DNA of 64,000 nucleotides from Naegleria gruberi (lineage: Eukaryota), in the NCBI GenBank assembly GCA_000004985.1, contig GG738903.1, one strand, 5' to 3'. Numbering within the stretch: position 1 is the first letter of the stretch; every line of letters starts with the position of its first letter. Below the pieces are notes generated by a model. The model did not search any database, had not been told where the DNA came from, and saw only the letters and a list, made by a program, of their open reading frames with translations. Positions 1 through 64,000 of this stretch are shown one piece after another. The position numbers and the translations under genes were made by a program.

Positions 1-490
1 TTTGTGATTTATTAGTGCAACTTGCAAAATTAAAGAACCAGCGAATCATTCACATCGATTTAAAGCCAAATAATATAGTGAAATATGGTGGCCATTATTT
101 TATAACTGATTACGGATTGTCAATTTGTTATCATTCATTGGATGGAGAGGTTTGCAGGGATGAGACTAATGAAATTATCAAATCAACAGCAGGCTCTCTT
201 TTTTATGAATCACCTGAGAAGGAGGAGGGTTTATATCTCCGAAAAGTGATATATTCTCATTGGGATGCACTATTGATGAGATAATCAACTATTCCAAAGA
301 TAATAATTCTACTAATGGAAATCAATTTAATAACAATGTAATAGAACTTATTTCGCATATGAAAGACCCATCGATTAAGACTAGATGGTCAATTGAACAA
401 TGTGTTACACTCCTGAAATCTCAATACAAAACAGAGCTAAAGACAAGTGTTGATCTTTTCTTGCAAAAGGAAAAGTATGTTAAACGATAA
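1..490 (+). CDS. Protein kinase catalytic domain, C-terminal part. The 5' end is cut by the window edge. The reading frame shifts once at about 215-240.
   Basis: The frame of ORF 15..284 (open from nt 3) has the catalytic loop 'IIHIDLKPNNIV', a DFG-like 'ITDYGLS' and the activation-loop end 'GSLFYESPE'. Kinase subdomain IX 'SDIFSLGCTIDEII' then continues in the frame of ORF 260..490, which opens after a TGA at 215-217. The shift lies in a purine/G run (gagaaggaggagggttt); one extra G would restore a single frame. Confidence 0.6.
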
Positions 491-654
491 CAATTGTTCG
501 GACGATTCATTGTTCTATTAAGCACTATAGGTTTCAATAAACCAAAAAATATGACTCAATTACTACTATTTAGATGGTGGTTTCAACATGTCTATATCTT
601 GGAATCGTCATTTGTAGGTAGTAAAGTAATTGTCCCTATATATGGAGAGATAGG

Positions 655-1755
655 TTACACTTTATTTGGGTCAATTGTTTCGTTTGTTTCGTCTTTTTCC
701 ACCACAATTTCTGAAACTACCTTAGTAGAAACATTTGCTTTCACATCCCTTTCCTCAATCTCAATCTTATTCATTGATTTCCTTTTTACAATATTTGCCA
801 ATTGATGTCCAAATTCAGAAACATTATCCAGTGGTCCAAAAGAAAAGTTTACAACAATACAAAAAATGAAAATTGATGATCTGTGAATTAAAATTGAAAT
901 TACACTGAGTGGCATGACAGCACTAGCAACTCCGGCAGTAATGACACCCACTGCATTCATCATAGACATTATAACTTGACCAAAGTTCAGAATTAGCAAG
1001 TTTCGGCAGACTTTCCTTTTTTGGTCGGTTATGACACTTTGATTTTGACCAAGTAGCTTTCTAATCAACAAGACGGTGATTGTAAAGTTGAGAATTGACA
1101 AATAAAAGAATGCTGCAGATATTACACTTCCAAGAGTTGGATGAAATATTTTTGTAAACTGTTGTATAGTAAGAACTTGACTCAAGCTCAGAATTTTCCT
1201 TCCCGGATCAATAAAAGTCAATAATGATGAGATAAACGCATAGGGCATGCTCAAAATCAACAGCAAATTGAAAAATGCAACAATTCCAATCGTTGAAATA
1301 AGCACCACTTTCTTACCAATCGAATGAAGTTTCGAATTTCTCATCCAAGTTTGATTTTCATTAAAATACACTGCATAAAGTACTTTCGTTATAACAGCCT
1401 GACAATCCAAACATAATGTCAAGCTCAATAAATATCCAGCAAACTCAAATCCAAGAAAAGTTCCGGTCAACCCAAGTGGACCAACAAGCAGAGCTGAAGT
1501 ATACCCAATTAAACCACATAATTGATAAATCTGCTGATTTAAACAGGTAAATATCAAGAGTAGGTACATTAATCTCTTGTTTTTCACCATTTTCTTCCAT
1601 TTATAGATTAGTAGAATCGTCATGGAAAGTAGAAGAAACAAGAAGAATAAAGCTCCGAGAGAATTGAGAGTAATGATGGAAATAAAGGTGCCAAGATAAT
1701 CTGATTTGGCTGTAGGTGAGGCAGATGTTGTAGAGTTGGTCAATGTCGAGTTCAT
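655..1755 (-). CDS. Seven-transmembrane receptor-like protein, paralog A of a local three-gene family (366 aa)
   Basis: True ATG at 1755..1753. Seven hydrophobic segments. N-terminal 'MNSTLTNSTT' ectodomain with N-glycosylation sequons. Motifs shared with the paralogs at 1904..2961 and 5437..6834: 'GTFLGFEFAGYLLSLTL..C(Q)A(I/V)ITKVL..VYF(N/H)(E/Q)SQ(T/S)WMR' and the C-terminal 'NFSFGPLDxVSExGxQLANxVKR(K/R)S'. Confidence 0.7.
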   Translation of the reverse strand: MNSTLTNSTTSASPTAKSDYLGTFISIITLNSLGALFFLFLLLSMTILLIYKWKKMVKNKRLMYLLLIFTCLNQQIYQLCGLIGYTSALLVGPLGLTGTFLGFEFAGYLLSLTLCLDCQAVITKVLYAVYFNENQTWMRNSKLHSIGKKVVLISTIGIVAFFNLLLILSMPYAFISSLLTFIDPGRKILSLSQVLTIQQFTKIFHPTLGSVISAAFFYLSILNFTITVLLIRKLLGQNQSVITDQKRKVCRNLLILNFGQVIMSMMNAVGVITAGVASAVMPLSVISILIHRSSIFIFCIVVNFSFGPLDNVSEFGHQLANIVKRKSMNKIEIEERDVKANVSTKVVSEIVVEKDETNETIDPNKV

Positions 1756-1903
1756 TCTTTTTTTTTGATGTCTTGAAATGTCAAACTGTCAAGAGATAAT
1801 TTAGAGACGAATCTAAAAACAAATTGGGAGAGACATTGTCATTTTCAGTTTTTCATTAGTTTTCATTCAATTTTCGCGAAATAGATACATATTTGTAGAA
1901 ATC

Positions 1904-2961
1904 TTAAACTTTATTTTCTGATTCCTTATTCGAAAGCTCTGCCTCCTTATCCTTAATATGAACATCAGTCTTAATAGAAAGAGATCTCCTCTTCACAACA
2001 TTTGCCAACTGCTCACCCAATTCTGAAACATCATCCAATGGTCCAAAAGAAAAGTTTACAAAAATACAAAAAAGGAAAATCGAAATTCTATGAGAAGCCA
2101 ATCCAATCACAAATAAAACAAGAGGAATTACAGTAGCCACTCCCATTATTATAATTCCAATGATATTGAGCAGTGCCATTAACACTTGTCCAATGCTTAA
2201 AATTATTAACTTTCTGCAACATTTCCTTTTTTGGTCAGTTATGATACTTTGACAAAGATAGAGTTTTCTGATTAGTGAAATTGAGAGAGAAAGATTAAGC
2301 ACGCAAAAATATAGGAAGGAAAGTGAAATGAGAGCTCCCAAAACTGGATGGAAAATTCCAGTAAATTGGCGAAGTGAGCTACTTTGAGATGGAGTGAGAA
2401 TATCAACTTTGACAATTATGGAAAATATAAAGGCGAAGGGGATGCTTAGTACTAATTGTAAATTAAAGATTGTTACTATGAAATACTTGTAAACTTTACA
2501 AAATTTCTAAATATGGAATTTTCTTTTGAATTTCTCATCCATGTTTGTGATTCATTAAAATATACTCCAAAAAGAACTTTAGTAATAATCGCCTGACAAT
2601 TCAATAATAATGTCAAGCTCAATAAATATCCAGCAAACTCAAATCCAAGAAAAGTTCCATTCAACTGAGGCGGACCTTTCAAGAATGAAGTTAAATATCC
2701 AACCAATCCACAAGTTTGATAAACAAACTGATTCAAACATGTAATTATCAACGCTATCGACATGATTCTCTTATTTTTAACCATTCCTTTCCATTGAACT
2801 ATCAAGAGAATGGTCATGAAAAGAACAAGAATGAAAAAGAGAAAACTTCCCACAGAATTCAAAGTAATGAGAGATATTACTTGGGCATTGTTAGTGGATG
2901 AAACTGTAGAGTTTTCTGTTGTGTTGGTAATGTTTGATATAATCGTCGAGTTGAATATCAT
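1904..2961 (-). CDS. Seven-transmembrane receptor-like protein, paralog B. It is disrupted by a single -1 frameshift near 2504-2507, which is either a homopolymer error or a pseudogene.
   Basis: ORF 2476..3021 gives the N-terminal half (real ATG 2961..2959, 'MIFNSTIISN...WMRNSKENSIF'). ORF 1904..2341 extended upstream to the TAG near 2503 gives 'KFCKVYKYFIVTIFNLQLVLSIPFAF...FSFGPLDDVSELGEQLANVVKRRS'. This aligns residue-for-residue with paralog A ('LHSIGKKVVLISTIGIVAFFNLLLILSMPYAF'). One missing T in the plus-strand run at 2504-2506 joins the two frames. Confidence 0.55.
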
Positions 2962-3334
2962 CTTGTTTTTTTTTATATTTGAGTTTCGTATCTCTTTTGG
3001 ATTCAATTGACCTATATACAAATATCTCTAATTGGTTGAATATCAACAACAAGCGTGATCTTTCTTTACATGCAATGATGGAGTTGTTCTGTAATTCTAA
3101 ATATCTTGTTCGGTCAATTTGTCAACCTGTCATATTAAATTATCTCTTTAAATCATAAACAATTTAATCTTTTCAAATAGTTTTACATTCGGTATTAAAG
3201 TTTTCAATTCTTTCAATTCAACCTTACTTTCGGCCACAATCTCAATCGAAGCAAATGTTTTAATTGTCTTGGCCAATTCAATGCCCAACTCTGAAACATT
3301 ATCCAGAGGTCAATTGGGTGTGATGCCAATAGAT

Positions 3335-4912
3335 TTACTTGGCTCTTGAATTTCTCAAAGTTGTTAAGAAAATACCAAATGTCTGAAGAAATGATTCTAG
3401 TTTGACAGTCAGATTATCTCCATTAATAGCTTTCATATCCATGTTTGTCCATAGTGTATATTCATTCCCTTTCCATCTAGAATACTGTTCAAATGATCTC
3501 ATACTTCGTGTCTTGTAAGTTTTCCAAATTTCCAATAGTCCTGAAGTTCCATCTGGAAGAAACAAACTATTTGTCAATCCAAGATCATGATAACCAATAA
3601 GAAAATCAGCTTGATGAACTCGTTTCACTTGCTCTACAAATGAAAACTTATTGAGATCAATTCGTTCTAAAGTAAAGGTATAACCATACTCTGGATGCTT
3701 TTTCAAATTGATTAAAACTTCATCTTCGTTTGTGATTTTTCCCGAGCTCACAAAAAGTCCTCTAATCATTTCATCTGATGATGAGAAAGAAGGTCTTCTC
3801 TTTTCTATTCCTAGAGTGCTTAGAATTCTATCTGAAAAGGCAGTTACGAGTCTAACTTTGGATTTGCATTGGCTTGGATCAAACTCTGAAAAATCTAACA
3901 AATTGGATTTGAGTTGAGTGGCCACTCCAGCATGTTGAAAGATGGCTCTTTCAAATCGAACTGTTTTTTCCTTGAAATAGGAAGCTTTTCTAGCAGGTCT
4001 CTTCAAGGAGAAGGTAGAATTCCACAAAAAGTCATATGGAGATTCGTAATGTTCATCCAACAATACAATTTGAACATTCTTACTATCCAATTTGAACATT
4101 TCAATCATTTGAAAAGTTGCAAAGAAATCTGACAAGGCATGAAACAAATTGGCGTGATCATCTTGTTCTCTAGTAACGAAAATAGTCACTCCATCAATGT
4201 ATTCAACCTTATCCTTCTTTTCCTTAAAATTTTCTTCCTTAAATGTTTTGAAACTTGAGAAAATTTCCTTTCCAAAGTGTTTTGAAAATTGAGAAAGATC
4301 CAAATTCACTGGATTTCTCTTACACTTGCCAAGAAGAGCTCCTGCCAAGTATGTGTAATAGGTTTTCCTTTTACAATTATAACCAGGTCTGTACTTTAAA
4401 CATGGCACTCGTTTCAATTTTGAAAAATCCATCACCAAATTACTTGATTCACAAACAGTGTGTGGAAATGTATCCGAATCAACATGTTTGTTATTGTTCT
4501 TGTAACATGTGAGAGTGGCTTGATTAGTTTCCATCTCCTTCTTCTTTTCCAAATCAATAAGACCAGAACTTGGAATGACATAATCGTCCTTTTCACACAT
4601 TTCAATAGCTTGTTGCTTCCATGTTTGCAAAAGACCACATCCATACTCTCTTTCACACAATTCCTTCTGCTTTTCTTCTTCAGATAGGTTAACACTTGAT
4701 GGTAGATTGTTCATTGAGATTGGTTTAGTACATATGAGTGGTGGAATCCTAGAAGGACGAAACTTTTCATCATCTGTTGAAACATCTTTCAAAGATGATG
4801 TTTCCTTAGAGTTTGTCGTTTCAATAGTTACTGAAAATTGCTCTCTCCTAGTTCCCTTCCCAACAGCAGTATTCACCAAACCAATAGTACGAGCATTCTC
4901 ATGGATATTCAT
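3335..4912 (-). CDS. Glycosyltransferase family 61-like protein (EOGT / DUF563-type), 525 aa
   Basis: ATG at 4912..4910. The C-terminal motif 'ADFLIGYHDLGLTNSLFLPDGTSGLLEIW' resembles the conserved GT61 motif (VGMHGAGLTHLLFLPDWAxVFEL). No signal peptide is obvious. The family assignment is by motif only. Confidence 0.5.
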   Translation of the reverse strand: MNIHENARTIGLVNTAVGKGTRREQFSVTIETTNSKETSSLKDVSTDDEKFRPSRIPPLICTKPISMNNLPSSVNLSEEEKQKELCEREYGCGLLQTWKQQAIEMCEKDDYVIPSSGLIDLEKKKEMETNQATLTCYKNNNKHVDSDTFPHTVCESSNLVMDFSKLKRVPCLKYRPGYNCKRKTYYTYLAGALLGKCKRNPVNLDLSQFSKHFGKEIFSSFKTFKEENFKEKKDKVEYIDGVTIFVTREQDDHANLFHALSDFFATFQMIEMFKLDSKNVQIVLLDEHYESPYDFLWNSTFSLKRPARKASYFKEKTVRFERAIFQHAGVATQLKSNLLDFSEFDPSQCKSKVRLVTAFSDRILSTLGIEKRRPSFSSSDEMIRGLFVSSGKITNEDEVLINLKKHPEYGYTFTLERIDLNKFSFVEQVKRVHQADFLIGYHDLGLTNSLFLPDGTSGLLEIWKTYKTRSMRSFEQYSRWKGNEYTLWTNMDMKAINGDNLTVKLESFLQTFGIFLTTLRNSRAK

Positions 4913-5436
4913 GGATGGAAGTTCTTCATGTTGTTCTTCTTGAAGAGTAGTAGTAGTAAGTAAATCCCCTCTACTCTACTCCATATATTATCCTCCGCAC
5001 TAGAATCCACGAAAATATAATAAACACCAAGCATATAACAAGATAAACCTTAATCAATCGTTTGATCTTGACTAAATTAAACAAACTCTTATTCATGATT
5101 GCTGCTAATTACACTAATATAACAAGTTACTCCTTCTTAATGTACAATGTGTGAGATTTAGCAATGAAATGCTCGCTTAGATGTTGTTGATTTTTTTTTC
5201 ATTGAGTAAAATAATCAACGCTCTCTCACGCTTAATTTGGCAACTGGTTGAATGACCCTAAAAGAATCTTTTTACCGACCCTTAGTTACTTGCTGAGAAC
5301 ATTGTTCGTGGAGCTGAGATTGGCGAGTATTAAGGCGCAACAACATTCATGTGGAAAGCTGATTGTGAGATTGCCAGTCAATGAGTTTTAAAGAGTGATG
5401 GTCCTGTTCTGGGTGTTGTTGATTGTTGTTGGGTTA

Positions 5437-6834
5437 TTAATCATTGAGAGGAATATCAACAAAGATATCTTCATATTGTATATTATCGATTTTCGTCGTA
5501 GTAGTTTGATGATGATCAGTAGCAGTACTCATAGTGGTATTACTGTCATTACTTTTCTTACTGTCATTACAATTGGTTGGAGCACGCAACTGATCAGTTG
5601 CAATCGCCTCCTGAGGCCCAAAGGAGCTAGTAATGTTGAAGGGTGAGTAAATGGGCTGCTTGTTTGTTGCTGTATACTTGATCATCATCATGGAAGATAT
5701 TTCGCTGGCTTTTCTAAATGCCTTTGAATCAATATTGAAAGAGTTTGAAGTTTTTTGATTGGTGAGTTGAATTTCACTGGTTTGACATGAGGATTGAGTA
5801 TTATCCCCATGTGGCTTCTTCTTACCTTCCAATTTTAATTCATAATGAAAGTAATCCATAGGTCCAAAACTGAAACTCACACAAATGGCAAATAACAGAA
5901 ACACAAATCTATGAATGACACCAGTCAATATGAACAAGTATGGATACCATATACCAATAGCTCCCAAAATAATTGAGATTGAATTAATAATTGCCATGTA
6001 GAATTGACCAAATGTTAAGAGTACCAACTTTTTACATGCATTTCTGCGAGGGATTGGGACTGGCCTGTTTTGGAGAAGGTATCTTGAGAGTAGAAGAACC
6101 AAAGTTAAATTTAACACTCCTGTAATGATGGCACATCCAGAGTTTACAAGACCAACAATGGCCACAGAAATAATTGACCAAATGCCAAGAATACTTCCAA
6201 CTCGTGTATTTCCTCCATCCATATAATATACCATTGAACAGATCAGAGTGAATGGAACGAGAATAATGAATGCAATAGTCCAAATTAATGTCATTCCAAT
6301 TGTGTAATATTTTGTAAATATTCTAAACTTTTCATTGAATGAATAGCTTTCTGCTCCCTTCCTCATCCATGAATGAGATTGATGAAAGTAAATTCCATAC
6401 AATACTTTTGAAACCATTGCTTGAAAATAGGTACACATTACAACAGTTGACACGAGTCCACAATAATAAATAACGAAAAATAATTGACTCAAAAATTCCT
6501 GAATATGAGTCAGTGCTCCAACATCGTGAGCTATTCCAACTCCCTGTGAGAGAATTTGCAAGATGGCTGTAAATATTAAGGAAATGTAAAAGAATCTCTT
6601 GAAGGGAATCATTTCCTTCCATCGTTTGATGAGGAGAGTGGTCATTATAATGGTCAGTATCAGATAACTCAGTATTCCAATTCCATGAGTAGTAACAGAA
6701 ATGTAGTATCGTTCTATTGCAGAAGTAAAAGTTGATGATGAAATATTGTATTGATGGAAAACTATTCCTGGATTCAATGAGCCATGCTGATGCTGGTCAA
6801 CAATAGAAACAGTCATCTCACGATTATTATTCAT
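5437..6834 (-). CDS. Seven-transmembrane receptor-like protein, paralog C (465 aa) with an extended S/T/N-rich C-terminal tail
   Basis: ATG at 6834..6832. Seven hydrophobic segments. It shares the family motifs ('AMVSKVLYGIYFHQSHSWMRK', 'VSFSFGPMDYF'). The tail is long and low-complexity. Confidence 0.7.
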   Translation of the reverse strand: MNNNREMTVSIVDQHQHGSLNPGIVFHQYNISSSTFTSAIERYYISVTTHGIGILSYLILTIIMTTLLIKRWKEMIPFKRFFYISLIFTAILQILSQGVGIAHDVGALTHIQEFLSQLFFVIYYCGLVSTVVMCTYFQAMVSKVLYGIYFHQSHSWMRKGAESYSFNEKFRIFTKYYTIGMTLIWTIAFIILVPFTLICSMVYYMDGGNTRVGSILGIWSIISVAIVGLVNSGCAIITGVLNLTLVLLLSRYLLQNRPVPIPRRNACKKLVLLTFGQFYMAIINSISIILGAIGIWYPYLFILTGVIHRFVFLLFAICVSFSFGPMDYFHYELKLEGKKKPHGDNTQSSCQTSEIQLTNQKTSNSFNIDSKAFRKASEISSMMMIKYTATNKQPIYSPFNITSSFGPQEAIATDQLRAPTNCNDSKKSNDSNTTMSTATDHHQTTTTKIDNIQYEDIFVDIPLND

Positions 6835-6976
6835 AGATATTTGTCAATGAGGTATTTGTTTTGAATAGTATTATCTCTCCGCTCTCAATGATATGCAACA
6901 AATCTTACAAGACAGGCATTGATGTGTAGTAACTTAATCTTACAATAGAAATTCGAAAGGGTGACCTTACCTTTAT

Positions 6977-8914
6977 TTAATCACTGAAAGAACCTTCTTC
7001 ATCAGAAATGGTAGCTTCTTGATTTTCTTCATTTTGAGATGTTGGTGATTGAGCATCTGAGTTATCCTCACGAATGATATCGTTCCATGTATGTTCCTCC
7101 TCTTCTTCACTTGAAGAGTCAACACTGCTCAATTCCATTCCATCATCAACATAATCCTCATCATTACGATCATTCTCCTCTGTCATTTCCTCATCCGAAT
7201 CCATTCCCATTTCTCGCATTAATATTCTTCTCTGAATGTCAGCCAAAAATTGATTAGCTGTTTCAATTCTATTTCTCAATGAAGTCAGTTTCTCAACGAG
7301 TCCTGACATTTTCTCTTCATCAGTGTAGGTCATTTCAGAATCATATAAATGATGGGCGAAACTTTCTGAATCATCGAAATATCTACTAATATCATCAAGT
7401 GATTTGGAAATATCATATCGAAAAGGTTCACTTCCAAAATTACATTTTGCTTTCATATTCTTCCAAAATCCAAGTCCAAAACGCATATCTTCTTTGAGAG
7501 TATGGAGAATAACTGGAGAGGTTAAAAAGGTGCCATTCAATGTAAAGAATACAGCCTTGTGATGTGAAGAAAATCCACATCCCAACACATCTCCAACAAT
7601 AATTTCCTTTCCATCAGTGTTAACTTTGAATTTCGAGCTTCCTTCCTCAAGGAAAAATCCTGCATCATCAGTGTGAAAACCTGTTGATAAATCATCCCAC
7701 CCAACTTGTCTATTTCCCAAATATCTGTTATGCATAATACCAATAGAGTTTCTACCATCCTTTACCTTCTTCTTGGTGGCCATCATCTTCTTCCAGAATG
7801 AATTTCCAGAACTAGATGAAGTACTAGACAAGGGAGTAATCGGAGTTACTGGTTCAGGTTTCTCCAAGACAAAAGTTTCAACTTCGAAATAATAGATAGG
7901 AACTAAATACTCGAGAAGATAATTTGATGAAAGTTGTTTTTCTATTGTTGTTGTTGTTGAAGAGGATGATGATACCAATGTTGATATTGATGTTGTTAGT
8001 GGAGCAACTTGTATTGGTTCTACCAATGTTGTTGTTGATGAAGAAGCTTGAGGTTGAGCATCCACTTCAGTTGAAGAAATCTTCTTCTTTGGTGGCTTGT
8101 AAGGTAGATTAGGAATACGTTTGTCTGTTCTCAAGTTAATATCATAGGAAAAGGCACGAAACGTATCAGAATTTCCCTTACTATAGATTAACAAGTTTGT
8201 ATCTTTGGAATCCCTAGATATGAGATCTCTCAAATGAAATTCTCTATCGGTATCCTCGGAAGGAGTGATAAATGTTGTTGGGAAGTAATCGGGAATTATG
8301 TACAATAATCTTTTCAAAATATATACATCATCAGATAATAGCAATGACAATGATGAATCATCAGTAGGGAATGGTGATGACTTTTCATGAGGTCCATCAT
8401 CCTCTTCTTCTTCACTGCTCATTATTTGGCTCTGTTTTTCACTCTTCAATTTACACAAATATTTACAATTATTTACATAGGATGACAGAACGGAAGAATG
8501 TAATTTGCTTTCCTTCAGGACAATATCATACCAAATTGATGTCTTGTTGCTCATGTTTTTCCATTTGTTACAAACAAGCGGAATGGTCATGATTGCTTCT
8601 CTATATTCTACAAAGGGTAAAACGCAATGCTCAATTACATCATCCGTAATTAATCCAAAACTTCCATCATATTTGATGAGAGAAGATTCATCATTGTTAT
8701 TATTATTATTATCATTTTGTTGTTGGAGAGTGGTTAATGATGCTACTCCGGTCGTGATGTTGTTAATTTGTTGGTCATCATGAAATGATGAAAGCTTAAC
8801 GGACGGTTTGTCCCATTGTAGCTCATCTTCCATTTTTTTACTTTTTGATTTTTTATTAAAAATTAATTTTATTTTCAATTTAATTTGAGATTTCGTTTTT
8901 TGTTTTGTGATCAT
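6977..8914 (-). CDS. F-box-like / SPRY domain protein (FBXO45-like architecture) with poly-N and acidic low-complexity regions
   Basis: SPRY signature 'GWDDLSTGFHTDDAGFF...GDVLGCGF...FFTLNGTFL...NFGSEPFRYD'. The upstream 'ITDDVIEHCVLPFVEYREAIMTIPLVCNKWKNM' resembles an F-box. The C-terminal tail is acidic and serine-rich. There are two candidate ATGs, at 8914 and 8833 ('MEDELQWDK'). Confidence 0.6.
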   Translation of the reverse strand: MITKQKTKSQIKLKIKLIFNKKSKSKKMEDELQWDKPSVKLSSFHDDQQINNITTGVASLTTLQQQNDNNNNNNDESSLIKYDGSFGLITDDVIEHCVLPFVEYREAIMTIPLVCNKWKNMSNKTSIWYDIVLKESKLHSSVLSSYVNNCKYLCKLKSEKQSQIMSSEEEEDDGPHEKSSPFPTDDSSLSLLLSDDVYILKRLLYIIPDYFPTTFITPSEDTDREFHLRDLISRDSKDTNLLIYSKGNSDTFRAFSYDINLRTDKRIPNLPYKPPKKKISSTEVDAQPQASSSTTTLVEPIQVAPLTTSISTLVSSSSSTTTTIEKQLSSNYLLEYLVPIYYFEVETFVLEKPEPVTPITPLSSTSSSSGNSFWKKMMATKKKVKDGRNSIGIMHNRYLGNRQVGWDDLSTGFHTDDAGFFLEEGSSKFKVNTDGKEIIVGDVLGCGFSSHHKAVFFTLNGTFLTSPVILHTLKEDMRFGLGFWKNMKAKCNFGSEPFRYDISKSLDDISRYFDDSESFAHHLYDSEMTYTDEEKMSGLVEKLTSLRNRIETANQFLADIQRRILMREMGMDSDEEMTEENDRNDEDYVDDGMELSSVDSSSEEEEEHTWNDIIREDNSDAQSPTSQNEENQEATISDEEGSFSD

Positions 8915-9729
8915 CCTAAACTTTGCTAATTATTGAACAATTTCAATAACAAATCCTTTCAAAAAATAGTGAATTATCATAATAGACTTAGCATTGTATA
9001 CATTAGTAACTTTAGAAAACTGGTCTTTTCATCAAAATTTACGAAAATCTCTTAAATTGTCCATCAATCCAAAAAATCTCTATTTCCCATCAACAGTCAG
9101 CAAAAAATTAAATCCATCAAAAAAAAATGCTTGGAAAGCTAACGAAGAAGGTAACGCCGGTGAAGTTTGCCTTCAATTTCTCTATCGACTACTTGTTCGT
9201 TGAGACTATGGGTAACAATACAGTGATTCTTGATGATAATTTGTATTCGGTAGGTTTCGAATATAACAGTTTCTAATTGCTTGACTTGTCCGAATCGAAA
9301 TTCCTTGTTAACAACTGTTGTTATTATTGGATTCATATCTCTTTCCATCATCATCATCACCCATTAAAATATGATTGACATATGACTTTCGAATAGATTC
9401 AATGGAAAAGAGGTAGAAAACGAAAGGGTGAAACAGAATTTGTTCATCCACCACCAGGTTCCAAACACACAACCAAAATTAAAGTCATTTACAATCGTGC
9501 CTTTAGATTTGGTGGAACACTTTACAAAAATGAAAAGAAGAATGAATGGCAAAAGAAAGATTTAGTAATTAGTATTGAAGAAGTTGTTGCTGGAAAGGAT
9601 ATTGAACTTGCCAAACAGTATAATCAATATTTGCAACAATTGCAACATGGTATGTTCTCAGATTCATTGTTAAGATTGTTAATATTTTAATGTTCCTTTC
9701 AATATTTAAATGTTTACAAAAAAAAATTA

Positions 9730-12700
9730 ATGAAAAATTTGTTAATGTGGAAAATAGAAAAGGAAAAGGGTTCTAAAAAGAAGGAAGAACCAAAAAAGCC
9801 AAATTTTGAAGTGAAAACACTTGCGAAGCATTCGTTGGATTTGACTGAATTTGTAAACGAAACTCAAGAAACCACAACCACTCGAGAATTACTTCTCACT
9901 CCAGAAAATAAGAAATTCAATTCAGGACTCAAAATTCTTGTCAAACTCGTGATGAATTGTAAATGTTTGAAAGATGTTCAGGATGATGAAGATTTTGAAA
10001 ATGTCAGTACATTTTCTGGAACTTATCGTGAAGGAGAATTGGACGATGATGAGAAATCTGAAGATGAGGATGATTTGGCAGAAGCTGAAAAGACATTTGA
10101 AAGTACCATGATTAAGAATAGTAGTTTATATTACAATAGTGTTTATGGAAATAATTCAAATTCAACCACCGCTAGTAGCACAACTCAAGCACCACCAACA
10201 AGTGGTGCTACCACCTCAACTGTTCAGAATGTAGTCTCCCAGAGTAGTACTATCAGTAGCAGTAGCAATTCTTCAGCAAGTCAACATGAGACTCCAAGTA
10301 GAGAAATGCAAGAAAAGTTGCACTTCCTCCAAATTGAAAATGAACAATTGAAACAAAATCTGGAAACTTCACAAGAGGCTGCTCAACAAGCAGAATCAAA
10401 ATTATTTGAAATTCAACTCAAAATGCAAATGGTTCAATCAAAGGCCGATAAGGAAATCAAAGCAGTTGAAGATAAGATTAAAGAGATTGAAAAGGAAAAT
10501 GAAGACCATGAAAAGCAGTTGAATTTCAAACACCAAGATCAAGTCAAACGTTTGGAAAGTGACATTGAAAAGATCAAGAGTGATTTGAGTAAGAAGAATT
10601 TGGATCTCCAAAATGATAAGGAAAAAACTGAAAAGAATTTGAAAAATGAAATTGAAAGATTGAATCTTGAACTCAAACAATCTAATGAGAGATTCTCTTC
10701 AAACTTGAACTCTTCTCAATCCTCTCATCAACAAGAAATTCAACGTTTGCAAGGAGAAATTTCCGAATTGAACAAAAAGAAGGACTCTGAAGTGAAAGAA
10801 CTCCAAAAGCAACTCTCAGAAGTTACTGCTCTCAAAAAGTCAATTGAAAACAAAAAGTTGGAATTGGAAAATTCTCTCAGTGACATGACTAAAAAGTTCC
10901 TCCAAGTTGAGAAGGAAAATAAGGAAAAGCAACAAGAGCTTTTCAATGCTTCTCAACAATTACAAAAGGAAATTAAGGAAAGAGAGACAATTACTGACAA
11001 ACTTCAAAATGAAAACAAGCTTCTCAATATTGAAATTCAAGAACTCAAGGTGAAACAATCCGAAAATGAAAAGAAGGGAAGTTTGGCCACTTCTGAAAAT
11101 TCTAAACTTGTCGAAACTTTAAAGAATGAAAGAGAAACTCTCAATAATCAACTCACTAAACTTGAGCAAACTCACAAGCAATTAGAAATGGACAAGTCAA
11201 ATCTCTCCTTCCAAATCACAACTCTTGAACAAGCATCTCAAGATAAGGAAAAGCAAATTTCCCAACTCAAGCAAGATTTGGAAAAGATCAAACAAGAATC
11301 TTCACAACAAATTCAAACAGCTAACACCAAGATTGATCATTTGGAAATCGATCTTAATAACCTAAAGGAAAAGGAATCTAAGTTAGAAAAGTCTGTATCC
11401 GAACAGACTTTACAAATCAACCAACTCAAACAAATTGTCACTGAGAAGGAACAATCGCTCCAAGAAAAGGATCAAGAAATTAGAAAGAATGAAAGTCAAA
11501 TTTCCAATTTGAATCAAGAAATTGATGATCTCAATTCCAAGATTAAATCTCTTGAGGAGAAACTTTCTGAAACTGAAAATTCTCTCAGAAAGGAATCTGA
11601 AAAGCTCAAATCGACTTCATCAGAATTGACAGCAAGTTTGATTTCTATCAAGAATCTTGAATCTGAAGTTGAGGAAAAGGAAGACAAGATTACTGAACTT
11701 GAAAACCAAATCAGACAATTAGAATCCAGTTCATCCAATGTTGGAAAGGAAAGTGCTGAAAAGATTAATGAAAGAAATGAGAGAATTCTCGACTTGCAAA
11801 ATGAGCTTTCAAAGCTCAAGTCACAAAAGAAAAAGTCTGACAAAAAGATTGAAGAACTTGAAGAGCAAAGCAAATCCTTGCAAGATGAAAATGTTGAATT
11901 AACTGATCTTATTGAAAAATGTTCCAAGCGTATGGATGATAAGGAAAAACAAGTCAAGAAATTGGAAGAATCTCACAAGAAGGCAATCGAAAGTGTCGAA
12001 CAAAAATGTGCTCAAGAGAAGGTCCTCGTAGAACGTGAGGTTGAAAAGGTCAAGATTGATCTATTGGCAGTTCAATATGCTACTCTAGAGCAATTCATTT
12101 TGGATAGAACTGTTTTGAATAGTGTCACCAATGACTTCCTTCCTTTGGAAAATCTTTCCAAGATTTACTTTAAGAACATCATGGTAAAGGACTTTTTATC
12201 TGATACCTATCCAACACCAGCCAAGATTCTCCTCAAGTGCATTCTTCAATGGAATCCAGACGAAGTCAAGAGTGCCACCGTCGATTCAAAGATTATTCTC
12301 GGCACTACTTTCTGCACCAATCTCAATATTGCTCTGAAATATCTCGTTGAAAAATTCAAGACCACTAGACACAAGGTCAATATCTATGCAGCTGGTGCAA
12401 GCGAATCTGGAGAAATTGAAAACTCTACCAGTCTCATTCTCTTCTGGATTCATACCTTGTACAGATTATTGCACGATTTGGAGCTCAAGAAGAAGGATCT
12501 CAAATTACCAACTACATTCTCTGAAGTTATTGCCAAGAGCTTTAAATTGGATGCAGCTCTCTTGTGTGGCGATGAAACTCAAGTTCCTAAATTTGCCACT
12601 CCTCCATACTTTGTCAAGTATAATGAAATGGAGAAAGTGGATGAGACTTTTACTGTCAAGAGTCTTCAACAATTGGTTGGTAGCATTTCAGAAATTATGG

Positions 12701-13983
12701 CACAAATGTACACTGAACTATTTAGACACATTGCTGTGAGATTGAGACCTTTCCTCATCAAGGCCATTTTCAATACCAAATTGACCAGTTCTAAATCAAC
12801 TGATGGTGGTTTGGAAACAAGACAACTTCATGCCTTCTTAAACAGGGTATTCGATTTATTCAAACAATTACGTATCGAACCAAGAATTACTCAACACTTT
12901 TTCGAAAACTTGGCCAAACTCTCTGATGCTCTAATTTTCAATCATTTCATTTATAAGGAACAAATTGGAGCTGCCATTGCATTACCTGTCAAGATGGGTC
13001 TCGTATTTACTGAAAATTGGTTCAATTCAAAGAATATTACAGAAACAACCGATCAAGGCACACAATCAATTGCCCTTCATTTGTCTAGAGAGGTCAGTGA
13101 TGTGTGTATCCTTGCCCAGAGACAAGTTCTCACTGATGAATCTATGAAAAATATGGTTTGCCCACATCTGAATAAGGCACAATTGACTCACATTTTTGCA
13201 AACATTCATGATGAGGAATTCAAAACATCACCACCAACCAATGAAGGAAATGTCAGCTCTAGAGTTACTTCACCAAAATCCAATTACACTGCCAGTGATT
13301 CTAATCTCTTCCATCAGGATTCTACTTCCTCTGTTGGTCAATTATTGACACCTAAACGTCCAACTCTTCAATCATCTCTTTCTTCATCAAATGTCAGCAC
13401 TCCTCCACAAGGATCTCTCTCTGCCAGAAGAAAATCAGTTCGTGGCTCAATTCCTAATCTTGCCGATCTTGAAGGTAAATCCAATGATCAAATTACAGCC
13501 AATCCAGAAATTCAACTCTTCCAATACACAGACAGAGAAAGCTACGGAACTGATCCAACTCTATTCTATGGCTCATTGACTCCACTTGCAGGAATGCTTT
13601 CTAGATCTTCATCTCTATCTAAAGGATTGGACAAGGATTCACCACGTGTTAAATTGAATAAGGACATTGAAAGTACTCAAATTCAAAAGGAAAATAACTT
13701 TTCAATTGTGGATGGAAAATTCCTATTCTATTTTTCAAGTTTACCAAATGTTGAAGGATCCAAATTGATTATTGAAGAGTGGCTCTTCTCAGTTATTTCA
13801 AATTATGGAGGAAAACGTGAGAATGGCGTTGAAGGTATTGTAAAGGTTACAAAGGAAAGAATCTTTAGTTCAGTTCTTAATGTTTTTGCAAATTCACCTG
13901 AACAACCTCCTCAATCCAGTCGTAAATCAAAGAAACCAACCTTCTCAATGGAAGACGAACTTGCCTTCCTATTCGATATTTAA
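9730..13983 (+). CDS. Long coiled-coil protein with a C-terminal DIL (myosin-V dilute-tail-like) domain, 1417 aa. It may have extra 5' exons.
   Basis: ATG at 9730. About 700 aa of E/K/Q/L-rich heptad-like sequence. The C-terminal 'LHAFLNRVFDLFKQLRIEPRITQHFFENLAKLSDALIFNHFIYKEQIGAAIALPVKMGLVFTENWF' parallels the myosin-V globular-tail DIL core (LNSVHRAMKAYHxE..QLFYLI..FN.LLMRRNF..W..G.QI..N...LEEWC). There is no motor domain. A possible upstream exon ends at a GTATGT donor at 9650, with an acceptor at 9757 in a compatible phase. Confidence 0.65.
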   Translation: MKNLLMWKIEKEKGSKKKEEPKKPNFEVKTLAKHSLDLTEFVNETQETTTTRELLLTPENKKFNSGLKILVKLVMNCKCLKDVQDDEDFENVSTFSGTYREGELDDDEKSEDEDDLAEAEKTFESTMIKNSSLYYNSVYGNNSNSTTASSTTQAPPTSGATTSTVQNVVSQSSTISSSSNSSASQHETPSREMQEKLHFLQIENEQLKQNLETSQEAAQQAESKLFEIQLKMQMVQSKADKEIKAVEDKIKEIEKENEDHEKQLNFKHQDQVKRLESDIEKIKSDLSKKNLDLQNDKEKTEKNLKNEIERLNLELKQSNERFSSNLNSSQSSHQQEIQRLQGEISELNKKKDSEVKELQKQLSEVTALKKSIENKKLELENSLSDMTKKFLQVEKENKEKQQELFNASQQLQKEIKERETITDKLQNENKLLNIEIQELKVKQSENEKKGSLATSENSKLVETLKNERETLNNQLTKLEQTHKQLEMDKSNLSFQITTLEQASQDKEKQISQLKQDLEKIKQESSQQIQTANTKIDHLEIDLNNLKEKESKLEKSVSEQTLQINQLKQIVTEKEQSLQEKDQEIRKNESQISNLNQEIDDLNSKIKSLEEKLSETENSLRKESEKLKSTSSELTASLISIKNLESEVEEKEDKITELENQIRQLESSSSNVGKESAEKINERNERILDLQNELSKLKSQKKKSDKKIEELEEQSKSLQDENVELTDLIEKCSKRMDDKEKQVKKLEESHKKAIESVEQKCAQEKVLVEREVEKVKIDLLAVQYATLEQFILDRTVLNSVTNDFLPLENLSKIYFKNIMVKDFLSDTYPTPAKILLKCILQWNPDEVKSATVDSKIILGTTFCTNLNIALKYLVEKFKTTRHKVNIYAAGASESGEIENSTSLILFWIHTLYRLLHDLELKKKDLKLPTTFSEVIAKSFKLDAALLCGDETQVPKFATPPYFVKYNEMEKVDETFTVKSLQQLVGSISEIMAQMYTELFRHIAVRLRPFLIKAIFNTKLTSSKSTDGGLETRQLHAFLNRVFDLFKQLRIEPRITQHFFENLAKLSDALIFNHFIYKEQIGAAIALPVKMGLVFTENWFNSKNITETTDQGTQSIALHLSREVSDVCILAQRQVLTDESMKNMVCPHLNKAQLTHIFANIHDEEFKTSPPTNEGNVSSRVTSPKSNYTASDSNLFHQDSTSSVGQLLTPKRPTLQSSLSSSNVSTPPQGSLSARRKSVRGSIPNLADLEGKSNDQITANPEIQLFQYTDRESYGTDPTLFYGSLTPLAGMLSRSSSLSKGLDKDSPRVKLNKDIESTQIQKENNFSIVDGKFLFYFSSLPNVEGSKLIIEEWLFSVISNYGGKRENGVEGIVKVTKERIFSSVLNVFANSPEQPPQSSRKSKKPTFSMEDELAFLFDI

Positions 13984-14043
13984 ATATTTAAATAAAAATT
14001 GTAAAAATTTTTGTAAAATATTTAAAAAAAATTGCAGAAAAAA

Positions 14044-16920
14044 ATGTTTCGACTCGTAAATGAAGAAACCAACAATGAAAGCAGCGCCGAAACTCCCACC
14101 ACTCCCATCGTTCCCATTGTTCGGGATGGTCTAGAAGTTGATCAAATCCTACAACTGCCCGATGATGACGAAAATTCAAGTCTCGATTTAAAATTATTTT
14201 GTAAATTATTTGCATTAGATTATGGACAACAGAATTTACTAGAACATGCAGAAAGCAATGAGAAACAAATTAGAAAAATTGAGGAATTTATATTTGAGTT
14301 TACGCGTGTTGAATCGGAGGAGGATGGATCGTCGTCGTCATCATCTTCTGAAGAAGAAGAGGATGAAGATTCTGATAATGAAAGGAATGATGATGATCGT
14401 GATCATTCGGAAGAGAGAAGAGATCATTCTGATGATGAAGATGTCATCACAGAGGAACAAATATCAAACGTAATGCAAGAAATTAAGAATGATATTAAAA
14501 AAGAGCAAGATAATCGTACTTTAAATCATCATCATCATCATCAGGCATCAGCATCATCATCACAAGAGCCTAGCAGTAGTAATAGTACTAATAGTAATGA
14601 AGTAAATATTCAAATGATTGATCGAGAAGATTCCGAAAAGGATCATAATGATGATGATGACGATGACAATGACGAATGTTCAATTTACAAGACAGAACCA
14701 ACAAGTACCAAGCTTAACATTCTCACACTTTCTTCCTTAAATTATTCACCCTATGAACATCCAGATAGATTCGAGGTTAGAAATATCATGTATTTTAGTA
14801 ATGTAACAAAATGTAAATTATTCAAGGAGAAGCAATTTATTGGGATTTCGGAAATTATTGATACCTTCTACAAACAGAAGAAGGTTCAATTGCCAAACTT
14901 TATAATTTTCCAAATTCTATTTGCAATTGTGGAAAAGTTGTATGAAATGAATGAAGCAGGTTTACTTAAGAGAATTCCAAATATTGAACAAGATGAACAC
15001 TTGTTTTATTTGAATAGAAATAGACACGTCGAGAAATACCATGTCATTGAAAGATTATTTTTGGATAATGTTGAAATTTCACCAAAATTTAAGACTGTAT
15101 TCCACTTTCAAGATCAAGTTGGATATTCTCAATTTGTTGATGTAAATATTAATGATAATTTTGAAAAGACAATCAAAAATTTAGACATGTACGAGAGTGA
15201 TATCATATTTTGTTTGGGAATATTCATTTTGGAAATAATGTTCTCCACAACAAGTGCACATAGAATGATTTTCAAAATATTATCACAACCATATAATGAA
15301 CCACTCGTCTGTGAAATGATGTTACAGGAGAATCGTAACAATTGGTGCATGATTAGAATTATCCTGTCCATGTTGAGAATTAACGAGCCATACAGACTTG
15401 TACCGAAACCATTTTATGAAAATCCAACAATTGAGGATGTCAACTTTGTGCCCAGAATTACGTTGGAGAATTTAATTGGTATTGAATTGCCACACGTTTG
15501 TACAATTTTAGCAGAAGATAGAAAAATTTTCGAATACTTTCTTGCCCCAGTGCTTTCCAAGCTCACAATTCCATATCCTTCCCACATGCTCAATAATCCA
15601 CTTCATCCCTCCTCATACAAGTACATAGCCACATTGGAAAATGGAAATGTAATTGACCTATACTTTAGCTTCCTAGCTGGTATCGTACTCTATGGTTCTA
15701 AAAGTATGCAAGCAGCAGACATGTATTTGAGACAGTCAGTACTACATCCACCTGTTGAGCATGATAAATATGTCCGTATGATAACAGATCTCTACGATAT
15801 GTTGGACAATAAGGAGAATGCTGGCAAGTTGATATCAGAAATTGAAAATATTTGTGAAATGAATTTGAAGTCCATGCACGCTGATATTACTGCTCGCTTT
15901 GCAAAGGCAAAAACATCAATTCCATTCTTTTCCTTTGTATCCTATTCATTCCTTGGAAAGGCACTTGCAGAAATGAAAAAGTATCCACTCTCGCTTTACT
16001 ATACCGAGTATTCAATGGTCTGCTCCAAGTTACAACAATCAGCCTCATTGCCACTCTTTAATTCGTCTGCAATTTTCACAAAGGCATACATTGTTCACAA
16101 ATATGATGTTTTTGATGTTTCAAACAAATTATATGAGCAAGTTATTTCAAATTTCAAAGGTCACTCTATGGCTCACAATAATAGAGGAATCTGCTTGAAA
16201 CGACTCAAAATGAATGAAGAGGCAATCAAGGCCTATGAAATGAGTTTGAGAATTGATCCTTCCAATCACTTGGCTTATAACAATAGAGCCATGTACTTTT
16301 ATTCGGATGAGGAACATGAAAATTCAATGCTCTATTACAAGATGGCCATTCGTTTGAAACCAACCTATCAGTGAGTATTTATTGATTAGTTTTGATATGA
16401 ATATTTAATTATAATAATTTATTAATTATACAATGTATTAAATAGATTGCCAATTACCAATCTTGGACTCACTCTAACTCAATTGACCAAATATGCAGAT
16501 GCCATAGAGCTGCTAACTATAGTATTGGAATGGTCTCCTGCCAATGTGAATGCTCTCATTACAAGAGGATTCTGTTATATGAGGAGAACTGATTTTGAGG
16601 AAGCCCTCGCTGACTATAACAAACTTGTTAACGAGCTTGAATCAGAAGAACGAAGCACCCTCTTCAATATGGCACTCTGCTACTATCATACCAGCAGATT
16701 AAGAGAGGCCATCTATTATGCAAGTAAGATTATCTCTAAAAATCCAAACGATGACAGAGCAAGATATTACAGAGCTCTCTTTTACGAAAAATATGAGAAA
16801 TTTGAGGAATCCTTTGAAGATGTCAATATTTTCCTTCAACTCTCTCCAGCCAATACTGCTGGAACCATCTTGAGAGATAGACTTTTGGTAATTATCAAGA
16901 AAATCACTCGTGTTTGTTAA
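14044..16920 (+). CDS. TPR-repeat protein with an acidic, serine-rich N-terminal region (about 930 aa). It has two exons: 14044..16370 and 16446..16920.
   Basis: First real ATG at 14044. TPR-like repeats lie either side of the junction ('AYNNRAMYFYSDEEHENSMLYYKMAIRLKPTYQ' | 'LPITNLGLTLTQLTKYADAIELLTIVLEWSP'). The donor GTGAGT at 16371 and acceptor AATAG at 16441..16445 give an in-frame join. Confidence 0.65.
16371..16445 (+). other. Spliceosomal intron (75 nt) in the TPR gene
   Basis: GTGAGT...AATAG. The intron is AT-rich. Removing it restores the TPR repeat across the junction (CA|A = Gln). Confidence 0.65.
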
Positions 16921-17093
16921 CAAGATTCAACATTTTGATTTCCAATAAAAAACCCAAAGTCACACAACTTGCAAAGATCATTAAGGGATGGTGTTGTATT
17001 TTTACCTTCCCTTGGAAATGCAGATTCATATTTTGAAGGGTCAATTATTAGTTTGATGTTTATTCAATGATTATACCATGGTCTTCACAATAT

Positions 17094-18383
17094 TCAACCA
17101 GTGAAGGAATAGCAGAAATTGGAATAATCTGTTTCTGGTAGAACAATAAAGTTGAAGAATTCAATAAATGGCTTTGAATGGACCGAAAGACTTTTGGAAT
17201 ACGAAATTGGATTATGGAAATTCTCAGAATCATTGAGGCACTTTTCACAAATTCGCAAGTTTCCAATCTCTGAGGAATAAATACCCACCACTGATCCATC
17301 TTCTTTCATTGATTGGTAATACTCTCTTAGACAATCACTGCATCTTACAAACCCTCCACCCTCATGAATTCCATGAAATTCAACCAAAATAAAATTGTTA
17401 ACATGGTGAACTTTACAAGATTTAGAAATCATTACACCCCCAGAGCTACCAAAAGTAAGACATTCAGAACTGGCTAAACACTCTTGAGTGGAGTGGTCGT
17501 ATTGGAATTCTTCGTTTTTCTCCCATATATCATTATTGGAAACTTGGAAAGGATGAAGAATTTTGCCAACACTGGCACACAAACTTCCATTACCATTAAA
17601 GATGTTGTTCTTTAAGAACGAATCTGTTGGAGCCCACTCTGCATAATTATGATAATCTATTAAAGGGGAAACAGAGTTTTCATTTCCAGGATACGAAAGT
17701 GTGATTATTTCATCTCCAGGTTGCAAAATGGTTGAAGAGGGAATAAAGAAAACATTGTTTGGTTGGCCAGAGTACTTGTTAGCTGCAAAATCAAAATACG
17801 AAAAATCCCCAATCTTTCCAGTAATTGGATCTCTACCAATCCATTCTTTTGTTTGTTTAAACTTTGTTGGAAAGGGTGCATCCTTATATACTTGACCAGA
17901 AAAGAAAAGTTGTTTCTGCTCTGGAAGATCTTTCAATCTAGCCAAGGCGTCTTCATAATTGCTAATGTTCCATGCATTGCTGTAGGCAAAACAAAGGTTA
18001 GATCCAGTAGCACTTTGCAATTTGTTATTCACATGACAATTAGTTATCACCACATTCGGGAGCACATAAAAACCAGAAGCAGCATATACTAATCTCCCTG
18101 TTTGCTTCTCAACTGAACATAATCTAACAACAGCCTTTGAGCCTTCCTTTGCACTCTCTAGGGACTTTAAAACATCCAAATATTCGATTAGATATTTGCA
18201 ATTTGGTGCTGTCCAGTTTAGTTGTTGATTAAACCAAAAAACATTGAAACATGTATTGGGAGGAAAATGAGCCTTATTGTCTTGACTTGGTGGAACTTTT
18301 TCAAAATTCTCTTCCGAAACAATTTCATTCCCCGAAGGAATGTAGCAAGTAATTACTTCTAAACGCTCCTTGAAGAATCTCAT
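17094..18383 (-). CDS. Trypsin-like (S1 / Deg-like) serine peptidase domain protein
   Basis: Real ATG at 18383..18381 ('MRFFKE'). 'ASGFYVLPNVVITNCHVNN' resembles the His-box of Deg/trypsin-like proteases (GSGFII..GYILTNNHVV). 'TFGSSGGVMIS' resembles the catalytic Ser motif GNSGGP. No signal peptide. The call rests on motifs only. Confidence 0.45.
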   Translation of the reverse strand: MRFFKERLEVITCYIPSGNEIVSEENFEKVPPSQDNKAHFPPNTCFNVFWFNQQLNWTAPNCKYLIEYLDVLKSLESAKEGSKAVVRLCSVEKQTGRLVYAASGFYVLPNVVITNCHVNNKLQSATGSNLCFAYSNAWNISNYEDALARLKDLPEQKQLFFSGQVYKDAPFPTKFKQTKEWIGRDPITGKIGDFSYFDFAANKYSGQPNNVFFIPSSTILQPGDEIITLSYPGNENSVSPLIDYHNYAEWAPTDSFLKNNIFNGNGSLCASVGKILHPFQVSNNDIWEKNEEFQYDHSTQECLASSECLTFGSSGGVMISKSCKVHHVNNFILVEFHGIHEGGGFVRCSDCLREYYQSMKEDGSVVGIYSSEIGNLRICEKCLNDSENFHNPISYSKSLSVHSKPFIEFFNFIVLPETDYSNFCYSFTG

Positions 18384-18862
18384 TGTAGCAATAAGTTTGT
18401 TTTTTTTCAAGTTTTTAATAAGGTTTGTAATAAGGTGAATAACTGCGCAAGCATTTTATTAAATTCGCGCTCAAAATCTACAGTAAAATACAACAAAATT
18501 TCAAGTTAAAAAAAATAACTCAAAATCTGTGTGGTATTGTTTTTGCTGCTCGGTTCGAACATTATAACATGTGCTTATCAGATTCTTCATCAACATCCTC
18601 TCTGATACACATTCGAATATTACAAACATATTTGTTTCTAACACGAAATCCAAAACTCATCGTGTAATAAGGGCTCATCCGTTAATACAACCTGATAGCA
18701 CTTTTGATTCGTGCTTTGACTTTGTTTGTTAACTCCTCCTAGGCGAGTCACTTCACAAGTCAGATCCAAATTCTATCAGTGACACTTGGTGAAAAGATAA
18801 AAGCTGTCAAATTGTGAGTAACGATCTGGTTCATCAGCTAAAAAAAACCAAACAAACACAAC

Positions 18863-21066
18863 ATGAACAGCAAGAGTATCATCTCATTGTTGCTCGTTGC
18901 CGTTTTGGCCATCGTTTTCATGTCAAGTGGAATTGATGCCAGAAAGAGCAAGGCAAAGAGAGCTGCTGAAGCAACACTGAAACGTTGCCAAGCATTAGGT
19001 GACCCACACTACAAAACTTTCAATGGAAAATTCGATTTCTACGGAGTTGGTGATTACGTTTTTGCTCAAACCAATGACGGTAATCTTATTATTCACACTA
19101 GAACTGGAAAGTGGAACAAGGCTTCAGTCAATACCGCTGTTGGTATGTAATTTAATTATTATTCCAATATCATGATTTTAACAATAATTATTCACATAAT
19201 ACATTTCATGATGCAATTTATTTTCAACTGATGACATTTGACATGTGGAAATTATTACTTCATATTTTTTCATGATGCATCCAATTCTTCTTTTAAAACT
19301 ATTTATCAAAAACAACAGCTGTTAAACTTGAAGGATCAAGAATTTTCGAATATGATGTTGTTTCTGATAAATTCTTCTTGAACAAGGTCCCAACCAAGAT
19401 TAACGTTGGTGAAACCGTCTCTTTGGGAACCAAATCATCAGTTAAGAGAGCTTCACAAACTTCATTCGTTGTCACTGCATCAAATGGTGCCATCTTGTCT
19501 GCCTCTTATTCCAGAAGCCCAGCTTATTTGAAGACTGGATCAATTGGTCACATTAACTTGATTCTCGATTCACCAAAGTCTGTTGACTACACTGAAGGAT
19601 CATTGTGTTCAAGAGCAAAGGTTAACGCCAGAACCCGATTGCCACGTGCTATTGGTATTTTGCATAACCACAAGATTAGAAAATTCAGAAAGGTTCCATC
19701 AACCAAGGATTTCCCAGCTGATAAGGTCAAGAAGGCCAGATCTGTCTGTAGAAAGGCTGGTATCAAGTTGAAGAAGCATCCAAATGCTTTCAAGGCTTGT
19801 GTTAAGGATCAACTTTTGACTGGTAAGAAATTGGGTAAGAAGATTGCCAAGAAGATCGCCAAGGTTGAAAAACTTGAAGATAAGAAGAAGAAGAAACTCG
19901 TCAAGAAGATTATCAAGAAGGCCAAGAAGGCTGCCAAGAAGAGACTTGTCAAGAAGAAGAAGTTGTTGAAGAAGTTGAAGAAATTGTTAAAGAAGAAGTC
20001 TCGTGCTGCTAAGAAGGCTGTTAGAAAATTGAAGAGAAAGCTCAGAAAGTTGAAGAGAAAGCCAAAGAAGGTCTCCACCAAGACTAAGAAGGCTAAGAGA
20101 GCTTCAAGAAAATTGAAGAGAAAGCTCAGAAAGTTGAGAAGATGTGCTAAGAAGGCTAAATCTTTGAAGAAGAGAAAGGCTTGCAGAAAGCTCTTGAAGA
20201 GAATTAGAAAGTTGAGAAAGCTCAGAAAGTTGAGAAGAAGAGGTGCCAGAAGAGGTGCTAGAAGACCAAGACGTGTTATCATCATCAAGAAATGCAAGAG
20301 ATCTCCAAGAAGAAGAGGTGTCAGAAGACCAAAGAGAAGAACTTCTAGAAAGATCAAGAAGGCCCAAAAGAAGAGAGCTAAGAAACTCGTTAGAAAGCTC
20401 AGAAAGATCAAGAAGGCTCAAAAGAAGAGAGTTAAGAAGGCTAAGAGAGCTGCTAGAAAGGCTAGACGTGCTGCTAGAAAGTTGAAGAGAAAGCTCAGAA
20501 GATTGGCTAGAAGACTCAAGAAGGCCAAGTCTTTTAAGGCTGCCAGACGTGCTAGACGTGCTTTGAGACTTGTTAAGAGACGTGCTAGACGTGCTGCTAA
20601 GCGTGCTTGTAAGCTCCGTAAGAGAGCCAAGAAGGTCAAGAAGGCTCTTAAGAGAAAGGTCAAGAAGGCCAAGAGAGCTGCCAGAAAGGCTAGAAAGGCT
20701 AGAAGAAACAGAAGACTCTCCAAGAAGGTTAAGAAGATCGTCAAGAGAACTTCTAGAGTTGTTGTCAAGAAGACAACTGCTAGAAAGATCAGAAAGTTGT
20801 TGAGAAAGGTCTTGAAGTTGAAGAAGAGATTGGGTAGAAAGTTCTGTCCAAAGAAGCACTTGCCAAGAAAGCTCAGATTGCTCTTGAAGAAATTGAAGGT
20901 CAAGATTGTTGCTTGTAAGAGAGGTAGAAGAGTTTCTAAGAGAAGAATCAACAAGAGAAAGCTCAGAAAACTCAGAAAGGTTAGAAAGGTCAGAAGAAAC
21001 AGAAGAGGTGTTACTGTCATTGGTAAGAGACTTGCCAGACAATTGGTTAAGGTTTCTAGATGTTAA
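18863..21066 (+). CDS. Secreted von Willebrand factor type D (VWD) domain protein with a roughly 430-residue polybasic (Lys/Arg/Ala/Leu) repeat tail. Two exons: 18863..19142 and 19319..21066.
   Basis: ATG at 18863. Signal peptide 'MNSKSIISLLLVAVLAIVFMSSGIDA'. VWD start 'GDPHYKTFNGKFDFYGVGDYVFAQTNDGNLIIHTR'. After the intron the VWD domain continues ('VKLEGSRIFEYDVV...NAFKACVKDQLL'). The tail is 'KKLLKKLKKLLKKKSRAAKKAVRKLKRKLRKLKRKPKK...'. The opposite-strand ORFs over the tail are L/S-rich mirror artefacts. Confidence 0.6.
19143..19318 (+). other. Spliceosomal intron (176 nt) in the VWD/polybasic gene
   Basis: Donor GTATGT at 19143 after '...NTAVg'. Acceptor AACAG at 19314..19318. The phase-1 join g|ct gives Ala and continues the VWD domain. 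Confidence 0.55.
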
Positions 21067-21195
21067 TTTAACTCTTAATAATATAATTTAATTTATTCAA
21101 AATTTCTCATATGTAAATATTGTTCTGTTAGCATGTAGATTGGGAGGTAGATGTCGAAATGTTGAATTTTATTTTTATTAAAAATTAAAAAAAAA

Positions 21196-23357
21196 ATGAA
21201 GAAGGTTCTTAGTCCATCATCTCTTCAACTCAATTTGAAAATTGCTTCGGGAGCTATTGCTTCATCATCAAAACATGCAACACAAATTGTAAAATATCTT
21301 GCTCAACAACAGCTGGCATCTGTTAATTCTTCCTATCATCAATCTAGTCGAGTTTCAACAAGCAAAAAAAAGGATAACGATGATGATGAATTTAAAAAGA
21401 ACATGAACAACATATTTGGAGCATTGGGAGGCTCGGAACAAGTGAAAGGACATTTGAATGATATATTCAATGCTTTTTTAAAACCTGGAGCAAATATTCA
21501 TACTTCAGGTGCTTCGAATTCTTCATCTTCATCATCTAAAAAGAGTGAACAACAAACAACGGAAAATGATGAAGCAAACAAGCCAAAGAATACCTTCATT
21601 CAAGATGAAGAACGATTAAACGAGAATTTCCACAAGATTGTCTTTGAAGCCTATCACATGCAACGTAAACAATTTGAAAACAAATTGACACCACAAGAAA
21701 TTGTGAATTGTCTTGATAAACATATTGTTGGACAAAAGGATGCAAAGAAGGCTGTCAGTGTAGCCCTTCGTAATAGATATAGAAGAAAGATTTTGATTGA
21801 TTGGGCAAAGAGTGAAAAAACTTTACTTGATCCTTCTGAGATAATTCCAAAGAATATTTTAATGATTGGATCAACAGGTTGTGGTAAAACTGAAATTGCA
21901 AGAAGATTGGCAAAATTAGTTTCTGCTCCATTCTTGAAGGTTTGTTTAATTCAATGTTCTCTATTAATTTATTATTATTATTTTATTATTATTATTATTA
22001 TTGGAATGTTCTTAATGAAAAAATTATATAGGTGGAAGCAACTAAATATACAGAACTTGGATATCATGGAAGAGATGTGGATACTATTGCTAGAGACTTG
22101 GTGGATGTTTCTATCAATGTTTTGAGAAATAATATTACTGATCTTTTCAAACAATTTTTAAATAGACCACCATCATCAACACCATCCGAACAAGAAGAAG
22201 GAACTTTGGAAGAACCAGACTTGTTTGGATCCTATCTTCAACAATTAATAGAGTATAGAATCATTCACTTGATGATTGGAACAAAAAATATAGCAAATTT
22301 GAGAAATGGTACCATTAAGGATTATTTGAACATGTTAAGAAATGGAGAATTGGACGATAGAAAAATTGAAGTGAGCATGCCTGAAAAGAAATCATCATTA
22401 GGATTATCTCAATTCAGTGACGTGTTTGATGCTGTCAAGGGTTCATTTGGATCATCTCTTGATAATTCCAAATTTTCAATGCCAGATGTTGCCAACTTGT
22501 CAGATCATCAAACACCACTTGACTCAATGTTAGGTCAATTAAATCCACAAAAATATAAAAAGGTTGAAATGACAATTAAGGAAGCCAAAGTGAGATTAGT
22601 AGAGTTGGAAATGGATAAATTTTTGAATAGCCCATTATTCATTGAAGAGGCAAGAAAGATTGCTGAAAGTGATGGAATTGTCTTTATTGATGAAATTGAC
22701 AAGATTTGTGGAAGTCCTGAAAAGAAGGCCGTTCAAGGAGATGCCTCAGGAGAGGGAGTGCAAAGGGATTTATTACCACTGTTAGAGGGTTGCACAATTA
22801 ATACTAAATATGGTCCAGTCAAGACGGATCATGTTTTGTTTATTGCTAGTGGTGCTTTCCATCAACAAAAGCCATCTGATTTAATGTCTGAATTCCAAGG
22901 TAGATTGCCAGTAAGAATCATGTTAACTGCACTTAATACGCCTGAAGAGCTCTATCAAGTATTAACAATGCCAGAATTCAACCTTGTGAGACAAAATATT
23001 TCCCTTATGAATAGTGAGGGTATTTCTTTGGTCTTTAGTGACGCAGCTAATAGAGAAATTGCCAATTTCAGTGCCTTGTGTAATGCAGGAAATGATAATC
23101 TTGGTGCAAGAAGATTAATTGGAATTATTGAAAAGGTAATTGATGAAATGTCTTTTATTATTCCAGACTTAGTGAGAATGGAGGATACTGAAAAAGCTGC
23201 ACAAGAATTGAGAAATATTGGATTTAACACTTTTGAAATATCAAGACAAGATAATAGAAATGCTATTACAATCACAATAACAGCCGAAGATGTGCAAAAG
23301 AAACTGGAAAAGAGCTCACAATTTAAAAAGTTGGATGTGAAGAAGTTTATGATTTAA
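21196..23357 (+). CDS. hslU: HslU (ClpY) AAA+ ATPase subunit of the HslVU protease, with a roughly 160-aa N-terminal extension. Two exons: 21196..21939 and 22032..23357.
   Basis: It aligns with E. coli HslU along its whole length: '[21 protein letters not shown]', Walker A '[19 protein letters not shown]', 'APFLKV|[22 protein letters not shown]' across the intron, Walker B 'VFIDEIDKI', and '[12 protein letters not shown]', '[10 protein letters not shown]', 'LQGRLPVRI', 'GARRL'. Confidence 0.88.
21940..22031 (+). other. Spliceosomal intron (92 nt) in hslU
   Basis: GTTTGT...(ATT)n-rich...TATAG. Exon 1 ends in phase 0 after 'PFLK'. Exon 2 begins 'VEATK', restoring the universally conserved HslU segment. 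Confidence 0.85.
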
Positions 23358-23376
23358 TAAATTTTGAAATTTAAAG

Positions 23377-26300
23377 TTAAAGTTCAAATCTTGCATTTGC
23401 TTTCATTCTTTGTTTGAGTTCGTTCACAATAGCAAATGATTTGTACTCATCTGTGAAAATAAACCTAGAGAAGGTATCACTCAAGTTCATAACAATTTGT
23501 TGATAGAGAGAATCAGCACATCCATTAATCATTCTTTGATAACCAACCCACATTACTTTGTTTTCTGTATTGTTTGCTTCTGCCTTCTTTTGTTCATCAA
23601 CCAATTTTACACTTGATTGACTAAAGTCAAGTTTGATTGGCTGGGCATTCATGGATTGCATTGGAATTGACTTTGTCTTTTTAGTATTCAACTCTCCATA
23701 CAGAATGCTTTCATAAACCTTATCCACAAATGGCTTGTCTTTACCTTGCTCGACAACCATCTTGAATAAGAGTAAGAATGAATTTCTTGAATGTGATGGA
23801 ATATTCACTTCCATAGTTGCTCCTAATTTGATGTAAACCTCGTAGGTGCTGACACAGTACGAGTAGAGATGTTTCAAGAACTCTTCAGAATCGTCCATCT
23901 TATTCTCCAAAGTATCCATAAAGAGCTTGATATCAACATACATGTAAAGATTTTCCAAAGACCATTCCTTTTTACAGAACTCCTCAAATAGAATAATACC
24001 TTCAGAGTCTGACATTACTTGAGAGAGTTCCTCATTTTCTAATTCCACTGCTTCTTCTTTCTTATTGTCATTAGGTTTTTCAGTTGTAATCTTCTTGTAG
24101 AAATTATAAAGTGAAACCAAGGAAACAAATCCACCAAATGCTAAAATATAAAATACAATATAGACAGTTTCAATGGCAAATCTGGCTGAGTCAAAGACAA
24201 GCCCAATTGTGAATTGTTTAGTGTCAGAGCTGGAGAATTTTCCATCAATACTGGCAAGACCTAACGCTTGAGAAACAATGAGGAAGATAAAGAATGCCAC
24301 AAAGAATATCATTTCCAAACGGTAGAACAGTGGAGTATCTCTTCTAACAAACCATTTCCATACTGTGTGTAATACTGTTGATATTTGAATTGTTTCCTTT
24401 CCTTTACCTGATGAAGTATCAGCACTAATTGGTTTAGTTTCTAATTTCTTTTGTCCTTTTCCTTCAGTAGTCGCTCCTTGATTTGTAAGTCTTGCAGAAA
24501 TTGAAGACTCCTTTGAATCGTCATCAAATTTGTAAGTCAAAATCATATCAGCAACGAAAATTAAAGCAACAATCAAGGCAAATGTCAAAATGACAACACA
24601 ATAGGATACAGAAACAATAGTAGTGTAGTCATTAGCACCAATAACTCCAGTATACTTGAGAACAAACCACAAAGTCCAATAGAGAATGTTAGCTACAGCA
24701 AACAAACATAAAATAGCATAATAGATTGGATTTGAGGTCAATCTCTTGAATGTTGTAATCTTCTTTGCATAATTTGCTAAAAGATTACCTTCCTTATTTC
24801 TCATCACATTCATTAAATTGTAAAGATGCTTCATGAATAAGTAACGAACCACTTGTAAGAGGAAGGCGAGAATGGCTGTTAAATTGAGAGTGTTGACAAT
24901 AATTGAAGCTATACCACCAAACCAATTGACTACATTAGTGACATCAGTTTCATAAGCTGCCGATTTCAATGTATTACTCAATAATTCATTAACAAGAATG
25001 GAATTTCTAATAATTGAAATCAAAACACATTCAGTCAACAGGGCAATCATACCCAAGTATGGAGCAACAAGTCTACTCTTAATAGGTTGCTTATTTTTAA
25101 ATATTGTGAGCAATACCAAAACAATAACAGCCACAATTCCATAAATTCCTCCAAAAACTATTTCAGCAATGTAATAACTGGCAACTTGTAATTTGTAGCT
25201 ACTATTAACAGCACTAGTCAAATTGAATTGCAAGAAAGTACCAAATCTTGTGGTATGGTCACACTTACAAACAACATCACCATTAACAAATGAAGAGACG
25301 TAACAACCATTTCCTAACCAAGCATTTTCGGTTTCATTCCAATATCTGCACTCCATTGTGGTATTGGTAATATTCTTATTTGATGTCAAGGTAGAAAGTG
25401 ATGTCTTGTCGAGAGAGAACGTCAAAGCAATAGGATTTTTGAGATTTCTCAATTCAACTTGACTGTCTGACATACTGAGTGTGAATTCCGTTAGAGGTGC
25501 AAGAATATAACTCTTCTTTGAGAAGGAATCAACCTTTGAGTTGATAGAGTAGGCTATGAATGATAAGCCAAAGGATCCAGTTGTTTCATTTGAAATTTGT
25601 TGGAAAATAGAATTCATATCCAAACTAACTTGATTAATACCAGTTGAAAGAGTTTGATTGGTAGTTGTTGGAGTTGACTTATCCAGAGAGAATGCAGAAA
25701 TTGTAATATTGACCATATCAGTTGCAAATGAAAGAGTTGGAACTGATCCAGTTGTAACCAATGTTGGAATTTCACCAATGAGAGCTGTATCAGCTGTACT
25801 TTCTGCAGTTGATTCCACCTTTTCAGAGTTTAGTCCAGTTTCCAATAAATTTGAAACAAGTTTTAGTGTTGAAAATGTGACAGTTGAATCCAAAATCTTT
25901 GTCTTGACAAATGAATACAATGCCTTTTCTTCTAAATATTGAGCTGTAACATTTGAAACGAAATTGGCTAACTTGGTGTTTACCTTGTCGACCATTTCAG
26001 AGCTCATCTTTGAAGGATCTGAAGTAATGGTAAGGAAAGAATCCAATGCACTTTGTGGATTCTTAATATCAAATTGAACATTGTCAATTAATTGATTCAA
26101 AACGGCTTGTGATTCATTGGTTGAAATTGATCGAGTAGAAATGGATGTATCATAAGAGTAAAGAACTGATTGCTCAGAAGAGCTAGCACTACTCAATAAA
26201 TTCAATAATTCCGAAACTGTTCCATTGTAAGGCGAAACTGTGACTGTTGAAGAATATGTCCACTCTTCATTACCATACTTATCGGCAACAAAGAGAATAA

Positions 26301-29300
26301 CAGTGACAGTCTCATCGTTGGTGCTTCTACTCTTCTTTGTTTGAGTCAAATAAGGAAGAATGGAACTGAAAGTGGAATTAGTAGTGTATGAAGTGATTCT
26401 GACAGGTTTTTGTTGTGTAGAATCATAAACACCTAAAGCATACGTGAGTGGTTTGAGAGAATCGGCAGCTGACCATTCCTGAACTGTGAAAACGAAATTT
26501 TCAATAAGTGCCATACCTTGAGTTGGCATTATAGTGACGAGTTTTGTTGTATTCTTTGGAGCTGATGCTGGTGGGATGATTGGATAAGTTGAGGTGATTG
26601 AAAAACTGGAATTACTGTCCTGATTTCTAAATTCCAAAATAATTTCCAAAATTGATTCTTCAGCAGTGTTCTGTGTGAGATTTGTAATTTGCGATTTGAA
26701 ATTGGAAACAGAATAGGAAAGATATGGAGAGCAAGTAAATCCATCAAGAGCAGAGTTTGGAACAATGGTTACATTTCCAGAAATGTCTAACATGTTAAGA
26801 GTTTGATTGAATCTAACGACAAGTGAGTATTCAACTTTCTTTGCTGCACAACCACCATTGTTACATCCCAAGAATCTTACCAAAGCACTTTGATTCAAAG
26901 AAACTGTCGGTACAACAATATCCAAACTAGTTGGTAAGGTATTGGTTGTGTAAGCTTCCTTCACACCAACAACAGATACAGAGTATGATTCTGGCACTTG
27001 AATAATGGTAATATTAAAACTAAATGTGTTTGATTGTCTGTAGAAGAAAACACCATCCTCTGAGGTTACAGCCATAGCCGACAATTCAAGATTGAAAGTT
27101 CCTGTTGGTAATACATAAACATTGAATAGGGCAATTGATTGAGTAATATTTGAAAGATAATCACTTCCATTATTTCCTTGACAATTAGTACATGTCCAAT
27201 TGTAAATCACATTTTCCAACAAGTATGGTTGTGGAAGAATCTCACCTAGAACAGCATGAAGTGACAAACTAGAAATATTGTTGTAGACACTATAACTCTC
27301 TACCGTGTAACCTCCAATTTTAAGTGAGACTGTAATTGGAGATTGTGTGATATTACAATTCTTACCAAACCATGGATAACTGCATTCACAAGTATTAGGA
27401 CTATTACAGATACCATTTTGTGAGCAAACATCCAAAGAAGTTGCATTCACACCAAAGCAAATTGGTGTTTGACAATTTTCTCCAGTGAAACCATTTGTGC
27501 ATTCGCAATTATTTGGCGATTTGCATTGACCATGTCCAGAACAAACATTCAATGTATCATTAAAGTACAAAGAATAGCATTGGTACAGAGTACATTCCTC
27601 TCCAAAGTAACCTTGTACTTGACAAGAGCAAGTATTTTCAGAATTACATTGACCTTTTCCATTACAAACTTGTGGATCGGTTGAATTCTTTCCGAAACAC
27701 GTTGAGAATTGACAATTATTACCAGAGTATGTTGAAGTACAATTACAGAAATCGACACCAATGCAGCTTCCTCTTTGGTTACAAACATTTGAAGAGTTGG
27801 CAAGAATATTTTCACACTTGAAGATTTCACAATTTGAACCGCCATATCCATAGCCACATGAACACAAATCAGTGTCAATACATTGACCAAAACCTGAACA
27901 AACTGATGGCATAGTTGAATTGATTCCGTAACAAATTGGGTATTGGCACTTGTCTCCAGTGTATCCTGTAACACAAGAACACTTATCAGGAGAAATACAT
28001 GAACCCTTTCCACTACAAATAAACTTGGAATCTTGTGAAGTATTATTTCCAAAGCAAGAAACATATTGACAGTTATTTCCACTATATCCTAAATTACATG
28101 AACAATTATTTGGTAAAATACATTTACCAAATCCAGAGCACACAGTATTATTGAGATAGTTCAATCCATAACAATTGTAATCTGTGCAATTCTTTCCATA
28201 GTAATTATAATCTGTACAGTAACAAACGTCTGGAGAAGTACAAATACCTTTTGCATTACATTGTGTTGGATCATCAAAGGTTCTATTATAACAAATTGGT
28301 TTGTTACATTGTCCACCAGACGAAAAACCAGATAGACATTGGCATGTATCTGGTGCAACGCAGCTACCATTATTGGAACAGACATTTGGATCTAGAGCCG
28401 AGAGTGAGTAACAAACTGGAATGTCACATCTGGAACCTGTGTATTGAGAGGTACAATTACATAAATTGGCACCAGTACAATTTCCCTGAGAGCTGCAATA
28501 TGCAACACCATCACATGAGTAGGCAGAACATTCTGCATTGCCTTTCCATCCAGTGTTGCACTGACAAGTATTATTGGAAATACACAAGCCATTTCCATGA
28601 CAGTTGTCAGAGGCATCACATGTGAAAGTATTACAATTTGAACCTGTCCAGCCAGATCTACATTGGCATGTGTTATTTCCAATACATTGACCATTTTGAG
28701 AACAAGAATTAACTCCGTCACAACTAATAACTGAACAATTGGAACTTCCTTTCCATCCACTTTGACATTGGCAAGTATTGTTTGAAATACATAAACCATG
28801 ATCGTAACAATTAAGCACACCATCGCATGTGAAAATGTCACATTTTGGTCCAGACCATCCAGATCTACATTGACATGTGTTATTTCCAATACATACTCCA
28901 TTTTGAGAACAGCCACTAACACCATCACATGAGAATTGGGAACATTCTGCATTGCCTTTCCAGCCACTATAACATTGGCAAGTGTTGTTGGAAATACACA
29001 AGCCATTACTGTTACAATTTGAAGAGGCATCACAAGTGAAAACATTGCAACTTGCTCCTGTCCAACCAGACCTACATTCGCATGTGTTATTTCCAATGCA
29101 TTGACCATTTTGAGAGCATGAATTAACACCATCACAAGTAATTGCCGAACAATTCGAGTTACCTTTCCATCCACTAACACAGTTGCATGTATTAGCGCCT
29201 GTACACGTACCATGTCCTGAGCAGAAATCTCTATCCTTACAAGTAAAAGTATTACAATTAGCTTCTGTCCATCCACTGTTACAATTACAAGTATTATTTG

Positions 29301-31509
29301 AAATACAAGTACCGTGTCCATTACAAGCTCCTAATGCATCACAACTGATTGCTGAACAATTTGCATTACCTTTCCATCCACTATCACAAGTGCATGTATT
29401 TGCGCCTGTACACGTACCATGTCCAGAACAGTAATTTCTTTGATCACAAGTGAAAACTGAACAATCGACAGCACCTCTCCAACCTGTTTTACAACTGCAA
29501 GTGTTATTCGAAACACAAGTACCCTTACTGGCACCTCCACAATTACTTAAGGCATCACAACTAATTGCTGAGCAATTTGCATTTCCTTTCCATCCACTTT
29601 CACAAGTGCATGTATTAGCACCTGTACACGTACCATGTCCTGAACAATAATTAGTTCCGTCACAAGTGAATTCAGAGCAGTTACTAGCTCCTCTCCATCC
29701 TGAATTACAGGTGCAGGTATTTGGACCGCTGCATATTCCGTGTCCATAACAACCTCCAACTAGCTCACAACTCACTGAATTACAACTTGTGTCTCCCTTC
29801 CAACCATCATTACATGAACAAGTATTTGCACCAACACATTCACCATGCCCAGAACAATAATTGCGCGAATCACACGAGAATATTGAGCAATTACTAGCTC
29901 CTCTCCATCCTGAATTACAGGTGCAGGTATTTGGGCTGCTGCATATTCCATGTCCATAACAACCTCCAACTAGCTCACAACTCACTGAATTACAACTTGT
30001 ATCTCCCTTCCAACCAGCATAACAAGAACAATTATTGGGTCCAATACAGTCACCATGAGATGAACAATAATTGCGCGAATCACACGAGAATATTGAGCAA
30101 TTGGCAGCTCCTCTCCAGCCAGTAACACAAGAGCATGTATTAGCAGAAGTACATGTTCCATGGTTTGAACAAACATTTGCTGTATCAGTTGCATTGTAAG
30201 AGTAACAAATTGGAATGTTGCACGAAATTCCAGTCCAATCAGTATTACATGAACAATATGTTTCTGAAGCACAAGAACCATGTCTTCTCCAACATTGTAG
30301 AGATGGCGAACACAATTCATAGGAACAATCAAGTCCTGTATAGTTGGTGGCAGTACAGTTACAACTGTTCGGAGCAATGCAATCTCCCTTATTGTAACAA
30401 ACATTTGGTGATGGATAATAGTAACCGTAGCAAATATTGTATTGGCATTCAGAACCAGTATAACCAGTATTGCAGGAACAAGTATTCGGTGAAGTACAGG
30501 TACCTCTCACAGATCCAGAGCAAGCATTTGCTGTATTATTGGAAGGTATTCCATAGCAAATTGGATATTGACATTTTGGCCCAGTGTATGTCGAATTACA
30601 TTGACATGTGTCAGTATCAATACAGTTACCATGCCCTGAACAAATAACTGATGAGATATTTTTAAAGGTACTCACTCCAAAACATATTGGAATTTCACAA
30701 TTATTTCCTGTGTAACCTTGTGGACATTGACATTGATTAGTAAAAACACAAGTTCCTCTTCCTGAACAAACAGTAGTATCATTTTGTAAAATTCCATTAC
30801 AAATAGTAACATTACAATCATTTCCAAACCAATTGGCTTTACAATTACAAGTATCCAAATCAGTACAATTACCATGTGAATTACAGACATTTGAGGCATT
30901 CTGAACTATTCCAAAGCATGAAGGAGTGCCACATTGAGTACCACTCCATCCATCATCACATTTACACACATTGGTATCGATACAATCTCCATTTCCTTTA
31001 CAAACAGAATTTGTTTCATTCTGTAATATTCCAAAACAGGAGGTAACATTACAATCAATTCCATACCAATTTGATGAGCATGAACAAGTATCAGTACCAG
31101 AACAAGTTCCATGCCCATTACATACAGCACTTGTTTCATTCTGTAATATTCCAAAACAGGAGGTGATTTGACATTGAGTGCCATACCAATCTGGATCACA
31201 TTCACAATTATCTTGTTCGGTACAGTTTCCTCTTCCGTTACAAACTTGGGTTGTGTTTGACAATTTTCCAAAGCAATAGATGAGTGTATTGTTGTTGGAT
31301 TCTTGTGCTTGTGTGAAAAGGAAACTCTCTTTAGTTTCGAATATTTGTTGTTGGTCTTGATGGAATAAAAACATCATGATGAAACAAGTTGACAAAATTG
31401 ATGCATATAAAATTATATTCATCAGAAAGGAATGATTACCCGGAGAAGATTGTTTCCTCCTTGTCATTCCAATACGAGAAAACCCATTATTATTATTGCT
31501 TCTCATCAT
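23377..31509 (-). CDS. Giant adhesion-GPCR-like receptor, 2710 aa. From N to C: signal/anchor, roughly 60 tenascin-type EGF-like repeats, an S/T-rich stalk, a GPS-like motif, 7TM, and a C-terminal RGS domain.
   Basis: Continuous 8.1 kb ORF. Repeats of the form C-x-C-xxG(W/Y)xGxxC. GPS-like 'CRYWNETENAWLGNGCYVSSFVNGDVVCKCDHTTRFGTFL'. Seven hydrophobic helices follow. The C-terminal RGS fold is 'ILFEEFCKKEWSLENLYMYVDIKLF...YEVYIKLGATMEVNIPS...'. Confidence 0.8.
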   Translation of the reverse strand: MMRSNNNNGFSRIGMTRRKQSSPGNHSFLMNIILYASILSTCFIMMFLFHQDQQQIFETKESFLFTQAQESNNNTLIYCFGKLSNTTQVCNGRGNCTEQDNCECDPDWYGTQCQITSCFGILQNETSAVCNGHGTCSGTDTCSCSSNWYGIDCNVTSCFGILQNETNSVCKGNGDCIDTNVCKCDDGWSGTQCGTPSCFGIVQNASNVCNSHGNCTDLDTCNCKANWFGNDCNVTICNGILQNDTTVCSGRGTCVFTNQCQCPQGYTGNNCEIPICFGVSTFKNISSVICSGHGNCIDTDTCQCNSTYTGPKCQYPICYGIPSNNTANACSGSVRGTCTSPNTCSCNTGYTGSECQYNICYGYYYPSPNVCYNKGDCIAPNSCNCTATNYTGLDCSYELCSPSLQCWRRHGSCASETYCSCNTDWTGISCNIPICYSYNATDTANVCSNHGTCTSANTCSCVTGWRGAANCSIFSCDSRNYCSSHGDCIGPNNCSCYAGWKGDTSCNSVSCELVGGCYGHGICSSPNTCTCNSGWRGASNCSIFSCDSRNYCSGHGECVGANTCSCNDGWKGDTSCNSVSCELVGGCYGHGICSGPNTCTCNSGWRGASNCSEFTCDGTNYCSGHGTCTGANTCTCESGWKGNANCSAISCDALSNCGGASKGTCVSNNTCSCKTGWRGAVDCSVFTCDQRNYCSGHGTCTGANTCTCDSGWKGNANCSAISCDALGACNGHGTCISNNTCNCNSGWTEANCNTFTCKDRDFCSGHGTCTGANTCNCVSGWKGNSNCSAITCDGVNSCSQNGQCIGNNTCECRSGWTGASCNVFTCDASSNCNSNGLCISNNTCQCYSGWKGNAECSQFSCDGVSGCSQNGVCIGNNTCQCRSGWSGPKCDIFTCDGVLNCYDHGLCISNNTCQCQSGWKGSSNCSVISCDGVNSCSQNGQCIGNNTCQCRSGWTGSNCNTFTCDASDNCHGNGLCISNNTCQCNTGWKGNAECSAYSCDGVAYCSSQGNCTGANLCNCTSQYTGSRCDIPVCYSLSALDPNVCSNNGSCVAPDTCQCLSGFSSGGQCNKPICYNRTFDDPTQCNAKGICTSPDVCYCTDYNYYGKNCTDYNCYGLNYLNNTVCSGFGKCILPNNCSCNLGYSGNNCQYVSCFGNNTSQDSKFICSGKGSCISPDKCSCVTGYTGDKCQYPICYGINSTMPSVCSGFGQCIDTDLCSCGYGYGGSNCEIFKCENILANSSNVCNQRGSCIGVDFCNCTSTYSGNNCQFSTCFGKNSTDPQVCNGKGQCNSENTCSCQVQGYFGEECTLYQCYSLYFNDTLNVCSGHGQCKSPNNCECTNGFTGENCQTPICFGVNATSLDVCSQNGICNSPNTCECSYPWFGKNCNITQSPITVSLKIGGYTVESYSVYNNISSLSLHAVLGEILPQPYLLENVIYNWTCTNCQGNNGSDYLSNITQSIALFNVYVLPTGTFNLELSAMAVTSEDGVFFYRQSNTFSFNITIIQVPESYSVSVVGVKEAYTTNTLPTSLDIVVPTVSLNQSALVRFLGCNNGGCAAKKVEYSLVVRFNQTLNMLDISGNVTIVPNSALDGFTCSPYLSYSVSNFKSQITNLTQNTAEESILEIILEFRNQDSNSSFSITSTYPIIPPASAPKNTTKLVTIMPTQGMALIENFVFTVQEWSAADSLKPLTYALGVYDSTQQKPVRITSYTTNSTFSSILPYLTQTKKSRSTNDETVTVILFVADKYGNEEWTYSSTVTVSPYNGTVSELLNLLSSASSSEQSVLYSYDTSISTRSISTNESQAVLNQLIDNVQFDIKNPQSALDSFLTITSDPSKMSSEMVDKVNTKLANFVSNVTAQYLEEKALYSFVKTKILDSTVTFSTLKLVSNLLETGLNSEKVESTAESTADTALIGEIPTLVTTGSVPTLSFATDMVNITISAFSLDKSTPTTTNQTLSTGINQVSLDMNSIFQQISNETTGSFGLSFIAYSINSKVDSFSKKSYILAPLTEFTLSMSDSQVELRNLKNPIALTFSLDKTSLSTLTSNKNITNTTMECRYWNETENAWLGNGCYVSSFVNGDVVCKCDHTTRFGTFLQFNLTSAVNSSYKLQVASYYIAEIVFGGIYGIVAVIVLVLLTIFKNKQPIKSRLVAPYLGMIALLTECVLISIIRNSILVNELLSNTLKSAAYETDVTNVVNWFGGIASIIVNTLNLTAILAFLLQVVRYLFMKHLYNLMNVMRNKEGNLLANYAKKITTFKRLTSNPIYYAILCLFAVANILYWTLWFVLKYTGVIGANDYTTIVSVSYCVVILTFALIVALIFVADMILTYKFDDDSKESSISARLTNQGATTEGKGQKKLETKPISADTSSGKGKETIQISTVLHTVWKWFVRRDTPLFYRLEMIFFVAFFIFLIVSQALGLASIDGKFSSSDTKQFTIGLVFDSARFAIETVYIVFYILAFGGFVSLVSLYNFYKKITTEKPNDNKKEEAVELENEELSQVMSDSEGIILFEEFCKKEWSLENLYMYVDIKLFMDTLENKMDDSEEFLKHLYSYCVSTYEVYIKLGATMEVNIPSHSRNSFLLLFKMVVEQGKDKPFVDKVYESILYGELNTKKTKSIPMQSMNAQPIKLDFSQSSVKLVDEQKKAEANNTENKVMWVGYQRMINGCADSLYQQIVMNLSDTFSRFIFTDEYKSFAIVNELKQRMKANARFEL

Positions 31510-31814
31510 TGTTGATACGAAAAGTGAAGATGATGAAATAACTTCTGTTAAGAAGTGAAGGGTTTTTTTTTGTTAGGTGATGTTCGGTATTTCTTGACTA
31601 AAGCAACATGTCAATCTGTCCAACGTTGGCTTTGTTAGTGTGAAAAAATTAGAATGGAAAGTAATCCGCCCTTGACTAGTGACAAAAACACTAATAGATT
31701 AGGTTTTAGTCTGCAATTAGAATGTAAGCCGTAAATTGTCACTTATCTCAATCGATTATAAACTCAATGATTTAAGGTGTGTACAAAATATATTGAGACA
31801 ATATCATTTTAATA

Positions 31815-34322
31815 CTAAAAAATGTGATCATCAGAATCATCATCATCGTCATCATCTTCATCATAGTAATTACCATATATATAACCCATATCAAGATCAT
31901 CAGAATCATCAGAGTTATAATCCTCATCAGATGTGTCTTCTTCCATGCTGTCTGTGTTAACCTGTACTTCTAATTGCTGTGTAATCCTTTTCAAAAGGGA
32001 TGTCACATACAGGCTTCTCGACTCATTGAATGAAATGCAATCTGTTATAGCATCAAAAATGTCATCAACATTCAAATGTTTTGGTCTTACATCTAGATTG
32101 TGCTCTAAAATATTTAAAAAATTTGTTAAAACAAGCTCAGATAATACATCGGTATCATTTTCATAGAGGAATCCACAGGGACAGCCAAACTGGCCCATGC
32201 CAGTGGAAATCTTTCCAAAATCTCCAAAATGAGCAACTGAATAGATGAATCTTTGATTCTCTATTTCATGTATTTGAGGACATTCTAATTTTTCATTAAT
32301 AAGTCTGTCAATTTCTGATTGAGGAAGTATCGCGACACCTGTTGAAAGAAAATAATTGTTCAAAATACGTCCCAACGTGATATGAGCGTCTTTAGATTTG
32401 GATTTGGCAAGAGATTTAACAATAACTTCTTCATTTCCTATTTCAGGATGAATACGAACACCCTTAAAAAATTTGACATCAAAAAAGAAGCTCACTACAA
32501 TTGGTGATAACTCTCTATCATTCTCAACTAAAAAACCCAACATTTCTGGAATTTGAAAATGCTTTGATATTTCATTCAATCGATCCTCGCATTCTTTTGT
32601 TTCAGGTAGATTGTTTCTATGGACAATATTTCCTAAATTTTTGAAAACCAACTTAGTAAGCTCTGTGTTCAACAAGGACTCAACCAATTTTTGAACAATA
32701 TCCACTACTTCCAAAGATTTAGAATCTATTGCTCCACGAACAATCTCATCAAGTGGACGTACAAGTGTCTCACTAAAAACAGAGGGCAGAGCAGGTATGT
32801 TCAGCAAGGCCTGAATACTGTCGGCAACCTGTAAAAAATAGTCCTGCTCTTTCATACATTCAGCTACTTTTTGAATAACCTCGAGAGCTTTTTCTGAAAA
32901 AATACTTTCTGTACAACAATACTTAAATGCTGCTGTGAATATTTTCAGATAATTAACTTTTGGTATTGGATTGAGAGAAAAGGCTTTCAAAATCTTGTGC
33001 ATTATCTGAGAGTCGTATGCATAATCAAATGTCAAGTGTTTGGCACCACAATTATATGCCTCCTCTCTTACTATTAAAGATTCCCTTTCTAGCAATGGCA
33101 ATATAGCTTGAACAACATTCTTACATCTAGAAAAATTTCTGTTGAAAACATGTTAGCAAGAAATAATATGATCCACTACTAACCTTTGATTATTACTCGG
33201 TGATGAAAGAGCTCTCAAACAATCTATTACTAATTCTTCATCAGAATATTTCAATAGTCTCGTTAAGAAGCTTGAAATGCTTTCAACAATATTATTATCA
33301 CCTCTTTGATCAATTATTTCCATTATAGAAATTATCTTTCTAACTCTCTTGTACTTTTCCTCTTTTGGAAATATTTTGATGCTTTCTTTTTCTATAACAT
33401 TGATATCATATGAAACTTCCTGATAGAGAGTAAAGAAGGGATGTAAATCTTTGGCTGATTTATAAGCCTCACGAATTGAAGGTATTTTTGGATTGTCTAT
33501 ATGTTGATAAGCAGTCTTTCCTAATCTTGTTATACACATTGATCTTTGATCCTCATCTTTTGACTTGTAAATTAAATCTAATAATATGCAATCCATGTCA
33601 TTCATATCAATATAACTACCTTCCCAGTTAGATGCATTATAATAGGTAACTATTAGAGACTTGAAATGTTTTAAGAAATATTTGACCTGTAAACTTGGTA
33701 CACCTGCTTCTGCAATCTTGATGGTTGCCACAAAGAGTGAAATCTTCCAATCAGGTATTTTCATTGATTGTGTGGTATAAAGTGTTATTGGCTGTTCAGT
33801 CTGACCTATTGCCACATTCAAGAAATTTAACATGTTTGTTCCGAATGTAGAATCCAAACAATAGATATGCTTTAAAAATCCTCTTGCTGTGTTCTGGTTA
33901 TTTTCTTCAAATAGGAAAGCATTCGGAAGTGCCTCGGCAGCCATCATACATATTTTGTAATTTACAATCATTTCATCATCGCTTGATTCAATTTTAAAAG
34001 TATCATCTTCAGTACAGCCAAAACTCCACTCCTTTCCATTTGATACTGTTTTATACATTTCAATTAAATTTTGTACAAGTGTTTTACATGGCTCCTTTCG
34101 GTAAGAGGCTTGATTTATCACTCTATTTCTCATCTCCTTTAAATGTTGTAATAATTCCTCTGATGTATATGTTGGCCAAGCCTCTGCCTTTTGATTTATA
34201 TCCTGTTGAGTTTCATCAGAGTAATAATCAGAGTCATCATCACTCGAAGAATAATCCCGTCCATGCATATGATAACCAAACGAATGACCAAATCTTCGCA
34301 CCAATCCCATATGATTGAACAT
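31815..34322 (-). CDS. Large soluble protein of unknown function with acidic D/E/S-rich N- and C-termini (about 810 aa). Two exons, 34322..33184 and 33138..31815, if the 45-nt intron is real.
   Basis: ATG at 34322..34320 ('MFNHMGLVRRFG'). ORFs 33153..34322 and 31815..33101 share one frame and are separated only by a single TAA (plus 33153-55). That TAA lies inside a candidate intron with donor AAAG|GTTAGT (minus strand, plus 33183) and acceptor TTTTCAACAG| (plus 33139). The 45 nt keep the frame. I see no recognisable domain. Confidence 0.5.
33139..33183 (-). other. Candidate 45-nt in-frame spliceosomal intron that contains the only stop codon between two co-framed ORFs
   Basis: GTTAGT...CAG on the minus strand. 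Its length is a multiple of 3. The alternative reading is two separate genes or stop-codon readthrough. Confidence 0.4.
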
Positions 34323-35262
34323 GTTGTATTTTCTTTTGTTTGATTTTTTTCAAATTTTAAAAAAAAAATTAAGCGCGAAAATATTGTTATTATATTAACA
34401 AAATATTATGTACTGTCTCGGAAGTGAATTGATCGTTGTCGGAATGGTTTTTCATCGGGAAGGTCTAGGAAGTGGATAGTATTTGCTCAACAACACTTGA
34501 ATGGTAGTGGTAATGGAAATCTTAAAGATTTGGGTCAACATCATGGAATTGGAAATTATTTTCTTGTTGGGAAAATAAAGGCAACACCATCATCATGAGT
34601 TCTTCATCAAATTATTAAAAATTATTAATTATGATGAATATCAAACAGCTGTTTTCAATTATGAATTGATGGCAATCTACACTTTGAAACAAAATCCGTT
34701 AATTTAGTACTAATTTAACCTGTTCCGAGTATTAAAACAGCACAACTGCTTCATTGAATTGAACACTTACAACATGTTCAATTTCTTTGACGTCAAAGCT
34801 TAGCTCCTCACAAATTTGAACATCAACAACAATTCGGAATTTGGAATAAATTGAAGTTCAGTCAATTAACCAGCGATATATTTCATTAATCATAGCTTAA
34901 CATTTTCAACAGAGAGACTGCTGACATCTTGGCCAACAAGATTATCTCTCGGCAAAATCAATACCATGTGTTGATGTTGAACAGTGTCATCTCCAACAAC
35001 ATAATGTCACAATCAACTACCGTAGTTTAGATTAGTCTAGAACTTGAATAATCATTGGAAACTACTTCCAATTTGTTAGAATTTAGGTTTCAATTGTCCT
35101 TTCATCACTTGGTTTCTAAGGTAAAGAATTGTGCACAGTATCACTTTTCAAGTCAAATAAATAAACTTGTTCCTTCTTTCGTCCAGAATCGCCATTTTAA
35201 ATTGTAAAATCACAAGCTTTGACGTCTTTCACACACTTTAAAAAATTAAAACAACGTAAGCT

Positions 35263-36840
35263 ATGAAATTCAAGAGGAATAAAACGTTAGACGAAACCGT
35301 TGTGTCTCCTTCCTCGTCAACACCAACCAATACATCATCTTCTTCTACATCCTCTTCAAAGAAAAGACCTAGCAGTGTGAATAGTGACTTTGATGTTTCG
35401 AATTATGCCATTGTTTTTGAAGAAATGATGGATTCGAAAGAAACTCGTGATTTATTCTATGAATATTTGCAGCTTAATCGTTCGGTGGAATCTCTCATGT
35501 TCATGAATCAAGTTGAAGAATATCGTGCGGAATATAACAAGAAATTCGAGAATGTTATTTGTGGTGAAAATGTTGATAAAAAGCAAGTTCATACCAAGAT
35601 TGTGGAAATCTATTCGAAAGCAAGGGGTATTCTTGATCAGTTTGTGTTTCAAGGAGGTCAATTCGAGTTGAATTTGGCCTTTGCTAACAAGGATAAGATT
35701 CGAGAACTTTGGGAAACAAAAGTTTGTGAAAGTTTTGAAAAATTGGACAAGGAAAGATTGGAGGTTGAGAAACTTTCGAAAATCATTTCCATGTTGGAAA
35801 CTGATACATTGTTTGGACTTGCAATGTTTAGTGTGAATTTGGATTTGAGGTTTGATCAATTTCCAAGATTTTCCAGATCTGAAATGTTAATGAAATTCCT
35901 CGAGTCGAAAGGAGAACGATTCACCAGAGCCATTGCAACAGATATTTCTAAAGGTTTCCAATTAGATATTCGATTCAAACCTCATCATTTACAAGATTCA
36001 ACCATTGATGACAAGTTTATTTACTTTGGTTTCACCCTCGCTGAGGACACACCTGATTGGGAATTGACCTATTCAGATAAGAAGAATACCTGTGAATTGT
36101 ACCAATCCAAAACTTCCTATGTATTCGATACTGAAACATTGAAAGGTTTGAGATTGAGTAAGGTTGTCACTCGTGTACCATATCCAATTGAAGAAGTCTG
36201 GGCATGCTTCTGGAATATAGATCTCCATAAGGTGATAGATCCTATGGGAGGTGCAGAAACTTTCAAATTAATGGATTACATTTCACCTGTATCTGAAGCT
36301 GAAGGAAAACCAAATTATTCGAATCAACAAGTTTCATGTTGTACGAAATTCCCAATTCCATTCATGAAGAAGAGAGATTTACCAATCACCATGACAGCAA
36401 TCAGAGATCCAGAACTTAACATGATCATGGTTGCAGGACACACTTGTTCACTAATCGAAACTAGAGAAGATTGCATCCCAGCTCAACTCATGTTTTACTA
36501 CATGTTCTATAAGGTCAGTGATAATGAAACTCGTTTCATTCACACTGTGTATACTGATTTGAAGTTGCCTCTAAATCCTTCCTTAATGCTCAAAGTAATC
36601 ATGTTGAAGAGAGCTAAGGATTATAAGAAAGGTTTCGAGCAACAAATTACTCGCCTTCGTAAGGAAAAAAGTACAAAGGATGGTCTGATGGATACTTCCC
36701 AATTTGTGGATGCTATGAAATATAATTTGGCCATTGAGGAGAATACTAAATTATATCCTAATAGATCGTGGTATAATGAATGGCTTCAGTTGAGAGAGAA
36801 ACGACTCAGCTTGAACATGTCAGATGCAAAATCAAATTAA
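35263..36840 (+). CDS. RGS-domain protein (N-terminal RGS, C-terminal domain unknown), 525 aa
   Basis: ATG at 35263. The RGS signature is 'FEEMMDSKETRDLFYEYLQLNRSVESLMFMNQVEEYR...IYSKARGILDQFVFQGGQFELNL' (compare ...F..FL..E.S.ENL.FW...E.YK....EVNLD). The S/T-rich N-terminus has no signal peptide. Confidence 0.6.
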   Translation: MKFKRNKTLDETVVSPSSSTPTNTSSSSTSSSKKRPSSVNSDFDVSNYAIVFEEMMDSKETRDLFYEYLQLNRSVESLMFMNQVEEYRAEYNKKFENVICGENVDKKQVHTKIVEIYSKARGILDQFVFQGGQFELNLAFANKDKIRELWETKVCESFEKLDKERLEVEKLSKIISMLETDTLFGLAMFSVNLDLRFDQFPRFSRSEMLMKFLESKGERFTRAIATDISKGFQLDIRFKPHHLQDSTIDDKFIYFGFTLAEDTPDWELTYSDKKNTCELYQSKTSYVFDTETLKGLRLSKVVTRVPYPIEEVWACFWNIDLHKVIDPMGGAETFKLMDYISPVSEAEGKPNYSNQQVSCCTKFPIPFMKKRDLPITMTAIRDPELNMIMVAGHTCSLIETREDCIPAQLMFYYMFYKVSDNETRFIHTVYTDLKLPLNPSLMLKVIMLKRAKDYKKGFEQQITRLRKEKSTKDGLMDTSQFVDAMKYNLAIEENTKLYPNRSWYNEWLQLREKRLSLNMSDAKSN

Positions 36841-37021
36841 CTTCAAATAAATGTTGTGTTGACTGTACAAATTATAGAAGAAGTATCAAAAATCCTTGCG
36901 TAAAATTATTTCAACTCCTGCTCCCGCAGATTCTCCGTTGTAACAAATTTTACTCCGCAAACACAGTGTGCATAAATCAGGCGCAAGCATTGAACATCTC
37001 TCGATAACACTCAACAAAAAA

Positions 37022-37792
37022 ATGCAAACACTCCACCTTGCCATCATTGCTGTCTTGTTAATGACCTTGGCCGTCATCTCTCATGGCCAAAACTCCAAGA
37101 TTAACATAAAGACTCCAAAGTATACTTGCTGTATGCCTCGTGCTCACACTGTCCACGCCAAAGTCACTAGAATGGGACTTTCCAACTGTAATCCATCAAA
37201 TGGTGATTGTCACTTTGATGGAATGAAGATTATTCGTGAAAAACACATGCCAGATTTCTTCCATCGTCGTTATCGTTTAGATTTACAAATTGAAGTGAAT
37301 GGAAAGGTGGTGAGTGATGAAACTACATTAGGTTTCATGGATACTTATCCATCTAACTTTGGTGTGGAATATGTTTTTAACAAAACTACTTGTTCCTGTA
37401 AACAATTGACTAGACAAGCTGCTTACTTGATGGTTTCATGTGTTGATGCTGATTATCAATTGGAAGGACATGTTGATATCGGAATTAAGAGTGAAGATCA
37501 TATTAAATCCCAGAAATTCGTTCGTACAAAGCAATTGCACTCCAATACTACACAAATTGATGTGATGGTCGTTCAACCAGTTCAAACTAAACCCCAACCA
37601 CTTCCATATCCAGATCCATATCCATCAGATTATAATTGTGCTATTGTTTATTCCGATACTAGAATTGAAAGTAGAGACACCAAAGGTCAATTGAATAATT
37701 TGGAAACTATTTCAAGTGAATGTTGGGACTTTTTGCCTTTTAACACTGATAGTGATTATGTGCTTCCATCTTATTGTCCAAAATGTCATTAA
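37022..37792 (+). CDS. Small secreted cysteine-containing protein, about 256 aa, function unknown
   Basis: ATG at 37022 in an A-rich context. Signal peptide 'MQTLHLAIIAVLLMTLAVISHG'. There are about 10 Cys and a C-terminal Pro-rich patch. Confidence 0.5.
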   Translation: MQTLHLAIIAVLLMTLAVISHGQNSKINIKTPKYTCCMPRAHTVHAKVTRMGLSNCNPSNGDCHFDGMKIIREKHMPDFFHRRYRLDLQIEVNGKVVSDETTLGFMDTYPSNFGVEYVFNKTTCSCKQLTRQAAYLMVSCVDADYQLEGHVDIGIKSEDHIKSQKFVRTKQLHSNTTQIDVMVVQPVQTKPQPLPYPDPYPSDYNCAIVYSDTRIESRDTKGQLNNLETISSECWDFLPFNTDSDYVLPSYCPKCH

Positions 37793-37875
37793 ATTCTTTT
37801 AATCCTTGTAGTATGTTAATATTCAACACGTGTTGAAAATGTTGTTGTTTTATTGTTAAAACAATGTTTTCATTC

Positions 37876-38400
37876 ATCTGATAATAAATATGATGTTTAT
37901 TATCTATTTAAATAGTAGTACTAAAAGACGATTCAAGTTGGTGAAGTACATGTTGAGTTATGGTCCATGTACTTTTTCAAAATTCACATGTACCAATCCC
38001 TATCAAACTTGACCAAAATTGATAAGAGAAAGCTCTCTTACCTACTATTGACCATTCCGAACAATACTACATTGACAGTTTTCCAAGTTGTCCAGTAGAT
38101 CCAGCAGTGATGATGAATTTAGTGAAAATTTTGACATTTCACCAAAATTACATTACTAAAAATTAAATTTCCACAAATACTATTATTATATTGATAATGA
38201 AACAATAGTATTGATGATGGTTGGTGAATGATCGGATAATGGCACCAGGTTGTGATTTTCCATCATGATGAAAAATAAATTCCAATTTCATAATGATAAT
38301 AAAAATTACTATTATTACTATTCAGATGTTGAGATGGTGATGTGAAAGTTTGATAGCTTCAAGATGTGAAACCACTCCTAAAATCAGCATTACCACAAAT
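37876..38400. repeat. Dispersed non-coding repeat, copy 1 (about 0.5 kb). It is the same family as 49987..50375.
   Basis: Long near-identical stretches match 49987..50375, for example 'tctgataa..atatgatgtttattatctatttaaatagtagtac..aagac..gattcaagttggtgaagta' and 'cttgaccaaaattgataagagaaag.tctcttacctactattgaccattccgaacaatactacattgacagttttccaa'. This copy carries an extra segment of about 58 bp (37951..38008) and a second insertion of about 70 bp. Confidence 0.65.
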
Positions 38401-39210
38401 TACATTTGTTGATTTTAAAAATATTTTTTATAAATATTTTTAATGCATTTACCACCAAAAACCGTTGCGTTTTCAAAATCAAGAAAAAAACAACAATGCA
38501 TTAAATAGACTTTCATCATTATTAATTTTGATAAAATAAATAGACTTCACCAGATGGCGGCTTCGTCTATTGTATCCAATTCAATCATCGTCATCAAGAG
38601 AGAGTTCAACTTTAACAAGCAGCGTCTAGGCATGAAAATACACTCATCAACATTCAGAGATTACCAGTTGCATCTCTTCATCACAATATTTAATTTAAAT
38701 AATGTATAGAATATTGTGGCCGTGTTCATCTAATTGGTGATATCTACAATCTCTTCCCATCACGATTATTCTTCGTACGCTACATTTTCAACGAATATTG
38801 CTGTTGAAACCATCGAGGAATCAACAATTAAGAGCAATTGGTATCAAAAGAAGTTTAATCACTATCTGTTAACCAATTTATCATTCAATCTAATTATCGA
38901 CTGAAGTGTATTGGAGACGAGATGCATTACTATGAACATTAAAATTCCAGAATGGTTCTCTAAATTCCAAAACAAATATCCTTGGATAATATTGTATCAG
39001 CAATTTCTCTTACAGTTTTGTATTGCATTCCATAAATGGAAGATTCGCGAGTAGTTTAGTTCATGTTAGTAGTATCCTAATGTCATCTATCACCATCAAG
39101 TAAGCAATAGTTTACAACATACAAAACTTTATTCGATACTCGAGATACAAAATTCACAAACAAGTTAAAAAGGTCACTTTGGATGCTATTACTACAATTC
39201 AAACAAAAAA

Positions 39211-42200
39211 ATGTCTCTTGACTACTGTATGGTCTCTAACAGAGTAAAACTCTGTAAGGTTACTGTTTGTATGCTTGTGACCCTAGTTATCTTGTCCATT
39301 TTGGCTTCTAATACTAATGCATTTGAATGTACAGGTACAGATTCTTGTAATGGTAGAGGTTTTTGTTCAACCACAGGTGATTCTTGTCAATGTTTGACAA
39401 CTCTCAACTATGATTTGAATAATAATGCCAATACTATGGTTGCTAACTCTTCCCTTTCATTCTATACTCTAGGTTCAAGTGATGGAGAAGAACCATCCTA
39501 TACTTTCATTTCTGGTAATACTACCTATGTTTCCAAAATTACTTTTGATGGTACTAATGTAAATGTTATTGTAAAGAATCAAAGTATTTTGACTCAAGAT
39601 GTTGGTAGTGGATATCAATACCTCACTCTCAAAATTGATGGTAGTTTAGGAATGTGTCAAAGTGATAAGATTGATTGTGTTGCTCTCACTAGTAACGGTG
39701 GTGTTAATTCTGCTGCTTGTAATGGAACTGGTCCTTTCTATTTCTTCTTTAGAAAGGATGGTTTAATCTCTGTTTTAGATAGTACTGGTGCAGAATGTTG
39801 GAACAGTAATGTTTTCGATTCATCAGTTAAATATCAAGATTTTGCTGGTACTAGTTGTCAAGATTCATTGTATTATTGTAATGGTATTGTAAATACTGAT
39901 GCTAATGTTTGTAGTGGTAAGGGAAAGTGTGGTTCTACTGGTTGTACTTGTAACAATACAACTCAATGGACTGGATCTGATTGCTCAACCCCTATTTGTT
40001 ATGGTTTACCTTCTACTGATGCTAACGTTTGTAAAGGAAGAGGTTCATGTGCTGCTCCAGATTCTTGTTCATGCACTATTGGTCAAGCTCCATATTGTAA
40101 TGTAACTTGTGGAAATGTTTCTGAAAGTTCTCCTAGTGTCTGTAATGGATTTGGTCAATGTATTTCCCAAGATACTTGTCAATGTACAAATCCAAATTAT
40201 TCTGGTAAGAATTGTGATGTTTATAGTTGGGTATGTCAAGATGTCAATTCTTGTAACTCTAAAGGTTTCTGTGCCAATAGTACTTTGTGTGATTGTTCCT
40301 ATGATTACATGAATATTGTTAATGGTGGTGCTACTCTCTATCGTGATGTTGTTACTAATGCTTTTGCTAATTCTCCAAATTTCAATTGTTCCCTTCGTCA
40401 AGTTGCTACTGTTGTAAATAATCAAACTGTATATCCATTGGTAGGAATTTGTGGTGGTGTCACTATTTGGACTTATCCAATTACTACTTTTACTAGTTTA
40501 CTTGAATATCTCACAATTACAGCAAATGGTCACGTTCTTGTTGAAGGTAACACTCAACTCTTAGATTTCAATTCTAATATGGCAATTAATACAACCACTC
40601 CTGTTTACAGTATGGGAAATGATGGTGTATTCAGAATTTACTCATCCACTGGTACAAATACCTATTCTCTTGGTACTTCAAATGGTCTTACAGGTTGGAC
40701 TCTTGCTTATGGTCAACAATGTCAATCTTCACACAGTTTTTGTAATGGTCTCCTCGATACTGATCCAAATGTTTGTAGTAGACGTGGTTCATGTGTTATG
40801 GGAAGTTATTGTGATTGTAAGCATGGTTTTGGTGGTACTAATTGTGAAAAGGAAGCCACTTGTGATGGAATTCCTCAATCATCCAACTTAACTTGTTCAG
40901 GACATGGTAATTGCACTTTCCAGGGATGTACTTGTACTGCTCCATACTATGGAAGTAATTGTTCTCAAAGATATTATACCTGTTATGGTATTGCTTCAAC
41001 AAATCCATCTACTTGTAGCGCTAATGGTAAATGTGTTGAAGACAATACTTGCGTTTGTAATAATGGTTTCAGTGGATCAATGTGTCAAAGTCTTTCATCT
41101 AACAATGGAACTAACAATGGTACAATCAACAATAATGGTACAATTAATAACAATGGTACTGTTAATAATAATGGAACTATTAACAATAATGGTACAACCA
41201 ATAATAATGGTACTGCTAACAATGGTACTGTTAATAACAATGGAACAATTAACAACAATAATGGTACATCTAATAATGGTACTTCCAATAATAATGGAAC
41301 CGTTGTTGATCCATGTAAGAATATCACTTGTCAATATGGTATTTGCTCTGCAGGCAAGTGTATCTGTAGTTATAGTACCGATTATTTCTATTATGGACCT
41401 ACTTGTTCAAAATACAGTGCAGTTATGTGTCAAAGCTTAATGCAAGCTTCCACAGCTCCATTCTGTGCCTCAGTTGGTGTAACTCCTAATATTATGAATT
41501 TTGTTTCTGAACTTGGTTATAATCTTCTTGCTAAATATAATGGTGCGCTTAATGAAAGCGTTGTCAGTGCTCAAGCTGTTTCAGAACTAGATAATGCTGC
41601 CTTGTTAATGTCTCAAGCATTCGTCAAAGCTTGTACCAATGATGCTTGCCGTCTTGCCTATAAGAGATATGCTTGCTATTCACAATTCCCAATTTGTTCT
41701 GCAAATACTTACATGCCAGTTTGTAATGGTGCTTGTACTACTGCCCTTAGTCCATATCCACTTCCAAATGTTAATTTGACAAGTTTGTGTGGATCTCTTC
41801 CATCTAAATATTGTACCAATGATATTAACTATGTAGATGCCAAGTGTGTTGGTGTAACTTGTTCTGGTCGTGGATCTTGTTCAAATGGAACTTGTAATTG
41901 TGCAAGTGGCTATACTGGTGCTAATTGTGAACAAGTTATCATTCCATACTCTCTCACTCCTGCCTGTGTAAATGTAATGTCCTCATCTTCAACTCCTTTC
42001 TGTGCCTCTGCTGGAGTTGTTCTCCCATTGTATAATGTTAATTTAATGAATGGTGCTAAGAGTGAAAGCCAAGCTGCTAGTATGCTTGCTGCTAGTTTAG
42101 CTCAATTAGATGCCCAAGCTAATGCTACCTTCTTAACTGGATCTTCTTATAATCCTAATTGTGCAACTGCTGATTGCTTGATTCATATTAAGAGATATGC

Positions 42201-45200
42201 ATGTTATACTACATTCAAGTCTTGTATTAATACTACTTCAACTGCTGTTCCATGGTGTAAATCTGCATGTCAAATCATGTATACTCAAGCTAGTACTATT
42301 GCTAATTTTAGTTATCCAATGAATGCTACATGTGACTCATTCCCTGACTCCAACTGTAACTACGGTGTCTACCTTCCTTCCACTACCACTTGTTTTGGTA
42401 AATCAATTAAGGATGCTACTGTATGTTCAGGAAAAGGATCATGTATTTCTCAAGATACTTGTAATTGTGCAAATGGTTATTCTGGAAGCAATTGTGAAAA
42501 GGCAGTTTGTTTCTCAAAGATTAGTTCTGATTCATCAGTTTGTTCAGGAAGAGGTTCATGTGTTGCTCCAAATAGTTGTACATGTAAAACAGGATACACA
42601 GGAGAAAAATGTGAACTTCCAACATGTAATGGTAAGAGTGATGTTTTGGGTGGTTGTTCATTCCGTGGATCTTGTAATACTACTGATTCTTGTATCTGTA
42701 ATGGTAATTTTGATTCATCAACATTCTGTTCTAAATGTAAGAGTGGTTATGTTGGATCAAATTGTGATGTTCCAGTATGTTTCTTAATTTCTGCCACTGA
42801 TAGTACTGTTTGTGGAGGTCAAGGTTCTTGCATTAGTCCAAACACTTGTAAATGTAAATCAGGATATTCAGGCACTGCTTGTCAAACCTTCTCTTGTTAT
42901 GGTATTTCAAAGACTGACAGTAATGTCTGTGGTGGAAGTACAAGAGGTTCATGTATTGGTCCAGACAATTGTAAATGTGTTACCAATTGGAACAATAAGA
43001 ATAATACTTGTACTAGTTGCAGTCCTGCATACACTGGTTCTTCATGTACTACTCCAGTTTGTAGTGCAACTGATACATGTAATTCTCATGGTACTTGTGA
43101 TTCTAATTTCAAGTGTGTCTGTACTGGTAATTTCATTGGTGATTATTGTTCATCATGTGCCACTGGATTTGTTGGTGCAAATTGTGATATTTCTTGCTCA
43201 GCTGCCAAGACATGTAATTCACACGGTTCATGTACCAATACTGGTTCTTGTACTTGTAATGGTAATTTTGATCCTTCTTTCAATTGTGCATCTGCTAAAT
43301 GTCTTAATGGTTTCTTGGGTGATGGATGTAATTACAAGGTTGATACATCTTCTTTCAAGTTCAATGCTAATGGTGATAGAATTACTGCTACCATTTATAA
43401 TGCTGTCAAGACTCAAGTTGCCTGTTCTCAAATTATTTCATCTCTCTCCAAGCTTGGTACTGGTCCAATTTGTAACATGGATGGTAAATCATCTATTGAA
43501 ATTATTTTAGGTGTTGGTGCTACCATTGTTACTGGTGATTCATTAACTCTTTATTCATTGATTGGTGACTCTAGCTCAACTGTTAATGCTGTTGTTTCTG
43601 CTGGTGAATTTGTTGCTTTAGCACCAACTTCTGCATTGACTTCTGACAAGTCTCTTGTTTCCCAATGTGATGTTTTGAATTTGAATGCATTTGATTCTGT
43701 TTCTCTTGATCGTCGTCCTCTTACATTCTCTTGGACTTGTACTGCTGGTCCATCATCAGATGATCAAACCAAATTGAATTCTTTAATTTCCTCTACTACA
43801 TTGAGTGGTATCNNNNNNNNNNNNNNNNNNNNNNNNNNNNNNNNNNNNNNNNNNNNNNNNNNATTGCTCAAGCAGCTCCAACTCTTTCAATTAAGGAAGG
43901 TACTTCTGTTAAATTCCTCATTGGAACTACAAGTCTCATTACACCAGTAATTTCATTCCCAACTTGTTATACTGGTACAGGTGCTACAACTTATACATTT
44001 ACACTTGATGGATCTGTTTCAAAGGTTTCATCCTTATCAGTTTCTACCAAGAATAACTTGTTGGTCCTTGGTTCTAGTTTTACCAATATTAATCAAGAAG
44101 GTGATTATTACTTTATTGTAACTGCATCTGCTGATAGTGCTCAAGCAGTTAGTACAACTGTTAAAGTTAGTGCTGTTGCTCAACCTATTTCAGTTGCATT
44201 CAGTGTTCCAGATATGACTCAATCTAAGGATGACCCAGTTGCCTTCTCTATTTCTGTTACTGATCCAAGTAATACTCAAGATACATTGACTCTCTCAACA
44301 ACATGTATTGATTCAACTGGTACTTCTTGTTCTAATCCAGGTTCTGCTTCATCATTCAGTTCTTCATTCGCAGCTGGTACTTATATCTTTACTACCACTG
44401 CTACTAAGGGTTCAAGAACTTCAAGTGCCAAATTGACAATTACAGTTCTCGATACTTCAAAGAGTTTAATTGTCAGAGTTTCAATTACTTCCAATGTTGA
44501 TTTGACAACTGTTGATCCAACAAAGGACTTGTATTTGACCTATAATACTTTGGATTCCTTGTCTGCTCCAACATTCTCTTGGACCTCTGCTACTGGTGAT
44601 GTTTCTTCAAGTTCTCTTCTCATCATTCCAAGCTCTAATCTTGTTCCTGGTTCTTCCTATGTTGTTTCTTTATCAGTTGTTGATGGTGCTAAATCCGGTA
44701 CTGCATCTGTCACAATTACAGTCAACTCTCCTCCAACAGTTGGTGTCTTTGAAGTTTATCCAACTAGTGGTGTTGCTTTGAGTGATTCATTCAGTCTCAA
44801 GTGTGGTAATGGTTGGTCTGATCCACAAACTCCATTATCATTCCAATTCTTCTTCTATGATTCTGTATCTATGAAGTGGAATTCACTCACTGAAAAGTCT
44901 CAACAACAAAGTGCCAACATTCAACTTCCATCACCAAGTTCAGGTTCAACATTGACTATTAAGGCTGTTGTTTATGATGCTTTGGGAGCTTCTTCTGAAT
45001 CTAGAACAAATATTACCATTACTCAACCAAGTAATGCCGACGTTGCAAGTACTTTAACTTCAATGGCAAAGGGTACTAATACTGTTACCTTGTCTGGTGT
45101 TAGTGCTGCAATGTTTGTTATTGGTGCTGTTAGTAATCCAACTGATGCTGAAAAGGCAGCCATTCAACAAGCTTCTACTGCACTTGCCAATTCATTCTTA

Positions 45201-46151
45201 TTACAACAAGCTCAAAGTGCTGCTGTTACATCACTTTCTTCATCAGCAGCTGAAAGTAGTATCTCCTTCTCAAGCTCTGTTGCTGGTTCAGTTTCAAAGG
45301 GTCTCTTTGCTGATTCAACAACTTCTCAAGTTATTTCAAGCTTGTCAAATACTACATCTTCTGTAACATCAAGTTCTTCTGTTAGTCTTTCTGATGATGC
45401 TATTGCAAGTACTTTGGCAACTGCTAATAATTTCCTTGCCTACATCAAGTCCAAATTATCAAAGAGATCTTTCAGTTCTGCTGATCTTACTAATTTGAAT
45501 GCTGTCTTTGCAAGTGTTGCTTCTATCAAGACTAAGAATGTTGTTCCTGATGCACCAGCTGCTACTGTAACTGCCAATGGTGTCACAACTTCTTCTCGTA
45601 AGGTCAATCTTGCTTCTTTGAATTCTATGGCTCAAAATACTACAGGAAAGGATCAAATCAAGTTCAAGAATAATATTGCCGCATTGACTGCCTTTGCTAA
45701 TGCCAAATCTGTTAGTGTTACAGTCAAGACAACTAGTACATCTGTTACTAATGCTGTCACCAATGCCATGACATTCTCATTTGCTGATGGAACTAGTTCT
45801 GCAACTATTTCAGTTTCTAGCTCTTCTCCAATTGCTGATTTGGTATTTGGTACAACCAAGAGTTTGACAAGATCAATCACTGCAACCCAAGTCATCTGTA
45901 AATCTGTCGATTCAAGTGGTGCTGCTTCAGATGCTTCAGGATGTACTGTTGTAATTGGAAGTGATGGTACTGCCACAGCAACTGTTTCAAGTACTGGTAC
46001 TTATTTGTTGACTCAACAAACAATTACTGCTACATCGAGTGGTAAAACTGTTACTCCTAAACCTTCAAAGCTCAGTAGTGCTCCAGCAAGTACTTTCTCA
46101 ATGATGTTGACTCTTTTCATTGCTGCTATTACATTGATTATTTTACAATAG
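39211..46151 (+). CDS. Giant cell-surface protein, over 2300 aa. It has a signal peptide, EGF-like cysteine repeats, two Frizzled-type CRD-like modules, a tandem NGT sequon array, an S/T-rich stalk and a GPI-anchor-like C-terminus. It spans a 50-N gap.
   Basis: ATG at 39211. Signal/anchor 'VTVCMLVTLVILSILASNTNA'. Repeats of the form CxCxxG(Y/F)xGxxC. Two CRD-like modules with '...CRLAYKRYACYSQFPICSANTYMPVCNGAC' and '...CLIHIKRYACYTTFKSCIN...PWCKSAC'. 'NGTNNGTINNNGTINNNGT...' lies at about 41098..41295. The frame that is open from the gap edge (43863) runs to 46151 and ends 'STFSMMLTLFIAAITLIILQ'. Continuity across the gap is assumed. Confidence 0.65.
43813..43862. other. Assembly gap (50 N) inside the giant surface-protein gene
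   Basis: A run of N characters. Confidence 1.
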
Positions 46152-46289
46152 ATAATAAACAATTTACAATTCTTCTAACTCATTACTATTACTCATCATA
46201 TTAAGTATTGGCTTTAATGACTCTAAATTTGTTAGAATTGGCATTATTAACACTTTACAAAATCAATCAATACGTCAAGTGTTAAAAAA

Positions 46290-48209
46290 ATGAAAACGCT
46301 TGTCAACAAGGTTCTCTCATCATCGATTATTACTGCTTCTCGAAGATCCTCATCATCATTATCATCTCTCAATAATGGTTCTATTCTTATTGGTGGATTG
46401 AATAATTCCGTACCACTGATCAATGTCTTTGGAAAACATCATCAATTAAACTTTTCAATAATGGAAAATGCAAATGGAAGAAATTATCATGCAACAAGTA
46501 AAATGTTGAAAAAGGCTAAACAACAAGCACCAGAGACAACAGTTTATTCCGAACAAGAACAGAATGAATTGATCAAAAATTATATAGAACTTGAGGACAA
46601 ATTTAAGAAATTAACTGAAAATATTATTGAATATCGTAGAAATCATCCTACTCCTGTTCAATTATTGGAAACTAATCACTTATTTGTTCAAGTTTGTGAT
46701 TTAGTTAATTTTTGTTACAAAACCTTTCCAAAAACTAATGATCCAGTTAATATGCAAGTTAGATACTTCAAATCAAATGTTGGTATGAAGTTATATGTCT
46801 TGATGAAGAAGGTTGAATTGTTAATGTTAAAGATTGTGAATCAGGAATGGTTCCCAGTTGAAACAATCAGAACTCAATTCAATGAGGAAAATATCATGCA
46901 ATCCCTTCCTACTGTTTATCATGTTGCTACACCTGTTGACGATACACTCTTCTTGTTTGCTGCTTATGAGGCAGCACTTTCTTATGCAGCTTTCATTCCA
47001 AACATGAGAGATATTGTGAGACCAACCACAAAAGAAAATCTAATTGCTGCAGCTTTATTCTTGTTTAATAGATTGAAGGATTTCCCAATTTTGAATGATG
47101 GTATTCGAAATTATGCAGATATGGTCTTTTCAGATTATGAAGCAGCCAAATTGGCCTACACTACTGCAAAGCCAATTGAAAATGAACCAGATTTCCATTA
47201 TAATGCTGATAAGAATGCTTATTCTTACTTGGGAAAGACATTTACAGAGCACGAGTTTGATTGGTTCGAAGATATTGAAACAAATATTCCAATTCATCTT
47301 GGAAACTTTATCAAAGCTTTGAAGGTTGCTGCTTATGATGGTGATAGAAAGCAAAGTATGGATGTTTTGGATGAATGTATCAAAACTGATCCAAATAATA
47401 TTTATATTCACTATTTGAAGGCATCTCGTTTGGACATTCTCACTGATTCAGAGCCAGACCTCAATATTGCTCACAATAATTACTCAAATGCCATTCATCA
47501 TTTGGAGATGGCATTGGCCTATCTTGCAAAAACTCCAAAGTTGCCACTCCCTACTCTTGCAAAGACCAATTTTTCACCTGACATTGAAGTACCAGAAAAA
47601 CAGGTTGAAAGAATTAACGATCTCAAATTCTCACCAATTAGTTTGATATTGGCCAGCATGTATGCAAGAGCTGCTGAATCTGGAGTTTCAATAGATTTGA
47701 GACACATTTATGGTGCAAAGGGGGTCGATTTTGTCAGACAAGCTGAATTATATTCGAGATCACCTAATGGACCATATTTTTATATGATTAAGGGAGCTTG
47801 CTATTATGATTGTGACATGTATGAATTGTCAATCAATGCCTATTCTTCTGTTGAAAGATTTGAAGCAGTTTTGGATCCAAGTTTTATTATTGACTCTCTT
47901 TGTTATGCTTCTCAGGGAATGATTGCTCTTGGATATGCTGATAAGTGTTTAGAAGTAATGGACTTTTATATTGAAAAATATAATGATGCAAGATTAGTTT
48001 GCCAAAAGATTCTCTGTAAAGATTACTTGTGTAGATCAAAGGATGAATTGAGACAGGTTTTGAAAGAATTCGAACAATTAAAGGAGAGCATTCAAGATTT
48101 GAAACTCACTGATCCATACGTTTTTTCAAAAGTTAACATGCATACCAATACAAGAATTAATGAAATTTTGATAGCTATCAACAATCCACAAGTTGCTGAA
48201 TGTTGGTAA
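46290..48209 (+). CDS. Hypothetical protein, 639 aa, with an S/R-rich N-terminus that may be an organellar presequence and helical-repeat character
   Basis: ATG at 46290 (aaaaaaATG). Uninterrupted ORF. N-terminal 'MKTLVNKVLSSSIITASRRSSSSLSSLNNGS'. No domain recognised by eye. Confidence 0.55.
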   Translation: MKTLVNKVLSSSIITASRRSSSSLSSLNNGSILIGGLNNSVPLINVFGKHHQLNFSIMENANGRNYHATSKMLKKAKQQAPETTVYSEQEQNELIKNYIELEDKFKKLTENIIEYRRNHPTPVQLLETNHLFVQVCDLVNFCYKTFPKTNDPVNMQVRYFKSNVGMKLYVLMKKVELLMLKIVNQEWFPVETIRTQFNEENIMQSLPTVYHVATPVDDTLFLFAAYEAALSYAAFIPNMRDIVRPTTKENLIAAALFLFNRLKDFPILNDGIRNYADMVFSDYEAAKLAYTTAKPIENEPDFHYNADKNAYSYLGKTFTEHEFDWFEDIETNIPIHLGNFIKALKVAAYDGDRKQSMDVLDECIKTDPNNIYIHYLKASRLDILTDSEPDLNIAHNNYSNAIHHLEMALAYLAKTPKLPLPTLAKTNFSPDIEVPEKQVERINDLKFSPISLILASMYARAAESGVSIDLRHIYGAKGVDFVRQAELYSRSPNGPYFYMIKGACYYDCDMYELSINAYSSVERFEAVLDPSFIIDSLCYASQGMIALGYADKCLEVMDFYIEKYNDARLVCQKILCKDYLCRSKDELRQVLKEFEQLKESIQDLKLTDPYVFSKVNMHTNTRINEILIAINNPQVAECW

Positions 48210-49986
48210 TTAAACTAAGAATCCATCTTCAGTGTTTGAGTGAACCTCGGATACCTCTTACTCCAATCTCTTATTGATTCAAGATTTTTCTTATTACACT
48301 TGATTGAAGTGGGAATTTCCAGACTTCTTTTTCAAGGTAGTTCAACTCCAGCTATTTTGATATGAGCTGATGAAATACCTTCTATCTCAATTAATTTGTC
48401 AGATATTGAAGTAATAAATTGTATAGAGAGAGAATATATCACTGGGAATCTATCTTTTTCTAATGAATGTTTCTCATCCCTTGTTCGTTGAATATAATAG
48501 TAAAGTATCACAAATATTAAAAGAAAAATATCCAATAGTGAAAATTACAGGAAAAGATAATTATCTGGTGGAGAATGGATGAATTACATACTATTCGTGA
48601 TGTTTCAGTGAGAAGTCAATATCTACTACCACATCATGAGAAAAACAATAAAAATACATTGTTAAAAACGAAATAAACCCGTTTTAAAAAATTATTCGGT
48701 AATATTCGGTAGCATTCTTCCATGCAAAAACAGAACTTGGAAAAATATTTCAAAAATATTGGAACAACATCAGGTACATCACGACTCTGTTGATTCTTGG
48801 AGTAATTTCACATCTATTAACTCCAAGAATTTCACCACATCATCTCATCATGATTTAAATAATAGTATTAATAGTAATTTTTGGAATTTAATTCTTCATC
48901 ATATGATTTGGAAATAATTTTATTATTTGGAAAAATTCAAGTTGGCACCAACCATCATCGGAACTACTACCAACCATCATCATTGTTATTTATCATCATT
49001 ATAATAGTAATATTTGCGGAAATAAATCTGATAATAGTAATATTTTAGTGAAATTTAATATTTTCACTAAAATCATCATCACTGCCCGATTTATATGATA
49101 ATTTGGAAAACTTTTAATCTAGTATTGTTCAGCATGGTCGATTCCATCAGGTAAAATCACTTCCGAACATTTCCCTATTGTTTATCATGATGATAGGTAC
49201 ATGTATATTTTCAACATGTACATGCCATATCTCAACATGTACTTCACCAACTTGGAAAATGTCTTTCATCACTACTATTCAAATACATAATAAACAATAT
49301 ATTTATTATCAGATTTTCATCATTTTGTGTTTTTGGCAACTTCGGGCTATTCATGGTCCCAATCATGATTCATGCCAAAAGTACAGTCAATCTTCTTGAA
49401 ACATTAATAAACTTTTATTAGTACTATTGTAGATGTACCATATCAATTATTTCGTCTTGTTTCGTTGAAATCATGAAGATTTTGATTTTTCTGTTTTTAA
49501 TTAAATTTCACAACACATACACCATATTTGTTGATGTAAACTAGACAAGTTACATGTAAATAATCCATTGTTGATTCTCTAATCATATTTTATTGTGTTT
49601 TTGTGTATCTAGGTTTTTGAAATCTTGCAAATTATTCTGCGGTTATTCTTCATATAAATATGATTCCTCACTTCATGATATGAGGAGGGATTGATATCAT
49701 GATTGTTTGAAAGTGTTGTACAAATTTTGGACACTCCCTGAATTGAAATCAGGAAGAAAGAGTCAAATCTTTAACACCATATAAAATATGACTTTTGACG
49801 ATGGTTTTGGTCTGCCTGGAACAAACACGAAAATATCAGATATCCATGATGCTTGACAAGACTCGAAATTATACATTCAATAACATAATAAACATATGAA
49901 TAGTTTTATTATTATTGTTTGATTTGTAATTGGGCTACTCTGGTAGCATGAAATATCGGAACTTGGTAAATTGACAACACGACGAA

Positions 49987-50375
49987 AATCTGATAAATAT
50001 GATGTTTATTATCTATTTAAATAGTAGTACTTAAAGACACGATTCAAGTTGGTGAAGTAACTTGACCAAAATTGATAAGAGAAAGTTCTCTTACCTACTA
50101 TTGACCATTCCGAACAATACTACATTGACAGTTTTCCAACTTGTTCAGTAGATCCAGCAGTGATGATGAATTTAGTGAAAATTTTGACATTTCACCAAAA
50201 TTACATTACTAAAAATTAATTTCCACAAATACTATTATTATTGATGGAAAACAATGATGATGGTGGTGAATGATCCGATGATGAAACACCAAATTGTGAT
50301 TTTCCATCATGAAAAATAAATTTCAAGACGATAATCCATGATGATGTGTAAAACCACTCAGAAAATCATCTCAAT
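49987..50375. repeat. Dispersed non-coding repeat, copy 2 (about 0.39 kb). It is the same family as 37876..38400.
   Basis: See copy 1. Identity is roughly 85-90% over the aligned blocks. It lacks the two insertions present in copy 1. Confidence 0.65.
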
Positions 50376-50863
50376 ATTCCTTTGATAATTTTTCAATCAC
50401 TCTTGAGGAGTGAATCAAAAAGGTTTGGTTTGGAAAATTACCTATCCCTATCAAGTTTAAAACCAACTTGAAAAATTATACTCCAAACATTAATTTCTAT
50501 TTCAGAGCCATTTTCTGCCAATACTTTGCATATCATCTCCACATCCTTCTCATAATCTTTTCAAAGTAGCATTTTAGAGTTTGGAATTGATTACATTGAA
50601 ATGCAGCATTGAGTATTTCCTCATCTAGTTTCATTTCATTTGATAGACACGTGAGAATTTATCCTGTTCGAAACTTAACAAACCTTGCATTCAAAAATCA
50701 ACCTCTGAAAATTGTTTTTTGGAATTGACATTCCAAATAGATCTATAACTTGAAGTTTGGCGTGTAATTGACCGCTACTTTATGTGAGATTCCTCTACGC
50801 GAACTATCGTCGATGATTCTAGCTCATTACCTTTCAATATGTCATTCGGTTAAATGAATAATA

Positions 50864-52022
50864 CGAGAAACCATGACATAAATTTTTCGATGGATTTTTT
50901 TTACCCATCGATGATTGATCGAGATGGAAAATGATCGATTGAATGGATGAAACATAGAATTTTATCAATTAATTGATCGATCAATCGATCGATCGATCAA
51001 TGTTTTCATCAGATATCTCGAAATCCTCATTGAACTGAGCTTGAGACTTTGATTTTGATGATTTCTTTTGTTCTTCCAGTTCAGGTTTGATTTTTTTCTT
51101 GCCTTTTTGACTTTTTGAGAGTTGTTTTTTGGTTTTTCAATTATTTTTTTAGAGTCACAGATTTCATTCTCCCTTACTTATTTCACTAAGCTTCGAAATG
51201 GCTTCTCCAAATTGCTCCTTTTTTCATTTTAAATCAACCCTTGGTTAGATGTCAGTACAGAGTGCCTTGAAAATCACCTTATTGGTATTACTGAATTCCA
51301 TATCAAGCTGGGATGGCATCGGAACGATTCATTAAGTTTGAATGTTTTAATTTCTTTACAATGTGGATCTTCTACTACATCAAATGAGTTTCTCAAGTAC
51401 TTGACATGATAAAATACAACACTTGAAAAAAGGTTTCCAGTATTGAGTGCCTTAATTAATGACAAAGGGTGAGAATGAAAGCAAACTTGATAAAATGGTC
51501 TTTGAACAAAACCACATGTTCAGGAGCAACAACGTCCAAACTTGTGTAAGCAATCATTTAATCAAGAACCAACACTCTTATGTAATATTGCAATATCCAC
51601 ATCCCAAATTAAAATCAAGAGTGAGCACTTGACATATTCGTGGAAAAAGGTTGGGAGCAACCTTCTGTCACTGAGCTCAGAAAGGATTATAAGAAATTTA
51701 TATTCAAATGCCACATCGGAGGAGATTGGCTTCTAACATGATTTTAAGCACTTAGAAAACCAACTTTTTGTGTTTTAAGTTCTTTATTTTGAAACATCAT
51801 AAGAAATCAAACAACATCTTTTGATAATTAGCTGAAGGTTGAGCCTTTTCAAATAACATCAAGTCTTTATTCAATATGATTGAAATTGTTGATAAATCAT
51901 GATCGATTGTTTGATAGATTGATCAAAAAACAGATTGAATAGATGGATTTTAATCGATCAACATGGATGAGATGGAAAAAAGATTGGTGTTGAGGTGAAA
52001 AAATTTATGTCATGGTTTCTGG
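50864..52022. mobile_element. Candidate non-autonomous DNA transposon / MITE-like element of about 1.16 kb with roughly 23-bp terminal inverted repeats and subterminal GATC/ATCGAT-rich repeats
   Basis: Left end 50866..50887 'agaaaccatgacataaattttt' is the exact reverse complement of 51999..52020 'aaaaatttatgtcatggtttct'. The next flanking base also matches. Both subterminal regions carry 'gatcgatt', 'gattgaat(g/a)gatgg' and 'atcgat' motifs. An (ATCG)n tract lies at 50980..51000. It contains only small ORFs (63-64 aa). Its right end is 26 bp upstream of the ATG at 52048. Confidence 0.4.
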
Positions 52023-52047
52023 AAAACTACAATAGTCAGACAAAAAA

Positions 52048-54099
52048 ATGGCTAAATTTCACATTTGTTTGTTCACACTAATGTTGCTGTTACTAATTTC
52101 TTGTTCAACAGTGGCTGGAATTTCGTCTGGGCTTTTGTCAAAGGTGAAGGATGGTGATTGTGTGGTTGGGGTGAGAACGTTTCTGATAATGTTTGTGTGG
52201 AAACATAAATTTTCAAACGAAACTTTGACGAAACTGATTACTGCTAAAGATAATGATTCCAGAAGAAAGTATTTGGTCGAAAATTTGCAGGAGAGAGGTT
52301 TAACTATCGGTACCATACGCGACTATACTCCTTTTCTTTCAAATTATTTCAAATATTCTAATCTTTCGCTTTCTCATGGCCTTTCGAATAGCATACTATC
52401 ATCTAGCTATTTTTCCATTTACCCACAAGTTGACATGTGTCAAAGAAGAGATTATTTTACGAGATATGATGCCTTTTTGTTAGATCCCTATGACTTTGCT
52501 TATTACGTCAGGTTTTACAGAGATCTTGGGATGACATCTGGCATGTTCATGAATAGTGATGACTTTGTAGCTGTACCACTCATTCCCTTCGAAGTCTACA
52601 CTCAAACTACAAGAAATCAAGTTTCCTCCTTATTTGATTTGAATGTTGCAAGCTGTGATGCAAAACCTGATATTTCTGATGCGCAGTTTTTGAGAAGGTT
52701 GACAGGTTATGCTAATTTTTCACAGCAAGATGTTGAAATAATTGGTAATGTTACTGGTAAATCACAAATTTATGGAAATTGGACACTTGTGAATAACTTT
52801 CTAAATATGGAGATGACAGAACTTACCATAAATGAAACATGGCAAGAATTACTACCTTCCACATGCTACATGTGTTCAACAGATGGTTGTTATGGTGAAA
52901 ATTTCAGGCCTGATCTTGATCTTTTCTTCATTCCACAGTTAGTAATTATAGTAATTTACTTTTTATTACTTTTTGGGTTGAAAATTTACAAAAAACCTTC
53001 AATGAAACGAAGAATTGGAATTCCCTATACTCCGATTCTTATCTTGGTTGTCATGATTACCTTTGCCGGAGTTTCTAGAACTTGTGTTGGCGTTTGGTAT
53101 AGTGCATGTTTGTTTTGTTTGTTTTGGTGGATATTGATCTATATCAGTACAATTATTCGATTCTACTATTTGCGTAATTTGTATGCTCTCATAGTGATGT
53201 TTCCAAATAGAGAAAAGATGTTGAAAATGTTAGCTTCTCAGAAAGTTGGAATACTCATGACAGTTATGTTGACTTTTGTCATTTCACAAATATTGAATCT
53301 AGTGAGTGTTTACTTTTTTGTAAATGAAGATAAGGCTGCCACTGATTTTTATAGACCCATTATTGGTATCATTATTTTATTATCGTTGTGGGTCTTTGGT
53401 GGTTGTTGCTTTTTATTAGATTTGTTTCTTCAGAGAAAAACTATTCGACAGGGTGGTATTCGAAAGTTTTTCTTCTTTGATGATCCATTCTACTTGAGAA
53501 TAGACTTGATTTCTACCATATTACCTGTCATTATTGCGATACTTACAGGAATTGAGGCAACCTCAAATGAAGTTGTTGATGGTCTTGCAGGAGTTTCCAA
53601 TACTTTACTTTGTTTTAGTTTCGTTCAGATTAGTGGGGGAAATGTGCTAATGATTGAGATTTTCAAAAGGGTAAAAAGAAGAAAGGAATCTTCGCAATTG
53701 ACATGGGATCAAGAATTAACAAATACAGATTTACTCCAAATTTTAAAGGAGTATTGCGAAAAGGAGTTTAGTTCAGAGAATTACGAATTTTATATTAAGT
53801 TGAAATCACTCCAGAATAGAAAGTTTATCAAGTTGAAGGAACTGCAAAAAATTGAAGCTGAATTTATTCGAAACTATTCAAAATACGAAGTGAATATTCC
53901 ATCTTCATGCAAAAAGACTTTTTATGAACTTTTAAACAAATGCCAAGAAGAAACTCAATTAGAATTTCAATTAATTTGGGATTGTGTTGCTCCAGAATTA
54001 TTACTCAACCTTCAAGATACCTTCAGTCGATTACAAGATACCTCAATATATGCCAAATGGCTTTCAGTCCAATCTTTGAAAGAAAATAATAATGTTTAG
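52048..54099 (+). CDS. 7TM receptor with a C-terminal RGS domain, 683 aa. It has a signal peptide and an ectodomain of about 270 aa.
   Basis: ATG at 52048 (aaaaaaATG). Signal 'MAKFHICLFTLMLLLLISCSTVAG'. Seven hydrophobic helices between about aa 290 and 520. C-terminal RGS 'LLQILKEYCEKEFSSENYEFYIKLKSLQN...YSKYEVNIPSSCKKTFYELL'. Confidence 0.75.
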   Translation: MAKFHICLFTLMLLLLISCSTVAGISSGLLSKVKDGDCVVGVRTFLIMFVWKHKFSNETLTKLITAKDNDSRRKYLVENLQERGLTIGTIRDYTPFLSNYFKYSNLSLSHGLSNSILSSSYFSIYPQVDMCQRRDYFTRYDAFLLDPYDFAYYVRFYRDLGMTSGMFMNSDDFVAVPLIPFEVYTQTTRNQVSSLFDLNVASCDAKPDISDAQFLRRLTGYANFSQQDVEIIGNVTGKSQIYGNWTLVNNFLNMEMTELTINETWQELLPSTCYMCSTDGCYGENFRPDLDLFFIPQLVIIVIYFLLLFGLKIYKKPSMKRRIGIPYTPILILVVMITFAGVSRTCVGVWYSACLFCLFWWILIYISTIIRFYYLRNLYALIVMFPNREKMLKMLASQKVGILMTVMLTFVISQILNLVSVYFFVNEDKAATDFYRPIIGIIILLSLWVFGGCCFLLDLFLQRKTIRQGGIRKFFFFDDPFYLRIDLISTILPVIIAILTGIEATSNEVVDGLAGVSNTLLCFSFVQISGGNVLMIEIFKRVKRRKESSQLTWDQELTNTDLLQILKEYCEKEFSSENYEFYIKLKSLQNRKFIKLKELQKIEAEFIRNYSKYEVNIPSSCKKTFYELLNKCQEETQLEFQLIWDCVAPELLLNLQDTFSRLQDTSIYAKWLSVQSLKENNNV

Positions 54100-54244
54100 A
54101 ACCTTACAACTCTATTGTCATAATAAATATGATAATATTTCAATGTAGGTTCTTGGGTTTTCGGACAAATCGATTCAACACTACAAAGAAAGACCAGTAA
54201 GAAAGCTGCTCTATTTTGGCGTATAATTTTTAAAATTACTTTTC

Positions 54245-57200
54245 NNNNNNNNNNNNNNNNNNNNNNNNNNNNNNNNNNNNNNNNNNNNNNNNNNNNNNNN
54301 NNNNNNNNNNNNNNNNNNNNNNNNNNNNNNNNNNNNNNNNNNNNNNNNNNNNNNNNNNNNNNNNNNNNNNNNNNNNNNNNNNNNNNNNNNNNNNNNNNNN
54401 NNNNNNNNNNNNNNNNNNNNNNNNNNNNNNNNNNNNNNNNNNNNNNNNNNNNNNNNNNNNNNNNNNNNNNNNNNNNNNNNNNNNNNNNNNNNNNNNNNNN
54501 NNNNNNNNNNNNNNNNNNNNNNNNNNNNNNNNNNNNNNNNNNNNNNNNNNNNNNNNNNNNNNNNNNNNNNNNNNNNNNNNNNNNNNNNNNNNNNNNNNNN
54601 NNNNNNNNNNNNNNNNNNNNNNNNNNNNNNNNNNNNNNNNNNNNNNNNNNNNNNNNNNNNNNNNNNNNNNNNNNNNNNNNNNNNNNNNNNNNNNNNNNNN
54701 NNNNNNNNNNNNNNNNNNNNNNNNNNNNNNNNNNNNNNNNNNNNNNNNNNNNNNNNNNNNNNNNNNNNNNNNNNNNNNNNNNNNNNNNNNNNNNNNNNNN
54801 NNNNNNNNNNNNNNNNNNNNNNNNNNNNNNNNNNNNNNNNNNNNNNNNNNNNNNNNNNNNNNNNNNNNNNNNNNNNNNNNNNNNNNNNNNNNNNNNNNNN
54901 NNNNNNNNNNNNNNNNNNNNNNNNNNNNNNNNNNNNNNNNNNNNNNNNNNNNNNNNNNNNNNNNNNNNNNNNNNNNNNNNNNNNNNNNNNNNNNNNNNNN
55001 NNNNNNNNNNNNNNNNNNNNNNNNNNNNNNNNNNNNNNNNNNNNNNNNNNNNNNNNNNNNNNNNNNNNNNNNNNNNNNNNNNNNNNNNNNNNNNNNNNNN
55101 NNNNNNNNNNNNNNNNNNNNNNNNNNNNNNNNNNNNNNNNNNNNNNNNNNNNNNNNNNNNNNNNNNNNNNNNNNNNNNNNNNNNNNNNNNNNNNNNNNNN
55201 NNNNNNNNNNNNNNNNNNNNNNNNNNNNNNNNNNNNNNNNNNNNNNNNNNNNNNNNNNNNNNNNNNNNNNNNNNNNNNNNNNNNNNNNNNNNNNNNNNNN
55301 NNNNNNNNNNNNNNNNNNNNNNNNNNNNNNNNNNNNNNNNNNNNNNNNNNNNNNNNNNNNNNNNNNNNNNNNNNNNNNNNNNNNNNNNNNNNNNNNNNNN
55401 NNNNNNNNNNNNNNNNNNNNNNNNNNNNNNNNNNNNNNNNNNNNNNNNNNNNNNNNNNNNNNNNNNNNNNNNNNNNNNNNNNNNNNNNNNNNNNNNNNNN
55501 NNNNNNNNNNNNNNNNNNNNNNNNNNNNNNNNNNNNNNNNNNNNNNNNNNNNNNNNNNNNNNNNNNNNNNNNNNNNNNNNNNNNNNNNNNNNNNNNNNNN
55601 NNNNNNNNNNNNNNNNNNNNNNNNNNNNNNNNNNNNNNNNNNNNNNNNNNNNNNNNNNNNNNNNNNNNNNNNNNNNNNNNNNNNNNNNNNNNNNNNNNNN
55701 NNNNNNNNNNNNNNNNNNNNNNNNNNNNNNNNNNNNNNNNNNNNNNNNNNNNNNNNNNNNNNNNNNNNNNNNNNNNNNNNNNNNNNNNNNNNNNNNNNNN
55801 NNNNNNNNNNNNNNNNNNNNNNNNNNNNNNNNNNNNNNNNNNNNNNNNNNNNNNNNNNNNNNNNNNNNNNNNNNNNNNNNNNNNNNNNNNNNNNNNNNNN
55901 NNNNNNNNNNNNNNNNNNNNNNNNNNNNNNNNNNNNNNNNNNNNNNNNNNNNNNNNNNNNNNNNNNNNNNNNNNNNNNNNNNNNNNNNNNNNNNNNNNNN
56001 NNNNNNNNNNNNNNNNNNNNNNNNNNNNNNNNNNNNNNNNNNNNNNNNNNNNNNNNNNNNNNNNNNNNNNNNNNNNNNNNNNNNNNNNNNNNNNNNNNNN
56101 NNNNNNNNNNNNNNNNNNNNNNNNNNNNNNNNNNNNNNNNNNNNNNNNNNNNNNNNNNNNNNNNNNNNNNNNNNNNNNNNNNNNNNNNNNNNNNNNNNNN
56201 NNNNNNNNNNNNNNNNNNNNNNNNNNNNNNNNNNNNNNNNNNNNNNNNNNNNNNNNNNNNNNNNNNNNNNNNNNNNNNNNNNNNNNNNNNNNNNNNNNNN
56301 NNNNNNNNNNNNNNNNNNNNNNNNNNNNNNNNNNNNNNNNNNNNNNNNNNNNNNNNNNNNNNNNNNNNNNNNNNNNNNNNNNNNNNNNNNNNNNNNNNNN
56401 NNNNNNNNNNNNNNNNNNNNNNNNNNNNNNNNNNNNNNNNNNNNNNNNNNNNNNNNNNNNNNNNNNNNNNNNNNNNNNNNNNNNNNNNNNNNNNNNNNNN
56501 NNNNNNNNNNNNNNNNNNNNNNNNNNNNNNNNNNNNNNNNNNNNNNNNNNNNNNNNNNNNNNNNNNNNNNNNNNNNNNNNNNNNNNNNNNNNNNNNNNNN
56601 NNNNNNNNNNNNNNNNNNNNNNNNNNNNNNNNNNNNNNNNNNNNNNNNNNNNNNNNNNNNNNNNNNNNNNNNNNNNNNNNNNNNNNNNNNNNNNNNNNNN
56701 NNNNNNNNNNNNNNNNNNNNNNNNNNNNNNNNNNNNNNNNNNNNNNNNNNNNNNNNNNNNNNNNNNNNNNNNNNNNNNNNNNNNNNNNNNNNNNNNNNNN
56801 NNNNNNNNNNNNNNNNNNNNNNNNNNNNNNNNNNNNNNNNNNNNNNNNNNNNNNNNNNNNNNNNNNNNNNNNNNNNNNNNNNNNNNNNNNNNNNNNNNNN
56901 NNNNNNNNNNNNNNNNNNNNNNNNNNNNNNNNNNNNNNNNNNNNNNNNNNNNNNNNNNNNNNNNNNNNNNNNNNNNNNNNNNNNNNNNNNNNNNNNNNNN
57001 NNNNNNNNNNNNNNNNNNNNNNNNNNNNNNNNNNNNNNNNNNNNNNNNNNNNNNNNNNNNNNNNNNNNNNNNNNNNNNNNNNNNNNNNNNNNNNNNNNNN
57101 NNNNNNNNNNNNNNNNNNNNNNNNNNNNNNNNNNNNNNNNNNNNNNNNNNNNNNNNNNNNNNNNNNNNNNNNNNNNNNNNNNNNNNNNNNNNNNNNNNNN

Positions 57201-58238
57201 NNNNNNNNNNNNNNNNNNNNNNNNNNNNNNNNNNNNNNNNNNNNNNNNNNNNNNNNNNNNNNNNNNNNNNNNNNNNNNNNNNNNNNNNNNNNNNNNNNNN
57301 NNNNNNNNNNNNNNNNNNNNNNNNNNNNNNNNNNNNNNNNNNNNNNNNNNNNNNNNNNNNNNNNNNNNNNNNNNNNNNNNNNNNNNNNNNNNNNNNNNNN
57401 NNNNNNNNNNNNNNNNNNNNNNNNNNNNNNNNNNNNNNNNNNNNNNNNNNNNNNNNNNNNNNNNNNNNNNNNNNNNNNNNNNNNNNNNNNNNNNNNNNNN
57501 NNNNNNNNNNNNNNNNNNNNNNNNNNNNNNNNNNNNNNNNNNNNNNNNNNNNNNNNNNNNNNNNNNNNNNNNNNNNNNNNNNNNNNNNNNNNNNNNNNNN
57601 NNNNNNNNNNNNNNNNNNNNNNNNNNNNNNNNNNNNNNNNNNNNNNNNNNNNNNNNNNNNNNNNNNNNNNNNNNNNNNNNNNNNNNNNNNNNNNNNNNNN
57701 NNNNNNNNNNNNNNNNNNNNNNNNNNNNNNNNNNNNNNNNNNNNNNNNNNNNNNNNNNNNNNNNNNNNNNNNNNNNNNNNNNNNNNNNNNNNNNNNNNNN
57801 NNNNNNNNNNNNNNNNNNNNNNNNNNNNNNNNNNNNNNNNNNNNNNNNNNNNNNNNNNNNNNNNNNNNNNNNNNNNNNNNNNNNNNNNNNNNNNNNNNNN
57901 NNNNNNNNNNNNNNNNNNNNNNNNNNNNNNNNNNNNNNNNNNNNNNNNNNNNNNNNNNNNNNNNNNNNNNNNNNNNNNNNNNNNNNNNNNNNNNNNNNNN
58001 NNNNNNNNNNNNNNNNNNNNNNNNNNNNNNNNNNNNNNNNNNNNNNNNNNNNNNNNNNNNNNNNNNNNNNNNNNNNNNNNNNNNNNNNNNNNNNNNNNNN
58101 NNNNNNNNNNNNNNNNNNNNNNNNNNNNNNNNNNNNNNNNNNNNNNNNNNNNNNNNNNNNNNNNNNNNNNNNNNNNNNNNNNNNNNNNNNNNNNNNNNNN
58201 NNNNNNNNNNNNNNNNNNNNNNNNNNNNNNNNNNNNNN
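54245..58238. other. Assembly gap (3994 N)
   Basis: A run of N characters. The ORFs reported across it are artefacts. Confidence 1.
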
Positions 58239-58747
58239 ATTAGTAAGGTCCTGTATCAATTTCATGAGGATCTGTATTGTGGATGTAATTGTCACATCCC
58301 TGTAGGTGTCAAGTAGATCAGCCATGTACCATGTATGATATGGATGATCTTCAAAATCATATAGATATATTTAATTATCATGTATAGATGTATTAGAAGT
58401 GAATTGAAGTGGTATAGATTTCTATCTTCAATGTTAGAACAGGTTAGTTGACAAGTTGAATATTAAATATCCTGAAATGATACCAAAGTATATGAAATTG
58501 ATATATATTGTTATTAACATTATTTATAAGATGATATATTGATTTGAAATGATTTAGAAATGTTTTCATTGATATTCTAATTGTCTAATCTATTATATGA
58601 AATTAACTTATATAAGTCATTATAATGATGTAATATTATGTTATAATATGATTATATATTCAATTTGGAGTAAATTGATATATAATATATTGATTTATAA
58701 TGAGTATTTATTGAGATAATGAATTAAGATGAATAAAAGTCAAAATG

Positions 58748-59083
58748 TTGGGTCTGGCCTTAGTCGTGGGTTTGGGTTTGGTTAGGTTGGGTTTGGGTGT
58801 TGGTTGGGGTTTGGGTGTTGGTTGGGGTTGGGTTTGGGTTTGGGTTTGGGTTTGGGTTTGGGTTTGGGTTTGGGTTTGGGTTTGGGTTTGGGTTTGGGTT
58901 TGGGTTTGGGTTTGGGTTTGGGTTTGGGTTTGGGTTTGGGTTTGGGTTTGGGTTTGGGTTTGGGTTTGGGTTTGGGTTTGGGTTTGGGTTTGGGTTTGGG
59001 TTTGGGTTTGGGTTTGGGTTTGGGTTTGGGTTTGGGTTTGGGTTTGGGTTTGGGTTTGGGTTTGGGTTTGGGTTTGGGTTTGG
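58748..59083 (+). repeat. Telomere-type (GGGTTT)n array, with the G-rich strand on the plus strand. Its proximal edge is degenerate and it runs into a gap.
   Basis: It begins with degenerate units 'gggtctggccttagtcgtgggtttgggtttggttaggttgggtttgggtgttggttgggg', then about 45 perfect GGGTTT units up to the N run. Confidence 0.85.
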
Positions 59084-62000
59084 NNNNNNNNNNNNNNNNN
59101 NNNNNNNNNNNNNNNNNNNNNNNNNNNNNNNNNNNNNNNNNNNNNNNNNNNNNNNNNNNNNNNNNNNNNNNNNNNNNNNNNNNNNNNNNNNNNNNNNNNN
59201 NNNNNNNNNNNNNNNNNNNNNNNNNNNNNNNNNNNNNNNNNNNNNNNNNNNNNNNNNNNNNNNNNNNNNNNNNNNNNNNNNNNNNNNNNNNNNNNNNNNN
59301 NNNNNNNNNNNNNNNNNNNNNNNNNNNNNNNNNNNNNNNNNNNNNNNNNNNNNNNNNNNNNNNNNNNNNNNNNNNNNNNNNNNNNNNNNNNNNNNNNNNN
59401 NNNNNNNNNNNNNNNNNNNNNNNNNNNNNNNNNNNNNNNNNNNNNNNNNNNNNNNNNNNNNNNNNNNNNNNNNNNNNNNNNNNNNNNNNNNNNNNNNNNN
59501 NNNNNNNNNNNNNNNNNNNNNNNNNNNNNNNNNNNNNNNNNNNNNNNNNNNNNNNNNNNNNNNNNNNNNNNNNNNNNNNNNNNNNNNNNNNNNNNNNNNN
59601 NNNNNNNNNNNNNNNNNNNNNNNNNNNNNNNNNNNNNNNNNNNNNNNNNNNNNNNNNNNNNNNNNNNNNNNNNNNNNNNNNNNNNNNNNNNNNNNNNNNN
59701 NNNNNNNNNNNNNNNNNNNNNNNNNNNNNNNNNNNNNNNNNNNNNNNNNNNNNNNNNNNNNNNNNNNNNNNNNNNNNNNNNNNNNNNNNNNNNNNNNNNN
59801 NNNNNNNNNNNNNNNNNNNNNNNNNNNNNNNNNNNNNNNNNNNNNNNNNNNNNNNNNNNNNNNNNNNNNNNNNNNNNNNNNNNNNNNNNNNNNNNNNNNN
59901 NNNNNNNNNNNNNNNNNNNNNNNNNNNNNNNNNNNNNNNNNNNNNNNNNNNNNNNNNNNNNNNNNNNNNNNNNNNNNNNNNNNNNNNNNNNNNNNNNNNN
60001 NNNNNNNNNNNNNNNNNNNNNNNNNNNNNNNNNNNNNNNNNNNNNNNNNNNNNNNNNNNNNNNNNNNNNNNNNNNNNNNNNNNNNNNNNNNNNNNNNNNN
60101 NNNNNNNNNNNNNNNNNNNNNNNNNNNNNNNNNNNNNNNNNNNNNNNNNNNNNNNNNNNNNNNNNNNNNNNNNNNNNNNNNNNNNNNNNNNNNNNNNNNN
60201 NNNNNNNNNNNNNNNNNNNNNNNNNNNNNNNNNNNNNNNNNNNNNNNNNNNNNNNNNNNNNNNNNNNNNNNNNNNNNNNNNNNNNNNNNNNNNNNNNNNN
60301 NNNNNNNNNNNNNNNNNNNNNNNNNNNNNNNNNNNNNNNNNNNNNNNNNNNNNNNNNNNNNNNNNNNNNNNNNNNNNNNNNNNNNNNNNNNNNNNNNNNN
60401 NNNNNNNNNNNNNNNNNNNNNNNNNNNNNNNNNNNNNNNNNNNNNNNNNNNNNNNNNNNNNNNNNNNNNNNNNNNNNNNNNNNNNNNNNNNNNNNNNNNN
60501 NNNNNNNNNNNNNNNNNNNNNNNNNNNNNNNNNNNNNNNNNNNNNNNNNNNNNNNNNNNNNNNNNNNNNNNNNNNNNNNNNNNNNNNNNNNNNNNNNNNN
60601 NNNNNNNNNNNNNNNNNNNNNNNNNNNNNNNNNNNNNNNNNNNNNNNNNNNNNNNNNNNNNNNNNNNNNNNNNNNNNNNNNNNNNNNNNNNNNNNNNNNN
60701 NNNNNNNNNNNNNNNNNNNNNNNNNNNNNNNNNNNNNNNNNNNNNNNNNNNNNNNNNNNNNNNNNNNNNNNNNNNNNNNNNNNNNNNNNNNNNNNNNNNN
60801 NNNNNNNNNNNNNNNNNNNNNNNNNNNNNNNNNNNNNNNNNNNNNNNNNNNNNNNNNNNNNNNNNNNNNNNNNNNNNNNNNNNNNNNNNNNNNNNNNNNN
60901 NNNNNNNNNNNNNNNNNNNNNNNNNNNNNNNNNNNNNNNNNNNNNNNNNNNNNNNNNNNNNNNNNNNNNNNNNNNNNNNNNNNNNNNNNNNNNNNNNNNN
61001 NNNNNNNNNNNNNNNNNNNNNNNNNNNNNNNNNNNNNNNNNNNNNNNNNNNNNNNNNNNNNNNNNNNNNNNNNNNNNNNNNNNNNNNNNNNNNNNNNNNN
61101 NNNNNNNNNNNNNNNNNNNNNNNNNNNNNNNNNNNNNNNNNNNNNNNNNNNNNNNNNNNNNNNNNNNNNNNNNNNNNNNNNNNNNNNNNNNNNNNNNNNN
61201 NNNNNNNNNNNNNNNNNNNNNNNNNNNNNNNNNNNNNNNNNNNNNNNNNNNNNNNNNNNNNNNNNNNNNNNNNNNNNNNNNNNNNNNNNNNNNNNNNNNN
61301 NNNNNNNNNNNNNNNNNNNNNNNNNNNNNNNNNNNNNNNNNNNNNNNNNNNNNNNNNNNNNNNNNNNNNNNNNNNNNNNNNNNNNNNNNNNNNNNNNNNN
61401 NNNNNNNNNNNNNNNNNNNNNNNNNNNNNNNNNNNNNNNNNNNNNNNNNNNNNNNNNNNNNNNNNNNNNNNNNNNNNNNNNNNNNNNNNNNNNNNNNNNN
61501 NNNNNNNNNNNNNNNNNNNNNNNNNNNNNNNNNNNNNNNNNNNNNNNNNNNNNNNNNNNNNNNNNNNNNNNNNNNNNNNNNNNNNNNNNNNNNNNNNNNN
61601 NNNNNNNNNNNNNNNNNNNNNNNNNNNNNNNNNNNNNNNNNNNNNNNNNNNNNNNNNNNNNNNNNNNNNNNNNNNNNNNNNNNNNNNNNNNNNNNNNNNN
61701 NNNNNNNNNNNNNNNNNNNNNNNNNNNNNNNNNNNNNNNNNNNNNNNNNNNNNNNNNNNNNNNNNNNNNNNNNNNNNNNNNNNNNNNNNNNNNNNNNNNN
61801 NNNNNNNNNNNNNNNNNNNNNNNNNNNNNNNNNNNNNNNNNNNNNNNNNNNNNNNNNNNNNNNNNNNNNNNNNNNNNNNNNNNNNNNNNNNNNNNNNNNN
61901 NNNNNNNNNNNNNNNNNNNNNNNNNNNNNNNNNNNNNNNNNNNNNNNNNNNNNNNNNNNNNNNNNNNNNNNNNNNNNNNNNNNNNNNNNNNNNNNNNNNN

Positions 62001-62871
62001 NNNNNNNNNNNNNNNNNNNNNNNNNNNNNNNNNNNNNNNNNNNNNNNNNNNNNNNNNNNNNNNNNNNNNNNNNNNNNNNNNNNNNNNNNNNNNNNNNNNN
62101 NNNNNNNNNNNNNNNNNNNNNNNNNNNNNNNNNNNNNNNNNNNNNNNNNNNNNNNNNNNNNNNNNNNNNNNNNNNNNNNNNNNNNNNNNNNNNNNNNNNN
62201 NNNNNNNNNNNNNNNNNNNNNNNNNNNNNNNNNNNNNNNNNNNNNNNNNNNNNNNNNNNNNNNNNNNNNNNNNNNNNNNNNNNNNNNNNNNNNNNNNNNN
62301 NNNNNNNNNNNNNNNNNNNNNNNNNNNNNNNNNNNNNNNNNNNNNNNNNNNNNNNNNNNNNNNNNNNNNNNNNNNNNNNNNNNNNNNNNNNNNNNNNNNN
62401 NNNNNNNNNNNNNNNNNNNNNNNNNNNNNNNNNNNNNNNNNNNNNNNNNNNNNNNNNNNNNNNNNNNNNNNNNNNNNNNNNNNNNNNNNNNNNNNNNNNN
62501 NNNNNNNNNNNNNNNNNNNNNNNNNNNNNNNNNNNNNNNNNNNNNNNNNNNNNNNNNNNNNNNNNNNNNNNNNNNNNNNNNNNNNNNNNNNNNNNNNNNN
62601 NNNNNNNNNNNNNNNNNNNNNNNNNNNNNNNNNNNNNNNNNNNNNNNNNNNNNNNNNNNNNNNNNNNNNNNNNNNNNNNNNNNNNNNNNNNNNNNNNNNN
62701 NNNNNNNNNNNNNNNNNNNNNNNNNNNNNNNNNNNNNNNNNNNNNNNNNNNNNNNNNNNNNNNNNNNNNNNNNNNNNNNNNNNNNNNNNNNNNNNNNNNN
62801 NNNNNNNNNNNNNNNNNNNNNNNNNNNNNNNNNNNNNNNNNNNNNNNNNNNNNNNNNNNNNNNNNNNNNNN
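59084..62871. other. Assembly gap (3788 N)
   Basis: A run of N characters. Confidence 1.
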
Positions 62872-63524
62872 GTATATATGGTTGGTTATGTATTTGATAG
62901 AGTTGGTCTGACTTGTCTTTCTCTAAAGTCAACCAAAAAATATCAACATATACCTTCCCATGATACCATTTCTGATTATTAGGACATGAAATTGAATTCT
63001 ATATCATTATAGATCATGTACATCATTTTGGTAAAGTTTCAATAGGTGGTCCTTTTTCAAGATTTCATCCTTTTCATCATAGTAGACCATGTGTGATTGA
63101 GGGAAGAAATCTTTAAATATGAAAGTTAAAATAAATTTGATATTCGATGTTTACTCATCAAATGGAACATTTTCATATTAGGATTCAATATGTTTTGATG
63201 AGAAACTCAAAAGTTATAGTTGACCTCTTTTACCTCACAACTTCCCTTTTCACTTCATACTCTTGTGTCTACAAACTTGAACTTTTGAAATTAGATATGA
63301 GAGTGATTATGAATGTTGTTAATGATGATATTGACTATATAATCTCATTAAAGGATTTTGAAATTAACTTTCTTCCTATGGTATCATTTTACAAATTTTA
63401 ATCTGACATTATTTACAAAGTTAATATTTTATAAATTGAAAAACTAAATATACTACGTTGTTCTACTCATCATTTACAATCGAATGATATAAAATTTTAT
63501 GATATTTGAATAAGTTTATAATTT

Positions 63525-64000
63525 TGGGCTAGGGTTTGAAGGTTGGGTTTAGAAGAATTCTATTTTTAGTTCTGGGTTTGGGTTTGGGTTTGGGTTTGGG
63601 TTGGGTTTGGGTTTGGGTTTGGGTTTGGGTTTGGGTTTGGGTTTGGGTTTGGGTTTGGGTTTGGGTTTGGGTTTGGGTTTGGGTTTGGGTTTGGGTTTGG
63701 GTTTGGGTTTGGGTTTGGGTTTGGGTTTGGGTTTGGGTTTGGGTTTGGGTTTGGGTTGGGTTTGGGTTTGGGTTTGGGTTTGGGTTTGGGTTTGGGTTTG
63801 GGTTTGGTTTTGGTTTTGGGTTTGGGTTTGGGTTTGGGTTTGGGTTTGGGTTTGGGTTTGGGTTTGGGTTTGGGTTTGGGTTTGGGTTTGGGTTTGGGTT
63901 TGGGTTTGGGTTCCGGTTTGGGTTTGGGTTTGGGTTTGGGTTTGGGTTCTGGGTTTGGGTTTGGGTTTGGGTTTGGGTTTGGGTTTGGGTTTGGGTTTGG
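63525..64000 (+). repeat. Telomere-type (GGGTTT)n array reaching the window end, with the G-rich strand on the plus strand. It has a degenerate proximal edge and occasional variant units.
   Basis: 'ttttgggctagggtttgaaggttgggtttag...ctgggtttgggttt' then more than 70 GGGTTT units. Sporadic variants occur: GGGTT, GGTTTT, GGGTTCC and GGGTTCT. Confidence 0.85.

What the first reader, a model, noticed from the sequence alone, without database searches (positions are those of the whole stretch)
39211..46151. Giant GPI-type surface protein combining EGF-like repeats, two Frizzled-type CRD-like modules and a tandem array of 12 NGT sequons
This ORF system of about 6.9 kb is open from the gap edge through to 46151. 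It encodes a signal peptide, many CxCxxGxxGxxC repeats and two modules of about 110 aa whose Cys spacing and 'KRYACY..FP.C...PVC..AC' core resemble Frizzled cysteine-rich domains. It also encodes 'NGTNNGTINNNGT...', which gives 12 N-glycosylation sequons in about 65 residues. A long S/T-rich stalk then ends in a hydrophobic tail typical of a GPI signal. Such a dense engineered N-glycan patch next to FZ-CRD modules is unusual. It suggests a heavily glycosylated adhesion or ligand-capture protein. The 50-N gap at 43813..43862 leaves the exact join unknown.
Basis: partly seen in the sequence, partly recalled or inferred. Interest (0 to 1): 0.55.

Follow-up and report, generated by a model that had tools for sequence, protein, structure and literature searches.

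The report
Naegleria-type EGF/REJ mosaic surface glycoprotein gene
This is one large gene of a Naegleria-like amoeba for a cell-surface glycoprotein built from EGF repeats, two very divergent Frizzled-like cysteine-rich modules, a sugar-site-rich linker and a polycystin-type REJ domain; it is real but mostly an ordinary protist mosaic protein with an unnamed counterpart already in databases.

Summary
Window 39211..43812 (1534 codons) and 43863..46151 (762 codons plus stop) are both open, and the 50-N gap separates them. Two Naegleria gruberi proteins align collinearly across the gap, and each implies about 35 missing codons. It is therefore one gene of about 2,330 aa. It is the orthologue of N. 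gruberi XP_002672407.1 (2481 aa, 'predicted protein').

- **EGF repeats:** confirmed by Pfam.
- **NGT array:** 12 NGT in 71 aa. It is a slippage-type DNA repeat. The orthologue has a different N/S/T tract with 26 sequons at the same position.
- **'S/T-rich stalk':** this reading is wrong. The region is a REJ domain (Pfam E=9e-48) followed by a conserved stretch of about 300 aa next to the membrane anchor.
- **CRD modules:** the two modules are real paralogues and are conserved in N. gruberi. They fail Pfam Fz (11 bits against a cut-off of 32). They still show a weak, reciprocal, above-chance Fz-like signal: 16 bits against a custom Fz HMM with 0/1000 shuffles reaching it, and hhalign P of 2e-4 to 3e-3, with 9 of the 10 Fz cysteines aligned in order. 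AlphaFold models were unusable.
- **GPI signal:** plausible and conserved in the orthologue, but not tested with a predictor.

Verdict: a real, modestly interesting mosaic surface protein. The Fz relationship is probable but unproven.

The parts
39211..39321 (+). Start codon and signal-peptide-like N-terminus (aa 1-37, MSLDYCMVSNRVKLCKVTVCMLVTLVILSILASNTNA|FE).
   Evidence: In-frame stops lie upstream. Kyte-Doolittle hydrophobic segment at aa 12-34. The orthologue P0002 has an equivalent N-terminus followed by the same F(K/E)CTG..SCNGRGFC motif. The cleavage site was judged by inspection only.
39388..39876 (+). Non-EGF module L1 (aa 60-222), beta-rich, family unknown.
   Evidence: 43% identical to P0002 aa 52-216. 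No Pfam hit. A PDB profile search gives only weak hits to bulb-type lectins and PQQ propellers, E 0.02-0.4.
39877..40281 (+). EGF-like repeat block a (aa 223-357).
   Evidence: Pfam EGF_2 / EGF_Teneurin / EGF_TEN. CxC motifs at aa 245, 286 and 323.
40282..40746 (+). Non-EGF module L2 (aa 358-512), distantly related to L1.
   Evidence: 37% identical to P0002 aa 353-507. L1 of N. gruberi against L2 of the window gives E=2e-6 over 61 aa. No Pfam hit.
40747..41097 (+). EGF-like repeat block b (aa 513-629).
   Evidence: Best Pfam EGF_TEN stretch is aa 515-722.
41098..41310 (+). Low-complexity Asn-rich linker with 12 NGT sequons in 71 aa.
   Evidence: The orthologue carries a different 156-aa N/S/T tract with 26 sequons at the same position.
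41311..41427 (+). EGF-like module c, lying between the sequon linker and CRD 1.
   Evidence: CxC unit at aa 717. Conserved in P0002.
41428..41814 (+). Cysteine-rich module 1 (aa 740-868, 10 Cys), a divergent Frizzled-like CRD candidate.
   Evidence: Pfam Fz E=0.63, 11.1 bits. Weak PDB hit to the FAM155A CRD, E~0.5. Custom Fz HMM 5.0 bits, reached by 8/1000 shuffles. hhalign against Fz CRDs. 47% identical to P0002 aa 887-1038.
41818..41964 (+). EGF-like module d, lying between the two CRDs.
   Evidence: Best Pfam EGF_Teneurin stretch is aa 882-908.
41965..42357 (+). Cysteine-rich module 2 (aa 919-1049, 10 Cys), a divergent Frizzled-like CRD candidate.
   Evidence: 35% identical to module 1, E=6e-13. 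65% identical to P0002 aa 1067-1218. Custom Fz HMM 16.0 bits, reached by 0/1000 shuffles; the alignment spans Fz C3-C9 including F.YP...C..FP.
42358..43329 (+). EGF-like repeat block e (aa 1050-1373, about 8 modules).
   Evidence: Pfam EGF families. From aa 1148 on (to aa 1534) it is 41% identical to P0001 aa 96-475. It lies within the 65%-identical stretch aligned to P0002.
43330..43812 (+). N-terminal part of the REJ region (aa 1374-1534, with the PLTFSWTC motif), running up to the gap.
   Evidence: Collinear with P0001 aa 320-475 and P0002 up to about aa 1691. The Pfam REJ match after the gap starts at profile position 92.
43813..43862 (.). Assembly gap (50 N placeholder), inferred to hide about 35 codons (about 105 bp) of the same gene.
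   Evidence: Both homologues align on both sides and leave 35 residues unmatched: P0001 476-510 and P0002 1692-1726.
43863..45086 (+). REJ domain (the Pfam match is C-part aa 56-408 = 44028..45086).
   Evidence: PF02010 E=8.8e-48, 163.5 bits against a cut-off of 25. The same domain is found in P0001 and P0002.
45087..46010 (+). Conserved post-REJ region next to the membrane anchor. The first half is Ala/Leu-rich and helix-like. The second half is beta-like and ends in the conserved motif CK-x13-15-C..V...T..V.STG.Y.
   Evidence: Three-way alignment A3. No Pfam or PDB sequence match. It sits where polycystin-1 has its GAIN/GPS domain, but the GPS test was not convincing.
46011..46151 (+). Ser/Thr/Pro linker, candidate omega-site stretch (KLSSAPAS), 17-residue hydrophobic tail ending in Q, and the stop codon.
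   Evidence: The orthologue ends the same way (KISMAPAV...CLISFLLAIVVFYQY). The paralogue P0001 instead has a 25-residue TM segment plus an RKRKRAKVQGV tail.

Best explanation
Window 39211..46151 (+) is a single intron-less gene of about 2,330 codons. It belongs to a heterolobosean amoeba of the Naegleria lineage and is the orthologue of N. gruberi NAEGRDRAFT_52311. It encodes a mosaic glycoprotein that lies entirely outside the cell.

**Domain order**
1. Signal peptide.
2. One EGF module.
3. Beta-rich module L1.
4. Three EGF modules.
5. Beta-rich module L2.
6. Three EGF modules.
7. A fast-evolving Asn-rich linker dense in N-glycosylation sequons.
8. EGF, cysteine-rich module 1, EGF, cysteine-rich module 2.
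9. About eight EGF modules.
10. REJ domain.
11. A conserved region of about 300 aa next to the membrane anchor.
12. A C-terminal hydrophobic tail that most likely acts as a GPI-attachment signal.

**Shown here:** the ORF, the single-gene status, the EGF and REJ domains, the paralogy and conservation of the two cysteine-rich modules, the sequon array, and the two-hydrophobic-segment topology.

**Inferred**
- (i) The cysteine-rich modules are very divergent members of the Frizzled-type CRD superfamily (about 65% likely).
- (ii) The tail is replaced by a GPI anchor (about 65%).
- (iii) The sequon tract is heavily N-glycosylated and serves as an extended hydrophilic spacer.
- (iv) The protein is an adhesion or recognition receptor in the style of the sea-urchin receptor for egg jelly. 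A distal ligand-binding head (L1/L2 and the CRDs) is held away from the membrane on stiff EGF rods above a REJ stalk. Because it has no cytoplasmic part, any signalling must go through a transmembrane partner (about 40%).
For: **One gene**
- Both pieces are open.
- P0001 aligns to aa 1148-1534 before the gap and aa 6-714 after it.
- P0002 aligns at 65% and 61% identity on the two sides.
- Each homologue leaves 35 residues for the gap.

**Orthologue identity:**

**Domains:**

**The modules are real:** E=6e-13 between them, and both are present in P0002.

**Fz-like signal**
- hhalign gives P=3e-3, with 0/200 column shuffles reaching the score. With a broader Fz alignment, P=8.5e-4 local and 1.8e-4 global.
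- A custom Fz HMM gives 16.0 and 9.1 bits for the two module-2 copies, with 0/1000 shuffles reaching either score.
- That HMM hits only the four modules. It hits none of the EGF arrays in 6,700 aa of control protein.
- The reciprocal module HMM scores real Fz CRDs at a mean of 7.1 bits, against -0.9 for shuffled ones.
- The alignment places C1, C2, the 'GYN' motif, C3-C7 and C9 in register.

**GPI-type topology:**

**Architecture parallel to suREJ** (one EGF, two lectin modules, REJ module): PMC2120838.
Against: - Pfam Fz is far below its gathering score, and three of four modules give no Pfam hit at all.
- hhalign probability is only 10-24%.
- Fz cysteine C8 is missing, and an extra cysteine sits four residues before C3.
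- Both AlphaFold models were unusable (pLDDT 32.8 and 37.8), so the fold is untested. The Foldseek search run on the second, 4-sequence model was meaningless.
- No GPI predictor was available, and a tail-less transmembrane anchor is not excluded.
- L1 and L2 are not shown to be lectins.
- The post-REJ region gave no GAIN/GPS signal.
- No expression or functional data exist for this protein or its orthologue. Literature searches found nothing specific.
Confidence: 0.65

Rival explanations
1. The cysteine-rich modules are a Naegleria-specific helical disulfide domain unrelated to Frizzled CRDs. On this view the shared cysteine spacing (C-x8-C-x6-C-x8-10-C-x3-C) is convergence or chance.
For: - Pfam Fz fails its cut-off.
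- The PDB profile search gives only E=1.5.
- hhalign probability is 10-24%.
- The family has a single representative cluster among 1.84 billion proteins and none in metagenomes, so it is isolated.
- One Fz cysteine is missing and one extra cysteine is present.
Against: - The signal is reciprocal and specific. There were 0/1000 and 0/200 shuffles reaching the real scores.
- Hits fall only on the modules, even though about 40 EGF repeats served as cysteine-rich decoys.
- Non-cysteine motifs also align: GYN after C2, K/R-x-[YF] before C4, F-P-x-C, and F.[YW]P...C..[FL]P.
- All the weak library hits are Fz-type CRDs.
Confidence: 0.3
2. The C-terminal hydrophobic stretch is a permanent transmembrane anchor, making this a type I protein with essentially no cytoplasmic tail, rather than a cleaved GPI signal.
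For: - The paralogue P0001 uses a true TM segment plus a basic tail at the same position.
- The REJ proteins described so far (suREJ, polycystin-1) are transmembrane proteins (PMC2120838).
- No GPI predictor was run.
Against: - The tail is only about 15-17 hydrophobic residues and ends the protein (one Q after it in the window, YQY in N. gruberi).
- A small-residue S-x-A-P-A stretch lies 6-7 residues upstream, as GPI signals require, and it is conserved in the orthologue.
- The paralogue's TM segment is much longer (25 residues, KD 4.05) and is followed by RKRKR.
Confidence: 0.3
3. It is a structural extracellular matrix or cyst-wall glycoprotein rather than a receptor. The EGF rods and glycan-rich linker would provide material properties, and the other modules would cross-link polysaccharide.
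For: - Long tandem EGF arrays can be purely mechanical, as in octovafibrin (PMC10336842, listed).
- A second giant EGF protein lies 8 kb away.
- There is no cytoplasmic domain.
Against: - A membrane anchor signal is conserved in two species.
- The REJ domain is characteristic of receptor ectodomains close to the membrane (PMC2120838).
- The mosaic of four non-EGF binding-type modules is conserved in order between species.
Confidence: 0.2
4. The two halves are separate genes that happen to abut the assembly gap.
For: The frames differ across the 50-N placeholder, and the sequence inside the gap is unknown.
Against: - Two independent N. gruberi proteins run straight through the equivalent point, and each predicts the same 35 missing residues.
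- The gap falls inside the REJ region.
- The downstream piece has no ATG-initiated signal peptide of its own. It is open from the first base after the gap.
Confidence: 0.03

Closest known systems
Naegleria gruberi XP_002672407.1 / NAEGRDRAFT_52311 / UniProt D2VUB5 (2481 aa, 'predicted protein')
   Same: The domain order is the same from signal peptide to hydrophobic tail. Identity is 65% (CRDs and EGFs), 61% (REJ to tail) and 40% (N-terminal third). Both CRD modules, both L modules, a sequon-rich linker and the S-x-A-P-A plus tail ending are present.
   Different: The linker is 156 aa of mixed N/S/T with 26 sequons instead of an NNNGT repeat. There are two or three extra EGF modules before CRD 1. 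The protein is uncharacterised, so it gives no functional information.
[quoted passage not shown]
   Same: It is a modular surface glycoprotein with EGF module(s), paired non-EGF binding modules and a large REJ region next to the membrane (PMC2120838). The Pfam REJ match is strong.
   Different: - There is no C-type lectin, PKD, LRR or WSC module.
- No GPS motif was detected.
- There is no 11-TM/PLAT channel-like part and no cytoplasmic tail.
- It has about 20 EGF modules and two CRD-like modules, which those proteins lack.
Frizzled-type cysteine-rich domains (Pfam PF01392; FZ-CRD superfamily including MuSK, ROR, sFRP, SMO and the divergent Mid1/FAM155 group)
   Same: - The size is similar (about 130 aa) and there are ten cysteines.
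- The order and spacing of C1, C2, C3-C7 and C9/C10 match.
- The motifs GYN, F-P-x-C, P-x-C-x3-C and F.[YW]P...C..[FL]P match.
- The C-x3-4-C-x8-C start of the core resembles FAM155A.
   Different: - The score is below the Pfam threshold.
- The C2-C3 segment is longer (about 55 residues against about 36).
- Fz C8 is absent and an extra cysteine precedes C3.
- The host is an organism without Wnt signalling (my own knowledge).
- Any ligand would more likely be a lipid, sterol or protein partner, as for other members of the superfamily (inference).
Naegleria gruberi paralogue P0001 (1286 aa, EGF + REJ + TM)
   Same: The EGF block, REJ region, post-REJ region and the CK...C...STG.Y motif are collinear, at 34-41% identity.
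   Different: It lacks the L modules, the sequon linker and both CRDs. It ends in a 25-residue TM segment with a basic cytoplasmic tail.

Membership tests
Frizzled CRD (Pfam PF01392 Fz) | Score at or above the Pfam gathering threshold (32.1 bits). | tested here: not met
   Module 1 scores 11.1 bits, E=0.63. Module 2 and both N. gruberi modules give no hit.
Frizzled CRD (FZ-CRD superfamily, remote homology) | Profile similarity to bona fide Fz CRDs that is significant, reciprocal and specific. | tested here: inconclusive
   - hhalign P=3e-3, 8.5e-4 and 1.8e-4, with probability 10-24%. No column shuffle out of 200 reached the score.
- Custom Fz HMM: 16.0, 9.1, 5.0 and 2.4 bits, reached by 0, 0, 8 and 43 of 1000 shuffles.
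- The hits fall only on the modules.
- Overall this is above chance but below the usual acceptance levels.
Frizzled CRD (FZ-CRD superfamily) | Ten conserved cysteines in Fz order and spacing. | tested here: inconclusive
   Ten invariant cysteines per module. Nine align with Fz C1-C7, C9 and C10. C8 has no counterpart, and an extra cysteine lies 4 residues before C3.
Frizzled CRD (FZ-CRD superfamily) | Mainly alpha-helical fold with five disulfides and a hydrophobic ligand groove. | not testable with these tools
   AlphaFold2 gave pLDDT 32.8 (2 sequences) and 37.8 (4 sequences). Foldseek on the second, 4-sequence model gave no hit with E<1. Only four homologous module sequences exist in the searched databases.
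REJ domain (Pfam PF02010) | Score above the gathering threshold (25 bits). | tested here: met
   163.5 bits, E=8.8e-48, covering profile positions 92-433 of 452. The first about 90 profile positions fall before or inside the gap.
Polycystin-1 / PKDREJ / suREJ3 family | GPS/GAIN autoproteolytic domain after the REJ domain (HL|T cleavage motif). | tested here: not met
   No Pfam GPS or GAIN hit at E<=10. No PDB hit with a 3-sequence profile. An HMM built from GPS motifs recalled from memory gave 4.2, 1.5 and 0.7 bits, reached by 9, 86 and 109 of 1000 shuffles. The conserved motif is STG.Y, not HL[ST].
Polycystin-1 / PKDREJ / suREJ3 family | Multi-pass (11-TM) membrane region with a PLAT domain. 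| tested here: not met
   There are only two hydrophobic segments, the signal peptide and the terminal tail. No PLAT or PKD_channel hit.
EGF-like repeat proteins (Pfam EGF_2, EGF_Teneurin, EGF_TEN) | Multiple matches above the gathering thresholds. | tested here: met
   EGF_TEN 106 bits (cut-off 65), EGF_2 89.8 bits (cut-off 22.1), EGF_Teneurin 89.6 bits (cut-off 24.3), with 6-10 stretches each.
GPI-anchored surface proteins | An N-terminal signal peptide, plus a C-terminal signal made of small omega / omega+2 residues, a spacer of about 6-10 residues and a terminal hydrophobic stretch with no cytosolic residues. | tested here: met
   By inspection and hydropathy only: KL-S-S-A-PASTFS-MMLTLFIAAITLIIL-Q. 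The orthologue has KI-S-M-A-PAVNLS-CLISFLLAIVVFYQY.
GPI-anchored surface proteins | Positive call by a trained predictor, or biochemical evidence (PI-PLC release). | not testable with these tools
   No GPI predictor is installed and no material is available.
Bulb-type (GNA-like) lectin, for modules L1/L2 | Pfam B_lectin match or significant similarity to solved lectins. | tested here: not met
   No Pfam hit at E<=10. The PDB profile search gave garlic and related lectins only at E=0.08-0.4, below PQQ-propeller hits at E=0.02.

The most novel reading that the evidence does not exclude
The two modules would be genuine, highly divergent Frizzled-type CRDs in a heterolobosean (Discoba). Fused to a REJ ectodomain on a GPI anchor, they would form a lipid- or sterol-sensing recognition receptor that signals through a transmembrane REJ paralogue or a polycystin-type channel. 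If so, the Fz-CRD fold and its pairing with polycystin-like sensory modules would date to early eukaryotes, long before Wnt/Hedgehog signalling.
Probability: 0.12. Interest if true: 0.6.

Novelty: new variant of a known kind. Interest (0 to 1): 0.3.

Why it matters
If the modules are true Fz-type CRDs, they add a Discoba lineage to the distribution of this ligand-binding fold, in a new domain context (Fz-like CRD + REJ + GPI). That bears on how animal Wnt, Hedgehog and polycystin receptor modules were assembled from older parts. Large surface glycoproteins of Naegleria are also candidate adhesion and recognition molecules in a genus that includes the brain-eating N. fowleri. That relevance is indirect, because the species of the window is not established. 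The practical result for annotation is that the 50-N gap splits one gene, and the downstream half should not be called separately. Otherwise this is a typical protist mosaic surface protein whose orthologue is already deposited, without a name.

Tried and rejected
- **Word-indexed homologue search with module 1.** It found nothing. With the C-terminal part it found only the paralogue P0001 and missed the orthologue. In my three searches the returned proteins were never much longer than the query, so P0002 (2481 aa) may have been excluded on length. This is my guess.
- **Full HMMER scan of 1.84 billion representatives with the 2-module profile.** It returned a single hit, P0002, so a deep alignment is not possible.
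- **Metagenome scan with the 4-module alignment.** No relatives were found.
- **AlphaFold2 on module 1 with 2 and then 4 sequences.** pLDDT stayed below 40. Foldseek against the PDB on the second, 4-sequence model returned only noise such as ExbB and 14-3-3. I did not build a mixed alignment with real Fz CRDs, because that would be circular.
- **PDB searches.** I ran sequence or profile searches for the modules, the post-REJ region, the whole C-terminal part and L1/L2. Nothing was significant.
- **GPS/GAIN hypothesis for the post-REJ region.** The position and a tempting ungapped match to the latrophilin GPS suggested it. An HMM built from five GPS motifs recalled from memory gave no convincing score, so I dropped the claim.
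- **Exact-match look-ups** of the neighbouring 639-aa ORF and of P0002, tried to obtain species and synteny. Neither is on record, so the species within or near Naegleria stays open.
- **Literature searches** for Naegleria with REJ, Frizzled, FZ-CRD or GAIN found nothing specific. Pei & Grishin 2012 on the FZ-CRD superfamily is not held.
- **Rejected: 'two genes'.** See the rival explanations.
- **Rejected: an 'engineered' glycan patch.** The DNA is a degenerate period-15/18 repeat.

Full report
**Observation**

The region was read directly.
- An ATG at 39211 has in-frame stops upstream. It opens a frame that runs without a stop for 1534 codons to 43812, the last base before a run of exactly 50 N (43813..43862).
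- From the first base after the gap (43863) a different frame is open for 762 codons, to a TAG ending at 46151. The frame shift follows simply from a placeholder length that is not a multiple of three.
- The N-terminal piece is 9.3% Cys, 12.8% Ser, 10.4% Asn and 10.3% Thr. The C-terminal piece is 19.5% Ser and 14.3% Thr, with only 6 Cys.
- Hydropathy finds just two hydrophobic segments. One is aa 12-34, a signal-peptide-like N-terminus. The other is the last 19 residues.

- **EGF repeats.** Pfam EGF_TEN, EGF_2 and EGF_Teneurin score E=1e-25 to 2.5e-30. There are 15 CxC-x(5-14)-C units.
- **NGT array.** There are 12 NGT in 71 residues (aa 630-700, window 41098..41310). About 1.3 sequons would be expected from the composition of the rest of the protein.
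- **Two cysteine-rich modules.** They are 129 and 131 aa long (41428..41814 and 41965..42357) and 35% identical to each other, E=6e-13.

**One gene or two**

A word-indexed search with the C-terminal piece returned a Naegleria gruberi protein, P0001 (1286 aa). A full HMMER scan of 1.84 billion representative proteins with a profile of the two modules returned exactly one protein, P0002. This is N. gruberi XP_002672407.1 / NAEGRDRAFT_52311, 2481 aa, annotated only as 'predicted protein'.

Both proteins are collinear with the window on both sides of the gap:

| Homologue | Window piece | Homologue residues | Identity |
|---|---|---|---|
| P0001 | aa 1148-1534 (before gap) | 96-475 | 41% |
| P0001 | C-part 6-714 (after gap) | 516-1228 | 34% |
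| P0002 | aa 695-1528 (before gap) | 851-1685 | 65% |
| P0002 | C-part 1-758 (after gap) | 1727-2478 | 61% |
| P0002 | N-terminal third | not itemised | 40% |

Each comparison leaves 35 residues for the gap, so about 105 bp are missing and the join is in frame. The gap falls inside the REJ region. I conclude that this is one gene of about 2,330 codons and the orthologue of P0002.

The source organism is a relative of N. gruberi but not the sequenced NEG-M copy. GC is about 0.34. Neighbouring genes encode RGS, TPR and GT61 proteins and another giant EGF protein. Exact-match look-ups did not identify the species.

Pfam places a REJ domain (PF02010) on C-part residues 56-408 at E=8.8e-48, 163.5 bits against a cut-off of 25. 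Both N. gruberi proteins have the same domain. The match starts at profile position 92, so the start of the domain lies before and inside the gap. The 'PLTFSWTC' motif sits there.

After the REJ match come about 300 conserved residues. The first half is Ala/Leu-rich. The second half is beta-like and ends in the invariant pattern CK-x13-15-C..V...T..V.STG.Y, just before the tail. This is where polycystin-1 carries its GAIN/GPS domain, so I tested that idea:
- No Pfam GPS or GAIN hit.
- No PDB hit with a three-sequence profile.
- An HMM built from GPS motifs that I recalled from memory gave 4.2 bits or less, and shuffled sequences often reached that.

The GPS reading is therefore not supported. 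The region remains a conserved stalk of unknown fold next to the membrane anchor.

**The NGT array**

At the DNA level the tract is a degenerate tandem repeat, with periods of 15, 18 and 54 and 71-88% matches. This is the signature of replication slippage in an AT-rich genome, not of design. In the orthologue the same position holds a 156-aa tract of different sequence (…NTTNTSNTTLSNNTTTTNNTN…) with 26 sequons.

What is conserved is therefore a sequon-dense, low-complexity linker between the second EGF block and the CRD pair, not the NGT repeat itself. Heavy N-glycosylation is a reasonable inference but is untested. An EGF module separates the tract from the first CRD.

**Are the modules Frizzled-type CRDs?**

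Pfam Fz gives 11.1 bits (E=0.63, cut-off 32.1) on module 1. It gives nothing on module 2 or on either N. gruberi module.

The weak evidence nevertheless points one way:
- **Reference set.** I fetched 120 genuine Fz CRD proteins with the mouse Fz8 CRD as query. My recalled sequence matched two database entries at 100%. I cut out 70 CRDs from these.
- **hhalign.** The four-module profile against these CRDs gives a local score of 23.5, P=3.1e-3 and probability 10%. None of 200 column-shuffled controls reached it (mean 12.3, maximum 21.0). I then added seven more diverse CRDs from memory, five of which the tool-derived Fz HMM recognises. With these, local P falls to 8.5e-4 and global P to 1.8e-4.
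- **Forward HMM, filters off.** A plain HMM of the 71 Fz CRDs (the 70 cut-outs plus the mouse Fz8 query) gave the scores below.

| Module | Bits | Shuffles reaching the score (of 1000) |
|---|---|---|
| Window module 2 | 16.0 | 0 (shuffle maximum 8.4) |
| N. gruberi module 2 | 9.1 | 0 |
| Window module 1 | 5.0 | 8 |
| N. gruberi module 1 | 2.4 | 43 |

- **Specificity.** Scanned over whole proteins, this HMM hits only the four modules. It gives only a negative score on P0001. In the window protein and P0002 it reports nothing on the EGF arrays outside the modules. It also gives only negative scores on the neighbouring 2710-aa EGF giant. The signal is therefore not generic cysteine richness.
- **Reciprocal HMM.** An HMM of the modules scores real Fz CRDs at a mean of 7.1 bits (maximum 15.6). 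Shuffled Fz CRDs score a mean of -0.9 (maximum 7.3).
- **Aligned features.**
  - Module cysteines align with Fz C1, C2, C3-C7 and C9/C10.
  - 'LGYNLL' aligns with the Fz 'IGYNxT' motif.
  - 'KRYACY..FP.C' aligns with 'LKFFLCS.Y.P.C'.
  - 'P.C..AC' aligns with 'PPCRS.CE'.
  - 'F.YP...C..FP' aligns with 'GF.WP...C..fP'.
- **Differences.** The C2-C3 segment is longer. There is no counterpart of Fz C8. An extra cysteine lies four residues before C3, a feature shared with FAM155A.

Structure prediction could not settle the question. With two and then four sequences, AlphaFold2 gave pLDDT 32.8 and 37.8, and Foldseek on the second, 4-sequence model returned noise. No further homologues exist in the representative library or in the metagenome contigs.

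My reading is that these are probably (about 65%) very divergent members of the FZ-CRD superfamily. They cannot be filed as Pfam Fz domains on present evidence.

**The membrane anchor**

The protein ends …KPSKLSSAPASTFSMMLTLFIAAITLIILQ. The orthologue ends …TKISMAPAVNLSCLISFLLAIVVFYQY.

Both have three features in common:
- small residues in an S-x-A arrangement;
- a spacer of six or seven residues;
- 15-17 hydrophobic residues that finish the protein.

The paralogue P0001 instead has a 25-residue TM segment followed by RKRKRAKVQGV. This fits a GPI-attachment signal and is conserved. No predictor was available, so a tail-less TM anchor remains possible.

**How it most likely works**

Shown here: a protein that lies entirely outside the cell, has a conserved order of modules and has a single C-terminal anchor.

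Inferred: it is an adhesion or recognition receptor. The distal part carries the candidate ligand-binding units. These are two beta-rich modules, L1 and L2, which are conserved in N. gruberi but have no family assignment, and the two CRDs. That part is held away from the membrane by EGF rods and a glycan-rich spacer, above a REJ stalk.

The nearest described design is the sea-urchin receptor for egg jelly. It has one EGF module, two lectin modules, a REJ module of about 700 residues and a membrane anchor (PMC2120838). With no cytoplasmic part, the Naegleria protein could signal only through a partner. Transmembrane REJ paralogues such as P0001 are obvious candidates (speculation). If the CRDs are Fz-like, a lipid, sterol or protein ligand is more likely than a Wnt, since Wnts are animal-specific (established knowledge).

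**Comparison with what is known, and novelty**

The gene family is already in public databases as an unnamed N. gruberi prediction, and Pfam detects its EGF and REJ domains automatically. New here are the recognition of two cryptic Fz-like CRDs, the conserved GPI-type ending and the conserved sequon-rich linker. Together they give a domain combination (Fz-like CRD + REJ + GPI) that is not described for animal REJ proteins. Literature searches found nothing on it. I rate it a new variant of a known kind, with modest interest.

**Limits**

- The species is not identified.
- There are no expression data.
- The Fz relationship rests on sub-threshold statistics from only four sequences.
- Part of the broadened Fz alignment and the whole GPS test used sequences recalled from memory, flagged as such above.
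- The GPI, glycosylation and functional statements are inferences.

Noticed in passing
window 23377..31509 (- strand): A second giant ORF of 2710 aa, made almost entirely of teneurin-type EGF repeats (Pfam EGF_TEN E=1e-132) with 75 N-glycosylation sequons. It has an N-terminal hydrophobic segment and a non-repetitive C-terminal region. It shares 36-38% identity with the EGF block of the finding's protein, but has no REJ domain and no CRD-like module.
   Followed up: partly
They are conserved in the N. gruberi orthologue (43% and 37% identity) and weakly related to each other. They have no Pfam family. The only PDB matches are marginal ones to bulb-type mannose lectins and PQQ beta-propellers, through a 'DG.f.vY.stG' motif.
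   Followed up: partly
window 54245..58238 and 59084..62871: Two long N runs (3994 and 3788 bases) show that this is a scaffolded draft assembly. The 'ORFs' listed across them (for example 54096..58325 and 58745..62911) are artefacts of translating N. The short islands of sequence between and after the N runs show strongly positive GC skew, though most of each 2-kb composition window there is N.
   Followed up: no
window 35263..36840 and 52048..54099 (+ strand): Two ORFs with RGS (regulator of G-protein signalling) domains flank the locus. A GT61 glycosyltransferase ORF lies at 3335..4912 (-). No functional link to the surface protein was examined.
   Followed up: no
database behaviour: The word-indexed protein search missed the 2481-aa orthologue, both with a 148-aa query and with a 762-aa query, although the exhaustive HMMER scan found it at E=1e-62. 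In all three searches the returned proteins were not much longer than the query. Negative results from that tool for short domain queries against giant proteins should therefore not be trusted.
   Followed up: partly

What the first reader, a model, noticed from the sequence alone, without database searches (positions are those of the whole stretch)
50864..52022. TIR-flanked element of about 1.16 kb abutting the start of the 7TM-RGS gene
A segment of 22-24 bp at 50864..50887 is the perfect reverse complement of 51999..52022. Both subterminal regions are full of GATC/ATCGAT-type palindromes and shared short motifs. That structure is typical of a MITE or non-autonomous DNA transposon. The element carries no long ORF. 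Its right terminus ends 26 bp before the ATG of the receptor gene at 52048, so it may have been co-opted as a promoter or 5' UTR. Alternatively the inverted repeats are a regulatory palindrome and not a transposon. The surrounding 3.8 kb intergenic island (48210..52047) is several times longer than other spacers here, and it also holds a copy of the dispersed repeat.
Basis: seen in the sequence. Interest (0 to 1): 0.5.

Follow-up and report, generated by a model that had tools for sequence, protein, structure and literature searches.

The report
Unverified transposon-like segment upstream of receptor gene
A 1.15-kb non-coding stretch bounded by a perfect 22-bp inverted repeat sits just before a receptor gene near a chromosome end of the amoeba Naegleria gruberi; it looks like a relic of a cut-and-paste transposon, but it lacks a clean target-site duplication and no second copy could be found or looked for in the rest of the genome.

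Summary
It is the only perfect inverted repeat of 16 bp or more in 54 kb, and simulations never exceed 18 bp. Both subterminal ~100-115 bp are dense (GATN)n-like arrays, and the interior is non-coding. The right arm ends 27 nt before the ATG of NAEGRDRAFT_73295, a 7TM-RGS gene of Naegleria gruberi. The 3.8-kb spacer is the longest in the window and also holds two inverted copies of a separate ~500-bp dispersed repeat.

The transposon reading is plausible but unproven. There is no perfect target-site duplication. The best candidate is 9 bp with 7/9 matches (empirical p about 0.06). The asymmetric subterminal motifs lie in direct, not inverted, orientation. There is no second copy or solo terminus in the window. 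No protein, Pfam or Rfam homology was found. Exact-terminus scans of metagenomes, viral contigs and prokaryotic genomes gave only chance bacterial hits.

Best guess (about 0.45) is a non-autonomous TIR DNA-transposon relic whose right end now lies in the promoter position. Interest is low.

The parts
50866..50887 (+). Left terminal inverted repeat, AGAAACCATGACATAAATTTTT
   Evidence: Exact reverse complement of 51999-52020. No other perfect inverted repeat in the window reaches 16 bp.
51999..52020 (-). Right terminal inverted repeat (same 22-mer on the minus strand). It ends 27 nt before the ATG at 52048.
50888..51001 (.). Left subterminal array of degenerate (GATN)n / ATCGAT / GATGGA / GATTGA motifs, including a (GATC)6 core at 50975-50998
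   Evidence: Motif counts. Tandem Repeats Finder rows at 50964-51001. Local inverted similarity to the right end scores 37 against 17.6 +/- 2.7 for shuffles; the direct orientation scores 28.
51897..51990 (.). Right subterminal array of the same motifs. The asymmetric motifs GATGGA, ATGGAT and GATTGA are on the + strand here as at the left end, so they are in direct orientation.
   Evidence: 13 plus-strand motif hits in the element (GATGGA 4, ATGGAT 4, GATTGA 5, some overlapping) against 1 hit of the two reverse complements counted (TCAATC 1, ATCCAT 0).
51002..51896 (.). Unique AT-rich interior, non-coding, with no homologue found
   Evidence: Six-frame translation. Codon-usage scan. Protein searches without hits. 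Rfam gave only a sub-threshold chance match. No other copy in the window.
50856..50864 (.). Left half of the only candidate target-site duplication (GAATAATAC), valid only if the element is 50865-52021
   Evidence: 7/9 identical to 52022-52030. 5.9% of random site pairs do as well, so it is not significant.
52022..52030 (.). Right half of the candidate target-site duplication (GAAAACTAC)
52021..52047 (+). 27-nt leader between the right arm and the start codon, ending in the A-run (ACAAAAAAATG) seen before about half of the other start codons in the window
52048..54099 (+). Flanking gene: 7TM-RGS protein NAEGRDRAFT_73295 of Naegleria gruberi (683 aa). Given as context; it is not part of the element.
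   Evidence: 100% identical to P0001. Pfam RGS at residues 557-642. The 92%-identical paralogue NAEGRDRAFT_81447 has the same N-terminus, which supports this ATG.

Best explanation
The segment 50866-52020 (1155 bp) is most likely a non-autonomous class II (terminal-inverted-repeat, cut-and-paste) DNA transposon, or the relic of one. It lies in a repeat-accumulating spacer near a telomere-like tract of Naegleria gruberi, directly upstream of the 7TM-RGS gene NAEGRDRAFT_73295.

Inferred mechanism: a transposase encoded elsewhere would bind the 22-bp termini, and perhaps the GATGGA / GATTGA / ATCGAT motif arrays inside them, then excise and reinsert the unit. Because the right arm ends 27 nt before the ATG, and same-strand upstream spacers in this window are only ~50-140 bp, the gene's core promoter or transcription start would now lie in the right end of the element or in the 27-nt leader.

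Shown here: the inverted repeat, the motif arrays, the non-coding interior and the position. Inferred only: mobility, transposase binding and promoter donation.
For: - The 22/22 inverted repeat is far beyond chance and unique in the window.
- Both ends carry ~100-115 bp arrays of the same short motifs at 5-6 times background density. This is the layout of the subterminal regions in hAT, CACTA, Mutator and P-type elements (general knowledge).
- The ends also show weak inverted similarity beyond the 22 bp (score 37 against a shuffle maximum of 29).
- The interior has no coding signal and no homologue.
- The host spacer is 3838 bp, against 20-1419 bp elsewhere. It also contains two inverted copies of another dispersed repeat. 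It lies a few kb, across an N gap, from (GGGTTT)n tracts.
- A borderline 9-bp flanking repeat exists (7/9, p about 0.06).
- Naegleria genomes are reported to contain DNA transposons: 1.25% in N. lovaniensis, with 5.1% total repeats in N. gruberi (PMC6125883). Classified and unclassified repeats are reported in N. gruberi (PMC12344493).
Against: - There is no perfect target-site duplication at any boundary offset. A copy young enough to keep 22/22 termini should still have one. If the 7/9 repeat were a decayed duplication, the arms should have decayed too.
- The asymmetric subterminal motifs are in direct orientation at the two ends: 13 plus-strand hits against 1 hit of the two reverse complements counted. 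This is not what a simple inverted duplication of ends predicts.
- There is no second copy, solo end or related terminus in the 56 kb of readable window.
- No copy turned up in metagenome, viral or prokaryotic collections; the four exact hits lie in AT-rich metagenome contigs (the two read are homologous, gene-like sequence) and in records titled as Prochlorococcus and Marinoscillum MAGs, and are chance matches.
- No transposase or recombinase gene is present in the window.
- Classified TE content of N. gruberi is reported as very low, 0.28% (bioRxiv 10.64898/2026.06.24.734286).
- At 1155 bp it exceeds the usual MITE size.
Confidence: 0.45

Rival explanations
1. It is a non-mobile rearrangement scar. 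The 22-bp inverted repeat would have arisen from a local inverted micro-duplication or a template switch during repair or replication near a chromosome end. Alternatively, the 1.1-kb segment was inverted or captured between two short homologies. The (GATN)n arrays would be decayed microsatellites and nothing transposes.
For: There is no target-site duplication. It is single-copy in everything searchable. The motif arrays are direct rather than inverted and look like degenerate tetranucleotide microsatellite. The neighbourhood is visibly rearranged: it has inverted copies of another repeat, N gaps, an internal (GGGTTT)n tract, and a 92% paralogue on the same scaffold.
Against: Clean 22-bp perfect arms placed exactly outside two similar motif arrays are not an expected product of random repair. 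Weak inverted similarity extends beyond the 22 bp, which suggests that longer structured ends existed originally.
Confidence: 0.2
2. It is a functional cis-element rather than a parasite. The two identical 22-bp sites in opposite orientation would bracket the upstream region of the receptor gene. They could act as paired protein-binding sites, for example for looping or insulation. More speculatively, they could be the crossover sites of a site-specific inversion that flips a promoter-bearing cassette, giving on/off switching of the 7TM-RGS gene.
For: The right arm sits 27 nt from the ATG, which is the geometry of invertible promoter switches. The arms are perfectly conserved while the sequence immediately inside them is only ~60-70% similar. 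No target duplication is needed under this model.
Against: No recombinase gene is nearby. The 22-mer, or its first 15 nt, does not recur upstream of any other gene in the window. No eukaryotic chromosomal promoter inversion with such short repeats is known to me. No data on orientation variants were available.
Confidence: 0.07
3. It is a chance inverted repeat in AT-rich, low-complexity spacer DNA.
For: The region is AT-rich (GC 0.31-0.33) and contains palindromic GATC-type repeats.
Against: 0 of 100 shuffles gave any match to the 22-mer at up to 3 mismatches. 0 of 60 Markov simulations gave a perfect inverted repeat longer than 18 bp. The 22-mer itself is not low-complexity.
Confidence: 0.01

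Closest known systems
Non-autonomous TIR elements with short termini plus subterminal motif clusters (Ds of the hAT superfamily, dSpm of CACTA, short-TIR MULEs)
   Same: It has short perfect terminal inverted repeats. About 100 bp at each end is packed with reiterated 6-7 bp motifs. The interior is non-coding and the size is about 1 kb. The position is next to a gene start.
   Different: No 8-bp (hAT), 3-bp (CACTA) or clean 9-11-bp (Mutator) target duplication is present. The terminal bases (A/G-AGAAACC) match neither the hAT YARNG nor the CACTA signature. The asymmetric motifs are all on one strand at both ends. No partner transposase and no second copy are known.
MITEs (Tourist/Stowaway-like miniature inverted-repeat elements)
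   Same: It is TIR-bounded, AT-rich, non-coding and close to a gene.
   Different: At 1155 bp it is longer than the usual limit of about 800 bp. There is no TA or TWA duplication. Multi-copy status, the defining property, is not demonstrated.
Foldback-type elements (Drosophila FB; recalled from memory as a lead only)
   Same: The ends are built of arrays of short reiterated motifs. The candidate target duplication is 9 bp long, the FB length.
   Different: FB arms are long inverted arrays. Here only 22 bp are cleanly inverted and the motif arrays are direct. The 9-bp repeat is only 7/9 and not significant.
Invertible promoter switches (bacterial fimS-type invertons; FLP/FRT of the yeast 2-micron plasmid)
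   Same: Short perfect inverted repeats bracket about 1 kb immediately upstream of a surface-receptor gene.
   Different: There is no adjacent recombinase and no evidence of two orientations. It is a eukaryotic chromosomal context for which I know no precedent.

Membership tests
Class II TIR DNA transposon (non-autonomous) | Terminal inverted repeats at both ends | tested here: met
   22/22 complementary arms at 50866-50887 and 51999-52020. Beyond chance.
Class II TIR DNA transposon (non-autonomous) | Target-site duplication of fixed length directly flanking the termini | tested here: not met
   No perfect direct repeat of 3 bp or more abuts symmetric boundaries within a few bases of the perfect arms. 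The best is 9 bp at 7/9 with boundaries 50865/52021. 5.9% of random site pairs do as well.
Class II TIR DNA transposon (non-autonomous) | Several copies in the genome sharing termini but with different flanks | tested here: inconclusive
   There is only one copy and no solo terminus in the 64-kb window. External scans gave chance bacterial hits only.
Class II TIR DNA transposon (non-autonomous) | Empty (unoccupied) site in a paralogue, allele or related strain | not testable with these tools
   The paralogue NAEGRDRAFT_81447 (92% identical, same scaffold) would be the natural comparison, but its DNA is not on record.
Class II TIR DNA transposon (non-autonomous) | An autonomous relative encoding a transposase with the same termini | not testable with these tools
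   No transposase domain was found in any long ORF of the window. The genome is not searchable.
MITE | Miniature size (roughly 50-800 bp) and no coding capacity | tested here: not met
   The length is 1155 bp. The non-coding part of the criterion is met.
hAT / Tc1-mariner / PIF-Harbinger / piggyBac superfamilies | Diagnostic duplication and terminal bases: 8 bp with YARNG (hAT), TA (Tc1-mariner), TWA (PIF-Harbinger), TTAA (piggyBac) | tested here: not met
   The flanks are ...GAATAATACG | AGAAACC...GGTTTCT | GGAAAACTAC... and none of these signatures abuts the termini.
Mutator-like element | 9-11 bp target duplication; usually long TIRs | tested here: inconclusive
   A 9-bp flanking repeat exists but is only 7/9 and p is about 0.06. 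The clean TIR is 22 bp, with weak similarity further in.
Invertible promoter switch | Inverted repeats bracketing a promoter next to the regulated gene, a cognate site-specific recombinase, and both orientations present in a population | tested here: inconclusive
   The geometry is met. No recombinase is present in the window. Orientation variants are not testable here.

The most novel reading that the evidence does not exclude
The 22-bp perfect inverted repeats would be crossover sites of a site-specific inversion that flips a ~1.1-kb promoter-bearing cassette directly upstream of a 7TM-RGS receptor gene near a chromosome end. That would be a eukaryotic chromosomal 'inverton' giving phase-variable receptor expression in Naegleria. 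Nothing found here excludes it: the geometry fits and no target duplication is required. Nothing positively supports it either: there is no recombinase nearby and no orientation data.
Probability: 0.03. Interest if true: 0.8.

Novelty: new member of a known kind. Interest (0 to 1): 0.2.

Why it matters
If it is confirmed as mobile, it would add an uncharacterised TIR element family to a genome reported as very poor in classified transposons. It would also be a concrete case of a transposon end sitting in the promoter position of a G-protein-signalling receptor that has a 92% paralogue, which is a convenient natural experiment on regulatory divergence after duplication. If it is single-copy, it is just a curiosity of a rearranged region near a chromosome end. 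Either way the biological stakes are modest.

Tried and rejected
- **Reaching N. gruberi DNA.** I used exact-protein look-ups of the window's 7TM-RGS protein, its database twin P0001, the 70% paralogue P0002 and the 92% paralogue P0009. None is on record, so no copy count or empty-site comparison was possible.
- **Exact scans for the terminus.** Metagenome contigs gave 2 hits. They are two homologous AT-rich contigs whose sequence around the match looks like part of a bacterial ATPase-type gene (read by eye, not searched), and L001 shares nothing beyond 23 bp with the window; L002 failed to load and was only read by eye. Viral contigs gave 0 hits. Prokaryotic genomes gave 2 hits, Prochlorococcus and Marinoscillum MAGs. 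All are chance matches.
- **Protein-level detection of other copies or a transposase remnant.** A 490-aa concatenate of the element's stop-free peptides against 5.8 billion proteins gave no hit. Pfam at E up to 10 gave nothing meaningful. An exhaustive HMMER search of the 81-aa longest stretch against 1.84 billion representatives gave no hit. The 152-codon minus-strand frame with only two stops (51277-51732) therefore remains an unsupported hint of a pseudogene.
- **Rfam on 48000-52200.** Only one sub-threshold chance match was found.
- **Single-strand DNA folding of both ends.** The z-scores ranged from -1.3 to +0.8, so there is no special hairpin.
- **Short JGI peptides.** The 43-48 aa peptides clustered with P0001 are unrelated sequences and are not fragments of this locus.
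- **Literature.** No description of a Naegleria MITE or TIR family, or of this gene, was found in the held library. The N. gruberi genome paper is not held.
- **Shared upstream promoter motif.** Apart from the A-run before the ATG, none was visible among 12 genes.

Full report
**Origin and setting.** The ORF at 52048-54099 is 100% identical over 683 aa to NAEGRDRAFT_73295 of Naegleria gruberi, on a 304,373-bp scaffold. It has a Pfam RGS domain at residues 557-642. The window is gene-dense, with long uninterrupted ORFs and about 33% G+C. It contains two long N runs (54245-58238 and 59084-62871) and two (GGGTTT)n tracts (58747-59083 and 63565-64000). The locus therefore probably lies close to a chromosome end, although the gaps make the exact distance uncertain.

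**Checking the observation.** The inverted repeat exists. 50866-50887 (AGAAACCATGACATAAATTTTT) is the exact reverse complement of 51999-52020, with 1111 nt between the arms.

The repeat is not a chance event. The 22-mer has no other match in the window at up to 3 mismatches, and none appeared in 100 shuffles. It is the only perfect inverted repeat of 16 bp or more with arms 50-3000 bp apart in the 54 kb before the gaps. In 60 second-order Markov simulations the longest such repeat was 13-18 bp.

The description of the subterminal regions is also right:
- GAT occurs 14 and 13 times in the ~120 bp inside each arm, against 2.3 expected.
- Eight of the window's 17 ATCGAT and all 5 GATCGAT lie there.
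- Tandem Repeats Finder reports a (GATC)6 core at 50975-50998.

The element has no ORF above 64 aa, and its longest stop-free stretch is 81 aa. A codon-usage log-likelihood trained on the window's genes is negative across the entire 48210-52047 island, with a mean of -4.45, against +4.5 and +10.7 for the two flanking genes.

The island is 3838 bp, whereas the other spacers between long ORFs are about 20-1419 bp. It also holds two inverted copies (48788-49314 on the minus strand, 49993-50326 on the plus strand) of a ~500-bp repeat whose third copy is at 37876-38389. That repeat is unrelated in sequence to the element under study.

**Anatomy in more detail.** Beyond the 22 bp the two ends keep weak inverted similarity. 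The local alignment score is 37, against 17.6 +/- 2.7 and a maximum of 29 for shuffles. Much of this rests on self-complementary GATC/ATCGAT runs.

The asymmetric motifs tell a different story. GATGGA, ATGGAT and GATTGA give 13 plus-strand hits in the element (some overlapping) and are found at both ends. Of the two reverse complements counted, TCAATC occurs once and ATCCAT not at all; TCCATC was not counted. Window-wide, GATTGA/TCAATC (34/31) and ATGGAT/ATCCAT (25/31) are balanced. The structure is therefore:
- a 22-bp terminal inverted repeat at each end;
- a direct (GATN)n-like array of ~115 bp on the left and ~95 bp on the right;
- a ~900-bp unique interior.

Neither end folds unusually as single-stranded DNA, and Rfam finds nothing above threshold.

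**Tests of mobility.** There is no perfect target-site duplication for any symmetric boundary shift near the arms. The best candidate appears if the element is taken as 50865-52021. Its flanks are then GAATAATAC and GAAAACTAC, which match at 7 of 9 positions. Applying the same scan to 5000 random site pairs gives an equally good pseudo-duplication in 5.9% of cases, so this is suggestive at most. It is also internally awkward. A duplication that has decayed by 2 of 9 positions should accompany arms that have decayed too, yet the arms are 22/22.

No second copy of the interior, no solo terminus and no relative of the first 15 nt of the arm occurs elsewhere in the window. That is weak evidence, because the window is about 0.15% of the genome.

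I could not reach the rest of the genome. The exact-protein look-up holds none of the four N. gruberi proteins I tried. Exact scans for the terminus returned the following:
- Metagenome contigs gave two hits. Both contigs are AT-rich and homologous to each other, and the sequence around the match looks like part of a bacterial ATPase-type gene (read by eye, not confirmed by a search). L001 shares only 23 bp with the window; L002 failed to load for that comparison and was only read by eye.
- Viral contigs gave none.
- Prokaryotic genomes gave two MAGs, Prochlorococcus and Marinoscillum.

For an AT-rich 22-mer in collections of this size, these are chance matches.

At protein level, three searches found nothing meaningful. 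A 490-aa concatenate of the element's stop-free peptides had no hit among 5.8 billion proteins. Pfam had nothing meaningful at E up to 10. An exhaustive HMMER search of the 81-aa stretch against 1.84 billion representatives also found nothing. No long ORF in the window has a transposase or recombinase domain.

**Relation to the gene.** The right arm ends 27 nt before the ATG. The 92%-identical paralogue NAEGRDRAFT_81447, on the same scaffold, starts with the same residues (MAK.HICLFTLML...), which supports this start codon. The leader ends in ACAAAAAAATG, and a similar A-run precedes about half of the other start codons examined.

Same-strand upstream spacers in the window are mostly 50-140 bp. 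Whatever serves as the core promoter of NAEGRDRAFT_73295 should therefore overlap the right end of the element, unless the 27-nt leader suffices or the gene is silent. This is inference from geometry. I had no transcript data, and no paper in the held library mentions the gene.

**Interpretation.** The combination of features is what a non-autonomous cut-and-paste element looks like: a unique, perfect, short terminal inverted repeat, motif-rich subterminal regions, a non-coding interior, and residence in an oversized repeat-bearing spacer near a telomere-like tract. It is also hard to produce otherwise. I therefore keep the transposon relic as the best explanation, at about 0.45.

Several points keep it from being more than a candidate: the missing duplication, the direct orientation of the asymmetric motifs, the lack of any second copy in what could be searched, and the reported low classified TE content of N. 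gruberi. That content is 0.28% in bioRxiv 10.64898/2026.06.24.734286, although total repeats are given as 5.1% in PMC6125883, and PMC12344493 notes that only a small fraction of repeats can be classified.

The main rival, at about 0.2, is a non-mobile rearrangement scar in an evidently rearranged region. A functional reading (paired binding sites, or an invertible promoter cassette) fits the geometry but has no positive support (about 0.07 overall, about 0.03 for inversion proper). Chance is excluded. The remaining probability is for things I cannot name.

**Classification.** It should not be filed as a MITE, because it is too long, multi-copy status is unshown and there is no duplication. It cannot be assigned to hAT, Tc1/mariner, PIF/Harbinger or piggyBac, whose diagnostic flanks are absent. 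A Mutator- or Foldback-like affinity (9-bp duplication, ends made of short reiterated motifs) is a lead from memory and rests on a non-significant 7/9 repeat.

**Verdict.** This is an ordinary kind of object, a putative unclassified TIR element or relic, whose decisive tests need the rest of the genome: genome-wide copy count, an empty site at the paralogue, strain polymorphism and transcription-start mapping. Interest is low (0.2).

Noticed in passing
window 58747-59083 and 63565-64000: There are long, nearly pure (GGGTTT)n tracts, one running to the end of the window and one internal, each adjacent to N runs (54245-58238, 59084-62871). They look like telomeric repeats of N. gruberi. A 2013 survey stated that no information on its telomeres was available (PMC3622300). 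The internal tract beside a gap suggests a scaffolding join or an interstitial telomeric array.
   Followed up: partly
window 37876-38389 (+), 48788-49314 (-), 49993-50326 (+): A ~500-bp dispersed repeat is present in three copies (71-95% identity). Two of the copies form an inverted pair about 680 bp apart inside the same 3.8-kb spacer (also seen as inverted pairs I1 and I2). It may itself be a long-TIR or foldback-like element. It is unrelated in sequence to the 22-bp-TIR segment.
   Followed up: partly
window 23377-31509 (-), 35263-36840 (+), 52048-54099 (+): Three genes with RGS domains lie within 31 kb. One is a 2710-aa protein with many teneurin-type EGF repeats plus RGS, one is a 525-aa RGS protein, and one is the 7TM-RGS gene. 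A further EGF-repeat protein is at 39211-43950 and a REJ-domain protein at 44058-46151. This is a local cluster of surface and G-protein-signalling genes.
   Followed up: no
outside the window (same 304,373-bp scaffold): NAEGRDRAFT_81447 (686 aa) is 92% identical to the 7TM-RGS protein over its full length. It is a recent duplicate whose upstream region would serve as the empty-site control.
   Followed up: partly
window 776-1676 and 1983-2870: These are tandem paralogous segments, about 68% identical over ~900 bp on the same strand. They are probably a diverged tandem gene duplicate (ORFs 655-1755 and 2476-3021, minus strand).
   Followed up: no
window 51277-51732 (-): One minus-strand frame runs for 152 codons with only two stops in AT-rich DNA, which may be the trace of a decayed ORF inside the element. 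Codon usage is not gene-like, and no homologue was found.
   Followed up: yes
window 28504-30141 and 20017-20715: There are internal tandem repeats within coding ORFs: EGF-repeat units in the 2710-aa gene, and short repeats in the 562-aa ORF, where G+C and skews are locally high.
   Followed up: no

Follow-up and report, generated by a model that had tools for sequence, protein, structure and literature searches.

Paramecium macronuclear telomeres consist of mixed TTGGGG and TTTGGG units with alternative telomere-addition sites, and the alternative ends of one Paramecium chromosome can yield several telomere-bearing contigs per scaffold. Telomere-type repeats also occur away from the ends, with non-telomeric sequence on both sides, as in the TG1-3 tracts of the yeast X/Y' elements and the (TTAGGG)n islands of human subtelomeres. 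Telomere-bearing mini-contigs beside gaps are, in addition, a familiar result of mate-pair scaffolding in Sanger-era assemblies. For Naegleria gruberi, TTTGGG, which is terminal in the assembly, has been put forward as the candidate telomere repeat, with experimental confirmation still required (Fulneckova et al. 2013, Genome Biol Evol, PMC3622300); the main text of this survey does not give the anatomy of the junctions. Nanopore reads of N. gruberi have been generated for a study of 6mA (PMC12695648). No Naegleria telomere description beyond the 2013 survey was found in a literature search that did not cover the 2010 genome paper.

We took a closer look at one scaffold end of the same assembly, a window of 64,000 nt that is part of a 304,373-bp scaffold record of N. 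gruberi. Six ORF products in the window are identical to N. gruberi EFC39031, EFC39034, EFC38968, EFC38969, EFC38971 and EFC38972, which belong to one 304,373-bp record, and exact-product look-ups for the window genes returned no record. TAA, TAG and TGA all behave as stops in the window ORFs, and low-complexity runs are present in the window proteins. Two same-strand (GGGTTT)n arrays described in the initial annotation, at 58767–59083 and 63573–64000 with the inner one running into N, were confirmed. They agree with the 2013 candidate in organism, 6-nt unit, location at scaffold or contig ends and outward direction of the G-rich strand, and the suggestion that the unit could help to name the organism proved right, TTTGGG being the published N. 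gruberi candidate (PMC3622300). The unit is also common to Paramecium telomeres, but the window contains only one GGGGTT and one GGGGTTT, both in the transition zone of the inner array, and it is not from a ciliate. A Paramecium-type macronuclear chromosome with alternative telomere-addition sites was rejected: TAA and TAG act as stops, being clustered at the ends of ORFs, TGA is unused in frame, and the proteins match N. gruberi entries exactly. On the same grounds we rejected a dictyostelid origin, which the low-complexity runs had suggested.

Both arrays are tandem repeats of a short G/T-rich unit (53.5 and 71.5 GGGTTT copies), have the G-rich strand running 5' to 3' endward and lie at the right end of their own contigs. 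A window search with three units at up to 2 mismatches gave 107 matches, all on the + strand and all within the two arrays, and none was obtained in 100 dinucleotide-preserving shuffles. GGGTTTGGGTTT and AAACCCAAACCC did not occur in 1–58700. The telomere-type orientation proposed earlier is thus upheld by all 107 matches, and GGGTTT is not, within this window, a common microsatellite. Judged from their sequence, both (GGGTTT)n tracts are true arrays of telomere type from the amoeba N. gruberi. That they are ordinary microsatellites, or artefacts of the library or of chimeric clones, and play no part in telomeres would fit the candidate status that the 2013 survey gives to TTTGGG, yet this reading is very improbable in view of the strict strand polarity, the location at contig and scaffold ends, the lack of any copy in the 58.7-kb interior and the independent finding, in that survey, that TTTGGG is the convincing terminal candidate across the assembly (PMC3622300).

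The right-hand edge of the window is probably the scaffold end, since the edge cuts into a 428-bp array at position 64000 and the last + strand gene carries the highest + strand accession. Three N runs were mapped, at 43813–43862 (50 N), 54245–58238 (3994 N) and 59084–62871 (3788 N); the initial annotation had left them unweighed. The 3994-N gap parts the 10.4-kb contig 43863–54244 from the inner telomere contig, and the 3788-N gap lies between the two telomere-bearing mini-contigs. The arrays are thereby confined to isolated mini-contigs of 845 bp (58239–59083) and 1129 bp (62872–64000), each about one or two Sanger reads long, with the array as its right end and about 3.8–4.0 kb of N directly to its left. 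Not one sequenced base joins the inner array to the outer array or to the scaffold body. The gap lengths are estimates; the 50-N gap measures 108 bp in a 99%-identical contig of a relative (L001). Most of the 4.8 kb earlier given as the distance from one array to the other is estimated gap rather than sequence.

The inner array was delimited by Tandem Repeats Finder at 58767–59083 (period 6, 53.5 copies, 94% matches). A unit-by-unit parse placed a degenerate telomere-like transition on the + strand at 58747–58829, made up of GGGTCT, GGCCTTA, GGTTA, GGTT, GGGT/GTT, GGGGTTT and GGGGTT units and containing the 18-nt TTTGGGTGTTGGTTGGGG twice. It is followed at 58830–59083, also on the + strand, by 42 perfect GGGTTT units without any variant (58830–59081) and a final GG at the contig edge, which directly adjoins N. 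The parse thus found this array to be cleaner than the outer one (42/42 versus 65/73 perfect units). Its run of 42 consecutive perfect units shows no interstitial-type decay, so the array looks like a maintained terminal telomere, unlike an old internal tract; if internal, it is compatible only with a very young tract. The non-repeat part of the inner mini-contig (58239–58746; characterized by composition, ORF and relative searches) has a GC content of 0.23, dropping to 0.15 close to the array junction, and contains a minus-strand ORF with its ATG at 58325 (MADLLDTYRDV...) that extends into the 3994-N gap. No relatives of this flank were found in our searches: a 29-mer from it had no match in prokaryotic genomes and viral contigs, and a pooled chimeric query combining its ORF fragments with those of the outer mini-contig and the ORF tail closing contig 2 gave no match at E<=10.

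In blastn, 58239–58766 and 62872–63572 gave no significant alignment, and neither flank showed significant similarity to the rest of the window. The two mini-contigs were therefore rejected as diverged alleles of one end; if they are homologue-specific ends, their difference would be one of structure rather than of point divergence. We favour, at roughly even odds with everything else considered, the reading that two separate chromosome-end contigs were set in series by mate pairs, and the apparent "double telomere" is probably a scaffolding product rather than a demonstrated chromosome feature. Both arrays would then be genuine telomere junctions, with TTTGGG repeats presumably made by telomerase and the G-rich strand outward, the outer array (63574–64000) forming the end of the scaffold and the inner array (58830–59083) the end of a separate 845-bp contig, which a Sanger-era scaffolder may have put inside the scaffold via clone mate-pair links and estimated gaps. 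Most likely, each of the two contigs stands for a different chromosome end. They could be structurally different versions of this arm, either on the homologues or as subclonal terminal variants in a heterozygous diploid, or one could be an end from elsewhere that was drawn in via non-unique telomere-repeat reads; in either case no single DNA molecule would carry two arrays 4.8 kb apart. Naegleria is described as heterozygous and diploid, with aneuploidy and with karyotypes that vary from strain to strain (PMC9928731). False serial placement induced by haplotypes or repeats in heterozygous mate-pair scaffolds resembles the present case in its tiny contigs, N gaps, unrelated sequence and heterozygous diploid source, and is a candidate parallel. 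We infer that the mate-pair links did not come from single clones spanning the unique flanks of both mini-contigs. Against serial placement, the specific estimate of 3788 could stem from clones with one end in each mini-contig, and such bridging clones would prove one molecule. Two forms of one arm also predict the inner flank within the longer form, where the gaps would hide it.

The outer array was delimited by Tandem Repeats Finder at 63573–64000 (period 6, 71.5 copies, 97% matches), and the unit parse gave 73 units on the + strand at 63574–64000, reaching the window end and presumably the scaffold end. Perfect units number 65 of the 73 (63574–63998); the variants (GGGTT x2, GGTTTT x2, GGGTTCC, GGTTT and GGGTTCT) are commoner toward the 3' end. 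On the same strand, the parse found at 63526–63573 the telomere-like motifs TTTGGGCTAGGGTTTGAAGGTTGGGTTTA (GGGCTA GGGTTT GAA GGTT GGGTTTA, 63526–63551) followed by a 22-nt spacer (63552–63573) that is not telomere-like.

The preceding non-coding element of the outer mini-contig (62872–63525) was defined by comparison with the metagenome contig VFQN01031297.1 (L002), which comes from a close relative and whose reverse complement 774–1432 matches it with 92–94% identity over about 610–660 bp. In L002 the first ~300 bp of the element recur once more, at 69% identity, and to the left of the homologous region lies a degenerate tandem structure of ~308 bp, of which these first ~300 bp are a member. 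With such related copies the element qualifies as a repeated subtelomeric element, the copies found outside the window being all on this one contig, from a relative and not from NEG-M. The description of 62872–63524 as unique must therefore be revised, as it belongs to the ~308-bp degenerate repeat family and has a non-terminal setting in L002. An 84-aa ORF in the element (63147–63401) remains open in L002, and no protein relatives of it were found in our searches; it was rejected as a subtelomeric gene because 15 of the 18 codons differing from L002 are nonsynonymous.

The first 18 nt of the motif stretch are the same in L002, where TTTGGGCTAGGGTTTGAA is conserved base for base without a long array. 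Part of the outer degenerate transition is thus the conserved subtelomeric element itself; by this comparison TTTGGGCTAGGGTTTGAA belongs to that element and did not arise by in-place decay at the outer end. The sharpening of degenerate into perfect units, which the initial annotation regarded as marking a genuine junction at each array, is not supported as such a mark at the outer one. L002 further contains a degenerate tract of ~100 bp with three GGGTTT and three GGTTTGG motifs, all of them on a single strand, followed by more than 1.1 kb of non-telomeric sequence. Its architecture, in which an element leads to a degenerate tract and then to further sequence, is like that of the internal tracts of yeast and human subtelomeres, and indicates that internal telomere tracts at the boundaries of subtelomeric modules occur in this lineage.

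The same order of element, decayed telomere-like tract and further sequence is a point against serial placement and is consistent with the inner array being a real, young interstitial telomeric sequence on one molecule with both arrays, a reading that we regard as possible, though doubtful. A former end, consisting of the inner flank and its telomere, would have been extended by telomere capture, break-induced replication or end-joining, gaining ~4–5 kb of extra subtelomeric DNA that ends in the outer element and a new telomere. The shared orientation of both arrays on one scaffold and the non-rounded gap estimates agree with this, L002 shows, at the homologous boundary, such an architecture in decayed form, and the ~308-bp degenerate repeats to the left of the homologous element in L002 could explain why the 3788-N gap was not assembled. 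However, the distal side of the inner array is this gap, with zero sequenced bases, whereas the yeast and human tracts, among which the array would belong, have non-telomeric sequence on both sides. The expected distal junction, of GGGTTT repeats and then unique sequence, starts no contig in the scaffold; the 42 perfect units are without decay, and typical internal tracts are much shorter and less clean than this array; and mini-contigs with telomeres beside gaps are familiar from mate-pair scaffolding. Only tentatively, then, could the inner array be a very young internal telomere in which an end already bearing perfect TTTGGG repeats over at least 300 bp received a block of ~4–5 kb that ends in a conserved repeat-family element and a new telomere, with L002 as a decayed remnant of such a structure.

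At the point where the long outer array begins, L002 has just GGTTTGGGTTTGGTTAA and then ordinary sequence, and GGTTTGGGTTTGG is seen there at the position homologous to the outer junction. This fits an ancestral internal seed and raises the alternative, unlikely in our judgement, that one or both ends are healed breaks, where GGTTTGGGTTTGG or a similar telomere-like seed inside the chromosome was lengthened by telomerase, truncated chromosome forms coexisting in the culture or on the two homologues. The structural difference between this arm and the 99%-identical relative beyond ~48343 is in line with it. De novo addition, however, usually produces an abrupt junction, and the inner junction has ~80 bp of degenerate units including the duplicated 18-mer, as would suit a junction of some age. 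The change could also have run in either direction, as L002 could be ancestral or a decayed former telomere, and the copy in L002 may be paralogous rather than orthologous to the outer element.

In the proximal subtelomeric context (48344–54244; ORF survey, clustering and alignment to L001), 3.7 kb contain no ORF longer than 73 aa. An RGS-domain gene lies at 52048–54096, and a paralogue that falls into one 90%-identity cluster with it is located elsewhere on the scaffold; short JGI/IMG members of this cluster were rejected as relatives, being unrelated peptides of 43–48 aa. For a REJ-domain protein, the homologue search listed only a 34%-identical paralogue, with the query's own annotated protein and close relatives missing from the listing. 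L001 lacks 46267–47597 and parts from the window at about 48343, passing into a gene found on another NEG-M scaffold, the 312,004-bp one that carries EFC39328; these two differences suggest that the chromosome arm is structurally variable, which would favour serial placement of two end contigs.

The interpretation in the initial annotation is thus partly supported. It offered three readings and chose none; of these, the scaffolding artefact joining two ends is the one we favour, at about an even chance, and the subtelomeric block capped twice is a rival that we hold to be possible but doubtful. The finding is ordinary and in large part not new. Our analysis adds junction-level detail to a telomere type so far proposed only in silico, and identifies one conserved, repeated subtelomeric element with embedded telomere-like motifs. 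It also calls for caution, as the apparent internal telomere in a public N. gruberi scaffold is backed by zero sequenced bases and ought to be counted neither among interstitial telomeric sequences nor among chromosome-fusion scars. Subtelomere growth is a process already known in yeast and human subtelomeres. If the inner array is real, it would provide specialists with a clean heterolobosean case of recent subtelomere growth, and Naegleria chromosome ends would grow by repeated addition of modules onto existing telomeres.

Two period-6 GGGTTT arrays, both on the + strand, were found in 58000-64000 by Tandem Repeats Finder, an inner array at 58767-59083 (53.5 copies, 94% matches) and an outer array at 63573-64000 (71.5 copies, 97% matches). 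Searching with three units and up to 2 mismatches gave 107 sites, all on the + strand and all within the two arrays, versus zero in 100 dinucleotide-preserving shuffles, confirming the two same-orientation arrays of the initial annotation as real and far above chance. Neither the dimer GGGTTTGGGTTT nor its complement was present in the remaining 58.7 kb of the window. When parsed unit by unit, the first 80 bp or so of the inner array (58747-58829) consist of degenerate units, among which the 18-mer TTTGGGTGTTGGTTGGGG is duplicated; the array continues with 42 perfect units and passes directly into an N run from 59084. In front of the outer array, 65 of whose 73 units are perfect, stand the telomere-like motifs TTTGGGCTAGGGTTTGAAGGTTGGGTTTA and an unrelated 22-nt spacer; the variant units of this array are commoner nearer the 3' end, which fits either real heterogeneity or falling read quality. 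Both arrays are interpreted as genuine telomere-junction sequences.

For N. gruberi, a search of the present assembly named TTTGGG as the candidate telomeric repeat, an unexpected result, with the remarks that terminal position still needs experimental proof and that internal repeat blocks are also present in many assemblies (Fulneckova et al. 2013, PMC3622300). Repeat type and terminal location in the N. gruberi assembly are already published; no further descriptions of Naegleria telomeres were found in the literature searched. Naegleria has been described as diploid and heterozygous, with aneuploidy and with karyotypes that differ between strains (PMC9928731).

By exact-sequence look-up, six ORF products were identical to the N. 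gruberi GenBank proteins EFC39031, EFC39034, EFC38968, EFC38969, EFC38971 and EFC38972, all from one 304,373-bp record, which places the window in a scaffold of the JGI Sanger assembly. We infer, rather than take from the record, that the window is probably the terminal 64 kb of this scaffold, since a window edge inside a 428-bp array is unlikely by chance and the last + strand gene has the highest + strand accession seen. In the long ORFs, TAA and TAG are concentrated at the ends and TGA does not occur in frame, indicating the standard code; this code and the protein identities ruled out a ciliate origin, which had been suspected from the TTTGGG unit. Three RGS-domain genes (23380-31509, 35263-36837 and 52048-54096) lie in these 64 kb. 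The first (- strand) encodes 2710 aa in one ORF, where dozens of EGF/teneurin-type EGF repeats, visible in the DNA as 207/414-bp periodic repeats at 28504-30117, are combined with an RGS domain at the C-terminus. Such a joining of cysteine-rich extracellular repeats to a G-protein regulator is unusual. The 256-aa EFC38969 (37022-37789, +) falls in a 90%-identity cluster with EFC35916 of a 14,937-bp scaffold; either this scaffold may represent an alternative haplotype or the gene may have been duplicated recently.

Runs of N interrupt the window at three places, 43813-43862 (50 N), 54245-58238 (gap 1, 3994 N) and 59084-62871 (gap 2, 3788 N). The last two isolate the mini-contigs c3 (58239-59083, 845 bp) and c4 (62872-64000, 1129 bp), each about 1-2 Sanger reads in length and carrying the inner and outer array, respectively, at its right-hand end. 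Zero sequenced bases connect c3 with c4, or either with the scaffold body. The scaffold's gap estimates are rough: L001 (ENA ERZ929261 k127_245752), a metagenome contig with 99% identity to the window, has 108 bp in place of the 50-N gap. Both arrays are present but their proposed spacing of about 4.8 kb is mostly gap estimate, and the initial annotation, while correct that the inner array runs into a gap, underrated the weight of isolated mini-contigs with N runs. Its first reading, a scaffolding artefact joining two ends, is the one we favour, at about even confidence: c3 and c4 would be two different ends strung in series via mate pairs. This is favoured because base-level continuity is absent, no contig contains the inner array's distal junction, the units of that array are perfectly homogeneous, the genome is that of a heterozygous organism, and mini-contigs beside gaps are typical of Sanger-era mate-pair assemblies. 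They may represent this one arm in homologue-specific or subclonal forms, or c3 may be an end that was brought in via non-unique repeat reads.

Neither the non-repeat part of c3 (58239-58746, GC 0.23) nor that of c4 (62872-63525, GC 0.26) is significantly similar to the other or to any remaining part of the window, and diverged alleles were rejected on this ground. One combined query with all their ORF fragments gave no protein relatives at E<=10. A 32-mer of c4 matched one JGI metagenome contig, L002 (VFQN01031297.1, 2627 bp), the reverse complement of which is 92-94% identical to 62872-63526. An 84-aa ORF of c4 is open in this relative too, but was treated as non-coding because 15 of the 18 differing codons are nonsynonymous. 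The homology extends through the motif TTTGGGCTAGGGTTTGAA, identical in both, and more weakly as far as ...ATTTTAGGTTCAAAGGTTTGGGTTTGGTTAA. At the position of c4's long array, only about 2.5 units are present in L002, and over 1.1 kb of sequence that is non-telomeric and poor in ORFs follows; within about 100 bp L002 has 3 GGGTTT and 3 GGTTTGG on one strand and 0 on the other, GGGTTT totalling 3 in the 54-kb body of the window. Directly proximal to the c4-type junction, L002 (reverse complement, 295-1085) carries degenerate tandem repeats of about 308 bp whose copies are 66% identical. Roughly the first 300 bp of c4 belong to this repeat, which may be the content of gap 2. The segment 62872-63524, previously called unique, is therefore not so, and the c4 flank is a member of a repeated subtelomeric element. 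Degenerate units sharpening into perfect ones were taken earlier as a junction signature at both arrays, but the outer transition is partly a conserved element, not in-place decay. The inner array might instead be a real, young internal array, formed when a capped end gained another block that terminates in the c4 element. A decayed version of such architecture is seen in L002 and the scaffolder's gap estimate is specific, and we give this explanation perhaps a third of our confidence. Below it we rank a break healed at an internal telomere-like seed, which is unlikely, and a non-telomeric artefact, which is very improbable.

Proximal to the arrays, L001 is 99% identical to 43717-46266, lacks 46267-47597 (1331 bp of a 639-aa gene), is 96% identical to 47598-48340 and diverges completely from about 48343 (46267-48343 compared with L001 2599-3334). 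Its next gene belongs to a cluster of at least 90% identity with EFC39328, on another scaffold (312,004 bp) of N. gruberi NEG-M. The divergence could reflect rearrangement, paralogy or assembly chimera. In gene-dense surroundings, 48344-52040 (3.7 kb) has no ORF above 73 aa and GC down to 0.27, and is possibly decayed subtelomeric DNA. The last gene, encoding the RGS-domain protein EFC38972 (52048-54096), falls into one 90%-identity cluster together with EFC38959, a paralogue of 686 aa on the same scaffold. These features fit a structurally fluid chromosome end; L001 may be chimeric, or it may be orthologous to a paralogous copy. Spanning the 50-N gap (43813-43862), 39211-46148 (+) has EGF repeats upstream and a REJ (polycystin-type) domain downstream and looks like one large gene. 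A - strand open-frame tail of 49 codons (54096-54244) ends at 54096, where it overlaps the convergent RGS gene's stop, and an ATG-initiated frame in c3 (58239-58325, -) runs leftward into gap 1. The two could be the ends of one gene that bridges gap 1; no relatives of either were found.

The observation of two arrays is correct and concerns a feature already known in a public genome assembly, and their tandem placement rests on scaffolding, not sequence. Judging from the L002 comparison, internal telomere-like tracts, short and decayed, do occur at a module boundary in this lineage.
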